64,000 nt of DNA from the NCBI GenBank assembly GCA_050290185.1, contig JBNKHE010000005.1, positions 96,001 through 160,000 on the forward strand, in the 5' to 3' direction. Below the pieces are notes generated by a model. It worked only from the letters and a program-made list of their open reading frames with translations. It was not told the origin of the DNA and ran no database searches. Below, one piece after another: positions 1 through 64,000 of this stretch. The DNA comes from Pontiella sp. (GTDB lineage: Bacteria; Verrucomicrobiota; Kiritimatiellia; Kiritimatiellales; Pontiellaceae). A program made the translations under genes and the position numbers. Each line of letters opens with the position of its first letter. Within the stretch, counting starts at the first letter, position 1.

Positions 1-2
1 TG

Positions 3-1397
3 GCGTATCACGCCGGGCTGACGCCGAAACAGCGCAAGGAAAACCAGGACCGCTTCAACCGCGATGAAGTCGAGGTGGTGGTGGCCACAATCGCATTCGG
101 CATGGGGATTGATAAATCCAACGTCCGCTTCGTGCTGCACGGTGACCTGCCGAAGAACATGGAAGGCTACTATCAGGAAACGGGGCGGGCCGGCCGCGAT
201 GGCGAACCTTCGCACTGCCGCCTCTTTTTCAACCGCAGCGACATGGTTCGTCTTCGCTACTTTATCGAACAGACTGACGATCCTCGCGAACGGAAAATGG
301 CCGAGCAGCAGCTGTTCGATATGGTCCGGTTTGCCGAAGCCAACGTCTGCCGTCGCAAGAGTATCCTAGGCTACTTTGGGGAAACCTACGAAAAGGACAA
401 CTGCAAGACCTGCGATGTTTGCATGGGCGAGGTGGAACGCGTCGACGCCACCATTCCAGCGCAGAAGGTCATGTCGGCCATTTACCGTTCCGGACAAAAG
501 TTCGGTGCGGCGCATATTGCTGATATTGTGGCCGGCGCCAAAACGAAAAGGATTCGGGAGCTGGGCCATGACCAGCTTCAGACCTACGGCGCCGGGAAGG
601 ATATGGACAAGAAATATTGGCGGCGGGTCATCGACGATCTGCTGGCGCAGGATTGCATTCGCCAGAATGCCGAACAGTTTTCTGCGCTCGAACTGACCAC
701 CAGGGGCCGGGAGGTGCTGCTCGGGAAGAAGACGTTCGAGGTGATCCGGCAGAAGGATGTGAAGCGGACCGATCTTTCCGGCTTTACCGGCGACTATTCG
801 GCCAAACTCTTTGCCCAGCTACGCACCGAACGCCAACGCCTTGCCCAGCAGGAAGGCGTTCCGCCCTTCGTGGTGTTCTCCGACCGCACCCTGCGCGAAA
901 TGGCGCTCTATTTTCCCGACACGCCGGAAGAAATGGCGGGAATTTCCGGCGTTGGCGATGCCAAGCTCGAAAAATATGGCGATACCTTCATGACCATTAT
1001 TGAGATGTATAAATACGCGCATCCTGAAGAGGCGCAACAACGTTCGATTCTCCAAGTGCCCGTGAAGGTCAAAAAGACCCGGAAAAAGAAAAACGGCCAA
1101 ACGGTAAAAGAAACCCTAAGGATGGCGAAACAGGGATTTTCGATAGAGGCCATTGCTGCGGTGCGTGATCTTTCCGAGAGCACCATCAGCCAGCACCTTG
1201 AAACGCTACTGGAGGAGGGAAACCTTGAAGGCGTTGATATTGACTGCCTGATTGCCCCCGAAAAGCGCCTGTTATGCGAGGAACTGTTCAATCGTCTCTC
1301 CGGCGCATCCATGCGATCCATCATCGAAGCCTCCGGCAATAAGGTGACCTATGCGGATCTTCGTCTGGTCAGGGCCTTTATGCAGGCGAAAAAATAG
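3..1397 (+). CDS. recQ: DNA helicase RecQ, 5'-truncated by the window edge
   Basis: Frame is open from nt 3 (AYHAGL...[31 protein letters not shown]). Also has the RQC Zn motif (CRR...CKTCDVC), HRDC ([16 protein letters not shown]) and a C-terminal HTH. Confidence 0.97.
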
Positions 1398-1478
1398 GCA
1401 GTGGAATAAACTGGTGTCTCCGCTCACTTCGGTTCAGGTTCCCCCGTTTCCAAAATAAAACCCACAGGATCCATCAAC

Positions 1479-2591
1479 GTGAATACATTTAAAGATTTAG
1501 GCATAGCCGAAGGCTATCTGAAGGGCTTGGCGGAGCTGGGCATTGAAACCCCGACCGAAGTGCAGGCCAAATCCATTCCGATGCTGCTGGGAAAAACCAC
1601 CGATTTTATCGGACAGGCGCAGACCGGCACCGGGAAAACCGCCGCATTTGGACTCCCGTTGCTCGCTGGAATCAATCCGACCCAGCCGCAGATCCAGGCG
1701 GTGGTTCTGGCACCCACCCGTGAACTGGCCAAGCAGGTGCAGAAACAGCTGTTCCGCTTCACCAAGTATTCCGCACGTATCTTTTCCGAGGTCGTTTGCG
1801 GCGGCGATAAGATTGACCGGCAGATCGAGTCGCTGAAGCGTCCGACGCAGGTGCTGGTAGCCACGCCCGGCCGCCTGATGGATCTGATCCGTCGCAAGGC
1901 CGTCGACCTTTCGGCCGTTCGCACGCTCGTGCTCGACGAAGCAGATGAAATGCTCAAGCTGGGCTTTCGGGAAGACCTTGAACAGATCATGAAGATTACC
2001 GCCGGCAATCGGCATATCTGGCTCTTCTCGGCCACCATGCCGACCGGGATCAAGAAGATGATCAGCACGCATCTTGCATCCGATGCCCCGTTCCTCAAGA
2101 TCGACAAAAAACACATCGTCAATCCCAACATACGCCACCAGTACATGGTGTGCAAAGAGGGGGAAAAGCTGGATAAAATCGTCGGGTTTCTAAGTGACCG
2201 CGGCCAGCAGCGCGGCCTGATTTTCTGCCGGACAAGGGCGGATACGATTGCCTTCGCGAAGGAGCTGGAACCGCACGGATTCTCGGCATTGGTGCTGCAT
2301 GGGGATCTGATGCAGACGGAACGCGACAAAATCATGCGGATGTTCAAGAAGGAACGCGCGCGCATCCTGATTGCCACCGATATCGCGGCGCGCGGAATCG
2401 ACATCGATGATCTTTCCTTTGTGATCCACCACCAGCTGCCCGAGAAGAACGAATACTATACGCATCGCAGTGGCCGTACCGCCCGCGCTGGCAAGTCGGG
2501 AATATCGCTGGCGCTGATCCACCGCCTCGAAGCCAAGCGCATTGTCCGGCTTGAAAAGGAACTCGGCATCCGCTTCCAGGAAATTGACTAA
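1479..2591 (+). CDS. DEAD-box RNA helicase (minimal core, 370 aa)
   Basis: Q motif, AQTGTGKT, PTRELA, TPGR, DEAD, SAT, ARGID, HRSGRTAR; no C-terminal extension. Confidence 0.95.
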   Translation: MNTFKDLGIAEGYLKGLAELGIETPTEVQAKSIPMLLGKTTDFIGQAQTGTGKTAAFGLPLLAGINPTQPQIQAVVLAPTRELAKQVQKQLFRFTKYSARIFSEVVCGGDKIDRQIESLKRPTQVLVATPGRLMDLIRRKAVDLSAVRTLVLDEADEMLKLGFREDLEQIMKITAGNRHIWLFSATMPTGIKKMISTHLASDAPFLKIDKKHIVNPNIRHQYMVCKEGEKLDKIVGFLSDRGQQRGLIFCRTRADTIAFAKELEPHGFSALVLHGDLMQTERDKIMRMFKKERARILIATDIAARGIDIDDLSFVIHHQLPEKNEYYTHRSGRTARAGKSGISLALIHRLEAKRIVRLEKELGIRFQEID

Positions 2592-2650
2592 AACGGCAGA
2601 ATGTCCCAGGGACGTACAGTGCGTGCATAAAGCTTAATCACTTGAAACTC

Positions 2651-3151
2651 ATGAAGGATGACATCCAGATTTTTACGGACGGCGCCTGCAAGGGAAATCC
2701 CGGACCGGGCGGTTATGGCGTGGTACTGATTGCTGGGAACCGCAAGCGCGAGCTTTCCGGCGGCTTCCGGAAAACCACCAACAACCGCATGGAACTGATA
2801 GCCTGTATCGAAGGGCTTCGTTCCCTGAAGCGCCCCTGCAGGGTCGTGCTGACAAGCGACTCGAAATATGTCGTTAACGCAATGGTCAAGGGCTGGGCGA
2901 AAAAGTGGCGTTCCAAAGGATGGAAATTGTCGCCTTCCAAGCCTGCCAAGAACCCCGATCTATGGGCGCAGCTGCTGGATCTATGCGATGAACATAAGGT
3001 CGACTTCCAGTGGGTTAAAGGCCATAACGAGCATCCGGAAAACGAGCGTTGCGACGAACTGGCCGTCGCGGCATCCAATGGGAAAGATCTCCCGGCCGAT
3101 GCCGCCTTCGAATCACCGGCACTTCCCGAAGGCGATCTGTTCAGCCTTTAG
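2651..3151 (+). CDS. rnhA: Ribonuclease HI
   Basis: FTDGACKGNPGPGG, TTNNRMEL, DSKYV, KNPDLW, WVKGH, NERCDELA. Confidence 0.97.
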   Translation: MKDDIQIFTDGACKGNPGPGGYGVVLIAGNRKRELSGGFRKTTNNRMELIACIEGLRSLKRPCRVVLTSDSKYVVNAMVKGWAKKWRSKGWKLSPSKPAKNPDLWAQLLDLCDEHKVDFQWVKGHNEHPENERCDELAVAASNGKDLPADAAFESPALPEGDLFSL

Positions 3152-3168
3152 CAACTGGAGTACAGAAT

Positions 3169-3516
3169 ATGAAAAAAACATTCGACCTGACCCACGAGAA
3201 GATCAAATACCCGCGCATGGTGGATGCGGTAAAAAACGAGATCCGTAAATACATCAAGCGCGAGCGTCGGAAGACACTGCCGGAATGGGCGGATTTCTGG
3301 GACTTCGATTGCAAATTCGGCGATGCCGAGCCCGAAGCTAAAACTATTCATCTTGCAGAAATTGACGCCTGCATCAACGATGCCGCGAAACGTGAATTAA
3401 AGTCGTTCTACGTGGAAATCATGGCCAAGCCGGGCTGTCGCACCAAAAAGCCCAAGCAGGGTGAAGAACGGCCCAAACCGGAACTCCCTAAAATAAAAAC
3501 CTTTGGCGAAGATTAA
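3169..3516 (+). CDS. Conserved hypothetical protein (DUF6172-like)
   Basis: GGAG SD before ATG 3169. The pattern MKKTF...K.EIRKYIKRERRK.LP...DFWDFDCKFG is recalled as DUF6172. Confidence 0.75.
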   Translation: MKKTFDLTHEKIKYPRMVDAVKNEIRKYIKRERRKTLPEWADFWDFDCKFGDAEPEAKTIHLAEIDACINDAAKRELKSFYVEIMAKPGCRTKKPKQGEERPKPELPKIKTFGED

Positions 3517-3623
3517 TCCGCTTTCCCTGAATGGTCCTCGCAGAGCCACTGGGTTTGCGGAGTCATATATTTTCTCTGCCCGCTCTGCGGCACGGCAAAA
3601 AAATGTCTGATGGAGTACGTCAT

Positions 3624-4331
3624 ATGCAACAGAAGAAAGCTTTCAAGCAACCTCCCAGAAAGTTCCATCCAAAAGGGCTGACCATCCTGTATGAGGATTG
3701 GGATATTCTCGTGGTAGACAAAGCCTGTGGCCTGCTTTCGGTGAGTAGCGAGACGGTTCGCGAGAATGCCGCGCACTATCTGCTCAACGAATATGTGCGC
3801 AAGGGAAATTCCAAGTCACAGAACCGGGTCTATATCGTGCACCGGCTGGGTCGCGACACGTCCGGCGTGCTGGTCTTTGCCAAGAGCGAACAGGCCAAGA
3901 AATATCTGCAGGATGAATGGACAAACTTTAAAATGGCATACTATGCGGTTGTCCGGGGCTCATTGCCCGAAAAGAAGGGAATGATCACCTCGTTTCTTGC
4001 GGAAAACAGCATTCATAACATGTATTCCGTATCCGATCCGGAAAAAGGAAAGTTTGCCAGGACGGCTTACACGGTGTTGAAAGAATCAGCACAATACAGC
4101 TTGGTGGAGGTCGATCCGATGACCGACCGTAAAAACCAAATCCGTGTCCATCTGGCCGATCTGGGTTGCTCGGTAGTGGGAGATAAAAAGTACGGAACCA
4201 AGGAAAAGGGCGACAAGCGACTGTGCCTTCATTCCGCCAAACTAACGATCAAGCATCCTTTCACCAAGGAAACGATGACCTTCGAAGCGCCCGTGCCCAC
4301 CTATTTCAATACGGTTTTATCCCGGAATTAG
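3624..4331 (+). CDS. RluA-family pseudouridine synthase homolog with catalytic Asp replaced (HRLG)
   Basis: ILYED..ILVVDK, VHRLGRDTSGVLVFAK, RKNQIRVHLA..G..VVGDKKYG, RLCLHS...HP. SD-like GGAG before ATG 3624. Confidence 0.9.
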   Translation: MQQKKAFKQPPRKFHPKGLTILYEDWDILVVDKACGLLSVSSETVRENAAHYLLNEYVRKGNSKSQNRVYIVHRLGRDTSGVLVFAKSEQAKKYLQDEWTNFKMAYYAVVRGSLPEKKGMITSFLAENSIHNMYSVSDPEKGKFARTAYTVLKESAQYSLVEVDPMTDRKNQIRVHLADLGCSVVGDKKYGTKEKGDKRLCLHSAKLTIKHPFTKETMTFEAPVPTYFNTVLSRN

Positions 4332-4685
4332 CGCGGGGCTTAAAACTCTATGTCCGTGATCTGTGATCGCGCCGACTAGATCTAACTTTTTAAAACACTC
4401 GCTGCGCATAAAACACGCTAAGTATGCATAACGCATCATCCGGGTCTTCGTGTTGAAACGATCGCCGGAGATAGAGCTTTGCGCTACCGATGACATCGGA
4501 CAGGGCTTCATGGTGCATTTCCGCCGGTCAGCCAGTTCAAGTTCGCTATAGTCGAGATCATAATGTTCCATGGTGCGACGCAGGACGGATCTCTGTTCCG
4601 TTTCTGTTGGTATTGAAACCACGATATGCTAATGAAATATTGATTATAAATCGCTATGATGCGCGCTTTTGAAGGGGAAAATACA

Positions 4686-5930
4686 ATGTTGAGAACATGG
4701 ACTCAGAATTTACTGCTGTCACTCGGGGTGCCGCAGGACACAGCCGACGAACTGACCGTGGTGGTACTTACGATATTTATAGTTGCCGGGGCTTACCTGC
4801 TCTACTGGGTATTGAAAAACTATTTGCTGAAACTGATTCACCAGGTCACCCTGAAAACCTCGAACGTCTGGGATGACAAACTGATGGAGTCGCGTGTTTT
4901 CCATCGCGCCCTCCGCTTGATTCCGCTGACCTTTATTCTTCTCTGTGTAGAACGGTTGGCTCCCGGTCAGCTGGTCATGGTTAAACGCATTGTATTTGCG
5001 TTGATCATTCTGGTCGGGGCGAGATCGATCGAGGCCTTCCTGAATGCATTTTCCGATATTTACCACATGGACTCGGATGCACAACGCAAACCCATCCGGC
5101 CTTTTTTCCAGGCCCTGCTGATTGTTCTCTATCTGTTCGCCTCGATTTTCATCATCTCGGTGCTGCTGGACAAGGAACCCTGGGGGCTGTTCAGTTTGCT
5201 GGGCGGGTTGACCGCCGTCACCATGCTGGTGTTTAAAGATACCATCCTCGGGTTTGTGGCCGGCATTCAGCTTAGCGCCAATGACATGGTTCGTGAAGGC
5301 GACTGGATTGAAATGCCGAAATACGGGGCTGATGGCGACGTTATCGAAGTGGCCGTCAATACCGTCAAGGTTCGCAACTGGGACAAGACCATCTCCACCA
5401 TTCCTACCTATGCTCTCATCTCCGACTCGTTCAAAAACTGGCGTGGTATGAGCGAGTCCGGTGGACGACGCATTAAGCGCAACATCTGCATCGATATGAA
5501 CACGGTTCGGTTTGCCGACGAAGAAATGCTCAAAAAGTTTCAAGCCATGGACCTGCTGAAGGACTATGTTACGGAAACGCAGCAGAAGATCGATGCCGCT
5601 AACGCCGAACGCAACATTGATCTGTCTGCCACGGTGGTCAATGGCCGCCGCCAGACCAACTTGGGCATTTTCCGCGCTTATCTCGTACACTATCTTCACG
5701 ACAATCCGAAGATCCACAAGGGCATGACCTTCCTCGTTCGTCATCTTCAACCGACCCCGCAGGGACTGCCGATTGAGATCTATGTCTTCAGCTCCGATAA
5801 AATCTGGGCGAACTACGAAAGCATTCAGGCCGATATTTTCGACCACATTCTTGCGGCGCTCCCCGAGTTCGGACTCCGGGTCTATCAGCAACCATCCGGC
5901 GCCGATATCGCGGGGCTGAGGATCGGGTAG
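4686..5930 (+). CDS. Mechanosensitive channel, MscS family (YbdG-like)
   Basis: Multiple TM helices; FKDTILGFVAGIQLSANDMVR.GDWIEMPKYGADGDV, NWDKTI.TIP, GGRRIKR, GLPIEIY. Confidence 0.95.
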   Translation: MLRTWTQNLLLSLGVPQDTADELTVVVLTIFIVAGAYLLYWVLKNYLLKLIHQVTLKTSNVWDDKLMESRVFHRALRLIPLTFILLCVERLAPGQLVMVKRIVFALIILVGARSIEAFLNAFSDIYHMDSDAQRKPIRPFFQALLIVLYLFASIFIISVLLDKEPWGLFSLLGGLTAVTMLVFKDTILGFVAGIQLSANDMVREGDWIEMPKYGADGDVIEVAVNTVKVRNWDKTISTIPTYALISDSFKNWRGMSESGGRRIKRNICIDMNTVRFADEEMLKKFQAMDLLKDYVTETQQKIDAANAERNIDLSATVVNGRRQTNLGIFRAYLVHYLHDNPKIHKGMTFLVRHLQPTPQGLPIEIYVFSSDKIWANYESIQADIFDHILAALPEFGLRVYQQPSGADIAGLRIG

Positions 5931-5951
5931 GGGGGCGCCCGGTTCACCGAC

Positions 5952-6022
5952 CAACGCTTCTGGGAAGCGCCACTGCAGGTCGGGTCGGAATGGTCGTGTC
6001 GGTGCTTGGAAGCGCTTCCCGC
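5952..6022. repeat. Imperfect inverted pair (CGCTTCTGGGAAGCG ... GGAAGCGCTTCCC) between convergent mscS and rapA; REP-like or terminator
   Basis: Short palindromic units are visible in the ~115-bp convergent intergenic gap. Confidence 0.35.
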
Positions 6023-6046
6023 GAATAGGGCTTTATGCCTGTCAAA

Positions 6047-8665
6047 CTAGCTGGCGCTGATGATTCGGACCGCGTCGAGCCGCAGGCGGGCTTCCGCCAG
6101 CTTTTTGTCGAGCTTGGTCATGGCCTTGCGTGCGTGGCGAAGTTCCTCGTCCCGTATGTTGTCGTTGACCTGCTTGAGATATTCGAGCCGCTGGTAGTCC
6201 GTTCCAAGGGTTTCCCGCATACACTGACGTGCGCCGGCGATGGTGGATTCCGCGGCCTTTTCCGCAAGCTCGCGCGTGGCTTCAATCATGGCGGGAATCA
6301 TCTGCGTTCGAATCGATTCATGCTCCAGCAGCTTCCATGGTTCGCCGTCTTTCAGATGCGTCGCGAGGGGTTCATCAATAGCGCTGCCCGCATGGTCGAC
6401 CGTGATGATGACCGGAGTGGGGGGAAGGAAGCGGTCGGCGTTGAGTGCCGGTGGCGCGATCGTTTCCAGCACATAGATGGCCTGGAGTTTCAGCGGGGTT
6501 TCCTGCGAAGGATCCACGGCGATCGCGCAGCTGCCCCGTTCGGATCCGAGAATCAGTTCGGCGGCGCCGGTCACCATCGGGTGGTCCCAGCTCATCAGGA
6601 TGGCATCGGGGCGGATCAGCGCTTCGTCCCGGCTGAAAGTGATTCGGATACCTTCGGCGGACAGCGGAAACCAGTCGTCGAACATTTGGTCGGGGCGGAT
6701 ATGATAGGTCGTCGTGTCCAGCGTCTCGGCGTGTACACCATACTGGTCGAACATCTGCAGTAGATAGGTTTCCAGCTCCGCTGATTGTTCCACTTCGTGG
6801 ATTTGACGGGCGACGGCGTCACCGATGTCGGGGCGAAACGAGGAGAGCTCCAGCAGACGGTCGCGCCCTTCAGTAATCTGTTTGCGCAGTTTCTTGTAGA
6901 AGGTTTTGGTGTCGGCAATGACCTTATCCGTGACTTTGTCCAGCCGCGCGTCAAAACGTTCCAGCAACTCAAAACCCCCAACCACCGGTTCGGCGAACGC
7001 GTTCAGTCCTTCATGCAGCCAGCGTACAACATGTTCCTCCGTCGTTCCCTTCAGGTAGGGCACATGGATGTGGATATCACCGCGCTGGCCGATTCGGTCG
7101 AGTCTGCCGATTCGCTGCTCCAGCAGTTCCGGATCGCGCGGCAGATCGATCAGGACCAGGTGCGATGCCATCTGGAAATTGCGGCCTTCGCCGCCCATTT
7201 CCGAAACCACCATCACACGCGCGCCCTCCGGTTCGGTGAACCATGCAGCCTGCCGATCGCATTGAACCAGCGGCATCTGTTCATGGAAATGGGCCACATC
7301 CACGCCCGAGCGGGTTTTGATGGCTTCGACGATCGCGGCGACCTCGGTACGGGTCCGGCCAATGACCAGGACCTTTTCCTTTGGATGGCCGGTCAGGAAC
7401 GCGAGCAGCCAGTTGATGCGAGGGTCGTCCGGGCCCAGCAACGCAGCTTCATCCGGAAGGTCCAGCGGTACGGGGTGGGCATGGCGTTTGGGAAATCCGC
7501 TTACGCATTTTCGGGTGTTGCGGAAAATGACGCGTCCGGGGCCGTGACGATCCAGCGCCTCGGCCAGTGCTGCATCATCCATGGACTCCAGACGATTTCC
7601 CAGATCCGCGGCAACTTCGGCATAGCGATCATGTTCTTCCTGATAGCTGGCAAAGTCGGGATAACGCTGCGGGTCGAGCAACCGAAGCCGCGCAAAATGG
7701 CTTTCGAGCCCCATCTGTTCGGGACTGGCCGTGAGCAGCAGGAGCCGGGGGGTACTTTTGGCGAGGCTTTCCACGATGTCATATTCGGGGCTGGTCTGTT
7801 CCGGCGACCAATGGAGATGGTGGGCTTCGTCGACAATCAGCAGATCCCAGTTACAGGCGCGGGCCTGTTCGGCGCGGTTTGGATGACCCGTAAGGAACTC
7901 AATGTTGGTCAGGATCAACTGGTCATCAAGAAAGGGGTTGGACTCGGGATCGTTGGCTTCGATGCTTGCGCAGCGTTCTTCGTCAAAGATGCTGAACGTG
8001 CAATTGAAGCGGCGTAGCAGTTCGACGAACCACTGATGAACGAGCGCATTGGGAAGCAGGATTAACACCCGCTGAACCAACCCGCAGACCATCAGGCGAT
8101 GAAGGATAAGGCATGCCTCGATGGTTTTCCCAAGTCCCACTTCATCGGCCAGCAGAACGCGCGGCAGCGGCCGGTTGCTGACTTCCTGAGCGATGTAAAG
8201 CTGGTGGGGCAGCAGATCAACACGTCCACCCAGCAGGCCACGCACCGGCAGACGGCCATAGCGGTGTCGGGCATTCAGTGCGGCGACCCGGAGATCGAAC
8301 AGCGCATTGGCATCCACATGACCTCCCAGCAGCCGGGTTTCCGGCCGATCGAAGCTCGTGGTGTCGCAAAGGTCGGTTTCGCTCAGCCGCGATCCATCGG
8401 CGGCCCCATAGAAAATCAGTCCGGTCGCACTATCTTCTTCGATCGTTTCCACAGTCAGACGATCGCCCTCGCGCGACGCGATTTCGTCACCCTCCGCGAA
8501 GCGCACGCGTTTGAGCGGCGCGTTGCCGATCGCGTAGTGCCGCGTCTCGTTGGCGGCATGATAGAGCACCTGCACGGTTCGGGGTGTAACTTCGATGACC
8601 AATCCCAATCCGAGTTCGGGTTCGGTCTCACTGATCCAGCGTTGTCCGGTAAAGTAAGTATTCAT
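6047..8665 (-). CDS. rapA: RNA polymerase-associated SNF2 ATPase RapA (HepA)
   Basis: GQRWISETEPELGLG N-terminus, LLADEVGLGKTIEA, DEAHH, LLTA.PEQ.G.ESHFARLRLLDP, EGRNFQ, EQRIGRLDRIGQ, C-terminal RLDAVR. Confidence 0.96.
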   Translation of the reverse strand: MNTYFTGQRWISETEPELGLGLVIEVTPRTVQVLYHAANETRHYAIGNAPLKRVRFAEGDEIASREGDRLTVETIEEDSATGLIFYGAADGSRLSETDLCDTTSFDRPETRLLGGHVDANALFDLRVAALNARHRYGRLPVRGLLGGRVDLLPHQLYIAQEVSNRPLPRVLLADEVGLGKTIEACLILHRLMVCGLVQRVLILLPNALVHQWFVELLRRFNCTFSIFDEERCASIEANDPESNPFLDDQLILTNIEFLTGHPNRAEQARACNWDLLIVDEAHHLHWSPEQTSPEYDIVESLAKSTPRLLLLTASPEQMGLESHFARLRLLDPQRYPDFASYQEEHDRYAEVAADLGNRLESMDDAALAEALDRHGPGRVIFRNTRKCVSGFPKRHAHPVPLDLPDEAALLGPDDPRINWLLAFLTGHPKEKVLVIGRTRTEVAAIVEAIKTRSGVDVAHFHEQMPLVQCDRQAAWFTEPEGARVMVVSEMGGEGRNFQMASHLVLIDLPRDPELLEQRIGRLDRIGQRGDIHIHVPYLKGTTEEHVVRWLHEGLNAFAEPVVGGFELLERFDARLDKVTDKVIADTKTFYKKLRKQITEGRDRLLELSSFRPDIGDAVARQIHEVEQSAELETYLLQMFDQYGVHAETLDTTTYHIRPDQMFDDWFPLSAEGIRITFSRDEALIRPDAILMSWDHPMVTGAAELILGSERGSCAIAVDPSQETPLKLQAIYVLETIAPPALNADRFLPPTPVIITVDHAGSAIDEPLATHLKDGEPWKLLEHESIRTQMIPAMIEATRELAEKAAESTIAGARQCMRETLGTDYQRLEYLKQVNDNIRDEELRHARKAMTKLDKKLAEARLRLDAVRIISAS

Positions 8666-9094
8666 AAGCGGGCGGAGACTACGTCATTCCCGCCATCGTG
8701 GAAACCATAGAAAGCGACGGATATTGTTTAGGCGGAATTGCCCCGATGAACGGGATGTTGAGGCAGGGTATACTCGCCTTTTCTGACTTAATAGGCGCAC
8801 CTCGAATACATAAGCGGCGACCAAAAGTGATGAGTCGAACGGCCACCGGTCGTATGGAACGTTGAAGTAGCATAGCTCCAGTCAGGTTGTGATGGGTTTG
8901 TATAAAACGGTAGGCAACTGGCCATGCGCGCAATCGCCATATTCGACAGCTATACCATCACTGCCCAGAGCTATTCGGGGTGGTTCGATATTCTTATGTT
9001 ATTGGACCTCTGCCGTGGGCTGTAGATTTCTTCTGTTAATGAGGTATTGCTCTCTATGGGTCACACAATTATACCTGTTTCTCAGGAGATTATT

Positions 9095-9892
9095 ATGAAG
9101 CGCTTTAAACACATGGTACGACGACCCACAGCTTATCTCATCCTCTCTATGGTACTTTCGCTATGTGGTGCCTTTGGTGCACTTGCACAACAAACGCATC
9201 TGGACATTGCGGTGCCCAGCCGGGTGGAAAGCGACTTGTTTGGTCCCGTAAAACACATGAAAATCAAGACAAAGGAAATGTCCACGCTGAAGCGCAGTGA
9301 AGAGCGCTTCTATGACAAAGCCGGAAATCTGCTGACCAAAACAAAATGGGACAAGGACAATAAGGTTACCTATACCGTCACGAATACCTTCAACGAAGCG
9401 GGCTGCTTGGTTCATCAACGCGTAAAGGACATCGAGGATGAAAAACTGGAAGACCTGGAGGTGATCATCAACGTGAAAGCGCGAAAAATCGCATACAGGG
9501 ATCTCAATACCGGGGAGGTTGAAATATGCGCTTATTCTACTCAAAAATTCCATATGACATCAAACAAGAGAACCCGCGACAAGAAACCCATATCGTCGTT
9601 TCGTTATTTTCGCGGCTCAGATAATAAAGAAACCAGATGGATCTCTTCCGATGAAAAAGGGCACGCGGTTACCGAAGCCCGGATCAACTGGCATCCCAAG
9701 GGATACCCACGAACAACGCGCTATATATACCACAATAAAGACAATGAGATTTTAATAACGTACGAATATCTTACCTTTGATGACTACGGAAACTGGACAC
9801 AGCGGATAGAAAAATCTGTAGCCGACTGGAATGGTAAAGAACTCAAGTATGACCAGATTGTTACTCGCGAAATAGAGTATTTCGAACTTTAA
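9095..9892 (+). CDS. Secreted hypothetical protein, YD-repeat-like beta-rich
   Basis: AGGAG SD, signal peptide, L.GPVK, YDKAGN, FDDYGNWTQR...TREIEYF pattern. Confidence 0.65.
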   Translation: MKRFKHMVRRPTAYLILSMVLSLCGAFGALAQQTHLDIAVPSRVESDLFGPVKHMKIKTKEMSTLKRSEERFYDKAGNLLTKTKWDKDNKVTYTVTNTFNEAGCLVHQRVKDIEDEKLEDLEVIINVKARKIAYRDLNTGEVEICAYSTQKFHMTSNKRTRDKKPISSFRYFRGSDNKETRWISSDEKGHAVTEARINWHPKGYPRTTRYIYHNKDNEILITYEYLTFDDYGNWTQRIEKSVADWNGKELKYDQIVTREIEYFEL

Positions 9893-9927
9893 CACCAACC
9901 GTTCAACGGTTGCCAATAGAGGAATTT

Positions 9928-10350
9928 ATGATGTCGGTTGAAGAATTGAAAAACAGTCCGTTGCATGGCTTGTCGGCGGAGACCATGTTGACGGAGCTCG
10001 TTGAATTTTATGGTTGGGCGGTTCTGGACGCGGCGATCGATCTGAAGTGTTTTCGGATTCAACCGACGATTCCCAGTTGCCTGACGTTCCTGAAAAAGGC
10101 GGAATGGGCCCGGAACCGCGTGGAGGATTTTTATCTCTACTGCTTTAAGGGGATGCCGAAACCCAGCGAAGAGGAAGCGGAGTTAAAACCGCGCGAGCGT
10201 GGTTTCCCTAACGGCGTGGTTCCCAAAAAGCCACTGGCTTTGACGGTTGAGAAGGCGCGGGTGGAACGAGCGAAGATAGAACGGGCGAAGGTGGAAAGCG
10301 AACAACCGGAGAGCAGTTTCAGATCCAAGTTTTCGAGACCCCGGAATTAG
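9928..10350 (+). CDS. VF530/DUF2132-family putative nucleic-acid-binding protein
   Basis: PLHG....MLTELVEFYGW..L...I...CF...P.I.S.L.FL.K.EWAR..VE.FYL signature; GAGG SD. Confidence 0.85.
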   Translation: MMSVEELKNSPLHGLSAETMLTELVEFYGWAVLDAAIDLKCFRIQPTIPSCLTFLKKAEWARNRVEDFYLYCFKGMPKPSEEEAELKPRERGFPNGVVPKKPLALTVEKARVERAKIERAKVESEQPESSFRSKFSRPRN

Positions 10351-10439
10351 CCGGGAGCGAAGAAAAAGAAAGTGCTTCTCCTCGAGAGATTTAGTAAAAA
10401 GCAAAATCCTAATCACAAGTAATCATGGAGATGAACACG

Positions 10440-10919
10440 ATGAAAAAGCATATCATTATGGCAGTGGTAGTGGCGATGGCAGTGTCGACCGTTCATGCCG
10501 GAATCAAGCTTTCAGAGCTTACGGATCGAAATGCAACCAAGCGTCGCAAGGCGTTTACGGAGTGGGTCACTCCGGAAACGATGAAAGAAGAGTACGAGCG
10601 CTATGAACGGAAGGGGAAATTTCCCATCTATCATGAATCGTCCGAAAAAGGGGAGCGGCGCATCTATGCGGACTGCCCGGATGGATTTGCGTTCCAGATC
10701 TGGAGCATTTTCGGGGAAAAGGATTTTTGCGGGAAAGACAAGGAATTGCGCAAAGACAACAATGTCCTGCTGACAGCCTCGAGCTATACCGACCCACAAG
10801 GCCACACCCTTTATCGAGGGGTCTGGGTGTCAACCGATATCGAGAAGCGAATGCAGCGAGTAATCCGCCGCTATAGCATATCGCAGGCGGTCATTACGGA
10901 TGACGATGCGACAGAATAG
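10440..10919 (+). CDS. Secreted hypothetical protein
   Basis: Signal peptide MKKHIIMAVVVAMAVSTVHA; GGAG upstream; start could be 10431. Confidence 0.7.
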   Translation: MKKHIIMAVVVAMAVSTVHAGIKLSELTDRNATKRRKAFTEWVTPETMKEEYERYERKGKFPIYHESSEKGERRIYADCPDGFAFQIWSIFGEKDFCGKDKELRKDNNVLLTASSYTDPQGHTLYRGVWVSTDIEKRMQRVIRRYSISQAVITDDDATE

Positions 10920-10936
10920 TACTTTGTCGGACACGG

Positions 10937-12031
10937 ATGAACCCAGATCCAACACAGTTTGATGGAAAGAGAGGGGGCCTGTACTTACTTGCGACGGTGC
11001 TTCTGATGGGGGGCATTGTCGGTTGCGGTAAGGCATCTCCCCCAAAGTCGGAATGTGTACTGGTCATTGATGAAACAACCTGGTCGATGCCGAACGGTGA
11101 TCCGCCATATACCGTTGGGGAGGTAAAGGAGCGATACGGCGAGCCGGAGGAAGTCGTGAAAAGGGAGTATTCCACGGAACTGGTATATTCCAAAGCCGGC
11201 GTCTCGTTCATCTGTCATGGGTTGACACCTGATACGGCTATCAGTGAGATGATTCTGTATGCTCCGTTTTCGGTGCGAACCTCGGACGGGATCGTGCTGG
11301 GTAAAAGCACGGCGCAGGATACCCAAAACCTATGGGGCAAGCTAGATTGGTACGGCCGGACGGATCTTCCAGGATATGCATTATTTAGCCATGGCGGGGT
11401 CCGGTTTCTGGTGAGCGCGAATCCCGCAGATGAAGGGGGGCAGGACCATCTATCGCAAACCATCGAACGCATGATGTTGTTTTATTCTGACCTAAAGCGT
11501 CTGGAATATGTTCCCCCGACGCCGGTAACCATTCTCGCGGATTCGACGGCGTTCACCAACCGGATCACCTCGATTGATCTGCTTCTGGAGCAGGTGGTTG
11601 TCGAAGTACTGGATCTGGATCTAGATGCGCACATAGATCCGGACTGGGGGCCGTTGTGGGATAACTTTGCCAACCGTCCGTATGAAAAGCAGTTCAATGG
11701 CTTGTCGACTCAGGGATGGTGCGAGACCTGGGAGCGATTTGAAAAGGCGCTGGTGAATAAGGCCCGCAAACAAAAGCTGGATGCCGCAAGTCTAGATCGA
11801 ATCCTCAAAGCCGCGAAGCCTGCCGCCGACCACCGTAATGCAGTGGTTCCGGTTGCTACATTTTTAGCTCGAAAAGGGGGTGATCCTGTATGGATCGTGG
11901 TCACAAAATGGGAATGGGCGGGGCCAGATGAGCATAATGGTCGCAAGGAATGGATGACACTGGGCCATATCATTATTCAGGCTTTTCGCGTCAGTGATGG
12001 TGAATTGCTGGATGGAATCTCGTGCGGCTAA
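10937..12031 (+). CDS. Hypothetical lipoprotein
   Basis: 364-aa ORF with a hydrophobic stretch and lipobox IVGC; follows the previous gene by 17 nt. Confidence 0.65.
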   Translation: MNPDPTQFDGKRGGLYLLATVLLMGGIVGCGKASPPKSECVLVIDETTWSMPNGDPPYTVGEVKERYGEPEEVVKREYSTELVYSKAGVSFICHGLTPDTAISEMILYAPFSVRTSDGIVLGKSTAQDTQNLWGKLDWYGRTDLPGYALFSHGGVRFLVSANPADEGGQDHLSQTIERMMLFYSDLKRLEYVPPTPVTILADSTAFTNRITSIDLLLEQVVVEVLDLDLDAHIDPDWGPLWDNFANRPYEKQFNGLSTQGWCETWERFEKALVNKARKQKLDAASLDRILKAAKPAADHRNAVVPVATFLARKGGDPVWIVVTKWEWAGPDEHNGRKEWMTLGHIIIQAFRVSDGELLDGISCG

Positions 12032-12033
12032 CC

Positions 12034-12123
12034 ATATCGACCCAAATTTCCAGTATTTACCCGAATAAAGACGGGAATAGATTCGATTTTGACTATTACC
12101 GAAACCGGCACATGGCATTGTCT
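12034..12123 (+). pseudogene. EthD-family protein N-terminal remnant
   Basis: Translates TQISSIYPNKDGNRFDFDYYRNRHMAL, matching the EthD-family start (V.YP...G.RFD.DYY...HM.L). No start codon at the expected place; similarity ends after about 30 codons. Confidence 0.7.
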
Positions 12124-12183
12124 TCGGCGCCTTTGCCCCCAAACCACCATCTATCCCGTCGGAGAGGGGAAAATGCGGAAACC

Positions 12184-13101
12184 CTATCTTCGCCGCCGGG
12201 GTCTCCCGTTCTTCTTTTTTCGCGAGGGTTCGGGGTGCTGTTCCTTTTCCCGTAGCTCACGTTCGCGGAGTCTCCGCAGGCGTTCCTGGTTTTCCCGTGC
12301 GGCAAATTCGACCTCATTCAACACGCCCTTAACATCGGCTGTTTTTGTGCATTCCTTAAAGCGGCCGGTGAGTGGGGTGTCGGGGGTGAGCGTGCCGGCT
12401 TCATAGTGCGCCCAGATTTCTTTGGCGTGTTTGCTTTTCAGCAGATCTGGAGCAAAGCGGCCATAGTAATTGGTCATATTATTCACGTCACGGGCCAGCA
12501 TGGCCCGGGCGTTGTTGTTGCCGGCGGCATTGACCGCCTGCGGCAAATCGATAATGACGGGGCCGGCTTCGTCGACCAGCACATTGAATTCCGACAAGTC
12601 GCCGTGCACGATTCCGGCGCTGAGCATGCATACAATGTGTTTCATGACGGTGGCATGGTCTTTCCGTGCCTGCTCCGCCGTCATGGCGACGTCGTTCAGG
12701 CGGGGGGCAACGCCGCCTTCGGCGTCGGTGATCAGTTCCATCAGCAATACGCCATCGATGCATCCGTAAGGCTGCGGTACACGGACGCCGGCCTGTGACA
12801 GCAGGCAGAGCGCATCCACCTCGGTATGTTGCCAGATTTCTTCCTGTTCCTTTTTCCCATAGCGGGATCTTTTTGCCATGGCCCGGCCCCGACGGCTATT
12901 GCGCACATGGCGGCCTTCCCGGTAATGAACGGCGTTTTTAAAACTGCGTTTGGATGCGTCCTTATACACTTTGGCACAACGAATATCCGTGCCGCAGCGG
13001 ACGATAAAAATGGTCGCTTCTTTGCCGCTCATTAACTGCCGCTGAACTTCGTCCACGAGGCCATCTTCAATCAGGGCTTTGAGTTGTTTCGGAACTTTCA
13101 T
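12184..13101 (-). CDS. RIO1-like protein kinase (PA4780 family)
   Basis: MKVPK.L..L.EDGLVDEV...LMSGKEA, CAKVYK, HGDLSEFNVL, IIDLPQAV, RDV.N. Confidence 0.93.
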   Translation of the reverse strand: MKVPKQLKALIEDGLVDEVQRQLMSGKEATIFIVRCGTDIRCAKVYKDASKRSFKNAVHYREGRHVRNSRRGRAMAKRSRYGKKEQEEIWQHTEVDALCLLSQAGVRVPQPYGCIDGVLLMELITDAEGGVAPRLNDVAMTAEQARKDHATVMKHIVCMLSAGIVHGDLSEFNVLVDEAGPVIIDLPQAVNAAGNNNARAMLARDVNNMTNYYGRFAPDLLKSKHAKEIWAHYEAGTLTPDTPLTGRFKECTKTADVKGVLNEVEFAARENQERLRRLRERELREKEQHPEPSRKKKNGRPRRRR

Positions 13102-13125
13102 TGCGGACTTATACCTTGAAGAAAT

Positions 13126-13581
13126 TCAATTGCAACGGGTATCCGAGCGCAGCGCCTGACGGGAAGCACGGTCAACGAGAGTAAAAAGGTGGTCGATGTC
13201 GGTTTTTTGACGGGAAACCCGGTGTCCTTTCACCTTCAACAACGTGCAGTCGATTTGATCGGTTAAACAGAAAAATTCCCGGTAAAGCGCGGCGTGTTTA
13301 ACCGGTTTGTTTTGTCTGGTGCGATAATCGCTCGATTCCAGCCTACTTCGACGCCCGGGTAAACCGATGATGGTCTGGGAATCCGTGTAGATGGTTACGG
13401 TATTCGGTTTAAGCGTCTGGAGAGCCCAGATCAGGGTTTCAACCTCCAGCTGCGAGGAGTTGGTGTTCTCAAAGCGCTTTACGCTAACCTCGGGGGCGGA
13501 GTTATCATCGCTCACCGCCAAAAACGCCCCATATCCGATGCGGGAGGGCGGGTGCACACTACCATCTGTAAAAAGCATCAT
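13126..13581 (-). CDS. Second RNase HI-like protein
   Basis: FTDGS, QLE, IYTDSQ, KVKGH, LVDRASR; all four RNase H carboxylates are apparently present. Confidence 0.85.
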   Translation of the reverse strand: MMLFTDGSVHPPSRIGYGAFLAVSDDNSAPEVSVKRFENTNSSQLEVETLIWALQTLKPNTVTIYTDSQTIIGLPGRRSRLESSDYRTRQNKPVKHAALYREFFCLTDQIDCTLLKVKGHRVSRQKTDIDHLFTLVDRASRQALRSDTRCN

Positions 13582-13633
13582 AATAATTGATTCATTCGTA
13601 AGGTTGATATTCTGCGAATATGGGCTCAGTCCA

Positions 13634-14017
13634 TCAGCCGACCAGTAAGTCGAGAATCAGGGCGAGCAGACTCAGGAAGCAGATAAACGCATAGTTGAAC
13701 AGCTCCTTGGAACGGATGATTGATCGAAGGATATACAAGGTGGCTTCACGCGTGGTTGGGTCGAGGTCCTTACTCTGTCCGATTTGCTCGATCAATGCAT
13801 GGTTGACCACGACGCGCCGTCTTCGGCGGGTGATAATGTAGCGGTATCCAAAAAAGATTGTGTAGCTGAACATGGCAAAGCGCCAAAGCCAGATCGCGGC
13901 TTCCGGGTTGTAGCGGTTGAGCAGCATCAACAAGCGCACGGCGATTCCCGCCGTCAATCCGATCCAGAGAAAGAGATGGATGATCCAGCGGGGGAGTACT
14001 TTAAATTCGTTGTTCAT
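13634..14017 (-). CDS. Hypothetical membrane protein (3 TM)
   Basis: AAGGAG SD before ATG 14017; three hydrophobic segments. Confidence 0.7.
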   Translation of the reverse strand: MNNEFKVLPRWIIHLFLWIGLTAGIAVRLLMLLNRYNPEAAIWLWRFAMFSYTIFFGYRYIITRRRRRVVVNHALIEQIGQSKDLDPTTREATLYILRSIIRSKELFNYAFICFLSLLALILDLLVG

Positions 14018-14254
14018 GGGCGTTCTACTCCTTAAGTTCTGGAATAAGTATAGCCGTTTCCCTGACGATTTAAACTGGATTGGTCGGGCGGATGATCTCA
14101 CGCAGAGATTGCAGAATTAGCGGAGTTTGAAAGCAACCTCAGCCTGATCCGTATGAAAGACATATGATGTATTGGAAAGAAGGGAGGGGCCGTCTGTCCC
14201 AATCATCATCCGGGGCGCCGGAAGCGCGCGCCCCGCGATGAGGGATGGATATGA

Positions 14255-14377
14255 CTATATTGTGTGATCCTTGCTTCTGGCGGCTTCCTTTTTGACCTGC
14301 CGCTTTTCCTTGAGGCTCAATTTTGGTTCTTTCTTTTTTTCCCGGTTGCCTTTGTCTTTCTTCCCTTTTTCGCCCAT
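14255..14377 (-). CDS. 40-aa Lys-rich small protein (below the ORF-track cutoff)
   Basis: GGAGGT SD 6 nt before ATG; translates MGEKGKKDKGNREKKKEPKLSLKEKRQVKKEAARSKDHTI*; GC-rich hairpin just downstream (about 14205-14241). Confidence 0.75.
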   Translation of the reverse strand: MGEKGKKDKGNREKKKEPKLSLKEKRQVKKEAARSKDHTI

Positions 14378-14776
14378 GGCTCTACCTCCGTAGTTTTTAT
14401 GCGGTTGCTGTAATCCAGCGGATTTGGTTTGGCATCTTGTGGGGACGCCGGCGGTGTAAGTTCGATTCTAATCTGGTTGCAAAGCACCCGGCAGATCATC
14501 CAGTTGTATGCTGGTGATGGTGGGTAAACAGGTATTGCCATTGATGAAGGCAATGCGGTGTGGCAGGAGACTCACTATGTTCTTCTCTCGTTGATGCCGG
14601 CAAGGATACAACCAATCCTTAAATACGCAACTTATTCTTTTCTAGCTCCAGCCACAGGGGAAGATTGCTACACATGTCGGCGGCGCAGAGGACTGCGGTG
14701 CGGTGTTTTCCGCCGTCGAAGACTTTCACCCTGCGTCAAGTAGTCCTGCAAGGCAAACGCACCTTGTCCTGAGTGC

Positions 14777-14803
14777 GGACGACTGGGGACAGTCGTCCCT
14801 ACC
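14777..14803 (-). repeat. GTAG-type REP-like palindrome
   Basis: Minus strand reads GGTAG-GGACGACTG-TCCC-CAGTCGTCC: a perfect 9-bp stem preceded by GTAG. Confidence 0.6.
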
Positions 14804-14931
14804 TTTTCGTCCCTGCCCGTTGAGGCAAAGCCGGGATTCTTTTTTGCGTGAGTTCGGGCGTTTCAGCCTGTAGATTCCGCCTCCTATTTCCCAACAACCA
14901 ATAACGATTAACCGATAACGGAACAGATTTT

Positions 14932-16452
14932 ATGGCAAAGCAGAAAAAGACGGCGATTACGCCGACGCGGGACGAGAACTATCCGGAGTGGTACCAGCAA
15001 GTGGTGCGGGCGGCGGAACTGGCGGAAAACAGCGATGTTCGCGGATGCATGGTGATCAAGCCGTGGGGCTACGCCCTGTGGGAAAACATTCAGCGTGGCC
15101 TTGATAAAATGTTCAAGGATACCGGCCATGTGAATGCCTATTTCCCGTTATTCATCCCGTTGAGCTATCTGGAAAAGGAAGCCGAACACGTTGATGGTTT
15201 TGCCAAGGAGTGCGCAGTGGTGACGCATCACCGCCTGGAACAGGGCGACGATGGCAAGCTGCATCCGGCGGGTGAGCTGGAGGAACCGCTGATTGTTCGT
15301 CCGACGTCGGAAACAATTATTGGTGCGACCTTTGCCAAATGGGTAGAGAGTTATCGTGACCTGCCGTTGCTGATCAACCAGTGGGCCAACGTGGTGCGTT
15401 GGGAAATGCGTACGCGCCTGTTTCTACGTACGGCGGAGTTTCTGTGGCAGGAAGGACATACAGCCCACGAAACCGAAGCCGAGGCGTGGGAGGAAACCCG
15501 CAAGATGCTGCAGGTCTACAAGACCTTTGCCGAAGAGTATATGGCCATGCCGGTGCTGACAGGAGAAAAGACGGCTGGCGAGCGTTTCCCCGGTGCGGTG
15601 AGCACATTGTGCATTGAGGCGATGATGCAAGATCGCAAGGCCCTGCAGGCGGGTACGAGCCATTTTCTCGGGCAGAATTTCGCCAAGGCTTCCGGCATTC
15701 AATACAGTAGCCGCGACGGCGCTAAAGAATTTGCATGGACCACTTCGTGGGGCGTTTCAACCCGTTTGATCGGCGGGATGATCATGACACATGGCGACGA
15801 CGATGGCATGATCATGCCACCTCGTCTGGCTCCGTCGCATGTGGTGCTCCTTCCGATCATCCGCAACGAGGAGGATCGCGAATCAATTCTGGCCTATTGC
15901 AACGAGATTGCCGCCGGATTACGGAAGCAACGGTTCCACGAGCGGGATGTAGAGGTCGTTGTCGACGCCCGCGATATCAATGCCGGTGAAAAAGGTTGGG
16001 GCTGGGTCAAGAAGGGCATTCCGGTACGGGCTGAAGTCGGACCGCGCGACATGGCCAACAATGCGGTCTTCATGGCGCGCCGTGACACGAATGAGAAGAA
16101 GGGCATTGGCAAGGATGAGTTTGTGGCCGGGATCGTCGATCTTCTGGAGGATATTCAGCAAAGCCTGCTGCAGCGGGCGTTGGACTATCGGTCGTCATAC
16201 TCGAAGGAAATCGACTCCTACGACGAGTTTGTGAAGTTTTTTACGCCGGAAAACAAGGAACGCCCCGAGGCCCACGGTGGTTTTGCGATGAGCCATTGGT
16301 GCGAAGCATCGGAATGCGAGGAAAAGATCAACGAGGATCTTTCGGTAACGATCCGCTGTATTCCCTTTGATCGTGAAAGCAGTGGTGCCGGGCAATGCAT
16401 CTGCTGCGGAAAGCCGAGTCCGGGCCGTGTGGTTTTTGCCAAAAGTTACTAA
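14932..16452 (+). CDS. proS: Proline--tRNA ligase (eukaryote/archaea-like type)
   Basis: VRGCMVIKPWGY, RPTSET, QWANVVRWEMRTRLFLRT.EFLWQEGHT, QAGTSHFLGQNF, C-terminal FAKSY. Confidence 0.98.
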   Translation: MAKQKKTAITPTRDENYPEWYQQVVRAAELAENSDVRGCMVIKPWGYALWENIQRGLDKMFKDTGHVNAYFPLFIPLSYLEKEAEHVDGFAKECAVVTHHRLEQGDDGKLHPAGELEEPLIVRPTSETIIGATFAKWVESYRDLPLLINQWANVVRWEMRTRLFLRTAEFLWQEGHTAHETEAEAWEETRKMLQVYKTFAEEYMAMPVLTGEKTAGERFPGAVSTLCIEAMMQDRKALQAGTSHFLGQNFAKASGIQYSSRDGAKEFAWTTSWGVSTRLIGGMIMTHGDDDGMIMPPRLAPSHVVLLPIIRNEEDRESILAYCNEIAAGLRKQRFHERDVEVVVDARDINAGEKGWGWVKKGIPVRAEVGPRDMANNAVFMARRDTNEKKGIGKDEFVAGIVDLLEDIQQSLLQRALDYRSSYSKEIDSYDEFVKFFTPENKERPEAHGGFAMSHWCEASECEEKINEDLSVTIRCIPFDRESSGAGQCICCGKPSPGRVVFAKSY

Positions 16453-16464
16453 TTGAATGACCAC

Positions 16465-16504
16465 TGATGAGTGAGCCGTGATTTTTTCACGACTCAATCG
16501 TCAC
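16465..16504. repeat. Imperfect palindromic element, copy 1 (after the proS stop)
   Basis: TGATGAGTGAGCCGTGA-TTTTT-TCACGACTCAATCGTCAC. The right arm is the exact 18-nt reverse complement of 49711-49728. Confidence 0.75.
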
Positions 16505-16559
16505 GAATCACGTCTTTGGAATTGCCCATGGGGCCATGCTGCTCTAGATTGTTCAGATT

Positions 16560-17591
16560 ATGCAAATTACATCAAAAATACTTACGTTTTCATTGATCGG
16601 CTTATGTCTGGCAGGAGCTGTGCCGAATACCCGGGGGGATGCGGCCTACGTTCTTGAAGAGCAGGGACAGGGAACCTGGCGGGCAGTCTTCGACCGGAAA
16701 AAGGATACTTCCGCCGAGCAGTGGGAGTATGCCCGTGCCACTCAAAACAAGGGGTGGCTGCGCAAAGCAGACCGGCGGATGCTCTATCTGGTGCGGCGTT
16801 GGCCGAACAGCAAGGAGGCGCCATGGGCGGCTCGGGCACGCGCCGACATGTTGCTGGCCCGAGGAAAGCTTGATGATGCGTTCGAGGCCTACCAGTTTTT
16901 GATCGATAACTATTCCAGCCGCATGGCGGATTACGACTCCGTACTCGAAAGCCAATTTGAAATTGCCAGCCGGATTATGAACCGTCGACGAATGCGTTGG
17001 ATTTTTGGTGGATACCGTGCGCCGGAATATGCGGTGGATTATTTTGAATCGATTATCAAAAACGGGCCAAAGTGGTCGCGAGCGGCGGAGGCCCAGTACA
17101 TGATCGGCCAATGCCATCAGGAAAACGATGATTACGAACTGGCAATTGCGGCATATGGACTGCTGGGATACCGTTATCCGGACAGCCGGTTCGCGGAAGC
17201 GGCGGCATGGCGCCAGATTGAATGCCTGAAGGCGTTGCAGATGGAATATCCACACAGTCCGGAAATGCTTGAGCGTCTGCTGACAGCTACCACGGTATTT
17301 CTATCCACGTTCCCATCCTCTGATCATCAGACGCAAGTGGTCCAGATGCGCAACGGACTGTACGAAGTGAAAGCGGGAGCGGTATTCGACATGGCCTCAT
17401 TCTATGCCAACGTGCCTAAGAAACCGAAGGCGGCCATCCTGTACGACAAGGTACTGATTGAAGAGTATCCGAAGAGCAAGCTGGTTCCCCGCGCCGAGGA
17501 ACGTATGACGGACCTGGAAGAGTTGCTGGGCAAGCCTGAAGAGGAAAAAGCTCCTGTGGCGCCGCACTCCAAGCCCCTTCCTTTCGGATAA
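16560..17591 (+). CDS. TPR outer-membrane assembly protein, BamD-like
   Basis: Signal peptide; repeated TPR 'L...YP.S..A..A' motifs; directly upstream of lptD. Confidence 0.75.
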   Translation: MQITSKILTFSLIGLCLAGAVPNTRGDAAYVLEEQGQGTWRAVFDRKKDTSAEQWEYARATQNKGWLRKADRRMLYLVRRWPNSKEAPWAARARADMLLARGKLDDAFEAYQFLIDNYSSRMADYDSVLESQFEIASRIMNRRRMRWIFGGYRAPEYAVDYFESIIKNGPKWSRAAEAQYMIGQCHQENDDYELAIAAYGLLGYRYPDSRFAEAAAWRQIECLKALQMEYPHSPEMLERLLTATTVFLSTFPSSDHQTQVVQMRNGLYEVKAGAVFDMASFYANVPKKPKAAILYDKVLIEEYPKSKLVPRAEERMTDLEELLGKPEEEKAPVAPHSKPLPFG

Positions 17592-17603
17592 AGGAATTCT
17601 CGT

Positions 17604-19643
17604 ATGTTGAAGGTTGGAATTTTAAAGTTCATTTTGCCGGGACTCTTTCTGGTTTCCGCAGCCTATGCGGTTGACTCGACGCTTCCGACAACGATTCCCG
17701 GTGGCCCCATTGATATACGGGCTCCGAGTCTGGCGCGTACAAACGATACGGTTTTTGCCAGTGGTGGAGTAACCGGACGATACGAGAATGTGACACTCAG
17801 AGCTGATGCAGCTTCGGCTAATCTGGAGTCCGGAGATCTTCATCTCGAGGGGGATATCCATTTTGAGCGTGATAATGTGATCTGGAATGGAACCGTTCTG
17901 GACTACAACTACCTGACCAAGGTTGGAAATTTCGGACCGTCCTCGCTCGATTATGATCCGATCTTAATGAGCGTCGAACATATTGAACGGGTGTCAACCA
18001 ATGAATACCTGCTTCGAGGGGCCACCTTTACCACATGTGCACTGGACCATCCCCACTATCAGATTAAGGTCAAGGAAGCACGGTTGATTGACGACAAGTA
18101 CCTCAGAGCCAAAGGGGCTACGTTTTATGTCCGGGGTGTTCCCGTTTTTTATTTTCCATATTGGCATCAGACGCTGAGCCGTAGCATTTTTACATTCCGC
18201 GCCGGTTTCAGCAGCGAGTGGGGGGCCTTTGGCTTGATTAAGGCCACCGTACCTTTGACCGATGATCTTACATCGATCTCCGATATCAACCTTTACAGCA
18301 AACGCGGAGTCGGCCTTGGGCAAGGGGTTGCCTGGAATTATCCCTCCGCGGCCGGAACGGTTGAATCATTCTATCTGGCGGACCAGGATCCGAATGCCAA
18401 ATATACGATTCCGGAGATTGGTTCGGACCGATACCGGCTGAAGCTAGAACACCTTCAGCACTTTTCGGACACTCAGTATATCAATACGAAATGGAACTAC
18501 CTGAGTGATCCAGTCGTGACGAAGGAGTTCTTCAAAGCTGAATACCGGAGATACGCCCAGCCGGAAAACTATGCGTCATGGGTATATGGAAATAATTTCG
18601 TGGGAAGCGAAGTCTTTGCGAATTATCGGCTGAATGACTTCTACGACAATACCGACCGGATCGAGTACTCCGCGGATATCTATCGTACCCGCATTGGCAA
18701 CACACCATTCTATTTCCAAAGCGAGAACAGCATTGCCCATCTTGAACGGGTTTATGCCGCTACCAATGCGCTGGACAGCATCGATGCCGTGCGTATTGAT
18801 TCGGCCAATACCATTTTCATGCCGCAGCGATACGGGTTCCTAAACGTGATTCCCCGCGCAGGGTACCGCGCGACCTATTATTCCACGAGTCCAACGGTTG
18901 GATCCGATGAGTTCAGGGAAATTCCCGAGGGCGGGGTTGAGGTGTCGCTGCAGGCATCGCGGGTGCTGTCCGAACGGGAACGGTGGTACGGTAAGGGCCT
19001 TCGCCATAAAATAGAACCTTATCTCGATTATATGTATGCCGACGCATCAATCGGAACCAACCGATTGTACCAGTTTGATGCGGTGGATGCACTGGACGAT
19101 CAGAACCAGGTCAAGGTGGGATTACGCAATGTATTGCAGACCCGGCGTGACAACCGGGTCTCCCGCTTTATCGATGTGGATCTCTATACCCACTATCTCG
19201 CCGATAGAAACGGCGCTGCGGATAACATTGATTCATTGTTTGTCAATGCCCGGATGCCACTGACGCGCCGCACTATGGTGGATGTAGACGGAGAAGTGGA
19301 TTGGAACCATGGCATCGTGCCATTTTTCAATACCCGGTTTTCCTACAGGAAAAGCCGCGAGTTGATGCTTTCCCTGGAACATCTTTACTGGGAAGCGAAA
19401 AGAAAATCGCTCTGGACTCCAAGGTTTGATCTCTATCCCGAAGGGCGGTATTCACTGTTCGGATATGCCCGCTATGAAGACCGGGCGAACGATATCGAAG
19501 AAGTGGCAATCGGCGGATACATGAACTGGTGCTGCATGCGTTACGGGATCGGGTATCATCTATTTGATGAGAACGAGCATGCCATCATGTTTTCCATCGG
19601 CTTGTCGGCCTTCCCGGAAGCCAGCATCTCAAGCAGCTTCTAG
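17604..19643 (+). CDS. lptD: LPS-assembly protein LptD
   Basis: Signal peptide, OstA-like N-terminus, FTTC...PHY, VPVFYFPY, YSKRGVGLG, LRHKIEP, beta-barrel C-terminus ending in F. Confidence 0.88.
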   Translation: MLKVGILKFILPGLFLVSAAYAVDSTLPTTIPGGPIDIRAPSLARTNDTVFASGGVTGRYENVTLRADAASANLESGDLHLEGDIHFERDNVIWNGTVLDYNYLTKVGNFGPSSLDYDPILMSVEHIERVSTNEYLLRGATFTTCALDHPHYQIKVKEARLIDDKYLRAKGATFYVRGVPVFYFPYWHQTLSRSIFTFRAGFSSEWGAFGLIKATVPLTDDLTSISDINLYSKRGVGLGQGVAWNYPSAAGTVESFYLADQDPNAKYTIPEIGSDRYRLKLEHLQHFSDTQYINTKWNYLSDPVVTKEFFKAEYRRYAQPENYASWVYGNNFVGSEVFANYRLNDFYDNTDRIEYSADIYRTRIGNTPFYFQSENSIAHLERVYAATNALDSIDAVRIDSANTIFMPQRYGFLNVIPRAGYRATYYSTSPTVGSDEFREIPEGGVEVSLQASRVLSERERWYGKGLRHKIEPYLDYMYADASIGTNRLYQFDAVDALDDQNQVKVGLRNVLQTRRDNRVSRFIDVDLYTHYLADRNGAADNIDSLFVNARMPLTRRTMVDVDGEVDWNHGIVPFFNTRFSYRKSRELMLSLEHLYWEAKRKSLWTPRFDLYPEGRYSLFGYARYEDRANDIEEVAIGGYMNWCCMRYGIGYHLFDENEHAIMFSIGLSAFPEASISSSF

Positions 19644-20767
19644 AGATTATCAACTCCTACCTCGACCCGGTAGTATAGTTTACGTGCGGTTTGATGCACG
19701 GTATCCGTATAGGAACCAGATAGCAGATTGCTGACCTGCGTGTCGAAACCTGCGTTCAGGTTGGTCGGGCTGGTGACGGTGTAGTAGCGTCCCGGGACCA
19801 CATTCCATGAAAGGACCGGATATTCCAGATGGATGGTGAAGACCGATTGTCCATTGGTTGGGTCGGTGCCGACGACATACTCTTCCCATGTAGTTGCACC
19901 GTCCGCGTCCTGATCCAGTGCGACATCGGCGGCATAATTAGTCAGCCCATACCGTACCATCCAAGTTTCCGGTACAGCATATTGCTTGAGATATATGAGC
20001 TTTTCGTAAACCAGTTCGTACAGTACACTGTAGCCTGCGGTTACGGGATGGCCGTTGAACTGGTCGAGTGGCAGTTTTAGATAGACATGCTGTGCTGCGC
20101 GTCGCCGAGTTCTCCGCCATAGCCATGATGTAGAAAGGTTGAACGGGTTCCCTCTATGAGGTAGCAGTTTTGCTCTATGGCGACATTCCGAATGACTTGG
20201 TTAGCGGCCGGCGTGGTCGGCGTCGCATTCGTCAGGTAGTCCAGTGATCCTGCGAGGTTTGCACTGAAGCCGTCAAACGGATCGAAGTAGGTCATCATTA
20301 CGATATCCGGAATGGGGATGTTGTTTTGCAGGTTTGTTACGATCCCGGTCAGGTTGGTGTAGTATTGATCAATGTCCGAGAGCGAAATAAATCCATCCTG
20401 GATACTTCCGAGCAGGTCGTTTCCGCCGATGAGGATGATTACGAGGTCCGGATTCCGGTTCTTCACGGCGCTCAAGTGCCCTTGCCAGTCGCTCGCCGTG
20501 GAGCCGGACACCGCGGCAATGCCGGGCCAGAGTGTCTAAATCGTATTGCTCTTGGCCGGAATGGAATCCTTCGCCAAACCGAAGAGCATGTCGGCCCAAC
20601 CATAGTCGCCGTTGGTTTCTGGGTTTACTCCAACGGAGATACTGTCGCCGACAATGTCGAAAACCGCATATTCCTTAGGCGATGCCGATTGTATTCCGGC
20701 GATCATCATGCAGACAGCAGCGAGTGCGAGCTTACCCCATTCTAGAACCCTGAGTAGGGGGTGCCAT
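19640..20767 (-). pseudogene. Disrupted secreted SGNH/GDSL hydrolase with a PVC-type C-terminal domain
   Basis: Signal peptide, VGDSIS (block I), AVSGST (II), IGGND (III), FNGHP (V), then W...YGL...D.DADG...WEEYV.GTDP...YYRV. Broken by an in-frame TAG (20536-20538) and a frameshift at a 5-bp duplication (20088-20097). Confidence 0.85.
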
Positions 20768-21309
20768 TATTTCCCAATAAGCTTCAGGAACTCGTTTCGG
20801 GTGGAGGATTCACGCCGGAAACTCCCCAGCATGGCTGATGTGACCATGCAGGAGTTCTGTTTCTCTACTCCGCGCATCATCATGCATAAGTGTTGCGCTT
20901 CAATAACGACTCCAACGCCCTCCGGAGCGATGGTGTCCATGAGCGAGTTGGCCACTTCGTTCGTCAGCCGTTCCTGTATCTGCAGGCGACGGGCGAAAAG
21001 GTCCACAATACGCGCGAGCTTGCTGACCCCAAGGACTTTGCCTTCGGGGATGTAGCCGATATGGCATTTGCCAAAGAAGGGGAGCATGTGATGTTCGCAC
21101 AGGCTGTAGAGTTCAATATCCTTAACGATGATCATGTGGTTGTCCTCAACCGTGAACACCGCATCGTTAATAACATCCTCCAGCCGCTGCCGGTATCCAC
21201 GCGTGAGGAATTCCATTGCTTTTGCCGCCCTTTCGGGGGTGTCGAGGAGTCCTTCGCGATTGGGGTCTTCGCCGAGGTTGGATAATAGTTCCTTGTAAAG
21301 TTCTTTCAT
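20767..21309 (-). CDS. folE: GTP cyclohydrolase I
   Basis: [46 protein letters not shown]. Confidence 0.98.
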
Positions 21310-21335
21310 GACAATCTCCGTTAACTGGCAAGAAA

Positions 21336-23030
21336 CTATGGTTTCCGCCGGAGCCGTGCAAGTACGATCACACCTTCAACAACCATCCAGATTTGAAGAA
21401 TGGTAATCATCGTGCCGATTCCGAATAAAAGCCATTTCTCCTGATGTGCAAATGTAACCAGATTGATTCCCATGGCCCAACCGGTCATGACGATCATGAA
21501 TACCATCGGAATGGCTGTGTAGATGGTGGGGATGTTCTTGCGGGCAAGCCATACTGTGATGACCAGTAGAGCCAAGCCGCCCAGTAACTGGTTGACGGCG
21601 CCGAACAACGGCCAAAGGGCCAGGGCGCCTTTGCCCCCACCGCTGGAAAATGCGAGTAGCAGCGCGGTAAACACCGCGACAAACGTGGCGGGATGCTTTT
21701 TGCCAAAGGCCGGCAGCTTGCAGCTGTCCGCAATTTCGGAGATGATATAGCGCTGAAGGCGGGTGGCCGTGTCGAGCGTTGTCGCGGCAAACGAGGCAAC
21801 GAATACGCCCATTAACGTGGTCACAAGGGAAGGGGGAAGCTTGAGTCCCGCAATCAAATTGCCGGAGCCGGTGACGAATGCCGCGATTTTTGCACCCAGC
21901 CCCTGTGCGGATTGCCAGCTGGGATACTGTTGATTAAATGCGTCCGCGCCCGTGTAGAGTACACCGTCTTTTACAAGCCCGAGTCCAATTCCTGCGCCAC
22001 AGGCTATGATTACGAGAACGGCCAACATTCCTTCAAGGAGCATGCCACCGTAGCTGATTGGCTGAGCACTGCTTTCATTGTCACATTGTTTGGATGAGGT
22101 GCCGGACGAGACCAGACAGTGAAATCCGGAGATTGCGCCGCATGCCACCGTGATGAACAGGAGGGGGATCATGGAGGGTACTCCGTCGGCATGGAGATTG
22201 GCGGCAGGAGCTACCATGGGGGGGTGAACCGCTACGACGCCAAGCATTAGCAGGGCCATCGCAATGCAAAGCTGAAAGGCGTTGATGTAGTCCCGGGGTT
22301 GCAACAGGGTGGTCACGGGAAGAGTGGAGGCCACATAGGCATAGATAAGAAGGAGTATTACCCAGATTCCTACCGAGGACAGCCCGCCCAAGTCGGGAAG
22401 ATTGACAGGAAAGTAGCTTCCCATGACAATCGTCGAATACATAAGTATGCTGGCAATAATGCCGTAGGTGAGGTGCGACTTGCCCTTCTTGTAAACCATG
22501 AATCCCAGCCAGATTGCAATGGGTAGTTGGAACCATACAGGAATTACTGATTCCGGGAAAATGCTGAATACTGCGGCGATGACCACGCCGAAAATGGCTA
22601 TGACGATCCAGAGCGCAAAGAAAATGATTAACATAAAAAGGAATTTTACGCGCTTCCCGATGATGCTTCCTGCCAGATCGCCAATTGTTCGGCCTTCATG
22701 GCGAAGAGAAATAACCATCGATCCAAAGTCGTGCACGGCCCCCATGAAAATTGATCCGACAAGTATCCAGATCAATGCGGGCAACCATCCCCAGATGATG
22801 GCGATGGCGGGGCCAACGATGGGGCCGGTCCCAGCAATCGATGTAAAGTGGTGACCAAATAGCACCGTTTTATTAGTTGCGACAAAATCCACGCCATCAT
22901 GGTGCGTCTCGCTCGGGCACTTTGCCGTCTTATCAATCTTAAAGATACGACGGGCGAGGAATCGACCATAGGTATTATAGGCGATGATGTATAAAACAAA
23001 TGCAAATGCTGCAATAATCAGTGAGTTCAT
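21336..23030 (-). CDS. cstA: Carbon starvation protein A family transporter
   Basis: [62 protein letters not shown]. Confidence 0.96.
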
Positions 23031-23091
23031 TTATGACCTTTAATTTCGCGTTTTTATCGCTTCTTTATGAACTATAAAAGCGGATTCTGGC

Positions 23092-24114
23092 TCAATCAAA
23101 TGGACGGCGGATCATACATTGCAGATGGGTTTTCCCATTGGAGGTGGATTCAACGTCCAAGGTTCCGCCGAGTTGCTCGGTGCGGTGTTGCATCAGCCTT
23201 ATTCCCAATCCCTTTTCGACCTTGGCAGGCAAGGGACGGCCATCATTGATCACGGATAATTCATAGGCAGTCGGAGTCGCTGCAAGAGATATGTCGACAT
23301 TAAACGCTCTCCCGTGCCGGACTGCATTCGTTATGGCTTCCTGGGTAATTCGATAGAGTTGATGTTGGATGTGCTTCGGTATTTCATTGTCCTCGACTTT
23401 AAAATCAAGGTTAAACTTGGTGCCTGCGGTTTCTGCAAAATGTTCAGCTACGGCAGCTACGGCATTCATGTAGCTGGTATTCTGGTTCGCGAAGAAGTGA
23501 TCAACAAACTCAAGGTTCTCAATCGTGGCTATGCACTCGTCTATCATTCTATTCAATTTAGCCGCTTGAAGATGTGCGGGGTTCCCCTCAAACACCAAGT
23601 GATTAACAAGCACATCGCATCTTTTAAGCATCCTGGATAAGGAATCTCCAATATCCCCAAGAAGCATGTGGCTCAGCAATACTTGAGAGGTCTCATGGCT
23701 CTGAACAATATAATGCTGTAATCGTCTGAGTTCCTCGGTTCGTTCCCCAACTTTTTGCTCTAAAATCGAATTGAGGCGCTCGAATTTACTTTTCGTATAA
23801 CCTAGAAAAGCAATAGCGGCAGAAGTCGCCAACTGTGTGGATATTCCGAAGGGATTAAATGCCTCGTCCCACAAACCCGGATCATTGGAATAGTAATGCA
23901 ATAGAAAGTAGTGATACGGGATGGTGAGAGCGGTTGTGACCACGCAACCTGTGAAGCCATATAGCCATGCTCCAACCATTGCGAGAGCGATCGAAAACAA
24001 CATTACGGATATGTTGAGCGCCGGGAATGCCAGAAAAGAAAAAAGTACGTAGGCCAACCATGCACACAAATAGAGCATCTGTTTTGTTTGTCTTATATCA
24101 AATAAGTTAAACAT
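23092..24114 (-). CDS. NarX/HisKA_3-type membrane histidine-kinase homolog lacking the phosphoacceptor His, ATPase domain largely intact
   Basis: About 4 TM, V.ERTEEL coiled coil. H-box position reads SHMLLGDIGDSL; RITQEAITNAVRHG, INDG, GLGIRLM, LGGTL are retained. Confidence 0.85.
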   Translation of the reverse strand: MFNLFDIRQTKQMLYLCAWLAYVLFSFLAFPALNISVMLFSIALAMVGAWLYGFTGCVVTTALTIPYHYFLLHYYSNDPGLWDEAFNPFGISTQLATSAAIAFLGYTKSKFERLNSILEQKVGERTEELRRLQHYIVQSHETSQVLLSHMLLGDIGDSLSRMLKRCDVLVNHLVFEGNPAHLQAAKLNRMIDECIATIENLEFVDHFFANQNTSYMNAVAAVAEHFAETAGTKFNLDFKVEDNEIPKHIQHQLYRITQEAITNAVRHGRAFNVDISLAATPTAYELSVINDGRPLPAKVEKGLGIRLMQHRTEQLGGTLDVESTSNGKTHLQCMIRRPFD

Positions 24115-24128
24115 TATCTTTTCGCATT

Positions 24129-25142
24129 TTAAGTCGGCTTAACTGAAGAAATGCCATTGGGTACAGAGCACCTAATGATAATATCATCGGTTGGTGAAAT
24201 TTCTGTGCTTAACTCACCGTGAATAAGCTTTGCTCTGTAACGCATCAGTTCCACAAACATGTTGTTCGAGATATTCTCTGGGCTATTGCATCCCTCCACT
24301 TTCGTGAGTAGGCAGTATTTGTCTGATTCAGAGTAAAGATGAATTCTAATCCATGATGGATTGTCATCGTGTTGAGTATTAAGAATGCATTCGTATACAA
24401 TTCGGTAAAAGTGAGTTACGATGAAATCTGGAATATCTTGGATGGAAAAGTCCAATTTCGTCTCGAACTGGATGTTAGCTTTTTCAGAAAAGTAGGATGT
24501 CAGCTCATCAAATGCTGCATCCAAGCCAGCCTCCATCATTTTAAACGGAAATAAGGTTCGAGATATCTTTCTGGCAAGATAAAGGTTTCGTTGGGCCGAT
24601 CGAACTAAGTCCACAACCCGATCCAACTCTCTGAAGGAGCTTTTTTCAAGATCGGCCTGCAGTGTGCTGCTGTAAAGCAACAAACCTGTTAAGGTTTGGC
24701 CTAGGCCATCGTGGATGTCCTGACCAAGGTTGCGCCGAACATGTTCGTCATCCGTGATCAACTGTTCGATCAGGCGGTTGAGTTCTTCGGTGCGCTCAGC
24801 AACCCTTCGGTCCAATTCGATAGAGAGATCTTTTACCCGATCTTTCTGATTCTTTAGCGTTCCCATGAGCGGAGCTATTAATACTGGTACGAAAGTGCCG
24901 AGCGCTTTCGCCTGATAAATCTCGATAACGTCCCCATAATAACCGAGAAGAAAAGCGTTGTATGGCAAGGATAGAAGAACAATTAATAATCCATTTCTTG
25001 TTCCAAACAGCCAGGCACCAAGCCCATAAAGACCAAGTGAGGGGATTGCTGCGTTTATGTTGACGAGAGGGAAATAGTGAAAACTGGCCCATATATAGAT
25101 GATCCATAGAAGACCGTAAGCGATATGTTTTATCTTTCCCAT
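24129..25142 (-). CDS. NarX/HisKA_3-type membrane histidine-kinase homolog with intact H-box and degenerate ATPase domain
   Basis: About 4 TM, VAERTEEL, RRNLGQDIHDGLGQTL. G1 and G2 boxes are replaced (KVEGC; NNMFVELM). Confidence 0.85.
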   Translation of the reverse strand: MGKIKHIAYGLLWIIYIWASFHYFPLVNINAAIPSLGLYGLGAWLFGTRNGLLIVLLSLPYNAFLLGYYGDVIEIYQAKALGTFVPVLIAPLMGTLKNQKDRVKDLSIELDRRVAERTEELNRLIEQLITDDEHVRRNLGQDIHDGLGQTLTGLLLYSSTLQADLEKSSFRELDRVVDLVRSAQRNLYLARKISRTLFPFKMMEAGLDAAFDELTSYFSEKANIQFETKLDFSIQDIPDFIVTHFYRIVYECILNTQHDDNPSWIRIHLYSESDKYCLLTKVEGCNSPENISNNMFVELMRYRAKLIHGELSTEISPTDDIIIRCSVPNGISSVKPT

Positions 25143-25278
25143 ACTCTAAAGATAGCAGAGGCATGGAGAGTAACAACCTCTTTATTGTAGCTAGAAACAG
25201 CCGATTATTCGCTCCTTTGACAACTGGGACTAAATTCGATTTGCCGCGTGTAGGGGGATTCCCTAAAGTGCGCGGATT

Positions 25279-26358
25279 ATGAAAAAAACAATACTGCACG
25301 CACAGCATCTTGAACTTGGGGCCCGCATGGGGGAATTCGGTGGATGGGATATGCCGATTCAATATGCCGGAATTCTGCAGGAGCACCATCATACACGATC
25401 TAAGGCATCCGTATTCGATATTTGCCATATGGGTGAATTCGAACTTTCAGGCCTGACGGCGTGTGGGGATCTTGAAATGCTCCTTACCTGCAATATTTCA
25501 TCATTACAGATTGGGCAGGTCCGTTATGGATTTATGCTCAATGAGAAAGGGGGAACCATCGACGATCTGACCTGCTACCGGTTGGAGTCGGAGCGCTACA
25601 TGCTCGTAGTAAATGCCGGAACGGCCGAAAAAGATGCGGAGTGGATTAAGGCGCACCTTTCTAAGGAAACCATTTTTGAGGACCGATCCGATTCTTTGGC
25701 CAAACTCGACATACAAGGTCCGGAATCACGTCATGCACTCGAAGACGTCTTGGGGTGCACATTGCCGGAATTGGGCTACTTTCGATTCAAGGAATTTGAT
25801 ACAGGGGGAGCCTCATGCATCCTGAGCAGAACCGGATACACCGGTGATTTTGGATATGAAATCTATTTACCAACTACGGCGGCACAGCAATTGTGGACAA
25901 AACTACTTACTCATGAATTGATAGAGCCCGCCGGATTGGGAGCGCGTGACACCCTTCGTTTGGAAATGGGATACCCATTATACGGGCATGAGCTGTCAGA
26001 AACCCGAACGCCGGTGGAAACATCGCGCGGCGCATTTATCAACACGGATAAAAGGTTCATTGGACGAGAGCAAGTTTCCTCTGACCTGGATAACCCACCG
26101 GCCTATCTGGTTGGCCTGATGTTCGATTCCAAGAGGGCGGCTCGGGAGCATGACAAGGTCTTTGTTAATGACCTGGAGATTGGTGAAGTGACCAGCGGAT
26201 CCGTGGCACCTAGTCTGGGTACTGCGGTGGCCATGGCATTTGTTAAGCCGGAATGCGCGGAAGTCGGAAAGACGCTCCTCGTCGATATTCGCGGAAAAAA
26301 GTTTCCGGCCGAAATTGTCGAACTTCCATTTTACAAGCACGGGACTGCCCGTAACTGA
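25279..26358 (+). CDS. gcvT: Glycine cleavage T protein (aminomethyltransferase)
   Basis: FGGWDMPIQY, FDICHMG, SRTGYTG..GYE, GLGARDTLRLEMG.PLYGHE. Confidence 0.97.
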   Translation: MKKTILHAQHLELGARMGEFGGWDMPIQYAGILQEHHHTRSKASVFDICHMGEFELSGLTACGDLEMLLTCNISSLQIGQVRYGFMLNEKGGTIDDLTCYRLESERYMLVVNAGTAEKDAEWIKAHLSKETIFEDRSDSLAKLDIQGPESRHALEDVLGCTLPELGYFRFKEFDTGGASCILSRTGYTGDFGYEIYLPTTAAQQLWTKLLTHELIEPAGLGARDTLRLEMGYPLYGHELSETRTPVETSRGAFINTDKRFIGREQVSSDLDNPPAYLVGLMFDSKRAAREHDKVFVNDLEIGEVTSGSVAPSLGTAVAMAFVKPECAEVGKTLLVDIRGKKFPAEIVELPFYKHGTARN

Positions 26359-26379
26359 TTAAAAACGAAAGAAAACAAC

Positions 26380-27729
26380 ATGAAGAAAACTCCGTTTTGT
26401 GCGACCAGTGAGCAGGATCAGGTCGCCATGTTCCAGACTTTGGGCATTGCTGATTTTGATGATCTTTTTGCTGCCATACCCGATGATCTGCGCTCCGATG
26501 AGCTTAATATTCCCGAAGGGCTTTCCGAGATGGAAATGATGCAACACGTCCGCAAGATTGCCCGGAAAAATTCAACCAACCTGGTCAATTTCTGTGGCGC
26601 CGGATTTTACGATCATTACATCCCGGCGGCAGTCAGCGCGTTGTCGAGTCGCGGCGAATTCTACACCGCGTATACGCCTTATCAGCCGGAAGCATCGCAG
26701 GGAACGTTGCAAGCCGCCTTCGAATACCAGACGGCCATCTGTCGGCTTACAGGAATGGAAGTGGCCAACGCCTCGCTGTTTGATGGAGGAACGGCGTTGT
26801 TCGAGGGCATCATGATGGCTTTACGTCATACGCGTAGAAACAAGGTTTTAGTCGATGAAGGCGTTAATCCGATCTACCGGGCTATGCTGCGTTGCTATAC
26901 CCAAAATCTGTCGGTCGACTATCAGGAAATCCAGCTATCGAAGAATGGCGTGGCGGATCGATCGGCCTATTCTTCTGCATTGGATGAGACGGTGGGTGCC
27001 GTCGTATTACAGAATCCCAATTTCTTCGGTTGTCTCGATAATCTCAGCGAACTGATCGAGCGTGTTCACGCCGTCAAGGCCCTGGCCATCATGTCGGTCT
27101 ATCCCATTGCCCTTTCCCATGTAGAAACTCCCGGGGCCATGGGCGCGGATATTGTGACCGGCGAAGGTCAAAGTCTTGGGCTTCCACTTAACTTTGGAGG
27201 CCCCTATCTTGGCTTTATGGCGACCAGTAAAAAGCTGGTCCGCAAGATGCCGGGACGCATCGTAGGGGAAACCACAGATGCGCAAGGTCGCAGAGGATAT
27301 GTGTTGACCCTGCAGGCACGGGAGCAGCATATCCGCCGGGAAAAGGCGACGTCGAACATTTGCTCGAATGTACAGCTCTGTGCGCTCAGAGCTATTATTT
27401 ATCTGTCGCTTGTCGGCCGGGAAGGTTTCCTGGAGGTCGGACGTGATTGCATGGACCGGGCCAGCTATGCGTGGCATAAGATCACCCGGATTCCCGGAGT
27501 CGAACCCGCGTTCAATCGCCGTTTTTTCAACGAATTTGCCGTACGCCTGCCGAGAGATGCGTCGGATGTAGTGAGTGCCATGGTTGACCAGGGTATCGCT
27601 GCCGGATTCCCGGTAGGTCGCTACTACGAAGGTATGGACAATATCCTGTTGCTGTCTTTCACAGAAAAGCGAACGAAGGAAGAAATCGATATCATGGTCG
27701 CCAAGTTGGAAAGCGCGCTGGGCGCATAA
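26380..27729 (+). CDS. gcvPA: Glycine dehydrogenase subunit 1
   Basis: EFYTAYTPYQPEASQGTLQ, LQAREQHIRREKATSNICSN. Confidence 0.97.
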   Translation: MKKTPFCATSEQDQVAMFQTLGIADFDDLFAAIPDDLRSDELNIPEGLSEMEMMQHVRKIARKNSTNLVNFCGAGFYDHYIPAAVSALSSRGEFYTAYTPYQPEASQGTLQAAFEYQTAICRLTGMEVANASLFDGGTALFEGIMMALRHTRRNKVLVDEGVNPIYRAMLRCYTQNLSVDYQEIQLSKNGVADRSAYSSALDETVGAVVLQNPNFFGCLDNLSELIERVHAVKALAIMSVYPIALSHVETPGAMGADIVTGEGQSLGLPLNFGGPYLGFMATSKKLVRKMPGRIVGETTDAQGRRGYVLTLQAREQHIRREKATSNICSNVQLCALRAIIYLSLVGREGFLEVGRDCMDRASYAWHKITRIPGVEPAFNRRFFNEFAVRLPRDASDVVSAMVDQGIAAGFPVGRYYEGMDNILLLSFTEKRTKEEIDIMVAKLESALGA

Positions 27730-27741
27730 AGGATTTTTGCT

Positions 27742-29187
27742 ATGAAACTCATCTACGAAAAATCATCTCCGGGCCGTCCCGGGGTTCAAATGTCTTCGAT
27801 CAAGATTTCACCGTCGGAGGAAATCCCTTCGAAATATCTCCGAGGCAAACCGGCTGAACTTCCGGAGGTATCAGAAGCGGAAGTCGTCCGTCATTTTACG
27901 GCTCTGTCGCGCCTCAACTTTTCGGTGGATACCCACTTTTATCCGTTGGGATCCTGCACCATGAAATACAATCCCAAGGCGTGCGAGGCGGCTGCCAACA
28001 TGCCGGAGCTAACCGATGTTCATCCTCTATGGCCGCAGCTTCGCGGCGGAGGATTGCTGACCCAGGGCTCGCTAGCCGTTTTGTACAATACCGAGCGATT
28101 GCTATCCGAAGCTACGGGGCTGGACGAATTCACCCTTCAGCCCATGGCCGGCGCGCATGGCGAACTGACCGGCGTGATGATTATGGCGGCCTATCACAAG
28201 GACCGTGGAAACGAGAAGGACCACATTATTATTCCGGACTCGGCGCATGGGACCAATCCCGCGAGTGCTCAGCTGGCGGGTTATAAAGTTGTGACGATTC
28301 CCTCTGATGAAAAAGGCATGATGGATTTCGACCTTTTCATGGAAGCGCTGAACGAAAAAACCGCAGGCGTAATGCTTACCTGTCCGAATACACTAGGCGT
28401 GTTCAATACGCGAATACGCGAAATCTGCGACGCGGTGCACGAGGTGGATGGGTTGATGTATTATGACGGCGCAAACTTCAACGCCATCATGGGGCGCTAC
28501 AAACCCGGCGATATGGGCTTCGATATCTGCCACCTCAACCTGCATAAATCTTTCGCGACGCCTCATGGCGGTGGTGGCCCGGGCGCCGGGCCCGTGGGTG
28601 TCGTGGACAAACTTCGGCCCTATCTTCCTGTTTCGCGCGTAGTAAAAACCAATGACGGCATTTTTGCGCTCAACTATGATGAGCCGAAAAGCATTGGCTA
28701 TATCGCTCCGTTCTACGGAAACTTCGGGATCATTGCCCGGGCTTATGCCTACATGTTATCACTGGGACGCGATGGCATGCTGGGAACCAGCAACCGCGCG
28801 GTGCTGAATGCCAATTACCTGCAGGAAAAGCTGCGTCCCTTGTTCGGCGAGGAATATAAGGGACGATGCATGCACGAGTTTGTCTTTTCCGGGAAGTGCC
28901 TTGCGGAATATGGCGTACATACGCTTGATCTGGCCAAAGGCATGATCGACCGGGGGATTCATCCGCCAACCGTCTATTTCCCTCTCAATGTCCCCGAGGC
29001 CTTCATGGTTGAACCGACGGAAACCGAGGATCGGGATACGCTGGATCACTTCGTTGAGGTGGTGGAAGAGTTGTTCACTCTAGCTAAAACCGATGCGGAC
29101 AAGCTGCATGAGGCCCCTGTTTCAACCCCTGTTGGACGATTGGACGAGGTCAAGGCGGCCCGGGATATGCAGCTCAGTTTTTCGTGA
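27742..29187 (+). CDS. gcvPB: Glycine dehydrogenase subunit 2
   Basis: YPLGSCTMKYNP, SAHGTNPASA, HLNLHKSFATPHGGGGPG (PLP Lys), EPTETE. Confidence 0.97.
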   Translation: MKLIYEKSSPGRPGVQMSSIKISPSEEIPSKYLRGKPAELPEVSEAEVVRHFTALSRLNFSVDTHFYPLGSCTMKYNPKACEAAANMPELTDVHPLWPQLRGGGLLTQGSLAVLYNTERLLSEATGLDEFTLQPMAGAHGELTGVMIMAAYHKDRGNEKDHIIIPDSAHGTNPASAQLAGYKVVTIPSDEKGMMDFDLFMEALNEKTAGVMLTCPNTLGVFNTRIREICDAVHEVDGLMYYDGANFNAIMGRYKPGDMGFDICHLNLHKSFATPHGGGGPGAGPVGVVDKLRPYLPVSRVVKTNDGIFALNYDEPKSIGYIAPFYGNFGIIARAYAYMLSLGRDGMLGTSNRAVLNANYLQEKLRPLFGEEYKGRCMHEFVFSGKCLAEYGVHTLDLAKGMIDRGIHPPTVYFPLNVPEAFMVEPTETEDRDTLDHFVEVVEELFTLAKTDADKLHEAPVSTPVGRLDEVKAARDMQLSFS

Positions 29188-29279
29188 CAATTTAAAATAC
29201 GCGGTTATTCTTCTGAACAAAAGACGACCATATTGGTCATTTATTCATAAGTTAGTAATAGTAACCTAGGAGTTCCAAC

Positions 29280-29501
29280 ATGAAGAAAACGATGAGTATT
29301 GCAATTGTTGCACTGATGATGGCTGGTTCCATGGCGTTTGCCTGCGATACCTGCGGGTGTAAAGAGAAGAAAGCCGAGAAGAAGGCATGTTGTACCGCAG
29401 AAAAAAAGTGCGACAAGTGCACTGCGGAAAAAGCTTGTGATTCTTGCGCCAAGAAAGCCGCTGAAGCGAAGAAGGCTGCGGAAGCTGACACAGCCGAATA
29501 G
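29280..29501 (+). CDS. Small secreted Cys/Lys/Ala-rich protein
   Basis: AGGAG SD, signal peptide ending AFA, 9 Cys in the mature part, own terminator. Confidence 0.8.
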   Translation: MKKTMSIAIVALMMAGSMAFACDTCGCKEKKAEKKACCTAEKKCDKCTAEKACDSCAKKAAEAKKAAEADTAE

Positions 29502-29525
29502 TACGTCAGCATCTCTGAAAAATTC

Positions 29526-29555
29526 AAAGACCTCCCCGGCCGGGGAGGTCTTTTT
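29526..29555 (+). terminator. Rho-independent terminator
   Basis: AAAGACCTCCCCG-GC-CGGGGAGGTCTTTTT perfect inverted repeat plus T-run. Confidence 0.85.
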
Positions 29556-29655
29556 CCGTTTCAACACGGTTTATACTGAAAAAGCAAAATGAGGGTTTGC
29601 CGCAAAAAGGGGCGCGCGGTATTCTCCATTCAGCTTTTGCAGTTTGGGAGGAGTT

Positions 29656-30045
29656 ATGGGGATCGATAAGGTGAATGATACCGGGGATCAAGGGACCGCC
29701 CCTTCAAAGTCCCAAAGAAACTGGGCCATGGGCTGCCACTTGGTTGGTTTGTGCGGCCTGCTTATTCCAAATATGGTGCTTGGATTGATTGGAACGTTGG
29801 TGTTGTGGCTTTTGAAACGGGATGAAGGAGCGTTTATAGACGACCAGGGCAAGGAAGCGTTGAACTTCCAAATCAGTCTGCTTATCTACACCGTTGCCTG
29901 TTTTATGTTGGCATTTATTGCTATCGGTCTGCTGCTACTGGTTCCACTGTTCATATTTGGATTTGTTTGCATCATTATAGCCGCAATCAAGGCGAGTGAA
30001 GGTGTGGAATTCAGATATCCAGCCTGTCTACGTTTTATTAAATAA
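29656..30045 (+). CDS. DUF4870-family membrane protein
   Basis: WAM.CHL, LWLLKRD...FIDDQGKEALNFQIS, AIKA.EG..FRYP; GGAGG SD. Confidence 0.9.
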   Translation: MGIDKVNDTGDQGTAPSKSQRNWAMGCHLVGLCGLLIPNMVLGLIGTLVLWLLKRDEGAFIDDQGKEALNFQISLLIYTVACFMLAFIAIGLLLLVPLFIFGFVCIIIAAIKASEGVEFRYPACLRFIK

Positions 30046-30068
30046 CCGAAATTGAGGATAATTATTAC

Positions 30069-30956
30069 ATGACCGCAAAAATTATTGATGGAAAACAGGT
30101 TGCAGCTGAAATCCGGGCGGAGCTGAAGGAGGAGGTTTCCGTTCTCAAGGGCAAAGGCATCGTGCCGGGACTGGGAGTTATTCTGGTAGGAGACGATCCA
30201 GCATCCAGATCCTATGTCACAGCCAAAGAGCGGGCGTGTGAGGATATCGGTCTGTTCTCCGATGATAACCGGCTTTCAGCCGAAACGACGCAGGAGGAAC
30301 TGCTGGCGTTGGTGGAGCGCATGAATCAGGATCCCAAGATTAACGGTATTCTGGTGCAGTTGCCGTTGCCTAAGCACATTGATGAAGCCGCCGTACTGCT
30401 GGCGATCGATCCCGACAAGGATGTGGACGGATTTCATCCAATGAATGTTGGCAAGATGGTTGTGGGCGAGAAAGCCTATCTACCTTGCACGCCCCATGGC
30501 GTGCTGCAATTGCTGAAGAGAAGCGGTGTCGAAACGAGCGGAGCACATGTGGTTGTGGTAGGCCGAAGCAATATTGTCGGTAAGCCTGTCGCCAACATGC
30601 TGTTGCAAAAGAAGGATGGTGCCAATGCGACTGTTACACTTTGCCATACGCGCACCAAGGATCTGGGCTATCATACCCGTCAGGCCGACATTATCATCGC
30701 CGCTTCAGGTTGGCCCAACACGATCACTGCGGATATGGTTAAAGAGGGTGCCGTGATCATAGATGTCGGTGTAAATCGGGTTGAGGATCCAAGCCGTGAG
30801 CGAGGCTATCGTTTGGTCGGCGATGTGGATTTTGACGCCGTGAAAGAAAAAGCCTCGCTGATCACGCCGGTTCCAGGAGGCGTCGGACCAATGACAATCA
30901 CCATGCTGCTTTACAATACCGTGGAGTCGGCCAAACGGGCCAACGGAATAGACTAA
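30069..30956 (+). CDS. folD: Methylenetetrahydrofolate dehydrogenase/cyclohydrolase
   Basis: IIDGK, GILVQLPLP, KDVDGFHP, PCTP.G, GRSNIVGKP, TPVPGGVGPMT. Confidence 0.98.
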   Translation: MTAKIIDGKQVAAEIRAELKEEVSVLKGKGIVPGLGVILVGDDPASRSYVTAKERACEDIGLFSDDNRLSAETTQEELLALVERMNQDPKINGILVQLPLPKHIDEAAVLLAIDPDKDVDGFHPMNVGKMVVGEKAYLPCTPHGVLQLLKRSGVETSGAHVVVVGRSNIVGKPVANMLLQKKDGANATVTLCHTRTKDLGYHTRQADIIIAASGWPNTITADMVKEGAVIIDVGVNRVEDPSRERGYRLVGDVDFDAVKEKASLITPVPGGVGPMTITMLLYNTVESAKRANGID

Positions 30957-30999
30957 ATCGATTATAGTTGGGGTAACTGAACGCAAAGAGGAGGACGTT

Positions 31000-31506
31000 A
31001 TGATCTCTAAGGAAATGGAGCACGCTTTAAACGAACAGGTGAATAAAGAATTTTATTCCGCCTACCTATATTTGGCCATGTCCGCTTATTGTACGAAAAT
31101 CGGCTTGCCCGGATTCGCGCACTGGATGCGTCTTCAATATGAAGAAGAGAATCTGCATGTTACCAAGATGTATGACTACATTCTGGATCAAGGTGGAGAG
31201 GTGCACTTGAAGGCGATCGAGGAACCTCAGAAAGAATATGGACCCCCCCTGGAGGTTTTCGAAAAAACGTTAGAGCACGAACAGTTCGTGACTCGTTCGA
31301 TCCATAATCTGATGAGTCTGGCGATCGATGAAAAAGACTATGCCACCCAAGCGTTCCTGCAATGGTACGTCACTGAACAGGTGGAAGAGGAATCCAATGT
31401 CCAGGATATCCTGAATCCGCTTAGGATGGTTGGGAGCGACAAAGGCGGTTTAATGATGATTGACCAGAAGCTGGCCGGAAGACCCGCTCCGGTTGTTGCA
31501 CCGTAA
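31000..31506 (+). CDS. ftnA: Non-heme ferritin
   Basis: LNEQVNKEFYSAYLYLAMS, EE..H, EHE, FLQWYVTEQVEEE. Confidence 0.95.
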   Translation: MISKEMEHALNEQVNKEFYSAYLYLAMSAYCTKIGLPGFAHWMRLQYEEENLHVTKMYDYILDQGGEVHLKAIEEPQKEYGPPLEVFEKTLEHEQFVTRSIHNLMSLAIDEKDYATQAFLQWYVTEQVEEESNVQDILNPLRMVGSDKGGLMMIDQKLAGRPAPVVAP

Positions 31507-31521
31507 TAAAGGAGTCTTGCC

Positions 31522-32319
31522 ATGAAACTAAGAACTCTTGCCATCCTGTTTCTTTTAATCGGAATGTTCTCTCCTTCATTCGCGACTGCGGCGAAGGATA
31601 TCACACTCTTAATGATTCCCCGCGAGGACGCGCCCGTACGATTGGGAATGGATGTCGGAAATCGATACCCGACATTGTTGTTGAGCTACAAGGTGGCGTC
31701 CGACGGGGCGGTATCGCTCCATGGTTGGAGTGGTACAGAATGGGTGAAAGTTACGCTCGAAGCTTACGAGGAGGGCTCGTTTTTCCCGGCCGCACCCTCT
31801 TCCGCATTGATAGTTGAAGTGGAAGGTGAGGAAGTGCCCGAGACACTGATTCCCAGCCCGGCATGGTGCCCCGCAGTCTTCAAGATAACCACTTCGGAAA
31901 CTCGACCGTTGCTGCACCTGGTTGGGCATCATTACGACTTCAAATACAAGGACTGGAAATGGTTCGCAGAGAATTACCACGTTGCCATTAATGATATTAA
32001 TCCGGAAGGGCTGAATATCCATTGGTATCATCAACGTCTCGGAGACAACCTGAAAAAGAAAGAGAGTTTGGGAAACTCGGATTTGCAGTATTTTATGGTC
32101 ATCCGAAGTACTCAACTGAATATGGATGCGGAACCGGATGTGCTGCCGGAGGAGACCGTCGATACCGACTCATCAACTGAAGAAGAGCATGCTGATGTGA
32201 TCGAGGAGAATCCGTTGACAAATGAAGTCCCGGAGGCCGTTGTTGACACAGGGGATGCAGATGAATCCGTCAAGGCGGAAGCTGCTCCCGCTGATGGCGA
32301 ACCCGAAGAGCAGGAGTAG
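31522..32319 (+). CDS. Secreted hypothetical protein with acidic tail
   Basis: AAGGAG SD, signal peptide, E/D-rich C-terminus. Confidence 0.75.
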   Translation: MKLRTLAILFLLIGMFSPSFATAAKDITLLMIPREDAPVRLGMDVGNRYPTLLLSYKVASDGAVSLHGWSGTEWVKVTLEAYEEGSFFPAAPSSALIVEVEGEEVPETLIPSPAWCPAVFKITTSETRPLLHLVGHHYDFKYKDWKWFAENYHVAINDINPEGLNIHWYHQRLGDNLKKKESLGNSDLQYFMVIRSTQLNMDAEPDVLPEETVDTDSSTEEEHADVIEENPLTNEVPEAVVDTGDADESVKAEAAPADGEPEEQE

Positions 32320-32326
32320 AAATACC

Positions 32327-32644
32327 ATGACCAAAAGATTTCTAGCTGTTTTGTTGGCGAGTGCTTCTCTGACTTTGGCAGGTTGCGTATCCAAAACAAT
32401 CGAACCCATGTACATCCCCAACGTGGCGGCATCACAAAACCACGATGGTCTGGTTACGATTAGTTGGCCCTCACGTACAGGATACAACTACCGCCTGGTT
32501 GCGCGTGATCAGGGAAAGACAATTCTGGATAAGAAGGTCTACCGGGGTACCGGCCAGACCATTACGGTTCAGTTTATGCGCAAGTCGGACAGGCCTTTGC
32601 CTAACTACACCGTCAAACCGGAAAAAACCGGGGGTGAGAGGTAG
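32327..32644 (+). CDS. Hypothetical lipoprotein
   Basis: MTKRFLAVLLASASLTLAGC lipobox. Confidence 0.75.
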   Translation: MTKRFLAVLLASASLTLAGCVSKTIEPMYIPNVAASQNHDGLVTISWPSRTGYNYRLVARDQGKTILDKKVYRGTGQTITVQFMRKSDRPLPNYTVKPEKTGGER

Positions 32645-32665
32645 GTGTCTGCGTTCAAAAGAACG

Positions 32666-34162
32666 CTATAGAACCGGAGTCATCAGGGCGCAAAGGTTTT
32701 CCGCAAGTTTCTGGATTGAAGGTCGTTTAATCCATTCATTCAGCGAGATCTCCGTGCTGCGATCCATATCTTCATGAATCATGCCTTTCAATTTATTGAT
32801 GGCCGACTCATCTTCAATCAACGATAAGGTCTCGTAGTTCAATTCCAGACTGCGCACATCCAGATTGGCTGTTCCAACCAGTGCAACGGAATCGTCGACC
32901 ACCATGGCTTTGGCATGGATAAATGGAGGCTTGCGCAGGTAGATACGTCCTCCGGCAGCAAGCAACTCCTCGTATAGTGCTTTTGATGCCAAACCGGCGT
33001 ATCTGTGGTTGTTCTTTTCGGGAACAACAATGCGGACATCCACTCCCCGGCGGGCGGCTGAGCGTAAAGCGCGCATGATATCGTTGGTTGGCACAAAATA
33101 GGGGGTAACAATCAATACCTGCCGCTGGGCAAGGATGATTGCATTGAATACCGTTTCGCTTGCCAGATCCGGGGGTTCGGAGGGGCCACTGTCGATCAGG
33201 CGGGCGCGAGCGTTTCCGATGGACAGCATCTGTGGAAAATGATTGGCATTGATCAGATTGTCCGTCGGTTCGGCGGTCATAAAATACCAGTCGCGCAGAA
33301 AAGAAAACTGCAACTCATGAACCATGGGGCCTTCCACTTTAAAATGATAATCCCGTATGGCATCGTGATCTTCGGTAGTGATATTTTCATCGGAAATATT
33401 GACCCCGCCGAAAAAGGCAATACATCCGTCAACGATTAAATTCTTGCGATGGTTCCGTAGATTAATCTGGAATTGCCGTTTAAATGGATTGGCCTGGGTC
33501 CACCCGCAGATTTTAAGGTTTTCCACTTTCCCGTACTGATGGAACATACCGGTCAGATAAGCATACGCGGAACCGAAACGGTCGAACATGAGCCGGATAT
33601 CGACCCCTTCCCTTGCTTTCTTTTCGAGCTCTTCGAGAAATTGCCGGCCTACGGCACCACGATGAATAATGTAGCTTTGTAGATGGATATGGTTTTTTGC
33701 ATTCCGTATGGCTTCCAGCATGAGCGGATAGGTTTCATCGCCGCACTCCAATGGAGTGATGAAGTTTCCATCAAGAAGAGGATGATCAGGGTTGAGTGCA
33801 TCTAGGGCACGATTGAGTTTTTGGCAACACGCGCTTTCGATATCCGCGAGGGAAGTGCTGAAATTGTAATGCCAGGCCACGAAGGGCGTCTCATCCTTAT
33901 GGCGGGCCCGCCGTTGCTCCATCATCTCCTGATTCTTGGCTTTTTTTAGCAGGCCCTTGCGGGGAATGCGGTCGATGCCAAATGCCAGATAGAGCAGGGG
34001 GCCGATGAAGGGAATGGACCAGGCAACGAATATCCACAGAATGGTGGCACTTGCGTTGCGGCGCCTTTTCAGGGCGTGGAGGCACACGCCCACAAACGCC
34101 ACTAAATGCAGGGCGGTGCTTAAGACAACCCAGTATCTGACATCAAGTAGGCCTTCTTGCAT
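32666..34162 (-). CDS. cls: Cardiolipin synthase
   Basis: Two N-terminal TM helices; two PLD HKD motifs (NHRKNLIVDG, HAKAMVVDD), GTANLD.RS..LNYE. Confidence 0.95.
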   Translation of the reverse strand: MQEGLLDVRYWVVLSTALHLVAFVGVCLHALKRRRNASATILWIFVAWSIPFIGPLLYLAFGIDRIPRKGLLKKAKNQEMMEQRRARHKDETPFVAWHYNFSTSLADIESACCQKLNRALDALNPDHPLLDGNFITPLECGDETYPLMLEAIRNAKNHIHLQSYIIHRGAVGRQFLEELEKKAREGVDIRLMFDRFGSAYAYLTGMFHQYGKVENLKICGWTQANPFKRQFQINLRNHRKNLIVDGCIAFFGGVNISDENITTEDHDAIRDYHFKVEGPMVHELQFSFLRDWYFMTAEPTDNLINANHFPQMLSIGNARARLIDSGPSEPPDLASETVFNAIILAQRQVLIVTPYFVPTNDIMRALRSAARRGVDVRIVVPEKNNHRYAGLASKALYEELLAAGGRIYLRKPPFIHAKAMVVDDSVALVGTANLDVRSLELNYETLSLIEDESAINKLKGMIHEDMDRSTEISLNEWIKRPSIQKLAENLCALMTPVL

Positions 34163-34253
34163 GTATTCATGCTAGCGGGATGTGCGATCGAAGCATAGTT
34201 AAAAGTGAACGTGAAGTGTTGTCATCGGAGGGAAAGAGACTAGATTTGTACCC

Positions 34254-34979
34254 ATGAGATTTCTGCTCTACAACATTTGCTATGGAACCCATGGTAATCA
34301 ACGAAAACTTCCGTTACTTGGATTGCTCGGACGAACGCACAACCATCTCGGTGAAATCACGAATTTTATCAAAAAACAAAACCCTGACGTAGTGGGTTTG
34401 ATTGAGGTGGACAGTGGCTCTTATCGTTCAGGGAAAAAAAGTCAGGTTGAAACCATGGCGGCAGAACTCGGACACTTTCATGCCTACTGTTCCAAATATG
34501 CCACGAATTCCCGGTGGCAACGCATCCCCATCTACAACAAACAAGGCAATGCCTTTCTTGCCAAGGATACCATTCATGGGGAACGGTTCCATTATTTTGA
34601 GCGTGGCATGAAAAAGCTGGTGATCGAGCTGGAGCTCGAAAAAGTGACCTTCTTTCTGGTCCACCTTGCGCTCAGCTACAAAGCCCGGCAGGCACAGATA
34701 CTTCATCTGTATAACATGATCAAGCAGACGGGACGGCCCTATATTGTAGCCGGTGATTTCAATGCATTCATGGGAGAGGATGAAATCCAGCTGCTGATGT
34801 CTGCCAGCGGGTTGAAAAATGCCGATGTGAACATGCAGCCTTCCTACCCGAGCCGTAAGCCCAAACGGCATCTCGATTTCATTCTGCACAGTCCCGAAAT
34901 CGTGATAAAACACTTTGAAATGCCACAGGTTGAATTATCGGATCATCTTCCCTTGGTGGTTGATTTTGACGTCAAGTGA
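34254..34979 (+). CDS. Endonuclease/exonuclease/phosphatase family protein
   Basis: YNI, L.EVD, HL, GDFN, LDFI, SDHLP. Confidence 0.92.
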   Translation: MRFLLYNICYGTHGNQRKLPLLGLLGRTHNHLGEITNFIKKQNPDVVGLIEVDSGSYRSGKKSQVETMAAELGHFHAYCSKYATNSRWQRIPIYNKQGNAFLAKDTIHGERFHYFERGMKKLVIELELEKVTFFLVHLALSYKARQAQILHLYNMIKQTGRPYIVAGDFNAFMGEDEIQLLMSASGLKNADVNMQPSYPSRKPKRHLDFILHSPEIVIKHFEMPQVELSDHLPLVVDFDVK

Positions 34980-35059
34980 TGTTGCGTTGGATGAACAGGA
35001 AAACCGTTGGTTTCAAGGCATGAAACCTTCTGTTGATCTGGATATTGAAGGAGGATCTA

Positions 35060-35743
35060 ATGAATGAATTTTTGATAGGTATGCTGGTTGCTTTAATCAT
35101 TGGTATTGTTGTCTGGATAGCGTTAATGAAAAAAAGAAAGCCAGGGAAAGAACTTCGGGTTTTTTCAAGCATCGAGCAGCTGCGTTCGATTGGCCAGCTG
35201 TCGGTCTATAAAGTGCTGACCAAGGAAATTGTGACTGAAACCGATCACTCTTGGGGAGAGGTTGGATCGCGCTATCTGAGCTGGGTGCTCAGCAACAAGA
35301 AGATGGCGATGATATTCGAATTCGCAATAGACTTCCGCTACAACCTTCAAAGTCCGCAGTTCAAGATCAGGGAGTCCGGCGCAGATCAGTATTCAATTCT
35401 TATGCCGCCATGCGACTATGAAGTCCATATCCGAGATATTCGTTTTTATGATGAGCAGGGTTCAAAACTATTTCCCTGGTTGCTGCCCGATCTTCTGAAC
35501 GGATTCCTTGGCGGTGGTTTTTCAGAGGAAGACAAGAACAAGCTGGTTAATGCGGCCAAGAATCATGCCGAACAGCAGGCCCTGGAGTTAATCAATAATA
35601 TTCAATCCGAAGTGCAGAAATCAGCCAAAACCACGCTGGAGTCCATTAGTCGGGCCTTTGGAGCTGTCGATATTGAGTTTGAATTTTCCTCCAAGCGCGC
35701 TACCGAGGTTGAGGTGGAAGTGTCGGATCAAATCGCATCCTAA
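35060..35743 (+). CDS. DUF4230-like membrane-anchored protein
   Basis: GGAGG SD, N-terminal TM, LRSIGQLSV...KEIV pattern, helical C-terminus. Confidence 0.65.
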   Translation: MNEFLIGMLVALIIGIVVWIALMKKRKPGKELRVFSSIEQLRSIGQLSVYKVLTKEIVTETDHSWGEVGSRYLSWVLSNKKMAMIFEFAIDFRYNLQSPQFKIRESGADQYSILMPPCDYEVHIRDIRFYDEQGSKLFPWLLPDLLNGFLGGGFSEEDKNKLVNAAKNHAEQQALELINNIQSEVQKSAKTTLESISRAFGAVDIEFEFSSKRATEVEVEVSDQIAS

Positions 35744-36423
35744 TAGTCAGCGGTTGAAAGGCCGCCTTCAAGTACGGCCTGGGTTGCTCCTATTCCCAAT
35801 CGCGTTGCGCCTTGCTCAAGATAGCCGACGGCCTGCTCCCAGGTTCGGATTCCTCCAGACGCCTTGATGCCCATTTTCCCTCCCACTGTCTTCACCATGA
35901 CATCGATGATTTCTGGCGAGGCTGAAGCGGGTCCGAATCCGGTTGAGGTTTTAACAAAATCCGCGCCCGCCTTGAATGCGATCTCGCAGGCAACGGCAAC
36001 CTGATCTAGGGTGAGATAGCAACTTTCCTGTATAACCTTAACTATCACGCCATTGGCATGGCATTCATCGACAACTGATGTGATGTCGTTGAGGACATAG
36101 TCCTGCTTCCCGCTCAGAAATTGTCCGATATTCATCACCATATCGATCTCATGCACCCCGTCTTTTATCGCTTGTCGGGCCTGAAAAACCTTGGTCTCTG
36201 TCGTGTCGTCCCCGTGGGGAAAGCTCAATACGGACGAGACCTTTACGCAGGAATCCTTCAAGAGCACCGCTGCAAGGCGTATATCGCATGGACGTACACA
36301 CATGCTGGCGACACTAAAACCACGGCACATGTCTGCATTGGATCGAATGTCGCCTTCCGTCAGGTTGGCTTTCAGGACGGCATGGTCGATCGTCGCAGCT
36401 AATTCTTTGATACTGAGTTTCAT
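35740..36423 (-). CDS. deoC: Deoxyribose-phosphate aldolase
   Basis: IDHAVLK, FPHG, EIDMVMNIG, KVI.E, DFVKTSTGF, KASGGIR; AAGGA SD. Confidence 0.96.
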   Translation of the reverse strand: MKLSIKELAATIDHAVLKANLTEGDIRSNADMCRGFSVASMCVRPCDIRLAAVLLKDSCVKVSSVLSFPHGDDTTETKVFQARQAIKDGVHEIDMVMNIGQFLSGKQDYVLNDITSVVDECHANGVIVKVIQESCYLTLDQVAVACEIAFKAGADFVKTSTGFGPASASPEIIDVMVKTVGGKMGIKASGGIRTWEQAVGYLEQGATRLGIGATQAVLEGGLSTADY

Positions 36424-36489
36424 CCGGCTTCCTTTCCGCAAAGAAAAGGCCGCCATGACTGACGGCCTTGCGGGCATATGATTAGACGG

Positions 36490-37284
36490 TTATTTAGCCA
36501 GCTTTTTTAGATAGGCTTGATCCTCAGGGGAAAAATCGCGAAAGGGGATGGTTGCGTTATTTCCGTTCTTTGCGTTCTTAAGAGTAACCTGTCCCCTCTC
36601 GTAGCTTACAAAGATTGCGGATTCCACGGTGATCATCCTGCCGCCATAGTTGATGTGCCATGACCGGTATTCCGGTTTAAGCTTCGGGGAAGCCGCACGT
36701 TCGCTGGGACTCGAACTGGCTTCTTCCGCCGCCTCTTCCCTTTCAGCCTTAATCTTGGCCTCTACCTCTTCCATGGACGGTGCTTCAACAAATTCCGAAG
36801 GGGTTCCTTTCGGAGATGGCAAGCTAAGACGTTTGGTCGGTCCGGCCTCGGTCAGGCTGATCGACTTGGTGTCCATCCGTCCGGTAATAGGATCTTCAAT
36901 GCCAACATCTTCAACCTGCATTGCTATATACCCTTTCCCACATTCAACAGGTCTGTTTTTGAGCGGATAGTACCCGAGATAGTGCGGCTCCGGGGAGTTG
37001 TCGCAGATGATCAGGTGATAGCCCCCGTCATCCGGCAATTCACCTACGAAGATCCAATAGTATGCAAGGATCTCGTCTTTATCATTGATATCGTCCTCAT
37101 AGTCGGTATCAACCCCGCCCAGATCATCCACCTCTATCCCTTCCGGATAGTGTTCGCCTCCGATCTTGGCCATGATCTTTTCAACGTCCCTCCGATCCGG
37201 CTCACGCTTTCTAACAGCGTTTGCTGTCAAAGCAAACCCTATCCCGAAAACCGCTACCAGAATCCAAGTAAGTGTTTTTCTCAT
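36490..37284 (-). CDS. Secreted hypothetical protein with SHD1-like C-terminal domain
   Basis: Signal peptide; C-terminal YRSW...G...A.FV......VTL....G....IP...FS.EDQAYL resembles the SHD1-like domain common in PVC proteins. Confidence 0.65.
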   Translation of the reverse strand: MRKTLTWILVAVFGIGFALTANAVRKREPDRRDVEKIMAKIGGEHYPEGIEVDDLGGVDTDYEDDINDKDEILAYYWIFVGELPDDGGYHLIICDNSPEPHYLGYYPLKNRPVECGKGYIAMQVEDVGIEDPITGRMDTKSISLTEAGPTKRLSLPSPKGTPSEFVEAPSMEEVEAKIKAEREEAAEEASSSPSERAASPKLKPEYRSWHINYGGRMITVESAIFVSYERGQVTLKNAKNGNNATIPFRDFSPEDQAYLKKLAK

Positions 37285-37503
37285 ACCTCTGCCTTTCTCT
37301 CCTGCCTAATCAAAACAACGGTTCGACTGCTTGAAGTAGTTATTGCTAAAGCTACATGTAGATTGCGAATCATGCCATGTTTTTCACTCAAAAAAAGAGG
37401 CCTGAGCAGACGGGAAAGACAAAATACGCACTTGGCAGCAACATCTCTTTTCTGCATAGTGTGCGGCCTTTTTGGAGCTTATAACAAATACGAGGACAAC
37501 CAT

Positions 37504-38070
37504 ATGTACAATGCATCCGATCTGAAAAAAGGGCTGAAAATCGAGATCGATGGTGATCCCTGCATGATTACCCAGTTCGAGTTTTCCAAGCCCGGCAAGG
37601 GACAGGCACTCTACCGGTGCAAAATCAAAAATCTGGTGACGGGAAACCAATTTGATAAAACCTATCGCTCTGTCGAAAAGGTTAAACGTTGCGCGCTGAT
37701 TTCCCGCGACTACACCTTTTCCTACATCGATGGAGACAACTATGTCTTTTCCGATAATGAAACCTTCGAGGAGGCACATCTGAACGAAGAGCTGCTTAGT
37801 GACTTGAAATATTTCATTGTCGACGACATGCCGGTTGAAATCCTATTCCACAACGATCGCGCCTTGGACATTACCCTGCCTAACTTTGTGGAAATGGTGG
37901 TTGCCGAAACCGAGCCGGGCGCTCGCGGCGATACCGCCACGAACGTAATGAAGCCCGCCAAACTCGAAAACGGTTACGAAATCAACGTGCCAATTTTCAT
38001 CAACGAAGGCGATACCATCCGCATTGATACCCGTACGGGGACCTATGCGGACCGCGTCTCCAAGGGGTAG
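37504..38070 (+). CDS. efp: Elongation factor P
   Basis: ASDLKKG, KPGKGQA (modifiable Lys), EPGARGDTA, VPIFINEGD.IRIDTR.G.Y; GAGG SD. Confidence 0.97.
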   Translation: MYNASDLKKGLKIEIDGDPCMITQFEFSKPGKGQALYRCKIKNLVTGNQFDKTYRSVEKVKRCALISRDYTFSYIDGDNYVFSDNETFEEAHLNEELLSDLKYFIVDDMPVEILFHNDRALDITLPNFVEMVVAETEPGARGDTATNVMKPAKLENGYEINVPIFINEGDTIRIDTRTGTYADRVSKG

Positions 38071-38071
38071 C

Positions 38072-38917
38072 ATGGCATACGATAGCTTAAAGCTGAGAGA
38101 CGTCCTGATGCGCGGCATCCGGACGTTTTTTTATGAGCGCGGCTTCACCGAAGTGGAAACGCCGATCCGTCTGGAAACGCCCTGCATGGAGTTGCATATC
38201 GATGCAGAGCCGAGCGGGGACCACTATCTACGCACCTCGCCTGAAATCTGCCACAAGAAGCTGCTGGCAGCCGGATATGAACGGATCTTCGAGCTGGGAA
38301 AATGCTTCCGGCATGGGGAATGCGGGCCGTTGCACAATCCCGAATACACGATGCTGGAATGGTACAGGACGCATGCCGATTATATGGACGTGCTCGACGA
38401 CACGCGCACGCTGGTCGAATCCGTATGGGACAACGGGCCGACGGATTGGACGATATTACCGGTTTCCGAAGCGTTCTCCAACTTTGCGGGCTGGGATCCG
38501 GCGGGCAACTATGACGCGGACCGTTTTGATCTCGATCTGGTTGAAAAAGTCGAGCCCTCCTTGAAACGGATGGGCGGGGCCGTCGTACTCAAGGATTATC
38601 CGGTTGAAGCGGCGGCGCTCTCACGTCGCAAGCCGGACAATCCCCTGGTAGCAGAACGGTGGGAGCTTTATATAGATGGTATCGAAATAGCCAATGCCTA
38701 TTCCGAGTTGACCGATCCAGAGGAACAGAGACTTCGGTTCGAGGAATGCGCCGAACAACGCAAAGCCCTCGGCAAGCTGGTCTACGGGATTGATGAGGAG
38801 TTTATTCAGGCGCTGGGCCAAATGCCTCGATCCGGCGGGGTGGCGTTGGGGGTCGATCGCCTGCTTATGTTGATGATGGGTCAATCTTCGCTGGATCAAT
38901 CTCTTCCATTTCGGTGA
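38072..38917 (+). CDS. epmA: EF-P lysine aminoacylase (EpmA/GenX)
   Basis: LysRS catalytic domain only: EVETP, YLRTSPE...KKLLA, HNPEYTMLEWYR, EIANAYSELTD, GVALGVDRL; directly follows efp. Confidence 0.93.
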   Translation: MAYDSLKLRDVLMRGIRTFFYERGFTEVETPIRLETPCMELHIDAEPSGDHYLRTSPEICHKKLLAAGYERIFELGKCFRHGECGPLHNPEYTMLEWYRTHADYMDVLDDTRTLVESVWDNGPTDWTILPVSEAFSNFAGWDPAGNYDADRFDLDLVEKVEPSLKRMGGAVVLKDYPVEAAALSRRKPDNPLVAERWELYIDGIEIANAYSELTDPEEQRLRFEECAEQRKALGKLVYGIDEEFIQALGQMPRSGGVALGVDRLLMLMMGQSSLDQSLPFR

Positions 38918-39353
38918 TGGCCGGGATAATCGGCTGTTCCATCGCTTCACGACGCGTCCCGTCGCTGTGGTAGTCGATGACCGTTTTCTCGAGATTGCGT
39001 AGTTGCTTGGCAACATCATTTAAGCGGAATTCGATCGAATTCAGAATCCAGAACTGGAAATGCTCCACCTTGGTCGACTTGTGCATCATCCAGATAATCT
39101 TAATCGAAACCAATAGGATGGCGATCACCAGCGAAAATTCCGTATCAAGGGGGACATGAATATCCCACAGCTGGTGCAACAAGTCGTTTATGCCGAGTAA
39201 TGTGATGGCAATAATGAACCCCGTATTGACCCACTTGTCCCGTTCCGCCTGCTCCTTGCCGCCGATTTGGCCCATCAATTTGCGGATCTTCTCTTTTTCT
39301 TTTTTGAAGTTATCGAGTTCGGCCTTCAGCTTGATCGGGTCTAGGTCTTCCAT
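38865..39353 (-). CDS. Conserved hypothetical membrane protein (2 TM)
   Basis: GGAG SD; EKEKIR..MGQIGG, LLVSIKIIWM, HFQFWILNSIEFRLN; overlaps the epmA 3' end convergently by 53 nt. Confidence 0.75.
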   Translation of the reverse strand: MEDLDPIKLKAELDNFKKEKEKIRKLMGQIGGKEQAERDKWVNTGFIIAITLLGINDLLHQLWDIHVPLDTEFSLVIAILLVSIKIIWMMHKSTKVEHFQFWILNSIEFRLNDVAKQLRNLEKTVIDYHSDGTRREAMEQPIIPAITEMEEIDPAKIDPSST

Positions 39354-39475
39354 ATTGAACACTCCGTCTTTAATTATGTATAAGCTTAGAGCCGGATCCA
39401 GCTTTCATCAACAAATTAGCGTGTCAATCGATGATGGTGCGTGCTAGAAATTCCTTCCTTTGAAGGGCAGGTTAC

Positions 39476-40570
39476 ATGGGACGAAAATTAAATATAGGTG
39501 TAGCGTGCGGGGGGACCGGCGGGCATATTTTTCCGGGCCTTGCCACCGCCAATGTGCTACTGAAACGCGGTCATGATGTCACCTTATGGATGGCGGGCAA
39601 GGATGTTGAGCACGATGCCGTAAAAAGCTGGCCCGGCAATGTTATAACCATTCCTTCGGAGGGGTTTCAGTTCGGTATTTCCATGCGTAGCCTGCTGACG
39701 GTACAGAAGTTGTTCAAAGCCTATCGCCTGGCACTGGCACCCATGCGTAAAAACCGGCCCGATGCGATGCTGGCCATGGGCAGTTATGCTTCGTTCGGAC
39801 CGGTGAAAGCTGCGGATAAGCTGAAGGTTCCTTATGTTCTCCACGAAGCCAACCTCGTTCCCGGTCGAGCAGTTTCTTTGCTCGCCCGGAAAGCGCATAC
39901 GGTGGCGGTGAGCTTTGAGAAAACACGATACTACCTCAAGCACTCCAATATCGAAACAACCGGCATGCCTTTGCGTAAGGAACTTCAGGAGGCCAGCGCC
40001 CATCCGCGCGGCGAGCGGAAATCAGGAGAACCGCTTCGCATATTGATCGTTGGCGGCAGCCGCGGCGCCCGGATTCTCAATGAGATTGTCCCCTTGGCAA
40101 TTTCTTCGGTCCAAGGCAAGGGGGTAAATGTTGAGGTAGAACACATTGCGGGGCTTCAGGATAGTAGCGATGTAGAGCGGATGTATGCCGAAGCCGGCAT
40201 CAAGGCAAACGTTTCCCACTTTGTGCAGGACATGGCTAAGGTTTATTTGAAAAGTGATCTGGCCATCTGCCGCTCGGGAGCAGCAACATGTGCCGAGCTT
40301 GCGGCGTTCGCGGTGCCGGCGCTTCTGATTCCATATCCGTTCGCCGTTCGGGATCATCAGATGAGTAATGCGCGGATTCTGCAGGATTCCGGGGCCGCGG
40401 ATGTGGTCGCGCAGGAAGACCTTACGGCGACATGGCTGTGCGACTATCTGGTTAATGTTTCCGAAAATACGGAACGACTGGAGCGCATGGCAGTCGCCAT
40501 GAAAAAACGGGCGCAGACCAACGCCGCCGAACAGCTGGCCGACTTGCTTGAGCGTGTAGCGGGAGAATAG
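39476..40570 (+). CDS. murG: Undecaprenyl-PP-MurNAc-pentapeptide GlcNAc transferase
   Basis: GGTGGHIFPG, HEAN..PG, GGSRGA, CRSGA.T.AE, PYP.A..DHQ..NA. Confidence 0.96.
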   Translation: MGRKLNIGVACGGTGGHIFPGLATANVLLKRGHDVTLWMAGKDVEHDAVKSWPGNVITIPSEGFQFGISMRSLLTVQKLFKAYRLALAPMRKNRPDAMLAMGSYASFGPVKAADKLKVPYVLHEANLVPGRAVSLLARKAHTVAVSFEKTRYYLKHSNIETTGMPLRKELQEASAHPRGERKSGEPLRILIVGGSRGARILNEIVPLAISSVQGKGVNVEVEHIAGLQDSSDVERMYAEAGIKANVSHFVQDMAKVYLKSDLAICRSGAATCAELAAFAVPALLIPYPFAVRDHQMSNARILQDSGAADVVAQEDLTATWLCDYLVNVSENTERLERMAVAMKKRAQTNAAEQLADLLERVAGE

Positions 40571-40572
40571 CC

Positions 40573-41853
40573 ATGACTCCGGTCGATCAAGCCGAACAAT
40601 TGATCCAGCGCGGCGGCCACGTTCACCTTATGGGGATCGGCGGCATCGGCATGGCGGGGGTGGCCTGGCTCCTCAAGGAATGCGGCTTGAAGGTCTCGGG
40701 TTGTGATCTGCAATTCAACCGCCAAACGGAATGGCTGGCAAGAAACGGCATTTCAATTTCATTGAATCATGATCCAACACATGTTGCCGAAAAGGTTGAC
40801 TGGCTGGTTCGTTCAACCGCTGTGCCGGATTCCCATCCTGAAGTTCAGCAGGCAAAAGCACGGGGCATACCCGTTTCCCGGCGGGGCGAGGTTCTCCCCG
40901 CGCTTATGCGCGATCGTATCTGCATCGCCGTCAGCGGCACCCACGGAAAAACCACCACCACCGCCATAATTGCACAGGTGCTGGATTGTGGGTATTGTGT
41001 CGGGGGAGAGATCGCCGGCATCGAAGGTGTTGCCCGCGATGGTGAAATCATGGTGGTGGAAGCCGATGAATCCGATGGAACCGTGTCCGGCTACACGCCA
41101 GACTATGCCGTTATTACCAATATCGAATACGACCACATGGAACATCATGCTTCCGAAACCGCATTCATTTCGTGTTTCGAGACGCTGATCCATAGCACCA
41201 AGCAAAAAGTCTATTACCGTGCCGACGACCCTATCTCCAGCCGCATCTGCTCCGGCAATGACAAGTGCACCTTGTTTGAGTATCCGCCCGCCCCCCTCCA
41301 GTTGCCCTTGCCAGGCAGGCATAATCAATGGAATGCCGCGGCCGCCAAGGCGGTTGCGAGGAACTGGAAGAACGATGATGAGATCATCCGAGCGTTAAAA
41401 AACATCCATCCGGTCTGTCGACGGTTTGAGAGCGTTCACAAGGGTGGGGGAATCCACATTATCTCCGACTACGCACACCATCCGACAGAAATCGCAGCGC
41501 TAATCCAAACGGCGCAGGAGCTTGAACCTAAACGTCTGCTCGCGGTCTTTCAGCCACATCGCTATACAAGAACGCTCGCGCTAGGCCCCGATTTTCCTCC
41601 CAGCTTCGAAGGTTTGGATAAGCTCTGGTTAGTACCGGTCTATGCGGCATCTGAACCATCCATCCAAGGCGGCACCACCAAGGACTTGCTTGATCGCTTC
41701 CCTGATCGCTGGGGGGGCAATTTAACATACTGCGAATCCCTGCCGGAAGTCTGGGTCGAAATCCAAACCCATCTGCAGCCTGGCGACCTGCTGCTTATCA
41801 TCGGCGCCGGCGACATCGAGCAACTAGCCGAATGGGCAAAGACTATGCACTAA
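40573..41853 (+). CDS. murC: UDP-N-acetylmuramate--L-alanine ligase (compact)
   Basis: GIGGIGM, GTHGKTTT, EADESD, NIEYDH, DYAHHPTE, FQPHRYTRT. Confidence 0.93.
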   Translation: MTPVDQAEQLIQRGGHVHLMGIGGIGMAGVAWLLKECGLKVSGCDLQFNRQTEWLARNGISISLNHDPTHVAEKVDWLVRSTAVPDSHPEVQQAKARGIPVSRRGEVLPALMRDRICIAVSGTHGKTTTTAIIAQVLDCGYCVGGEIAGIEGVARDGEIMVVEADESDGTVSGYTPDYAVITNIEYDHMEHHASETAFISCFETLIHSTKQKVYYRADDPISSRICSGNDKCTLFEYPPAPLQLPLPGRHNQWNAAAAKAVARNWKNDDEIIRALKNIHPVCRRFESVHKGGGIHIISDYAHHPTEIAALIQTAQELEPKRLLAVFQPHRYTRTLALGPDFPPSFEGLDKLWLVPVYAASEPSIQGGTTKDLLDRFPDRWGGNLTYCESLPEVWVEIQTHLQPGDLLLIIGAGDIEQLAEWAKTMH

Positions 41854-42187
41854 GAGATGACTGCGAGTAATGGCTTATAGAATCCCGGCCGCTGCACCTC
41901 GACGATGGCGGAACGCTGGAATTGCGCATGCTGTTATTATACAGTCTGGTGCAGTGGAAGGCATTAAACATCATGCGCACAATATACCCATCCAGACTGA
42001 CGGCACTGCCGGAAACCTTCCGGTAACCGTTGATAATCTCCGCCACGGAATCCGCTTCCAACAATGATCCAGTCTCCCGGCTGAAGGCGGTCCTTTGATC
42101 TATCTTCATATTGCGATCAGAGCCTCTTGCAGGACACCGGCACTCACAGTACCATTCTTTCAAATCGTGCTAATAAGGGTGTGACCT

Positions 42188-43372
42188 ATGAAGTTTATTT
42201 ATTCATGGCGGTGGTTTGGTCCGAACGACCGGATTCGGCTGGAGGAGATCCGGCAGGCGGGTGCGACGGGCGTTGTTTCGGCGCTGCATCAGATTCCGGT
42301 GGGCGAGGTATGGTCCAAGGACGCCATTCTTGAGCGGAAACAAATGATCGAAGCCGCCGGATTGGAATGGGTGGTGGTTGAAAGCCTGCCGGTCAGTGAA
42401 GATATCAAGAAATGCAGCGGCGACTACCAACGGCATATCGAGAACTACAAGGTGTCGATCCGGAATCTGGCCGAATGCGGTCTCACGACCATCTGCTACA
42501 ATTTCATGCCCATCCTGGATTGGTCGCGCACCAACCTGAAGCTCGACTTTAAAGACGGCTCCTATACTTCGGAATTCCAACTGCATGTCTTTGCCGCTTT
42601 CGATCTATTCATGCTTAAACGAAGTGGGGCGGAGAAGGATTATCCACTCGAAGTGCTCGAGGAGGCACAGACGTTTTTTGAGCAACTCGATGCCGGAGGA
42701 AAAACAAAACTTCAGGAAACCATTCTCTATGGATTGCCGGGCTCCATGCAGACCTACACACCGGAAGAATTCCAGCAACTACTGGATTCCTATGCCGGTA
42801 TTGATCGCACGAAACTTAAAAGCCACTTGAGCTTGTTCTTAAACGAGGTGGTACCCGTAGCTGAGGCGTACAGCATAAAAATGGCGGTCCATCCCGACGA
42901 TCCGCCATGGAACCTGCTGGGGCTTCCGCGCATTGTCAGTAACGTTGACGATTTGATGGAGATCGTCGAAATGGTGGATTCGCCTTCAAACGGTGTGACC
43001 TTGTGCACCGGTTCGCTGGGGGGCGGACACTTCAACGATCTGCCCCGCATTGTCGAAGCCGTTGCACCGTCGATCCATTTCGTACATCTGCGTAACGTGG
43101 TCCGTGATGCGGGATTGAACTTCCAGGAAGAAGTCTTCTTCGAGGGCGATATTGATATGATCGCCGTGGTGAAGGCGTTGCTGAACGAAGGCAAGCGCCG
43201 GGGTGAAGCCGAAGGCCACGAATGGATCGTGCCTATTCGCCCTGATCACGGCCACCAGATACTGGATGACGTGGGTAGAGAAAACTATCCAGGCTACAGT
43301 CTATTCGGTCGAATGAAAAATCTGGCCGAGATTAAGGGGCTTACGCTGGGCCTGATGAGTTCAATCGATTAG
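42188..43372 (+). CDS. uxuA: Mannonate dehydratase
   Basis: WRWFGP.D, ALH.IP.GEVW, VVESLPV, CYNFMPILDW.RT, HPDDPP, LCTGSLG, RPDHGH. Confidence 0.96.
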   Translation: MKFIYSWRWFGPNDRIRLEEIRQAGATGVVSALHQIPVGEVWSKDAILERKQMIEAAGLEWVVVESLPVSEDIKKCSGDYQRHIENYKVSIRNLAECGLTTICYNFMPILDWSRTNLKLDFKDGSYTSEFQLHVFAAFDLFMLKRSGAEKDYPLEVLEEAQTFFEQLDAGGKTKLQETILYGLPGSMQTYTPEEFQQLLDSYAGIDRTKLKSHLSLFLNEVVPVAEAYSIKMAVHPDDPPWNLLGLPRIVSNVDDLMEIVEMVDSPSNGVTLCTGSLGGGHFNDLPRIVEAVAPSIHFVHLRNVVRDAGLNFQEEVFFEGDIDMIAVVKALLNEGKRRGEAEGHEWIVPIRPDHGHQILDDVGRENYPGYSLFGRMKNLAEIKGLTLGLMSSID

Positions 43373-43485
43373 CCCGCTTGTCAGATCCTGTCCACCGGAA
43401 CCAATGCTTCCGGATATTGTCGATGGATCAAGTTCGGGATTGCAATTCCGTCTGCATTTTTGAATTCTATGCAACTTTCTTTGGC

Positions 43486-43562
43486 GCCCCGGTAGCTCAG
43501 CTGGACAGAGCGACAGATTCCTAATCTGTAGGTCGGAGGTTCGAACCCTCTCCGGGGCACCA
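43486..43562 (+). tRNA. tRNA-Arg(CCT)
   Basis: GCCCCGG/CCGGGGC acceptor stem, D arm, anticodon arm ACAGA-TTCCTAA-TCTGT, GGTTCGAA T loop, encoded CCA. Confidence 0.97.
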
Positions 43563-43575
43563 CTTTTCTTTTCCC

Positions 43576-43606
43576 ATCCCCAATGACTTTCGTTGGGGAT
43601 TTTTTG
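43576..43606 (+). terminator. Rho-independent terminator after the tRNA
   Basis: ATCCCCAATG-ACTTT-CGTTGGGGAT followed by a T-run. Confidence 0.8.
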
Positions 43607-43659
43607 TTTTCGGCTCCCAACAGCATTTTCCTGCCTGTGTTCTGGGCCTTTCTGTCAAA

Positions 43660-43731
43660 AAACAGCAATAAACAGTTTGTAAAAAGGAATATGGATAGCT
43701 AAAAGAAAGCAATCAGAAAGCAATAAGAAAC
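43660..43731 (+). promoter_or_regulatory. Candidate DeoR operator (phased direct repeats)
   Basis: AGAAAGCAAT at 43704 and 43715 (11-nt period), a partial third unit, and AAACAGCAAT-AAACAG at 43660, all just upstream of the DeoR gene. Confidence 0.5.
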
Positions 43732-43751
43732 CCACAGGGCTAGTATAGACC

Positions 43752-44507
43752 ATGACTGTAAATGTTTCAGAACGCAGGGGAATGATACTCGAAGTGCTGG
43801 CGGAGGATGGAAATGTCAGTGTTTCCGAGCTTGCCAAGCGCCTTGGGGTCACGGTGGTTACGGCCCGTGCCGATCTGGCGTCGCTGGAAGAAGAAGGTTA
43901 TCTGGTTCGCACGCATGGCGGCGCGATGCCGGCTTATCATCCCAAGATTCTCGAGCGCATCCGCAAGGATAAGGATCTTAAATCCGCGATTGCCAAGGCC
44001 GCTGCCCATGAAATCCAGAGCGGCGATACGGTGATCATCAGTGCGGGAACCACCACCGCACTCATTGCCAAATACCTGCTGGGCAAGCGCGATATCCACA
44101 TCGTAACCAATAACACCCTGCTGCTTACCTACGCCCGCACCAATCCGCAGTTGCGCGTTACGCTGGTCGGTGGCGAATTCCGCGCGGCGGAAGAGGGCAA
44201 CATTGGACCCATGGCTTTGGCGGCGTTGGATCAGTTTCATGTGTCCAAGGCCTTCATCGGAATCGACGGGGCTTCCGTAAAGCAGGGCTTTACCGCCCAC
44301 TTTGTCGAAACCGCCGACCTCGTTCGCAAGATGGCCGAGCAGGCGGACGAGGTCATCGTTATTTCCGATTCATGCAAGTTCGGCAAGCCGGGCTTTGCCC
44401 GCATTCTGCCATTCGATGGCGTTGATTCGCTTGTTACCGACAAGGAACTCACGACCGAATTTGAAACCGAATTAACCAATGCCGATGTACGTATCATCAA
44501 GTCGTAA
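43752..44507 (+). CDS. DeoR/GlpR-family transcriptional regulator
   Basis: ERR..IL..L....VSVSELA..LGV...T.R.DL..LE..G...RTHGGA HTH; sugar-phosphate sensor domain (GTTT, TNN, GG.FR, DS.KFG). Confidence 0.95.
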   Translation: MTVNVSERRGMILEVLAEDGNVSVSELAKRLGVTVVTARADLASLEEEGYLVRTHGGAMPAYHPKILERIRKDKDLKSAIAKAAAHEIQSGDTVIISAGTTTALIAKYLLGKRDIHIVTNNTLLLTYARTNPQLRVTLVGGEFRAAEEGNIGPMALAALDQFHVSKAFIGIDGASVKQGFTAHFVETADLVRKMAEQADEVIVISDSCKFGKPGFARILPFDGVDSLVTDKELTTEFETELTNADVRIIKS

Positions 44508-44518
44508 AGGAGAACGTT

Positions 44519-45838
44519 ATGGCGACAGAAGTATTAATGCCGAGACAGGGACAATCCGTTGAGTCCTGCATCATCATTGAATGGAAAGTGAACGAAGGCG
44601 ACGTCGTCTCTGAGGGACAGGCACTCTGCGAGGTCGAAACCGACAAGGCCACCTTCGAAGTCGAAGCGACTGCTTCCGGAACCGTGCTCGGCATCTTTTA
44701 CCCCGCCGAAGCCGACGTTGAAGTGTTGAAAGTCATCGCCGCCATCGGTGAACCGGATGAAGACATTTCGGGACTGCGGCCCGAAATGACAGAGGTCAGC
44801 GAGCAGAAGTCTGAGGTTAGTGAAGCAGTAGAAGCGCCGAAACCGGAACCGGCTCCGGCCGCTGTCACGCCTCAATCATCAATCGTCACGTCTTCCGGCG
44901 CATCACCCCGCGCCAAGAGTTTGGCGGACAAGAAAGGCGTCGACCTTTCCTCCATCGCGGGCTCCGGTCCGGGCGGACGCGTGATTGAACGCGATGTGGA
45001 TGCCGCTCCCGCCGTAACCCCGGCAGCCGCGGCCAAGGCCGCTGCCACAGGTCTTTCCATTCCTGCGGTCGGAACCGGAATGGGCGGCCGCGTTGTGCCC
45101 GCCGATTTGGTTGCCGTTGCTTCCTTGGAATTTCCCGGCGCCGTCACCGAAATCCCGATCAAGGGAGTTCGCAAGGTTGTTGCCAGCCGCATGCTCGATT
45201 CCCTTCAGAACACCGCACAGCTCACTCTTAATTCTTCAGCCGATGCCCGTTCGATCCTGGAATACCGGGAAAAGTGCAAGGCTGCTCCGGAGGAATATGG
45301 GGTGGGTGGTATCAGCATCAATGATGCAGTTCTCTACGCCACGGTCAAAACACTGGCCGAGTTCCCCGAACTCAATACGCACTGGAAGGGCGACAAGATG
45401 GTTCAGTTCGGTAACGTCCATCTTGGGTTTGCCGTCGACACGCCGCGCGGTCTGATGGTTCCCGTCATCCGCTTTGCCAACTTGATGAGTCTCAAACAGC
45501 TGTCCGTCGAAGCCAAGCGACTGGCCAAAGCCTGCCTCGATGGCACCATTGATCCGGACTCCCTGACGGGAGGAACTTTCACGGTCACCAATCTCGGGGC
45601 CATGGGCATCGAAAGCTTTACCCCGGTACTGAACAAGCCGGAGGTCGGTATTCTCGGTGTTTGCACCATCCAGCCGAAACCGGTGATGAAAGGTTCCGAG
45701 GTCGAGTTCGTGCCGCACATGGGCCTCTCGTTGACCTTCGATCACTGCGCTGTAGACGGCGCGCCCGCCGCACGTTTCCTGTCCGTATTGCGGCAGAAAC
45801 TCGCGAATTTCATGTTTGAACTCACATCGGAAAAATAA
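44519..45838 (+). CDS. Dihydrolipoamide acyltransferase (E2)
   Basis: Lipoyl domain EVETDKA, E3-binding ASPRA...GSGPGGRV, catalytic TFTVTNLG, LTFDH.AVDGA. Confidence 0.95.
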   Translation: MATEVLMPRQGQSVESCIIIEWKVNEGDVVSEGQALCEVETDKATFEVEATASGTVLGIFYPAEADVEVLKVIAAIGEPDEDISGLRPEMTEVSEQKSEVSEAVEAPKPEPAPAAVTPQSSIVTSSGASPRAKSLADKKGVDLSSIAGSGPGGRVIERDVDAAPAVTPAAAAKAAATGLSIPAVGTGMGGRVVPADLVAVASLEFPGAVTEIPIKGVRKVVASRMLDSLQNTAQLTLNSSADARSILEYREKCKAAPEEYGVGGISINDAVLYATVKTLAEFPELNTHWKGDKMVQFGNVHLGFAVDTPRGLMVPVIRFANLMSLKQLSVEAKRLAKACLDGTIDPDSLTGGTFTVTNLGAMGIESFTPVLNKPEVGILGVCTIQPKPVMKGSEVEFVPHMGLSLTFDHCAVDGAPAARFLSVLRQKLANFMFELTSEK

Positions 45839-45841
45839 ACC

Positions 45842-47185
45842 ATGGTTTACGATATTATCATTATTGGAGCGGGGCCTGGCGGCTATGAAATGGCCGAGCG
45901 GGCAGGGCATAAGGGGCTGAAGGTGCTGCTGATTGAAAAGCAGTATCTCGGCGGCGTTTGTCTTAACTGGGGCTGCATCCCGACCAAGACCCTGCTCAAT
46001 TCCGCTAAACACTATGTTCATGCCAAGGAGGCGCCGGAGTTCGGGGTCAATGTTGGCGATGTCCAGTTCGACCTCGATAAGACGATGGCTTGGAAGCAGG
46101 ACGTGATCGAAACCTTGCGTGGCGGGGTTGCGGCCATGATGAAGAAAAACAAGGTCGAAGTCCTTTACGGCACGGCCAAGCTGATTGATTCACGCAAGAT
46201 CGAAGTCGACGGCACGGTATACGAAGGCAACAACGTCGTAATCGCCACCGGCGGCTCCCCGTTTATTCCGCCGATTCCCGGTGCCGACCAGCCGCACGTC
46301 ATGACCAGCAAGGAAATCCTGAGCGTTGATACGATGCCGAAGTCGTTGGCCGTGATCGGCGGCGGCGTGATCGGGATTGAATTCGCCAGCTTCTTTAGCA
46401 GTCTGGGCGTCAAGGTCGACGTGATTGAAATGCTGGATGAAATCATTCCGTTCATGGACAACGATCAGGCGGCCCAGTTCCGCAAGGCACTCAAGGGCAA
46501 GGTCGATTTCAATCTCGGATGTCGCGTTACAGCCATCGACGGCCATGACGTGAAGTTCACCACCAAATCGGGTGAGGAAAAGTCGATCAATGCCGACATT
46601 GTGCTGATGTCCGTTGGCCGCTCGCCGAACCTGTCCGGTATGGGCGTCGAAGAAGCCGGGCTTGATTTTGATCGTCGCGGCATCAAGACCGACGACCAGC
46701 AACGCACCAATCTACCGAACGTCTACGCCATCGGCGACGTTACCGGAAAATCACAGCTGGCTCACTCGGCCACCCGCATGGGCGAGGTGGCGCTCAATAC
46801 GATTCTCGGCAAGAAGGATCGTTTCCGCACCAACGCCATTCCGTGGGCGGTGTATTCGATGCCGGAAATCGCGGGCTGCGGCCTGACTGAAAAACAAGCG
46901 AAGGAGGCAGGGCATAATGTCAAGGCCGCCTCGTTGCCGCTCATCATGAGCGGACGCTTCCTTGCTGAAAACGGCAAGCGCGGTCCGGGTTCCGTCAAGG
47001 TGGTTGTCGATGCCGATACCCAGGCGCTGCTCGGCGTGCACATGTTCGGGGCCTATAGCTCGGAAATCATTTGGGGCGTCGCCGCCATGATCGAGTCCGG
47101 ACTCCGTGTCGAGGATGTCCAGGAAATCGTCTTCCCGCACCCGACGGTCGGGGAAGTTATTCGCAGTACGATGTTTCAGTTTTAA
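45842..47185 (+). CDS. lpdA: Dihydrolipoyl dehydrogenase (E3)
   Basis: [39 protein letters not shown]. Confidence 0.96.
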
Positions 47186-47247
47186 TCAATCAGTCTGATC
47201 AGACGAACCCGACCGATCTGTCTGATCATTTTTTAAAGGAGCCAACC

Positions 47248-49701
47248 ATGCCAAAAGATCAAGTTATATGCCCAGAGGAAACCCGCAAGGCGGGGGAAAT
47301 AACCTTTAAGCCGATTCCGATCAACCAGTACAAATCGGACTACAAGAAGGAAGAGAAGAAGTACGGCAAGGAGCGTCTCGTCAAGATGTACTACGACATG
47401 CTCATGATCCGCGAATTCGAAACCATGCTGAACCAGATCAAGGTTCAAGGATCCTATGAAGGCATGGAATACAATCATCCGGGGCCGGCCCACTTGTCGA
47501 TTGGCCAGGAGGCCGCGGCGGTTGGTCAATCGGTCAATCTGGACACCGATGACTACATCTTCGGCTCGCACCGTTCGCATGGTGAAATTCTGGCCAAGTG
47601 CCTGTCCGCGATCTACCAACTCGACGACGCCAAGCTGAACAGCATCATGGAAGGGTTCTTTGATGGCGCTACGTTGAAGGTCGTAAAGGATGGCTCACAC
47701 GAGAGTGCCAAGGATTTGGCGGAAGACTTCATCCTTTACGGCACTCTGGCGGAAATCTTCGCCCGCGACACCGGCATCAACCGTGGCCTTGGCGGCTCAA
47801 TGCATGCCTTCTTCATTCCGTTCGGATCCATGCCGAACAACGCACTGGTGGGCGGTTCCGCGGACATTTCCGTCGGTTCGGCTATGAACAAGCTGATCAA
47901 CCGCAAGCCCGGCATCGTGATTGCAAACATCGGCGACGCCTCCATGGGCTGCGGCCCGGTCTATGAAGGCATCTGGATGGCGGCGATGGACCAATATGTC
48001 GAGCTGTGGGACAAAGAATTCGGCCATCCCCCGGTACTGATCAATATCATGAACAACCAGTATGGCATGGGGGGGCAGACGGTTGGCGAAACCATGAGCT
48101 ACAAATACGCGGCGCGTATCGGCGCGGGCATCAACTCCCATCAGATGCATGCGGAACGTGTCGACGGATACAATCCGCTGGCGGTGGCCGATGCCACCGA
48201 ACGCAAGAAAAAAGTTCTTCTCGAAGGTAAGGGGCCGGCTCTACTCGACATCGTTACCTACCGTATTTCCGGACACTCTCCATCCGATGCTTCGTCCTAT
48301 CGTTCCAAGGAAGAGATGGAGCTTTGGGAAGCACAGGATTGCGTTCGCACCTTCGGCGAATACCTCATCGAAAACGGCGCTCTCTCCGAAACGGATGCCG
48401 AAGCCTTGAAGGCCAAGGTTGTTGCCAAGGTCAGCAAAGCCATGAAGCTGGCGATCGATGAATCGGTTTCCCCGTATTCTGATGTCGGTCTGATCGAAAA
48501 GGTCATGTACTCCAACGGCAAGGTTGAGAAATTCGATGACCGCGAGCCGGAACTGCTGCAGAAGCTCGAAGACAACGATCGCGTTAAGCAGCTGAAGCGC
48601 AAAAAACGGTATGCGTTTGACGAAACCGGCCAGCCCTACAAGCCCAACCAGCTTTACACCTTCCGCGACGGCATTTTCGAAGCCATGGCCCACCGCTTTA
48701 CCGTGGACCCCTCCATGATTGCCTACGGCGAGGAAAACCGCGACTGGGGCGGGGCATTCGCCTGCTACCGCGGTTTGACGGAATTGCTGCCGTACCATCG
48801 CCTGTTCAACTCGCCGATTTCGGAAGGCGCGATTGTTGGAACCGCCTGCGGTTATGCCCTGAGCGGCGGCCGAGTGTGCGCCGAGCTGATGTATTGCGAT
48901 TTCATGGGCCGCGCCGGCGATGAAATCTTCAACCAGATCGCCAAGTGGCAGTCGATGTCCGCCGGCATCCTGAAAATGCCGCTGGTGCTCCGCGTTTCCG
49001 TGGGCAACAAGTATGGCGCGCAGCATTCGCAGGACTGGACCGCAATGGTCAACCATATCCCGGGCCTGAAGGTTTACTATCCGGCGACGACCTACGATGC
49101 CAAGGGCATGCTCAACCTGGCGCTGGCCGGAACCGATCCGGTGATCTTCTTCGAATCGCAGAAGACCTACGGCGTGGGCGAGCTGTTCGAAAAGGGCGGG
49201 GTGCCGGAAGGCTACTATGAAACGGAAGAGGGAGAGCCAGCGGTTCGTGTTCAGGGCAAAGACCTGACGCTCGTAACGCTCGGTCCGGTGCTCTACAGCG
49301 GCATGAAGGTGGTTGATGAAATGAAGGAAAAGTACGGCATGGAAGTCGAACTTATCGACCTGCGTTTCGTCGCGCCGCTCAACTACGACAAGATCGTCGA
49401 ATCCGTCAAGAAGACCGGTCGCATCGTGCTGGTCTCCGATGCGGTAGAGCGTGGTTCCGCGCTGCACAATATTGCATCGAACATCACGAACCTGTGCTTC
49501 GACTATCTCGATGCTCCGCCGGTGGTGATCGGTGCCAAGAACTGGATCTCTCCGGCCGCTGAAATGGAGAAGGATTACTTCCCGCAGTCCGAGTGGATCA
49601 TCGACGCGATCCACGAGCGCATCGTTCCGCTTCCAGGTCATGTGGTGAAGCACAACTATACCACTGGCGAAATGTTGCGCATTGCGCGGAAGGGTGTGTA
49701 A
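47248..49701 (+). CDS. Fused E1 alpha/beta ThDP-dependent dehydrogenase (acetoin/2-oxoacid dehydrogenase-like)
   Basis: [29 protein letters not shown]...NN ThDP motif, YR..GHS..D; beta part PISE.AI.G, EL.Y.DF, AQHSQ, ELIDLR. Confidence 0.93.
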
Positions 49702-49710
49702 AACTGACAA

Positions 49711-49754
49711 GTGACGATTGAGTCGTGACTCACGTTTTACGGCTCACTCGTCAC
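49711..49754. repeat. Imperfect palindromic element, copy 2 (after the E1 stop), inverted relative to copy 1
   Basis: GTGACGATTGAGTCGTGA-CTCACGTT-TTACGGCTCACTCGTCAC. Confidence 0.75.
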
Positions 49755-49771
49755 GAAACCAGAGGTTTTAT

Positions 49772-50992
49772 ATGGCACTAGAAGTAAACAACCACGTTCA
49801 CTCGACCTATTCGTTCAGCCCCTACACGCCGTCGGACATTCCGGAAAAGGCCAAACAGGCTGGACTTGGGACCGTTGGCATCATGGACCACGATTCGGTT
49901 TCTGGCTGCGAGGAGTTTCTTGAAGCCAGCAAAAAGATGGACATCGCGGCGACTATTGGTTTCGAGATGCGCGTCAATATGAACGGCACGTCGGTGGAAG
50001 GTCGCAAGACCAATAATCCCGACGAGCCTAACGTCAGTTACATCGCAATCCACGGTATTCCACGTAACCAGATTGCCAAGGTAAAGGACTTCCTGAAGCC
50101 GATCCACGAGGCGCGGATTGCGCGCGACCGGAAAGAAGTTGAAAAATTGAATGCGGTCCTGAACGAGCGTGGGGCCCCAACGCTTGATTTCGACGCCGAC
50201 GTTCTAGCCATCTCCAATGCGGCTGATGGAGGATCGGTCACCGAACGCCACATTCTCTATGCGCTGTCGCTTAAGCTGATCGAGGAGCATGGCAAGGGTG
50301 AGTGGCTGGTTGGATTTGTCGAAAATCAGATGAAGATTCCATTGGCCGGCAAGCTCAAGGAACTGTTGCTTGATACGGGCAATCCGCACTATGCCTACGA
50401 TTTGCTGGGGGCGTTTAAGTCGGAATTGGTTCCCGAGTTTTTCATTGTTTCGGACTACGACGAATGCATCTCCGTCCATGACGCCGTCAAATTTGGAAAC
50501 GAAATCGGCGCGATCCCGGCCTATGCCTACCTCGGCGATGTCGGCGAATCACCGACCGGAGACAAGAAGGCAGAAAAGTTCGAGGATGATTTCCTCGATG
50601 AGCTGGTGCCCGAGCTGAAGCAGCTCGGCTTCAAGGCGATCACCTACATGCCGCCGCGCAACACCCTTGAACAACTAATGCGGTTGCAAAAGCTTTGCCA
50701 GGAAAACGGCCTGATGGAAATCAGCGGTGTGGACATCAACAGTTCGCGGCAGTCGTTCAACTGCCCGATCCTGCTGGAGCCGGAATTCAAGCATCTGGCC
50801 GATGCGGCTTGGGCGCTGATTGCGCATGAAAAGCTCGCTGACGCCGATCCGAAACTGGCACTGTTTAGTGATAAAAACCCGCTGGCCAGCAAGCCGCTGG
50901 AAGAGCGTGTTGCCCGTTATGCAGAGATTGGAAAACGGATTGATCATTCCCGTCCTGAAGAGGCGATCAATCTGAAGGGAGATTTGAAATGA
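49772..50992 (+). CDS. PHP-domain protein (atypical C-terminal metal ligands)
   Basis: NNHVHSTYS, GIMDHD, GFE; C-terminal GVDINS instead of GSDxH; GAGG SD. Confidence 0.85.
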   Translation: MALEVNNHVHSTYSFSPYTPSDIPEKAKQAGLGTVGIMDHDSVSGCEEFLEASKKMDIAATIGFEMRVNMNGTSVEGRKTNNPDEPNVSYIAIHGIPRNQIAKVKDFLKPIHEARIARDRKEVEKLNAVLNERGAPTLDFDADVLAISNAADGGSVTERHILYALSLKLIEEHGKGEWLVGFVENQMKIPLAGKLKELLLDTGNPHYAYDLLGAFKSELVPEFFIVSDYDECISVHDAVKFGNEIGAIPAYAYLGDVGESPTGDKKAEKFEDDFLDELVPELKQLGFKAITYMPPRNTLEQLMRLQKLCQENGLMEISGVDINSSRQSFNCPILLEPEFKHLADAAWALIAHEKLADADPKLALFSDKNPLASKPLEERVARYAEIGKRIDHSRPEEAINLKGDLK

Positions 50993-52068
50993 AAAAGAAA
51001 GCACTCGAAATCGCGCCAATGCTACGCGGACTGAGCTTTGATGGAGAAAAGGGTGACGTTGTCGTATTCAAGGATCGGATCGACTATGCCGAACTCACGT
51101 GCAAGGCGGATGAGTTGGCCGAAAAATACGAGAAGGGTATGCACTCGGTCTATGTTGAAGGTGTCGGCGGCTTCCTGCTTGGCGAGGACTACGACGATGC
51201 CATGAACGGAACCTCTGCCGCACCGATCTCGACCGGTCGTGCCGCGGTGGTACACAACAAGGTTTGCGTGGTGACCGGCGGGGCGCAGGGATTCGGCGAA
51301 GGCATCGTGCGCGAACTCATCAAAAACGGAGCGACCGTGTTCATTGCGGACATGAACGTGGGTGGAGCCAAAAAGCTGGCACTGGAGCTCAATGAAGAGG
51401 CCGGGCGTACCGTGGCCTTTGGCATTTCCGTCAACGTGACCGATGAAAAGTCGGTCGAGAAGATGGTGGTGGAAATCGTTAAGACCGTGGGCGGAATCGA
51501 CCTGTTTGTCAGCAACGCCGGAGTGCTCAAGGCCGGCAGCGTAAAGGAAATGACGCTTAAGGATTTCGAGTTCGTGACCGACGTCAACTATATCGGCTTC
51601 TTCCTATGCACGAAACATGTTGCGCCGGTGATGGAGCGTATGAACAAGCCGCACGGAAACTACTACACCGACATCATCAGCATCAGCTCCAAGTCGGCGT
51701 TGGAAGGTTCCAATAAGAACGGTGCCTATGCCGGCTCAAAGTTCGGTTCTGTTGGTCTGGTGCAGAGTTTTGCCAAGGAACTGGTGGTGGATAACACCAA
51801 GGTCAACACCGTCTGCCCTGGAAACTTTTTCGACGGGCCGCTGTGGTCCGACCCCGAGAAGGGGCTGTTTACGCAGTACCTCAATACCGGGAAGGTGCCG
51901 GGAGCCAAAACCGTCGAGGATGTCCGCCATTACTACGAATCGCAAATCCCGATGGGCCGCGGATGCGATGGAGAAGACGTCACGAAGGCCATTCTCTACA
52001 CGGTCGAACAGAAATATGAAACCGGCCAAGCCATCCCCGTCACTGGCGGCCAGGTGATGCTGAACTAA
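50989..52068 (+). CDS. SDR oxidoreductase, sorbitol-6-phosphate dehydrogenase (SrlD/SorD)-like, with ~85-aa N-terminal extension
   Basis: TGGAQGFG, NAG, SKS, N.AYAGSKFG, CPGNFF.GPLW, LF.QY, TGQAIPVTGGQVM. Confidence 0.88.
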   Translation: MKKKALEIAPMLRGLSFDGEKGDVVVFKDRIDYAELTCKADELAEKYEKGMHSVYVEGVGGFLLGEDYDDAMNGTSAAPISTGRAAVVHNKVCVVTGGAQGFGEGIVRELIKNGATVFIADMNVGGAKKLALELNEEAGRTVAFGISVNVTDEKSVEKMVVEIVKTVGGIDLFVSNAGVLKAGSVKEMTLKDFEFVTDVNYIGFFLCTKHVAPVMERMNKPHGNYYTDIISISSKSALEGSNKNGAYAGSKFGSVGLVQSFAKELVVDNTKVNTVCPGNFFDGPLWSDPEKGLFTQYLNTGKVPGAKTVEDVRHYYESQIPMGRGCDGEDVTKAILYTVEQKYETGQAIPVTGGQVMLN

Positions 52069-52126
52069 TGACCGACAACGAATAACCAATAACAATTTAC
52101 GATTAACTATTACCCGGAGGGTAACC

Positions 52127-53398
52127 ATGAAAACCAAGGCAGTCAGACTTTACGGCGAGAAAGATTTGCGGTTGGAGGAGTTCGAACTTCCGGCCATCGG
52201 TGAAAACGAAATCCTTGCCAAGATCGTATCCGATTCCATCTGCATGTCGTCCTACAAGGCGGCGTCGCAGGGCATCAAGCACAAGCGCATTCCTGACAAT
52301 GTGGCGGACGAGCCGATCATTATCGGGCACGAGTTCTGCGGCGAGATCGTGGAGGTCGGCAGCAAATGGGCGGATCAGTTCACGGCAGGCGACAAGTTTT
52401 CGATCCAGCCCGCGATCAACTATAAAAATGGCCCCGTAGGCATTCTTTCGGCGCCGGGCTATTCGTACCAATACATCGGCGGCGATTCGCAATATGTCAT
52501 CATTCCCGCCGAGGTCATGGCGCAGGATTGCCTGTTGCCGTTCAACGGCGAAGCCTACTATCACGGTTCGCTGGCCGAACCGATGTCCTGCATCGTGGGC
52601 GGCTTCCACGCCAACTACCACACCAAGCCCGGCAGCTATGTCCACGAAATGGGCATCGTTGAGGGCGGTGCGATGGCGTTGCTCGCCGGCGTTGGCCCAA
52701 TGGGGCTGGGCGCGATCGACTATGCGATCCACTGCGACCGCAAGCCGGGGCTGCTGGTGGTCACCGATATCGACAATGCCCGACTGGAACGTGCCGCATC
52801 GATCTACACGGTTGAAGAAGCCAGGGCCAACGGCGTTGAGCTGATCTATGTCAATACGGCGGAAGAAAGCCATGGCGTGGACTACCTGAAGTCGCTTACT
52901 CCTAAGGGTGAGGGCTTCAACGACGTCTTCGTGTATGCTCCGGTTCGCCCCGTGATCGAGCAGGCTGATAAGCTGCTGGCGTTCGATGGCTGTCTGAATT
53001 TCTTTGCCGGCCCGACCGATCCCGCTTTTTCGGCCGAGTTCAACTTCTACAACGTTCATTATGCTGCCACGCACGTGGTCGGTACAAGCGGCGGCAACAC
53101 CGATGATATGATCGAGTCGCTGAAAATGATGGAAGAGGGGCGCCTGAACCCGTCCACCATGATCACGCACGTTGGCGGTCTCGATGCGGTAATCGATACC
53201 ACCCTGAATCTGCCGAATATTCCGGGTGGCAAGAAGCTGGTCTATAACAATGTCAGCATGCCGCTGGTGGCGCTGAATGATCTGAAGGGCTTGGCCGGCG
53301 AATTCTATCAGGGCCTGGCCGCGATCGTTGAAAAACACAATGGCCTGTGGAGCCCGGAAGCCGAGCAATACCTATTGGCCAACGCGCCGGCGATTTAA
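52127..53398 (+). CDS. Zn-binding dehydrogenase, L-sorbose-1-phosphate reductase (SorE)-like
   Basis: MKTKAVRLYG..DLRLE.F.LP, DSICMS, IIGHEFCG, SPGYSY-like APGYSY, SLAEPMSC, DGCLNFFAGP, HVVGTSGG, IPGGKKL, GLWS.EAE.YLL. Confidence 0.9.
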   Translation: MKTKAVRLYGEKDLRLEEFELPAIGENEILAKIVSDSICMSSYKAASQGIKHKRIPDNVADEPIIIGHEFCGEIVEVGSKWADQFTAGDKFSIQPAINYKNGPVGILSAPGYSYQYIGGDSQYVIIPAEVMAQDCLLPFNGEAYYHGSLAEPMSCIVGGFHANYHTKPGSYVHEMGIVEGGAMALLAGVGPMGLGAIDYAIHCDRKPGLLVVTDIDNARLERAASIYTVEEARANGVELIYVNTAEESHGVDYLKSLTPKGEGFNDVFVYAPVRPVIEQADKLLAFDGCLNFFAGPTDPAFSAEFNFYNVHYAATHVVGTSGGNTDDMIESLKMMEEGRLNPSTMITHVGGLDAVIDTTLNLPNIPGGKKLVYNNVSMPLVALNDLKGLAGEFYQGLAAIVEKHNGLWSPEAEQYLLANAPAI

Positions 53399-53510
53399 AA
53401 GGGGATTGTAGGGCTGGAACGGTCACAGACCTTCAAGCCGCGGCGGGAAGGCCTTCAGCCATTCCCGCCCAACAATGTTAGCGGAAAAATCATTGAGAGG
53501 GGTTGGGACA

Positions 53511-54965
53511 ATGGCGAAGCATTATCTGGCAGTGGATCTAGGGGCATCAAGCGGACGCACCATTGTAGGAACCTTAGATGAAGGAAAGCTGACGCTCAAG
53601 GAGATGAACCGGTTCTGGAACGGTCCGACGGAAATCCGTGGCACGCTCCATTGGGATTTTGTCCATCTGTTTCGCTGTATCCAGGAAGGCATTGCTCTCG
53701 CCAAAAAGGAGTTCGGGGACGGTCTTGTTTCGATGGGAATCGATACCTGGGGCGTCGATTTTGGTTTGTTCGATGCCGACGGGAAGCTGCTTCGCAATCC
53801 GGTCAACTATCGTGACAGCCGGACCAACGGCATGTTCGAAAAGGTGTTCGAACGCGTGCCTAAGGAAGAAGTATTTGCCCAGACCGGCATCCAGTTTATG
53901 GAGATCAATACCCTCTATCAGCTGATGGCACTTTCCTTGTCGGATTCAGCCCAATACCGAATGGCCGACAAGCTGCTCTTCTCACCGGATCTGCTGGGGT
54001 ATTGGCTGACCGGCAACATGGTAGCTGAACGAAGCATCGCCAGCACCTCCCAGTTCTACAATCCGGTGACGAAAGACTGGGCATACGACCTGCTGGAAAA
54101 GTTGGGCATTCGGACCGATCTGTTTGCCGAACTAGTCGATCCCGGAACCGTGATCGGCGAAACCGATGGATTGCCGGTGGTAGCGGTCGGCGGACACGAC
54201 ACCGCCAGCGCCTTTGCGGCCGTGCCGGTTTCCGAGGGGGAACATTGCGCCTTTCTTAGTTCCGGCACCTGGTCTCTGCTTGGAACGGAGCTGACCGAGC
54301 CTGTCATTAACGAAGGATCACTAGCGGCCAACTTTACCAACGAGGTCGGCGTATGCGGTACCATCCGTTTCCTGAAGAACCTTTCCGGCCTGTGGATTAT
54401 CCAGGAGCTGCGCCGGGTTTGGAACGAACAGGACTGCGACTATTCGTGGGCAGCCATGGAACACATGGCGCTGGAGGCCCAACCATTTGAGTTCTTCATT
54501 GATCCGAGCGATGAGGGATTCCTTGCCCCGGGCGATATGCCATCACGGATCCAGGACTACTGCGAACACACGGGGCAGGGGCGTCCTGAAACCCATGCAC
54601 AGATCCTGCGCGCCGCCTATGAAGGGCTGGCCTTGCTTTATGCGGATGTCTACGAATCGCTCGAAACCCTGTCAGGCCGCAAACTGGACATATTGCGCAT
54701 CGTAGGCGGCGGATGCAAGGATACCTTGCTCAATCAGCTGGCTGCCAACGCCACCGGTCGCAAGGTCGTAACCGGCCCGACCGAGGCCACGGCAACGGGC
54801 AATCTGATTGTCCAGATGTTGGCGATGGGGGACATCCAATCGCTCGATGACGGGCGTGAAATCATCCGTAACTCCTTCGCCGGGGAAACGAAGGAGTTCA
54901 TCCCTCAGAATACCGATGCATGGCAAGCCGCACGGGTGAACTGGCGGGCATTGGTCGGAAAGTAG
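53511..54965 (+). CDS. Rhamnulokinase/fuculokinase-like FGGY sugar kinase
   Basis: YLAVDLGASSGR, GIDTWGVDF, YRD.RT, TGIQF..INTLYQL, HDTASA, SSGTWSLLG.E, FTNE.G, LKN..GLW, GP.EATA.GN. Confidence 0.92.
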   Translation: MAKHYLAVDLGASSGRTIVGTLDEGKLTLKEMNRFWNGPTEIRGTLHWDFVHLFRCIQEGIALAKKEFGDGLVSMGIDTWGVDFGLFDADGKLLRNPVNYRDSRTNGMFEKVFERVPKEEVFAQTGIQFMEINTLYQLMALSLSDSAQYRMADKLLFSPDLLGYWLTGNMVAERSIASTSQFYNPVTKDWAYDLLEKLGIRTDLFAELVDPGTVIGETDGLPVVAVGGHDTASAFAAVPVSEGEHCAFLSSGTWSLLGTELTEPVINEGSLAANFTNEVGVCGTIRFLKNLSGLWIIQELRRVWNEQDCDYSWAAMEHMALEAQPFEFFIDPSDEGFLAPGDMPSRIQDYCEHTGQGRPETHAQILRAAYEGLALLYADVYESLETLSGRKLDILRIVGGGCKDTLLNQLAANATGRKVVTGPTEATATGNLIVQMLAMGDIQSLDDGREIIRNSFAGETKEFIPQNTDAWQAARVNWRALVGK

Positions 54966-55124
54966 CCAAGTATGATCCAATTCGTCCTGGAAATATGGAG
55001 CTCAACGCTTCTTGTGTGGAACTACGGGGGACAATATCCATGCAAATGAGCCGAGTAATTTGATCGTTACGGGGAACGAACTCATGCGCTCCACTCAAAG
55101 GTTTTAAAGGACCATCGACCGCAA

Positions 55125-56465
55125 TTAGAAAGTGCCCATCGGTTTTTTGTCTGCATTAATTGCTGTTCCGAATACAGGCCCGTCCAGCGTCATCTCCCTA
55201 GGGTCAAGTTCCATCTTCGATACAAGTTTCTCGTCCACCGGAGTGGTTTTGAATATGGGGAGAACCGGGCGAGGGCCCGCATCGGATTCAACCATTTTAT
55301 AGCTTACTCCCTGCTTTTCGATGAGCAGTCGGCTAGCGAAGAATCCGCCCGGAAATTCTCCAATTAGGATGTCAACATCCACGGGTTGACCTTTTCTCAG
55401 TCTTACCCAGTCACCAATAACCAAACGCGATGCCAAAGACATGTAGCTGCCTTTAGGGTCGAAATTCTCGCCATCGATTTTAACCTGGCCCAAGGTATAA
55501 CCCCAGCTAACATCGCTGTCATAGCCACCTAGGTCTTCAATCTGCGAGAAGATGTCCATGAAGTCAGCACCCTTTACGCTCCCATAATTTTTCTGATTAA
55601 TAGGAAACCTATAGCTGTCGTCATTGTCGCTTTTCCAGAATGACACTTGTCCGATTAGCTCTGGCCAGCTGGCATCCAGTACCACCCGTTTTCCAACGCG
55701 GACGATCAGAATATCATCTCCGATTCCGCAGAAACGATAGCTTCCGGTTTCCGGGGCGGCAATCTGTCCCTTGTAATGGCAAATCCAATATTTACCCTGA
55801 ACCTTGTCATCAACACCGAAGGCCTCGGGAGCAGCTTCAGCGGCCATAGGCGGCATTATAAACGAGGTTGAGTATTTCAGTTTGGGTGCCTTGAAGAAGT
55901 CCTTGAGACGCCTTTCGCTAAAACCGGAACCGACGAATCCCTTGATGACCTTGCACGCAAGAACTTGAGTATCAGGACTGTATGAATTTTCCTCGGCCAA
56001 TTCCCCGATCTTAGTCAGTTCACCATCTTGGTCTTGTTTTAGGTCGTAAAAGGTACCGATGAATTCGTTACCTGTGCCTCTGCTGCTCCCAAAGAGGTCC
56101 AAATCAAATCCGAATCCCAGTCCTCCAAGTCCATCACCTTGTCCATATCCCGTGCCTCCGGGTACGCCGATGATTTCCGGCATCTGGATGTTTACGTCCT
56201 TGTATTTTGGCTTCGTTACAATGGTGTGGCGCAACTTTGGGGCCTGGGCTTTTTTCTCCTTAACGGGCACCTGCAGTTTCTTAAGCTTCATCTTGGGACG
56301 TTTGACTGCCGTGGCCTCAAAGATCTGCTCGGGTTTGACATATACCTGTACAGCGACAAAGGTGAGCGCAACGACAATAAACACAATATGTATAATGACG
56401 CTCACCACCAAAGCACTCGATTTTTTGTGGTTCAGGAAAAAAAACTTTTTCTTTTGTTCGCTCAT
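55125..56465 (-). CDS. Membrane-anchored hypothetical protein, PA14-like domain (paralog 1)
   Basis: N-terminal TM with SVIIH, K/P-rich linker, Gly-rich hinge, W..HYKGQI.APE.G.YRF.G..DD...V.V pattern. Confidence 0.8.
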   Translation of the reverse strand: MSEQKKKFFFLNHKKSSALVVSVIIHIVFIVVALTFVAVQVYVKPEQIFEATAVKRPKMKLKKLQVPVKEKKAQAPKLRHTIVTKPKYKDVNIQMPEIIGVPGGTGYGQGDGLGGLGFGFDLDLFGSSRGTGNEFIGTFYDLKQDQDGELTKIGELAEENSYSPDTQVLACKVIKGFVGSGFSERRLKDFFKAPKLKYSTSFIMPPMAAEAAPEAFGVDDKVQGKYWICHYKGQIAAPETGSYRFCGIGDDILIVRVGKRVVLDASWPELIGQVSFWKSDNDDSYRFPINQKNYGSVKGADFMDIFSQIEDLGGYDSDVSWGYTLGQVKIDGENFDPKGSYMSLASRLVIGDWVRLRKGQPVDVDILIGEFPGGFFASRLLIEKQGVSYKMVESDAGPRPVLPIFKTTPVDEKLVSKMELDPREMTLDGPVFGTAINADKKPMGTF

Positions 56466-56654
56466 GTTCTATCGCCCCGGATTGTTCTTTATTCGTTTAG
56501 TAATTCAACTTTGCATTCCACATATGAAGGGTACTTTCATATATAGCAGACTCCTTACGCGCTTAAAACTAAAAAAGGTTAATGGCTATCGGGTATTTGG
56601 ACTTCACCATCAATCGATGGCGACCTCTTTAAGAGACAAAGGATCGGCTATTTA

Positions 56655-57977
56655 TTAGAATGCGCCCAAGGCCTTTTTCTTGCCATTAATACCTACGCCG
56701 AAGACAGGACCGTCCAGCGTTGCATGGTTTGAATCAATTTTCATTTGTCCGGCCAGTTTTTCATCAATCTCGGTTGTTTTGAATACCGGCAGGACCGGTC
56801 GGGGACCGGCATCGGATGGCACCATCTTATAGTGTTTGCCTTCCTGCTCGATCATGAGCCGGCACATGAAACTTCCACCTGGGATTTCGCCGATCAGAAT
56901 ATCAATATCGACCGCTTGCCCTTTCCTCAGGGTGAACCAGTCTCCATACACCATGCGGCAGGCCAGTTTCCACGAGTCGACGGCAAAGGGCTCACCATTT
57001 ACACGGATATCCTTGATCGCCTCATAAAACTGTCTGGAGCCATTCCATCCACCGAGATCCTCAATCTGTGAATAGATGTCCTTGAAATTGATGCCATCGA
57101 TCAAAGCACGATCCAAAGGAAACAAGCGGTTCTGGTCTGATTTGCTCAGCCAATCGGACATTAGCTTGATATGTTCCGCCCAGCAGGCATCGAGAACCAT
57201 TCGACGTCCCACTCGTACGAACAGCACATCGTCGCCCAATCCGCAAAAACGGTAGCGGCCACTTTCCGGCGCAGCAATTTGGCCTTTGTAGTGACATACC
57301 CAGTAACTGGGTTTCACCTGATCTTCTACGCCAAAGGCTTCCGGGGCCGCGTTGGCATCAATTGGCGGCATCATCAGTGCCGTAGCATACTTTAGTTTGG
57401 GGCCTTTGAAGTAACCGTTGAGTCGCCCTTCATTAAAGCCGGAGCCGACGAAGCCCTTGATAACCTTATACAAGGCCTCTTTCGCATGGTTCTTGTTCTT
57501 ATCCTGCACCGCCTTCCCGATATCCGTCAGGTCTCCATCCGGCTCCTGCTTAAGGTCATAGAAGGTTCCGATCAGCTCGTTTCCCGAGCCCCGGCTACCA
57601 CCGAACAGATCCAGATCAAAATTGAAACCCAACCCTCCAAGTCCATCACCTTTTCCGTATCCCGTGCCTCCGGGTACGCCGATGATTTCCGGCATCTGGA
57701 TGTTTACGTCCTTGTATTTGGGTTTCGTTACAATGGTGTGGCGCAACTTGGGGGCCTGGACTTTTTTCTCCTTAACGGGCACCTGAAGTTTCTTAAGCTT
57801 CATCTTGGGACGTTTGACATCCGTGGCCTCAAAGGTCTGCTCGGGTTTGACATACACCTGTACCGCAACAAAGGTGAGCGCTACGACAATGAACACAATA
57901 TGTATAACGACGCTCACCACCAAAGCGCTCGACTTTTTGTGGTTCAGGAAAAAAAATCTCTTCTTTCGTTCGCTCAT
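56655..57977 (-). CDS. Membrane-anchored hypothetical protein, PA14-like domain (paralog 2)
   Basis: Collinear with paralog 1; first ~120 aa near-identical. Confidence 0.8.
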   Translation of the reverse strand: MSERKKRFFFLNHKKSSALVVSVVIHIVFIVVALTFVAVQVYVKPEQTFEATDVKRPKMKLKKLQVPVKEKKVQAPKLRHTIVTKPKYKDVNIQMPEIIGVPGGTGYGKGDGLGGLGFNFDLDLFGGSRGSGNELIGTFYDLKQEPDGDLTDIGKAVQDKNKNHAKEALYKVIKGFVGSGFNEGRLNGYFKGPKLKYATALMMPPIDANAAPEAFGVEDQVKPSYWVCHYKGQIAAPESGRYRFCGLGDDVLFVRVGRRMVLDACWAEHIKLMSDWLSKSDQNRLFPLDRALIDGINFKDIYSQIEDLGGWNGSRQFYEAIKDIRVNGEPFAVDSWKLACRMVYGDWFTLRKGQAVDIDILIGEIPGGSFMCRLMIEQEGKHYKMVPSDAGPRPVLPVFKTTEIDEKLAGQMKIDSNHATLDGPVFGVGINGKKKALGAF

Positions 57978-58093
57978 GCTCAATCAACCTTTAATTTTCT
58001 TTTCATGTAGTCGACATCAACTACACCTTCTGAATCCATATAGTAAACCGCACATATATAGCGGAATAATAGCGAAGTAGAAGTCCAAACTAC

Positions 58094-59113
58094 TTAATCT
58101 ATACACCAATAGGGATAGAATTCCCTAGGTAGCCTTTTGTAGTCCGACCCCATGACCTCTTTGGGGAAATCGCGGGAATTGAGTGTATTCCAGAAGAGAA
58201 CGGATTGTCCTTCGAGCCTGCCATCAGACAGGTCCTGAAGAAGGGCCGCTGCCGTTTTCCCGGTATAGGTGTTTTCGAGATATACATTTTCGGCAACTTC
58301 GAACCGGCGGACGGCTTCCTGACTCTCGGGTGTGGGAATGCCATAGTCCAGCCCGAAGAACTCGTCTCGTATGCCAATGTCGGAATCAGAGAAGTTCATT
58401 GCGATACCCAGCTTGGCGCATAGTTCGCCGCATAGCTGGCGAATATGCTTCCGGTTCCGGAAATCCGGATCGACGACACGCACGGCTTCTATGCGCGTCG
58501 TAAGTCCTGCCAGCCTCAACCCAACCAATAGCCCCGCCAATGTTCCTCCGGTTCCCATGGGGAGATAGATGACGTCCGGCGTCATTTGCCGGGCTAATTC
58601 AAAAGCAGCGTTAACAAATCCAAGGGCACCGGTGGCATTGGTCCCTCCTGCGGGGATGATATAGGGCGAGTGGCCGTCGGCGGCTTCCCGTTCTCTCGAT
58701 AGCCGTCTCGTAACCTTGGGAAACTCCCGGTAATGCCCGCACAAGTGAAGCTCGGCACCGGCTGCCATCCCCATCAGTATGTTTTTCCGGACATGGTCGT
58801 TCGGTTCCTGTGGCGCGAGGATGGAGATGGGGTGCAGGCCAACCTGCCGACAGCAGATTGCCGTAGCCAAAGCGTGGTTGGAGCCTGCAGCTCCGTAGGT
58901 GATAACGCTTTTGCATCCCTGATCGAGAGCCTCTCCTAGCAGGAATTCGAGTTTGCGGATCTTGTTCCCTCCGTATTCAGTGCCGGAAATGTCGTCTTCC
59001 TTTATAAATAGTTCAGGGTGATGATATTGGTCAGCAATACATGCCAGCGGACTTACGGGGGTGGGTAGTTGGGCCAGCGGGACCCTGGGGAATTGGGATA
59101 GCAGTTCGTTCAT
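58094..59113 (-). CDS. PLP enzyme, D-cysteine desulfhydrase/ACC deaminase family
   Basis: LPTP, K.DD, GGNKIRKLEFLL, SNH, IPAGG, GTGGT.AGL, YG, LE..YTGK. Confidence 0.9.
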   Translation of the reverse strand: MNELLSQFPRVPLAQLPTPVSPLACIADQYHHPELFIKEDDISGTEYGGNKIRKLEFLLGEALDQGCKSVITYGAAGSNHALATAICCRQVGLHPISILAPQEPNDHVRKNILMGMAAGAELHLCGHYREFPKVTRRLSREREAADGHSPYIIPAGGTNATGALGFVNAAFELARQMTPDVIYLPMGTGGTLAGLLVGLRLAGLTTRIEAVRVVDPDFRNRKHIRQLCGELCAKLGIAMNFSDSDIGIRDEFFGLDYGIPTPESQEAVRRFEVAENVYLENTYTGKTAAALLQDLSDGRLEGQSVLFWNTLNSRDFPKEVMGSDYKRLPREFYPYWCID

Positions 59114-59258
59114 GTTTAGAAAAGTAGCAAAACTGGTCTCAACCGGAAGAAGAATCGACCGGTTCAAATATCCGTAAGTCCGTTTATTTTCGGCGTTTAA
59201 AATACCGACCAAACGGTTGCGTTTCTATTTTTATAATTTTTTTCTTCACTTCCCATGC

Positions 59259-59306
59259 TGGCAATATATTGTGCGATAGTTCTCGGGAGGGCACTACATA
59301 TTGTGC
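59259..59306 (+). promoter_or_regulatory. Tandem NrdR boxes
   Basis: TGGCAATATATTGTGC (59259) and GCACTACATATTGTGC (59291) match acaCwAtATaTwGtg; 32-nt spacing, directly upstream of the RNR gene. Confidence 0.85.
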
Positions 59307-59380
59307 TTTCAGGTTATTCGTCATAACATCTCCCTCTGATTGTGAATTCGCAAAAAGCTTTAAATGAAAGGGATAAACGC

Positions 59381-61639
59381 ATGGTAATCAAGGTAAAAAA
59401 AAGGGATGCCGCGACAGTCGACTACGATGAAACAAAAATCTTCAGCGCCATTGAAAAGGCGGTAAAAAGTGCAACTCAAACGGACGAGAATGTACCGACG
59501 CATCTTCTGACCATCGTCAAGGACATTACCTCCAAGCTCGATAATATCATCAAGGGCTACGAACAGCGCGGCATGGATGAAGTGGATGTCGAACAGATTC
59601 AGGATCTGGTAGAGCAGCAATTGATGGGAGCCGGCCTCTATGATGTGGCCCGTGCCTACATTCTCTATCGCGAAGAGCACAAGAAGGCCCGTAATCAGCG
59701 TCTCCGTCCCGATGCCTCCGCCATCCAGGACTACATGCTGGCCAGCCGCTATGCCCGATTCCTCCCCGATCTGGGCCGCCGTGAAACCTTTCCCGAAGCG
59801 GTGGGCCGCGTTCGCGACATGCACCTGCGAACCTTCCCCGCTGCCGAAGAGGATATTCGCTGGGCTTTCGATCAGGTCATTGACAAGCGTTGCCTTCCTT
59901 CCATGCGCTCCATGCAGTTTGGCGGTCCCGCCATCGAGAAGAACCATGCCCGCATGTATAACTGCACCTTTGGTATCTGTGACCGCGTCGAGTTTTTCCG
60001 CGAAGGCCTCTACCTTTTACTTTGCGGTACCGGGGTAGGATTCAGCGTTGAGTTCGAGCATGTGGAAAAGCTTCCTGAACTCGCGCAGTCTATTGACGAG
60101 AGCAATGTCGTTCACTTTTCCATCCCCGATACGATTGAAGGGTGGGCGGATGCCATGCACGAACTGATGGTCAGCTACATTGAAGGCTATCTGGTCGAGT
60201 TCAACTATTCGAAGATCCGTTCGCGGGGCAGCTCCCTGAAAACCTCCGGCGGCCGTGCACCGGGCCACGTGCCGCTGCGTCGCGCACTCGAACGTTGCCG
60301 TCATATTCTGGATACGTCGCTGGGGCGCAAGCTTAAGCCGATTGAATGCTACGACCTGATGATGCACGCCGCCGATGCGGTTATTGCCGGCGGGGTTCGC
60401 CGCAGTGCAACCATCTGTCTTTTCTCGCCGGACGACGGTGAAATGATGAACGCCAAGCGGGGCAACTGGTTTAACGAAAATCCGCAACGCGGGCGCTCCA
60501 ACAACTCTGTAAAACTGATTCGAAATGAAACCTCCAAGGCCCAGTTCCTGCGAATCTTCCAGAAACAAAAGGAGTGGGGCGAACCTGGATTCTATTTCTC
60601 CAACGATCTATCGCATGGCTGCAATCCCTGCTGCGAGATCGGATTGAATCCGCACCTTGAAGTCAAGGATGCCGATGGAAACATCACCATCGAGTCCGGC
60701 TGGCAGTTCTGCAACCTGACCGAGATCAACGGCGCAAAACTGCTTACTGAAGAAGACTTCCGGACCGCCGTGCGCGCCGCGACGATCATCGGCACGTTAC
60801 AGGCCGGCTACACCACCTTCCCGTACCTTGGTGAAACCACAGAAAAGCTTTGCTGCCGCGAAGCGCTACTGGGGGTTTCCATCACGGGTATGATGGACTC
60901 GCCAACCGTTACACTTGATCCGATCATGCAGCAGAAGATGGCTAAGTATGCCATTGAGGTGAACCGCGAGATTTCGCTCAAGATCGGCACCGAGCCGGGA
61001 GCGCGACTGACCTGTGTCAAGCCTGCGGGCTCCACCTCGCTGCTGCTGGGTACCGCCTCCGGAATTCACCCGCGTCATGCCCGCCGGTACTTCCGCCGTG
61101 TACAGGCCAACAAGACGGACCCGGTATACAAGTTTTTCAATGCACAGAACCCACACATGTGCAACGAATCCGTCTGGAGCGCCAACAAGACCGACGACGT
61201 GATTACCTTCTGTGTTGAAGCACCGGAAGAAGCGATTATCCGCAACGAAATGTCTGCCATGGACTTGCTGAAGTATGTGCACTCCACCCAACAGAACTGG
61301 GTCATTCCCGGCACGGCCCGCCCGGAATCGAATCCCGGTCTCTATCACAACGTTTCCAACACCCTTACGGTGCAGGATGGCGAGTGGGATGATGTCGCGG
61401 AATATATCTGGGAAAATCGTGCCGATTTTACCGGAATCAGCATGCTGGCGGCTTCGGGAGACAAGGCCTATGCCCAGGCTCCGCACGAAGAGGTCGTGTC
61501 TGCACAGGATGAGACGCTATGGAACGAGCTGATCTCCAAATTCCAACAAGTCGACTACACCCAGATGCATGAGAAAGACGATGCTACCAACCTGCAGGGT
61601 GAAATCGCCTGTGCCGGCGGGGCCTGCGAGTTGGTGTAG
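59381..61639 (+). CDS. nrdJ: Class II (B12-dependent) ribonucleotide reductase with N-terminal ATP cone
   Basis: VKKRD...KI..AI...VEQIQDLVE..LM ATP cone; LPSMR, YNC, G.GVGFS, GGVRRSA, NPCCEI, FCNLTE, VKPAGS.S, terminal CAGGACE; no NrdB neighbour. Confidence 0.9.
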   Translation: MVIKVKKRDAATVDYDETKIFSAIEKAVKSATQTDENVPTHLLTIVKDITSKLDNIIKGYEQRGMDEVDVEQIQDLVEQQLMGAGLYDVARAYILYREEHKKARNQRLRPDASAIQDYMLASRYARFLPDLGRRETFPEAVGRVRDMHLRTFPAAEEDIRWAFDQVIDKRCLPSMRSMQFGGPAIEKNHARMYNCTFGICDRVEFFREGLYLLLCGTGVGFSVEFEHVEKLPELAQSIDESNVVHFSIPDTIEGWADAMHELMVSYIEGYLVEFNYSKIRSRGSSLKTSGGRAPGHVPLRRALERCRHILDTSLGRKLKPIECYDLMMHAADAVIAGGVRRSATICLFSPDDGEMMNAKRGNWFNENPQRGRSNNSVKLIRNETSKAQFLRIFQKQKEWGEPGFYFSNDLSHGCNPCCEIGLNPHLEVKDADGNITIESGWQFCNLTEINGAKLLTEEDFRTAVRAATIIGTLQAGYTTFPYLGETTEKLCCREALLGVSITGMMDSPTVTLDPIMQQKMAKYAIEVNREISLKIGTEPGARLTCVKPAGSTSLLLGTASGIHPRHARRYFRRVQANKTDPVYKFFNAQNPHMCNESVWSANKTDDVITFCVEAPEEAIIRNEMSAMDLLKYVHSTQQNWVIPGTARPESNPGLYHNVSNTLTVQDGEWDDVAEYIWENRADFTGISMLAASGDKAYAQAPHEEVVSAQDETLWNELISKFQQVDYTQMHEKDDATNLQGEIACAGGACELV

Positions 61640-61658
61640 GCACACAGCTCCGCAGGAT

Positions 61659-61695
61659 AAACGCGCTTCTTCGAAATGAGGAGGCGCGTTTTCTT
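61659..61695 (+). terminator. Rho-independent terminator after nrdJ
   Basis: AAACGCGCTTCTTC-GAAAT-GAGGAGGCGCGTTTTCTT. Confidence 0.75.
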
Positions 61696-61799
61696 GCTAT
61701 GGAACACCAAACGTGTTTCCTATCCGTGAAAATTTGGAGTGGCCATTCTGGTAAATCTATACCAAATTAGTGCCAATTTAATCGGGAGGCCGAATTTAG

Positions 61800-63980
61800 A
61801 TGAATGAATTTGTTCAACAACGCATAACGGATGCCGAAGCACTGGATATGCTGCAGAATATGTCCACGGCTGAGCTAATGGGCCGCGCCGATGCGATTCG
61901 ACGCGCTCGCCACGGCAATAAAACCTACTATGTCCACAGTCACAACCTCAATCCGACCAACCTGTGCGTGGTCGAATGCAACCTGTGCTCCTTCTGGCGT
62001 CCGGAAGGGGCCAAAGATGCCTACATTACCACCCTCGAAGATGCCCGTAAAAACCTGGAACGCGCCCAGAACTGGAACCTGACCGACCTGCATATCGTCG
62101 GCGGGATGATTCCCGAGCTGGATATTGAATATTACGAAAAGCTGTTTGCGCTCTCCCGAGAAATGCTTCCAGGGGTATTGCTGCAAGGCATGACCGCTGT
62201 GGAAATCCATTGGATTGCCGGCAATGCCGGCATCTCGATCAAGGAATGTCTGCAACGCTTGCAGGCTTGTGGTTTTGGTTCCATTTCCGGTGGCGGGGCG
62301 GAAATCTTCCATCCGGACATCCGCAAAAAGATCGCGACCACCAAAATTCTTGCCCAGCATTGGCTCGATGTACACCGCGAAGCCCATGGACTGGGTATCC
62401 CGACGAACGCCACCATGCTCTTCGGGCATATCGAAGAAGACTGGCATCTGATCGATCACCTTTCCCGACTGCGTGAACTGCAGGATGAGACCGGAGGATT
62501 CCAGGCCGCCATTCCCTTGCCGTTCCAGACCAATGGAACCGCGCTCGGCCTAAAATACGGGCCGTCCGGGGATCGGCAGATCCGTGTTGCAGCCATGACC
62601 CGCATCTACCTCGATAACTTTCCGCATGTCCGCATGCTGGTGAACTACATGGATCGCAAACTGCTCGGAGTTCTGACGCATAGCGGCGTCGACGATATCG
62701 GAGGAACGAGCCTCGAAGAGCGCATCGCCAAGGAAGGTGGCGCACCGCAGAGCCAGAAATTCTTCACCGCACAGGAAATGGAGGATTTTCTTTCCAACCT
62801 TGGACACACCCCGGTTTTGACCAACAGCGTTTATGCACAGGTGGAAGGTCAGCCCGATGTTAGTGCGCTTCCTGCGGCGCCCGTGGTCTCCAGCCGCTGG
62901 AAAACGATTCTCGATCGCGTTGAAGCCGGTGACCGGATCAATGCGGAAGACGCCGCGATTCTTTACCACGACGCTCCATTTCAGGAACTTGGCCGCGTAG
63001 CCGATATCTGCCGTCGCCGAACGGTTCCAGGCGATCTGGCCACCTATGTGTTCGACAAGAACCTGAACACGACCAATGTGTGCGTGGTGGATTGCAAGTT
63101 CTGCGCATTCTACACCAAGCAGGAAAAAGACAATGCCTACGTCAAGAGTCCGGAGGAGATTGTCGAACAAGTCAAGGCGGCGGCCGAAGCGGGTGCCACC
63201 CAGATTCTGATTCAGGGCGGGCTGCATCCTGATTTGAAACTCGACTATTACGAAGCGTGCCTGTCGGGTATCCGCGACAACGTCGATATCTGGATCCATT
63301 CCCTTTCGCCGACCGAAATTGAATTCATGGCCAAGATGGAACACATCTCCATCAAGGAATGTCTGCAACGCCTGAAGGATGCCGGATTGCAGTCCTTGCC
63401 GGGCGGTGGGGCGGAAATCCTCAATGATGAGGTCCGAAAACGGATCAGCCCGAAAAAGACGCGCTCCAAGGCGTGGCTGGATTTAATGGAAGATGCGCAT
63501 TCCATTGGGCTCAAGACGACCGCCACCATGGTTTATGGCTTTGGCGAAACCTATGAACAGCGCATTGAACATTTGATGAAGGTGCGCGACCTGCAGGATA
63601 AGACCGGTGGGTTTACGGCCTTCATTCCGTGGAGCTTTTCCCCGGACCATACCGATCTGGAATGTCCCCGCTTGCAGAACGGCGTGGATTATTTAAGGCT
63701 TATCGCGATGGCACGCATCATTCTCGACAATGTGCCGCATCTTCAGGCGGGATGGGTGACCGAAGGCCCCGACGTTTCCCAGCTGGCGCTTCAGTTTGGT
63801 GCCGACGACTATGGCGGAGTGCTGATGACCGAAGAGGTGGTAAGTGCCACGGGCGTGGACTACAAGGTAGACGAAGCGTTGGTCATACATCTCATTCGCG
63901 AGGCCGGTTGGGTGCCGGCCCAGCGGACGACGCAATATGATTTGATCAAGATTCACAGCGAAGAAATGATAGGAGCGTGA
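61800..63980 (+). CDS. Twin radical-SAM fusion: MqnE-like (N-terminal) plus MqnC-like (C-terminal), futalosine menaquinone pathway
   Basis: Two CxxxCxxC motifs (CVVECNLC; CVVDCKFC). N half has TAVEI, GGGAEIF, NATMLFGHIE; C half has QGGLHP, SPTEI, TTATM.YG.GET, GFTAFIPW, FGADDYG, EEVVSA.G. Confidence 0.88.
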   Translation: MNEFVQQRITDAEALDMLQNMSTAELMGRADAIRRARHGNKTYYVHSHNLNPTNLCVVECNLCSFWRPEGAKDAYITTLEDARKNLERAQNWNLTDLHIVGGMIPELDIEYYEKLFALSREMLPGVLLQGMTAVEIHWIAGNAGISIKECLQRLQACGFGSISGGGAEIFHPDIRKKIATTKILAQHWLDVHREAHGLGIPTNATMLFGHIEEDWHLIDHLSRLRELQDETGGFQAAIPLPFQTNGTALGLKYGPSGDRQIRVAAMTRIYLDNFPHVRMLVNYMDRKLLGVLTHSGVDDIGGTSLEERIAKEGGAPQSQKFFTAQEMEDFLSNLGHTPVLTNSVYAQVEGQPDVSALPAAPVVSSRWKTILDRVEAGDRINAEDAAILYHDAPFQELGRVADICRRRTVPGDLATYVFDKNLNTTNVCVVDCKFCAFYTKQEKDNAYVKSPEEIVEQVKAAAEAGATQILIQGGLHPDLKLDYYEACLSGIRDNVDIWIHSLSPTEIEFMAKMEHISIKECLQRLKDAGLQSLPGGGAEILNDEVRKRISPKKTRSKAWLDLMEDAHSIGLKTTATMVYGFGETYEQRIEHLMKVRDLQDKTGGFTAFIPWSFSPDHTDLECPRLQNGVDYLRLIAMARIILDNVPHLQAGWVTEGPDVSQLALQFGADDYGGVLMTEEVVSATGVDYKVDEALVIHLIREAGWVPAQRTTQYDLIKIHSEEMIGA

Positions 63981-64000
63981 TTGGTGACGATTGATTTCTG

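Follow-up and report, generated by a model that had tools for sequence, protein, structure and literature searches.

Dividing a histidine kinase between two proteins is an established principle, since FasB/FasC of Streptococcus pyogenes and the split CheA proteins precede the locus described here. According to the available part of the report on the Fas system, the phosphorylated histidine comes from FasC (H246) and the kinase domain from FasB, the two proteins form a heterodimer in two-hybrid analysis, and the membrane part of the His-bearing subunit is the proposed sensor (PMC12675982). In split kinases, phosphatase activity has been located on the His-bearing protein, and modelling has tied it to ultrasensitivity (PMC3591291). 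An estimate of 1.7%, in the form in which the accessible text gives it, counts HisKA proteins without a HATPase match and not reciprocal pairs (PMC3591291; PMC7656254).

For the homodimeric kinase DesK, the available text describes the histidine and the following aspartate (H+1) as a catalytic dyad, and assigns the glutamine at H+5 to the phosphatase reaction (PMC5231405; PMC6798134). Ser196, Leu200 and Arg235 of DesK touch the response regulator, and the alpha-2 contacts come from the second protomer (PMC5231405). A loop rule for the direction of phosphorylation, in cis or in trans, "may not hold" for NarQ and NarX, as worded in the available part of a review.

Active histidine kinase dimers are asymmetric, working at one site at a time. 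Here I describe a gene pair of Pontiella in which this asymmetry appears to be fixed in two genes, the ATP-binding and phospho-His motifs lying, as judged from sequence, on two different proteins. In the open-access literature I found no account of this pair, no full-length HisKA_3 paralogues with complete reciprocal loss and no multi-copy His subunits; the single Pontiella paper that came up there refers to kinases in generic terms.

Two paralogues with complementary motifs

The two genes, hereafter A and B, lie within the window, which is the whole stretch of 64,000 nucleotides of Pontiella sp. DNA that was analysed (Table 1). Re-reading the minus strand recovered both open reading frames as the earlier note had described them, co-oriented, 14 nt apart and with the motifs that it had quoted. 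Contigs from two public DNA runs, counted as non-independent because one may be the source sample, span the stretch with zero differing letters (one has a ~45-base gap in B), and a sequencing or assembly error is rejected on this ground.

Table 1. Features of the A–B locus (window positions; aa, amino acids)
Feature	Position	Strand	Remarks
Gene A, HisKA_3 protein, membrane-anchored	24129..25142	-	337 aa; His-bearing subunit with pseudo-CA domain
A membrane domain, residues 2-100	24843..25139	-	Predicted 3-4 helices; variable, weakly DUF4118-like; candidate sensor
A H-box, H144-D145-x-x-x-Q149	24696..24713	-	Phospho-His, H+1 Asp, phosphatase Gln; roles from DesK
A pseudo-CA domain	24159..24416	-	Fold kept; G1 Asp to Val; G2 glycines lost; Glu251 and Asn255 remain
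Gene B, His-less kinase-like protein, membrane-anchored	23092..24114	-	340 aa; predicted catalytic subunit
B membrane domain, residues 7-108	23791..24096	-	Conserved polar residues S41, T60, Q94
B Leu152 at phospho-His position	23659..23661	-	hhalign register; no His in any B copy
B N-box, E259 to H267 (Asn263)	23314..23340	-	Asn 33/33
B G1 box, N290-D-G-x-P294	23233..23247	-	Asp to Asn, second Gly lost
B G2 box, G302-x-G304	23203..23211	-	Kept 33/33
cstA (carbon-starvation peptide/pyruvate transporter family)	21336..23030	-	Pfam CstA; usual downstream neighbour
folE (GTP cyclohydrolase I)	20767..21309	-	Pfam, synteny; most constant downstream neighbour
gcvT, divergent upstream neighbour	25279..26358	+	Pfam, synteny; opens glycine-cleavage cluster

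A and B are full-length paralogues with 25% identity over 335 aa, and hhalign aligns them over 333 columns with a probability of 100, placing A His144 opposite B Leu152, so that the leucine noted earlier at the His position of B is in register. Both AlphaFold models show membrane helices, a long coiled coil, a hairpin for the DHp and the fold of a CA domain. About four transmembrane helices had been proposed for each protein; the models do contain predicted helices there, but a hydropathy scan gave few clear peaks. The profile search suggested in the earlier note separates the two, Pfam finding only HisKA_3 in A (30.5 bits, cut-off 24; no HATPase_c match) and only HATPase_c in B (38.6 bits, cut-off 26.4). 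Across the alignments, HisKA_3 is matched by 40/40 A members and HATPase_c by 32/32 B members, with weak HATPase_c matches in 6/40 A members (best E 0.0024).

The model of A (pLDDT 88.8) has a DHp and CA fold, with DesK and VraS as best fold matches. A retains the phosphatase Gln149, and its residues matching the regulator-binding face of DesK (Q149, T152, L156 and R191) are, together with D145, kept in 98-100% of copies. A network of residues joining alpha-2, linker and CA domain (R191, R195, P199, R247) is likewise conserved in A, and is lost in B. The earlier statement that the ATP-binding boxes of A are destroyed stands for G1 and G2, but overstates the case for the N-box, where Glu251 and Asn255 are still present. 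Genus-wide, a G1 Asp/Asn or both G2 glycines occur in 0/44 A copies; Asn255 is retained by 17/21 of the closest database A homologues, but by only 5/44 A copies of the genus, the subclade of the window's A being less decayed in that it mostly keeps this residue. The A membrane domain matches DUF4118 in 3/40 members (E<=0.05).

B retains the N-box Glu, Asn and His, the G2 glycines and the Mg/ATP residues, and its model (pLDDT 83.9) has the ADP-bound CA domain of VraS as best fold match (TM 0.85 by target length). No shifted histidine is conserved among the B copies: any His within 10 residues of the position is seen in 11/36, at scattered offsets. The membrane domain, the coiled coil and the DHp core leucines of B are all kept in register with A. 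An atlas search with the B membrane part gave clusters without names and a weak DUF4118 lead; the conserved polar membrane residues of B could bind a second signal.

Genomic neighbourhood

The pair stands between gcvT and cstA, with folE beyond. I take a gene at 30069-30956 (+) to be FolD-like from its motifs, and with gcvT/P and folE it places the pair in a one-carbon/folate gene region. The genes around the pair (glycine cleavage, cstA, folE) give a hint of one-carbon or peptide metabolism, or may reflect plain synteny. A dedicated role as regulator of cstA is weakened by at least five genomes (G021, G035, G033, G067 and G071) whose locus has the pair but lacks cstA. In several relatives cstA is broken or truncated (L045, L046, L143, L043, L158), which suggests repeated loss.

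Upstream of A, at 25143-25176 (-), a possible extended -10 element (TG-n-TATCTT) ends 6 nt before the ATG, and a -35-like TTGTTA lies 16 nt further upstream, with spacing that looks alike by eye in many relatives. The closeness of this putative -10 to the ATG suggests a leaderless A transcript; in a promoter scan, itself performing at chance level, the element falls under the threshold. On the other strand, 25215-25278 (+) holds a conserved gcvT promoter (TTGC[GC]G, 17 nt, TA..GT), preceded by an AT-rich element; the promoter's -35-like anchor is found in 28/34 loci and is retained where the pair is lost. This conserved motif was considered as a regulator's site and rejected, as it persists without the pair and a genome scan gives 500 unspecific matches. 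Further downstream of the pair, 19640-20511 (-) contains a short GDSL-lipase-like ORF (Pfam Lipase_GDSL_2) and a family-less 106-aa ORF; with frames overlapping up to ~20745, these may be remnants of a single disrupted gene for a secreted protein.

Conservation of the split across the genus

Among the 53 genomes of the genus, a search with B identified the family in 36, and loci were retrieved for all 35 relatives. All 34 unbroken loci, from 33 genomes including the window's (G001 has two), contain one to three A genes followed by exactly one B; contig ends interrupt the locus in G003, G034 and G072, and apart from such interrupted loci none with only A or only B was found in the genus. The conserved adjacency that the earlier note had proposed to look for is present in all 34. 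A and B overlap by 4 nt at 15/32 junctions, some starts being uncertain.

Copies were assigned to A or B by whole-length profile score, and gene order yields the identical split, so that the groups are independent of the motifs counted. Three A fragments (87, 92 and 152 aa), a 77-aa B fragment and one mis-collected regulator were left out. The histidine is present in 46/46 A copies, the H+1 Asp in 45/46 and the H+5 Gln in 46/46, and the phospho-His is found in 0/36 B copies from genomes. A five-residue pocket signature (N-box Asn, G1 Asp/Asn, G1 Gly and two G2 Gly) is complete in 33/33 B copies and in 53/56 intact relatives, against 0/44 A copies, which reach two of the five at most. Database proteins, partly overlapping the genome set, agree: His in 21/21 A and 0/30 B, G2 in 0/21 A and 30/30 B. 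The decay is thus reciprocal rather than random, as had been proposed, and the losses are not strain-specific. The split shows in the mean pairwise identity as well (A: DHp 41.5%, CA 26%; B: DHp 29%, CA 32.5%), which in the membrane domains is 30% for A and 42% for B.

The pair is lost in some relatives. gcvT adjoins a broken cstA in G029, where both A and B are gone, and neither gene lies within ~6.5 kb upstream of gcvT in G014. G015 was rejected as a true absence, a C-terminus of the family standing at a contig start before cstA.

The second A–B pair of G001 (L034:7077-9135, G001:C10) has another neighbourhood, with an AAA ATPase and an autotransporter. Its A falls into the subclade of the window's A, a stop breaks up its B, and the pair may be a transferred copy in decay.

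Origin and selection

In a tree of the cytoplasmic part (82 rows, roughly half of the A and B sequences being included), A and B form one clade with an SH-aLRT of 99. FastTree on 132 rows also groups them (0.99), without recovering B as one clade; IQ-TREE gives an A clade (SH-aLRT 91) and a B clade (90) with identical three subclades in each. Long branches are a caveat on all these trees. One duplication explains A and B, in agreement with the origin suggested earlier, and the simplest reading is a tandem duplication before the genus radiated, followed by reciprocal loss. Recent horizontal acquisition is rejected by the congruent A and B subclades.

No orthologue-level match to the pair was found in 282 class genomes outside the genus (best E 1e-50), and the top 20 matches fetched there are all kinases with intact motifs and a NarL regulator next to them. 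An intact kinase of a length and architecture like A and B is also found in six Verrucomicrobiota loci and in G261. A generic N-box pattern search returned only distant kinases among the matches listed.

Six A comparisons gave a whole-gene Nei-Gojobori dN/dS of 0.20-0.48 and three B comparisons one of 0.09-0.23, while two more were saturated; the whole range (0.09-0.48) lies below 1, as the earlier note had anticipated. For the dead CA domain of A the ratio is 0.24-0.45 (no significance test), which argues that this domain is maintained. The same values bear on the possibility that A and B are simply two decaying copies with no joint function. The stop in the second B of G001, truncated A genes in G002 and G061, and the GC content of the pair (43-46%, versus 54% for the genome) would fit such decay, but it is largely refuted by exact reciprocity in 33 genomes, dN/dS below 1 even in dead domains and the congruent subclades, and I regard it as barely credible. 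The pair is instead a very clean genus-wide case of subfunctionalisation, in which annotation pipelines would call both genes broken or orphan kinases.

Candidate partner regulator

The absence of an adjacent response regulator, a caveat raised by the earlier note, is real, since a NarL-type regulator profile has no match in 39 pair loci, but it is largely answered by a conserved orphan elsewhere in the genome. The genome encodes two HisKA_3 proteins and three REC+LuxR regulators in total; the regulators comprise a neighbour of the intact C11 kinase, a protein whose receiver is degenerate and an orphan. This orphan, of the NarL type (REC+GerE; G000:C7:189784-190449), keeps its catalytic residues. 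Its orthologue is present, with an intact receiver, in 39/53 genus genomes, with a kinase within ~3 kb in 0/38 relatives (some cut by contig ends), and beyond the genus no orthologue-level match turned up in the 282 class genomes (identity at most 39%). A NarL-like protein with a degenerate receiver (L057; G000:C1:248404-249210, -) has its acidic pocket and phospho-Asp replaced, and is a pseudo-receiver candidate.

Over the 53 genomes, 34 have both pair and orphan regulator, two the pair only, five the regulator only and 12 neither. This gives a concordance of 46/53, part of which reflects reduced genomes; a Fisher p of 2e-6 overstates the co-occurrence because a control regulator reaches 40/53. 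Among the regulator-only genomes, G015 has its locus in an assembly gap and G016 and G022 are incomplete, leaving G014 and G029 as real exceptions, in which the regulator persists without the pair; these two speak against the pairing. In G013 (93% complete), A is the sole HisKA_3 match and the orphan the sole full LuxR match, and G030 (94% complete) is without A, B and the orphan. In a regulator tree the orphan joins none of the clades linked to kinases. On balance, I consider the orphan a fairly probable partner of the pair.

These distributions also bear on whether A could receive its phosphate from a different, intact HisKA_3 kinase, for instance that of C11, with B acting as an inhibitor or decoy in the manner of the ChrS pseudokinase/HrrS or RetS/GacS. 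This genome does contain an intact kinase of the same subfamily, and heterodimers with pseudokinases have been described. The pair is nevertheless found in eight genomes without a detected C11 regulator, including G007, G076, G032 and G013 (93-95% complete), G013 has no other HisKA_3 match, and the conserved part of B is its pocket; such an arrangement is very improbable.

A model for the A–B kinase

The loss of motifs is reciprocal, the order of A then B is fixed, the genes have one origin and both are under purifying selection. I consider it moderately probable that A and B derive from a duplicated NarX/DesK-type kinase of which each supplies one complementary half, and that they would form a heterodimer, phosphorylate in trans and act on the orphan regulator. 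The nucleotide pocket of B, presumed active, would phosphorylate A His144, presumably in trans. Phospho-A would then hand its phosphate to the putative partner, the orphan NarL-type regulator at C7, and A, free or as an A dimer, would switch the regulator off through its DxxxQ phosphatase motif. The dead CA domain of A is probably a structural clamp, by which an asymmetry that ordinary homodimers reach by motion would be fixed in sequence.

With D145, Q149, T152, L156 and R191 on A and the Mg/ATP residues on B, only a single active face of a heterodimer would be complete, made of A alpha-1 and the B CA domain; this would require phosphorylation in trans, the direction reported for DesK-type kinases. 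One observation counts against a strict heterodimer: the alpha-2 arginine matching DesK Arg235 is kept in A and not in B, although in DesK the alpha-2 contact is made by the second protomer, which would here be B. The R191/R195/P199/R247 network may either clamp the dead CA domain or indicate that A also works as a homodimer. An obligate heterodimer is likely, and the two genes likely work only together, with the alpha-2 arginine of A fitting an A homodimer equally.

In a different arrangement, A and B would each form homodimers, and B2 would phosphorylate A2 between dimers or within an A2B2 complex, in a CheA3/CheA4-like manner. An A homodimer as the unit on which the regulator docks would account for A keeping both the alpha-1 face and the network that B has lost, and A copies outnumber B in seven genomes. 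The membrane domain, coiled coil and DHp core leucines of B, however, exceed what a free catalytic domain would need, and the available text on FasB/FasC reports hetero- and not homodimers by two-hybrid (PMC12675982), so that I hold this arrangement to be unlikely.

The heterodimer also has to accommodate the G1 box of B, where Asn is found in 33/33 copies (Asp 0/33), versus Asp in 45/50 intact relatives. Four intact HisKA_3 kinases of other bacteria (P0053, P0057, P0063, P0071) likewise have Asn at G1. As far as the available text goes, VanS, with an Asn at G1 and the second Gly lost, binds ATP weakly, and GTP less well than ATP; in ThkA an Asn-adenine bond is seen, and one kinase with a G1 Asn prefers GTP (bioRxiv 10.1101/2022.12.12.520123). 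The change thus need not mean a dead enzyme, and since VanS prefers ATP, a G1 Asn alone does not predict GTP use. The caveat in the earlier note, that G1 reads NDGRP, therefore holds as an observation, the Asn being fixed in the B family, and is largely answered by the VanS kinases.

The fixed Asn and the weak ATP binding of VanS could nonetheless point to B as a nucleotide-binding pseudokinase that regulates A, with A mainly a signal-controlled phosphatase and the regulator phosphorylated by small donors or cross-talk. The DxxxQ motif is invariant in A, and the regulator outlives the loss of the pair in two genomes. A pure phosphatase could do without the His and H+1 Asp, yet A keeps both almost without exception; B retains its N-box Glu/Asn/His and G2 glycines, and VanS is described, in the available text, as an autophosphorylating kinase. 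This makes a pseudokinase B distinctly improbable.

Multiple A copies and input logic

In seven genomes the array contains two or three copies of A, and never a second B. The two A copies of G064 are 96% identical in DHp and 24% in the membrane domain, and those of G007 91% and 38%; in the remaining nine comparisons between copies of one genome the divergence is older (DHp 45-55%, membrane 20-45%). The pattern suggests a diversifying set of sensors on the A side, with a single B serving them all. The AND gate put forward in the earlier note is not supported, because these seven genomes combine extra, divergent A copies with a single B; several sensors on one catalytic subunit fit better.

A further elaboration, which I offer as tentative and rather doubtful, is a modular kinase in which B is common to up to three interchangeable A sensors, whose membrane domains diversify or swap around a fixed DHp. 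A–B dimers would then act as kinases and A–A dimers solely as phosphatases. Such a system would combine several signals by OR logic and respond like a switch according to the ratio of A to B, and GTP might be its fuel by way of the fixed Asn at G1. The arrangement suggests a route to new two-component inputs, by duplication of one subunit only.

Comparison with known systems

The Rv0600c and Rv0601c proteins are reportedly domain fragments, and not full paralogues like A and B. The Rv0600c-Rv0601c-TcrA system of Mycobacterium tuberculosis, as far as it is described in the available text, does resemble the pair in having two sensor-kinase genes and one regulator (PMC3544749). HmrABCX was considered as a parallel system and, on the available part of its description, is not comparable. 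VanS-A/C, ThkA and the GTP-preferring kinase share the G1 Asp-to-Asn change with B, but are, in the text available, complete kinases (bioRxiv 10.1101/2022.12.12.520123).

The best sequence and structure matches of the pair are DesK, NarX and VraS, which share its fold, HDxxxQ box and docking residues; unlike A and B, they are described in the accessible texts as homodimers with both activities in one chain (PMC5231405; PMC6798134; PMC8199190). A model of the unsplit state is provided by the intact Verrucomicrobiota HisKA_3 kinases (L063, L064, L066, L086, L097, L106) and G261, which have the length and architecture of A and B and a similar membrane motif. These four-helix-membrane kinases differ in having all motifs intact, a G1 Asp and an adjacent NarL regulator (6/6), and the trees do not place them or G261 as sister of A and B.

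CheA3/CheA4 (PMC3591291) and Hik36/Hik43 (PMC7656254) resemble the pair in having ATP binding and phospho-His on separate proteins. According to the available texts they are CheA-type (HPt) and split by domain, whereas A and B are whole paralogues, each keeping a dead version of the domain that is functional in its partner. The pair offers a test of the ultrasensitivity model for split kinases outside chemotaxis, and a natural system in which to ask which subunit senses, which residues serve kinase and phosphatase, and what role the idle CA domain plays.

The closest parallel is FasB/FasC, which like A and B are two tandem full-length membrane kinase-like proteins with divided roles (PMC12675982). 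In the part of that report available, the Fas system has a ComE-like FasA in the same operon and six TM per subunit, and FasB still has a candidate histidine (H284), whereas the His loss of B is complete (PMC12675982). The pair differs in turn by its HisKA_3 family, by the possibility of multiple A copies and by a likely regulator (REC+GerE) that is unlinked. By likeness of description rather than by homology comparison, A and B would thus work like Fas, without being members of the FasBCA family.

Follow-up and report, generated by a model that had tools for sequence, protein, structure and literature searches.

The window is a 64,000-nucleotide stretch of a Pontiella-like genome (assembly GCA_050290185.1, contig JBNKHE010000005.1, positions 96,001 to 160,000). 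An operon of eight intact genes occupies 43752..54965 of the forward strand. The genes are tightly packed, with successive intergenic gaps of 11, 3, 62, 70, -4, 58 and 112 nt. The original prediction described a same-strand gene set free of an intact aldolase, isomerase or transporter. Family scans agree: none of these, and no PTS gene, was found within the eight-gene operon. The features are:

43640..43751, + strand: upstream region with A-rich GAAAG-type repeats at ~10-11 nt spacing, a candidate DeoR operator/promoter
43752..44507, + strand: DeoR-family sugar-phosphate-sensing regulator, 251 aa (Pfam DeoRC and HTH_DeoR)
44519..45838, + strand: E2 lipoyl acyltransferase, 439 aa (PF00364, PF02817, PF00198; lipoyl, E3-binding and acyltransferase domains)
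45842..47185, + strand: E3 dihydrolipoyl dehydrogenase, 447 aa (TIGR01350, 493 bits against a cut-off of 409)
47248..49701, + strand: fused ThDP-dependent E1 alpha-beta, 817 aa (PF00676, PF02779, PF02780)
49772..50992, + strand: PHP-fold protein with a reduced metal site, 406 aa, a candidate epimerase
50989..52068, + strand: sorbitol-6-phosphate-dehydrogenase-like SDR, 359 aa, with an N-terminal RhaE-type aldolase remnant
52127..53398, + strand: SorE/YggP-like Zn-dependent MDR, 423 aa, a candidate ketose-1-phosphate reductase
53511..54965, + strand: RhaB-like FGGY kinase, 484 aa (best model rhamnulokinase, TIGR02627)

The GAAAG-type repeat pattern is conserved in an alignment of the sequences that precede 13 deoR genes. 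The promoter and terminator scan stayed at chance level, and no sigma-70 site above chance was found upstream. The regulator's top NCBIfam models are AgaR, GlpR and SrlR, all scoring under their cut-offs. The gene uxuA was rejected as an operon member: a tRNA-Arg gene intervenes, and uxuA is missing from 80/80 related loci.

Acetoin dehydrogenase cleaves a methyl ketol oxidatively to acetyl-CoA and an aldehyde. Like AcoABCL, the operon encodes a ThDP E1, a lipoyl E2 and an E3 together, but its E1 is fused and belongs to its own family, and its neighbors are sugar-phosphate enzymes under a DeoR regulator. AAGGAG precedes the E1 ATG, and E1 relatives are likewise 817 aa. A family alignment of 79 rows places the fused E1 in a distinct family with two sub-clades, and the E1 of P. 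desulfatans is 90% identical to that of the window. The E1 motifs and top-scoring models are PDH-like; the PDH/2-oxoglutarate/branched-chain equivalog cut-offs are missed (217 against 321 and 193 against 394), and the family scan listed neither AcoA nor AcoB among the models for E1. E2 falls under the PDH, OGDH and AcoC cut-offs (274 against 445 bits; 68 against 307 for AcoC NF011457). A housekeeping PDH/BCKDH identity for the complex was rejected, with the PDH, BCKDH and OGDH models far under cut-off.

The kinase misses the TIGR02627 cut-off (472 against 528) and scores 115 with the FucK model. It is the sole tblastn match for that protein in the genome and, judged by sequence, is probably the genome's fuculokinase, with RhaB/FucK-like activity. 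The MDR is 50% identical over its whole length to annotated SorE proteins (L-sorbose-1-phosphate reductases) and 52% identical to E. coli YggP. By hand count, a close SorE orthologue was found in no more than 28 of the 87 E1 genomes; other MDR types occupy the slot elsewhere, so SorE stereochemistry is not to be assumed.

The best PDB match of the SDR is SrlD (5o3z, E 3e-44), and its best model is sorbitol-6-phosphate dehydrogenase PRK12384 (225 against a cut-off of 307). SDRs from related modules exceed that cut-off at L026 (367), L087 (368) and L133 (324), and the L132 module SDR exceeds that of PRK06171, a second sorbitol-6-phosphate dehydrogenase subfamily. Two subfamilies above cut-off point to a D-gluco polyol-6-phosphate substrate for this slot. 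In the L-sorbose pathway, SorE pairs with SorD/SrlD in the same chain-flipping logic proposed for the operon, whose MDR is SorE-like and whose SDR is closest to SrlD. In contrast to that pathway, the Pontiella operon has no PTS, and L-sorbose and sorbitol do not support growth of the Pontiella type strains, and sorbose or sorbitol use was rejected as its purpose on these grounds.

A multiple alignment identifies the N-terminal extension of the SDR (~87 aa) as the leftover of an aldolase fusion whose catalytic domain is gone. An intact N-terminal class II aldolase (GGGN, Glu/Asp, three His) is present in 21 of 53 close SDR homologues and absent from the window SDR; a quick tree has the domain lost at least twice. 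The 655-aa forms of the relatives share the aldolase-SDR architecture of RhaEW (YuxG; PMC3870299), but they score 283 against the TIGR02632 cut-off of 568. Moreover, RhaW is only 22% like SrlD, whereas the window SDR is SrlD-like and lacks the aldolase.

The PHP protein is predicted with high confidence (AlphaFold2 pLDDT 93.5), and its best Foldseek matches are 2yb1 and 3o0f (E about 1e-10); its ESM Atlas matches are unnamed clusters only. It shares the PHP fold and the HxH and Glu ligands with the 2yb1/3o0f/RNase AM group but is 17-19% identical to it and has neither the Asp that follows HxH nor the terminal His. H8, H10, E65 and D/E321 are retained, H40 is variable, and an invariant N323 replaces the terminal His of 2yb1. 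Measured against the metal-ligand residues of the phosphoesterases, the multi-metal set of the PHP protein is incomplete.

Among 151 genomes of the class, counted with kin so that rows are not independent, 87 encode the fused-E1 family. The PHP gene occurs in 80 of these 87 and in 1 of the 64 genomes without E1. The original prediction tied the cassette to fucI/rhaA, and FucI or RhaA is indeed present in 83/87 E1 genomes versus 16/64 others. The tie extends to 29 of 31 further module genomes from several phyla, compared with 2 of 6 PTS-type SorE controls. FucI adjoins E1 at L087 and L088, RhaA at L120 and L123, and RhaA and RhaM at L026. The expected linkage of E1/E2/E3 with the SorE/SrlD/kinase genes holds across phyla: E1, E2, PHP or SDR orthologues lie in the flanks of 58 of 80 MDR-found loci, and an E1 orthologue in 39, as counted within the fetched flank, where many contigs end early. 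Partial modules also occur in Clostridia, spirochaetes and Bacteroidota. Of 20 Kiritimatiellales-type loci, 11 have transketolase next after the module, which fits a tetrose-4-phosphate product.

The predicted absence of fucA/rhaD does not hold. A class II aldolase-family gene is present in 80 of the 87 E1 genomes, often inside the module or fused to the SDR, and such genes adjoin PHP in 8 of 20 PHP loci. The absence of fucA was rejected as a module marker. LsrF-family genes occur at L137 and L153. No class II aldolase match was found in three E1-positive, FucI-positive, RhaA-negative genomes of one family. The Pontiella genome encodes FucI, FucU and a FucP-like gene outside the operon, and the deoxy-sugar genes found are of the fucose type only. 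It also has an unlinked FucA-like gene that keeps the zinc histidines and catalytic Glu, and one class II fructose-bisphosphate aldolase. There is no strong AldA or FucO match in the genome, and no lactate dehydrogenase match with a single query.

The reaction types of SorE, SrlD, RhaB and AcoAB are established chemistry, as is the stereochemical bookkeeping that links them. By this bookkeeping, a direct flip of fuculose- or rhamnulose-1-phosphate leads to threose-4-phosphate or L-erythrose-4-phosphate and never to D-erythrose-4-phosphate, which is reachable only from an L-sorbo or L-psico ketose. One stereo-inversion is therefore needed, for which PHP is the leading candidate. The original prediction had the phosphorylated sugar flipped directly and cleaved to acetyl-CoA; the gene linkage and the fucose/rhamnose tie are borne out, and transketolase fits a tetrose product, but the direct flip does not give D-erythrose-4-phosphate and left PHP without a role.

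In the proposed pathway, the module would act under DeoR control in L-fucose catabolism, and in L-rhamnose catabolism where RhaA is present, and would keep the methyl end in the form of acetyl-CoA. With its gene outside the operon, FucI would convert fucose to L-fuculose, and the RhaB-like kinase would form L-fuculose-1-phosphate. Acting as a single-metal epimerase, PHP would invert C3 to give 6-deoxy-L-sorbose-1-phosphate, or the inversion at that carbon might follow the flip. Next, the SorE-like MDR would reduce 6-deoxy-L-sorbose-1-phosphate to 1-deoxy-D-glucitol-6-phosphate, and the SrlD-like SDR would oxidize the far end to the methyl ketol 1-deoxy-D-fructose-6-phosphate. The E1/E2/E3 complex would cleave this ketol in acetoin style to acetyl-CoA, NADH and D-erythrose-4-phosphate, and transketolase would pass the latter to central metabolism. 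Flip and cleavage overall, with the methyl end passing to acetyl-CoA through the lipoyl complex, is plausible, at just under an even chance. The full direct route, from PHP epimerization through flip to cleavage, is proposed more tentatively.

Several observations favor the direct route: the co-occurrence of PHP with E1, that of FucI/RhaA and their position beside E1 in several loci, the filling of the SDR slot by two sorbitol-6-phosphate dehydrogenase subfamilies, and repeated aldolase-domain loss together with the three aldolase-less E1 genomes. Distant E1 orthologues also adjoin sugar kinases in 3/3 plasmid loci read. The fermentation products of P. desulfatans on fucose are H2, acetate and ethanol, plus minor lactate, and electron recovery is 80%; propanediol is not listed and AldA was not identified. 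Loss of the methyl half would limit recovery to 46% by our arithmetic, so these products fit the direct route.

Against the direct route stand the scarcity of SorE orthologues, the near-universal aldolase genes and the nearest structures of PHP, which are phosphoesterases and not epimerases. P. sulfatireligans carries the operon (L009) yet produced propanediol, at 3.9 mM in the controls. C. saccharolyticus on rhamnose forms propanediol, acetate, H2 and CO2 at 1:1:1:1 despite a rhamnose-induced cluster that matches by annotation. The Rhizobium pRL8 E1 orthologue (51% identical, full-length fused) lies in the pRL80079-88 cluster reported for homoserine catabolism. That cluster resembles the operon in its fused E1, nearby sugar kinase, sugar-phosphate epimerase and FucU-family gene but has a free lipoyl domain and an alpha/beta hydrolase instead of E2; in the stretch read, SorE, SrlD and PHP are not annotated, and the phenotype is homoserine use. 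The predicted labeling of acetate methyl from C6 of the sugar is not diagnostic, because lactaldehyde oxidized through lactate to pyruvate also carries C6 into the acetate methyl.

The original prediction knew of no characterized pathway with this gene set. No paper characterizing the pathway was found, and none on 1-deoxy-D-fructose 6-phosphate or on 6-deoxy-L-sorbose with lactaldehyde, in a literature search that left most subscription journals outside its coverage. A cluster matching by annotation is in print with a different proposal, the Caldicellulosiruptor rhamnose cluster Athe_0695-0706/Csac_0865-0876 (PMC8579813, PMC4187192). The likeness, in annotation and gene order, covers srlD, sorE, a hypothetical gene, E2-E3-single-gene E1 and DeoR beside rhaA, with RhaB/FucK unlinked. 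There, however, the cluster includes lipoate genes along with fucA, rhaD1 and rhaA, and "Sorbose?" is the label given to srlD/sorE; the Pontiella operon contains its kinase and an aldolase remnant, and the genome yielded fucose genes alone.

For C. bescii Athe_0702-4, E1 was proposed to act on lactaldehyde, in passages that carry no experiment (PMC8579813). The usual aldolase route would yield L-lactaldehyde, and its oxidation by E1/E2/E3 would give lactoyl-CoA or, by way of hydroxyacetone, acetyl-CoA; SorE/SrlD would serve another purpose, or one would reduce lactaldehyde to propanediol. The prevalence of aldolases, the orphan FucA-like gene in a genome with no strong AldA or FucO match, and the lack of listed propanediol in P. 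desulfatans agree with this reading. It leaves PHP, the SDR and the MDR unexplained, though PHP tracks E1 almost perfectly, and meets three FucI-positive E1 genomes without a class II aldolase match. We consider it unlikely.

Still less probable is an aldolase-dependent entry, in which FucA/RhaE split the ketose-1-phosphate and DHAP and L-lactaldehyde are re-joined as 6-deoxy-L-sorbose-1-phosphate before flip and cleavage to acetyl-CoA and erythrose-4-phosphate. Candidates for the re-joining step are PHP itself, an LsrF/DhnA-type aldolase and fructose-bisphosphate aldolase, of which the genome has one (class II). This entry would preserve the native stereochemistry of SorE and SrlD and would account for the aldolases within or fused to the module, the LsrF-family genes and, through lactaldehyde overflow, propanediol in strains with a reductase. 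It is at odds with the aldolase-less E1 genomes and with a fused aldolase domain that was lost more than once, and the 1:1 propanediol yield of C. saccharolyticus leaves zero flux for it.

Two other readings are very unlikely. The SDR might oxidize C4, not C5, of the deoxy-polyol-1-phosphate to a 3-hexulose-phosphate common to both sugars, with E1 cleaving in transketolase style to L-lactoyl-CoA and D-glyceraldehyde-3-phosphate. By hand bookkeeping, this would dispense with an epimerase and supply glycolysis with a triose, and xylulose-5-phosphate-type substrates are suggested by alphaproteobacterial E1 orthologues, whose neighbors include xylulokinase and a gene of the mannitol/arabitol dehydrogenase family; but module SDRs exceed sorbitol-6-phosphate dehydrogenase cut-offs, PHP has no role, lactate is minor in P. 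desulfatans and lactate dehydrogenase was unmatched with one query. Alternatively, E1 may be a decarboxylating dehydrogenase for pyruvate or a hydroxylated/phosphorylated 2-oxoacid, co-regulated with deoxy-sugar genes, as its PDH-like motifs and models, the JGI label 2-oxoisovalerate dehydrogenase on many orthologues and the homoserine setting of pRL8 might indicate, but the relevant models are far under cut-off, another protein, a second one with fused E1-E2, is encoded in the genome (at C6) and the module has no 2-oxoacid-producing gene.

Fucose and rhamnose are among the major sugars of fucoidan, pectin and mucin. In the usual model, anaerobes cleave both into DHAP and lactaldehyde, and half of the sugar is lost as propanediol. 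A recent classification of fucose users has two MetaCyc routes only. It is possible, though somewhat doubtful, that the direct route is a widespread third one in anaerobes, with PHP as a new sugar-phosphate epimerase and cleavage of 1-deoxy-D-fructose-6-phosphate. The module is found in over half of the sampled class genomes (87/151), and anaerobes from guts, digesters and sediments in other phyla also have it. If the route is true, it would yield ~2.3 acetyl units per sugar versus 1 via propanediol, by our arithmetic, and would account for the fucK and aldA steps that are reported as missing in Pontiella. The E1 gene is present in cultured strains, where direct testing is possible. The pathway would also extend E1/E2/E3 complexes to a new type of reaction and the PHP fold to a non-hydrolytic role, and the wider E1 family would be "ketose-phosphate dehydrogenase (acylating)" complexes, among them the hydrolase-coupled forms of rhizobia.

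The operon is very probably a real, conserved module of 6-deoxyhexose metabolism. Its eight genes are all intact and share one orientation. Family scans match the gene labels of the original prediction, and E3 is the only operon protein that passes a curated function cut-off. The SorE-like MDR is 52% identical to E. coli YggP and 50% identical to an annotated SorE, and the closest solved structure to the SDR is SrlD (5o3z). Pontiella records are the nearest named relatives, at ~90% identity. Ribosome-binding sites and the lengths of relatives place the probable starts of E1 at ATG 47248, of the PHP protein at 49772, and of the kinase at 53511. GAAAG-type repeats lie upstream of deoR, in a pattern conserved in 13 aligned sequences. 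The operon and its surroundings in the window are:

42188-43372 (+), uxuA (mannonate dehydratase), just upstream of the operon; no linkage to the module in related loci
43486-43562 (+), tRNA-Arg(CCT), between uxuA and the operon
43752-54965 (+), the operon: DeoR, E2, E3, fused E1 alpha-beta, PHP, SDR, MDR, RhaB-like kinase
55125-56465 and 56655-57983 (-), two tandem paralogues of 446 and 442 aa, 67% identical, with near-identical N-termini containing a hydrophobic stretch; no Pfam match
61800-63980 (+), a 726-aa protein with two radical-SAM units, above both the MqnC and MqnE cut-offs, that looks like a fused futalosine-pathway enzyme

Gene content varies among the compared loci of other genomes (L numbers). 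Many relatives encode an E3 of ~571 aa with an extra N-terminal lipoyl domain (L002:3299-5011; also L003, L009, L013, L124, L126), a domain absent from the window E3. Small IVP-like and PD-(D/E)XK genes lie between operon genes (L003:1426-1803, L007:638-1069, L013:9348-9674, L015:6545-6937). In Kiritimatiellales loci, an inorganic pyrophosphatase or HAD phosphatase is often found directly 3' of the MDR (L002, L007, L124, L152; L009, L052), and L052 and L103 carry a mannitol-1-P-dehydrogenase-like gene close to E1.

The MDR retrieved 80 loci, from Kiritimatiellota, Bacillota, Spirochaetota, Bacteroidota, Fibrobacterota, Lentisphaeria, and Planctomycetota, with several gene orders. Within the fetched flank only, an E1 orthologue was counted in 39, PHP in 34, SDR in 50, and the kinase in 14. 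Six partnerless loci share a different context of mannitol-type PTS-like genes and a PfkB-kinase-like gene (labels by inspection). Across the 151 sampled genomes of the class, two mutually exclusive groups of the fused E1 exist, one of 41 (at least 56% identity) and one of 46 (~40%), sets read by hand and in a few cases from fragments. PHP occurs in 80 of the 87 E1 genomes vs 1 of the 64 others, counts that are descriptive because kin are not independent. The original prediction expected a conserved neighbourhood and co-occurrence with fucI/rhaA. Both were borne out: at least one of E1, E2, PHP, or SDR is present in 58/80 MDR loci, and FucI, FucI-like, or RhaA proteins occur in 83/87 E1 genomes vs 16/64 (equally descriptive), 11 of these 16 belonging to one family that lacks the module. 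Outside this set, RhaA or a fucose-isomerase domain was found in 29 of 31 further module genomes vs 2 of 6 controls. E1 has FucI as a neighbour in L087 and L088 and RhaA in L120 and L123; in L090 a FucI-like gene and kinase adjoin it, and in L114 a fucosidase does. E1/E2/E3 and PHP thus form the core, to which an SrlD-like SDR and an MDR of one type or another are usually added. Which MDR fills its slot varies: a close SorE orthologue was found in only 28/87 E1 genomes (hand count).

The route had also been described as aldolase-free. This is true of the operon, which contains no intact aldolase, but not of the genomes: some class II aldolase-family gene, a class that includes AraD, is present in 80/87 E1 genomes, contrary to the expected absence of fucA/rhaD. 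Such a gene adjoins PHP in 8 of 20 PHP loci. The operon SDR is derived from a RhaE-type aldolase-SDR fusion; the aldolase is still present in 21 of 53 close homologues and reduced to a remnant in the remaining 32. A quick tree of these homologues needs four changes, at least two of them forced by well-supported branches. Five of the seven E1 genomes without a class II aldolase match were rechecked, and still none was found; three belong to one family, are FucI-positive and RhaA-negative, and are 87-95% complete. The aldolase is therefore a frequent companion that is not excluded and may be dispensable for the module.

The genome of the window (95.5% complete) encodes FucI above cut-off and, at the ends of contigs, FucU and a FucP-like protein; RhaA has no match. 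Because tblastn found no paralogue of the operon kinase there, this kinase is likely the fuculokinase reported missing in Pontiella. Two class II aldolase-family genes are present: one belongs to an operon that by inspection is of the arabinose type, and the other encodes an unlinked FucA-like protein of 209 aa with its catalytic residues kept. The genome also has one transketolase, one class II FBA, and lipoate enzymes; AldA and FucO have no strong match. Its sole other PF00676 match is a fused E1 alpha-beta-E2 protein of 1110 aa (contig C6, 153772-157101). Four homologues (contigs C10 and C4) were found of a 553-aa protein without an NCBIfam match that is encoded between fucU and fucI in L158 (8372-10030).

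The best reading, close to an even chance with both its variants taken together, is that a ketose-1-P is flipped and cleaved to acetyl-CoA and erythrose-4-P. The SorE-like MDR would reduce at C2, the SrlD-like SDR would oxidize at C5, and E1/E2/E3 would cleave the flipped product. Candidate ketose-1-phosphates were followed through these steps by Fischer bookkeeping. The direct flip of L-fuculose- or L-rhamnulose-1-P, as originally predicted, yields D-threose-4-P or L-erythrose-4-P; D-erythrose-4-P is reached only from an L-sorbo or L-psico ketose, i.e. with C3 inverted first. The L-sorbo route, with 1-deoxy-D-fructose-6-P as the compound to be cleaved, would preserve native SorE and SrlD specificity. 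In relatives, two separate sorbitol-6-P dehydrogenase subfamilies above cut-off occupy the SDR slot. Of 20 Kiritimatiellales-type loci, 11 have a transketolase gene 3' of the module (counted as a protein cluster, two members of which were confirmed).

PHP, the only core gene without an assigned role, would invert C3. Its structure model is confident, the closest structures are 2yb1/3o0f, and only H8, H10, E65, and D/E321 are retained as metal ligands. We infer a sugar-phosphate epimerase because two His and two carboxylates match the site of ketose-phosphate 3-epimerases; this is the weakest step, and flip-and-cleave with PHP as the epimerase is possible if somewhat doubtful.

The published alternative, in which lactaldehyde is the substrate of the E1/E2/E3 complex, is unlikely. 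It was proposed for Athe_0702-4, a dehydrogenase of three subunits in a rhamnose regulon that the available part of PMC8579813 presents as novel and as a homologue of acetoin dehydrogenase; the adjoining srlD and sorE are labelled "Sorbose?" there. The match between that Caldicellulosiruptor cluster and the module was made on annotation and gene order. Flip-and-cleave with aldolase re-condensation replacing the PHP epimerase is quite improbable. RhaEW, in the portion of PMC3870299 seen, has the same architecture as the aldolase-SDR fusions, although SrlD and the RhaEW SDR are just 22% alike. LsrF-family genes above cut-off lie inside rhamnose or PHP loci (L137:7703-8914, L153:8726-10600), one with an RPE-like epimerase, so stereochemical steps differ between lineages; these genes might encode a re-condensing aldolase or deal with the methyl end in a different way.

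In function the module would resemble an acetoin dehydrogenase coupled to a flip of the sorbose type, but the tests run place it in neither family. Literature searches yielded no biochemical characterization of the pathway, and the parts found of PMC13668718 and PMC8269263 do not treat the module. More distant E1 orthologues (50-51% identity) are carried by rhizobial plasmids, together with a free lipoyl domain, a hydrolase, and sugar kinases. On Rhizobium, Pleomorphomonas, and Agrobacterium plasmids (L127, L128, L129), E2 is replaced by an alpha/beta hydrolase along with the free lipoyl domain, an arrangement that may yield a free acid from a ketose phosphate. The pRL8 copy, placed by counting from named locus tags, is pRL80083, whose cluster is listed for homoserine catabolism in a review table and in a preprint passage.

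Propanediol formation counts against flip-and-cleave. P. sulfatireligans, which carries the operon (L009), produces it, and the available text of PMC4187192 reports 1:1 propanediol from rhamnose in C. saccharolyticus while its cluster is induced. Perhaps a reductase receives the lactaldehyde in those strains; perhaps the module has a function other than the proposed one. Physiology in favour of flip-and-cleave comes from P. desulfatans, which has an E1 90% identical to that of the window (P0016; the comparison covers E1); AldA was not identified in it, according to the part of PMC7356697 found. Its fermentation of fucose reaches 80% electron recovery; the products are H2, acetate, and ethanol, plus succinate and lactate in minor amounts, and the portion of PMC6388578 consulted names propanediol only for the other strain. 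Loss of the methyl half would set an electron recovery ceiling of 12/26 by arithmetic, so P. desulfatans uses the methyl half by some route. Since transaldolase has no match in the whole genome of the window, erythrose-4-P would, if the best explanation holds, enter through the sedoheptulose-bisphosphate route.
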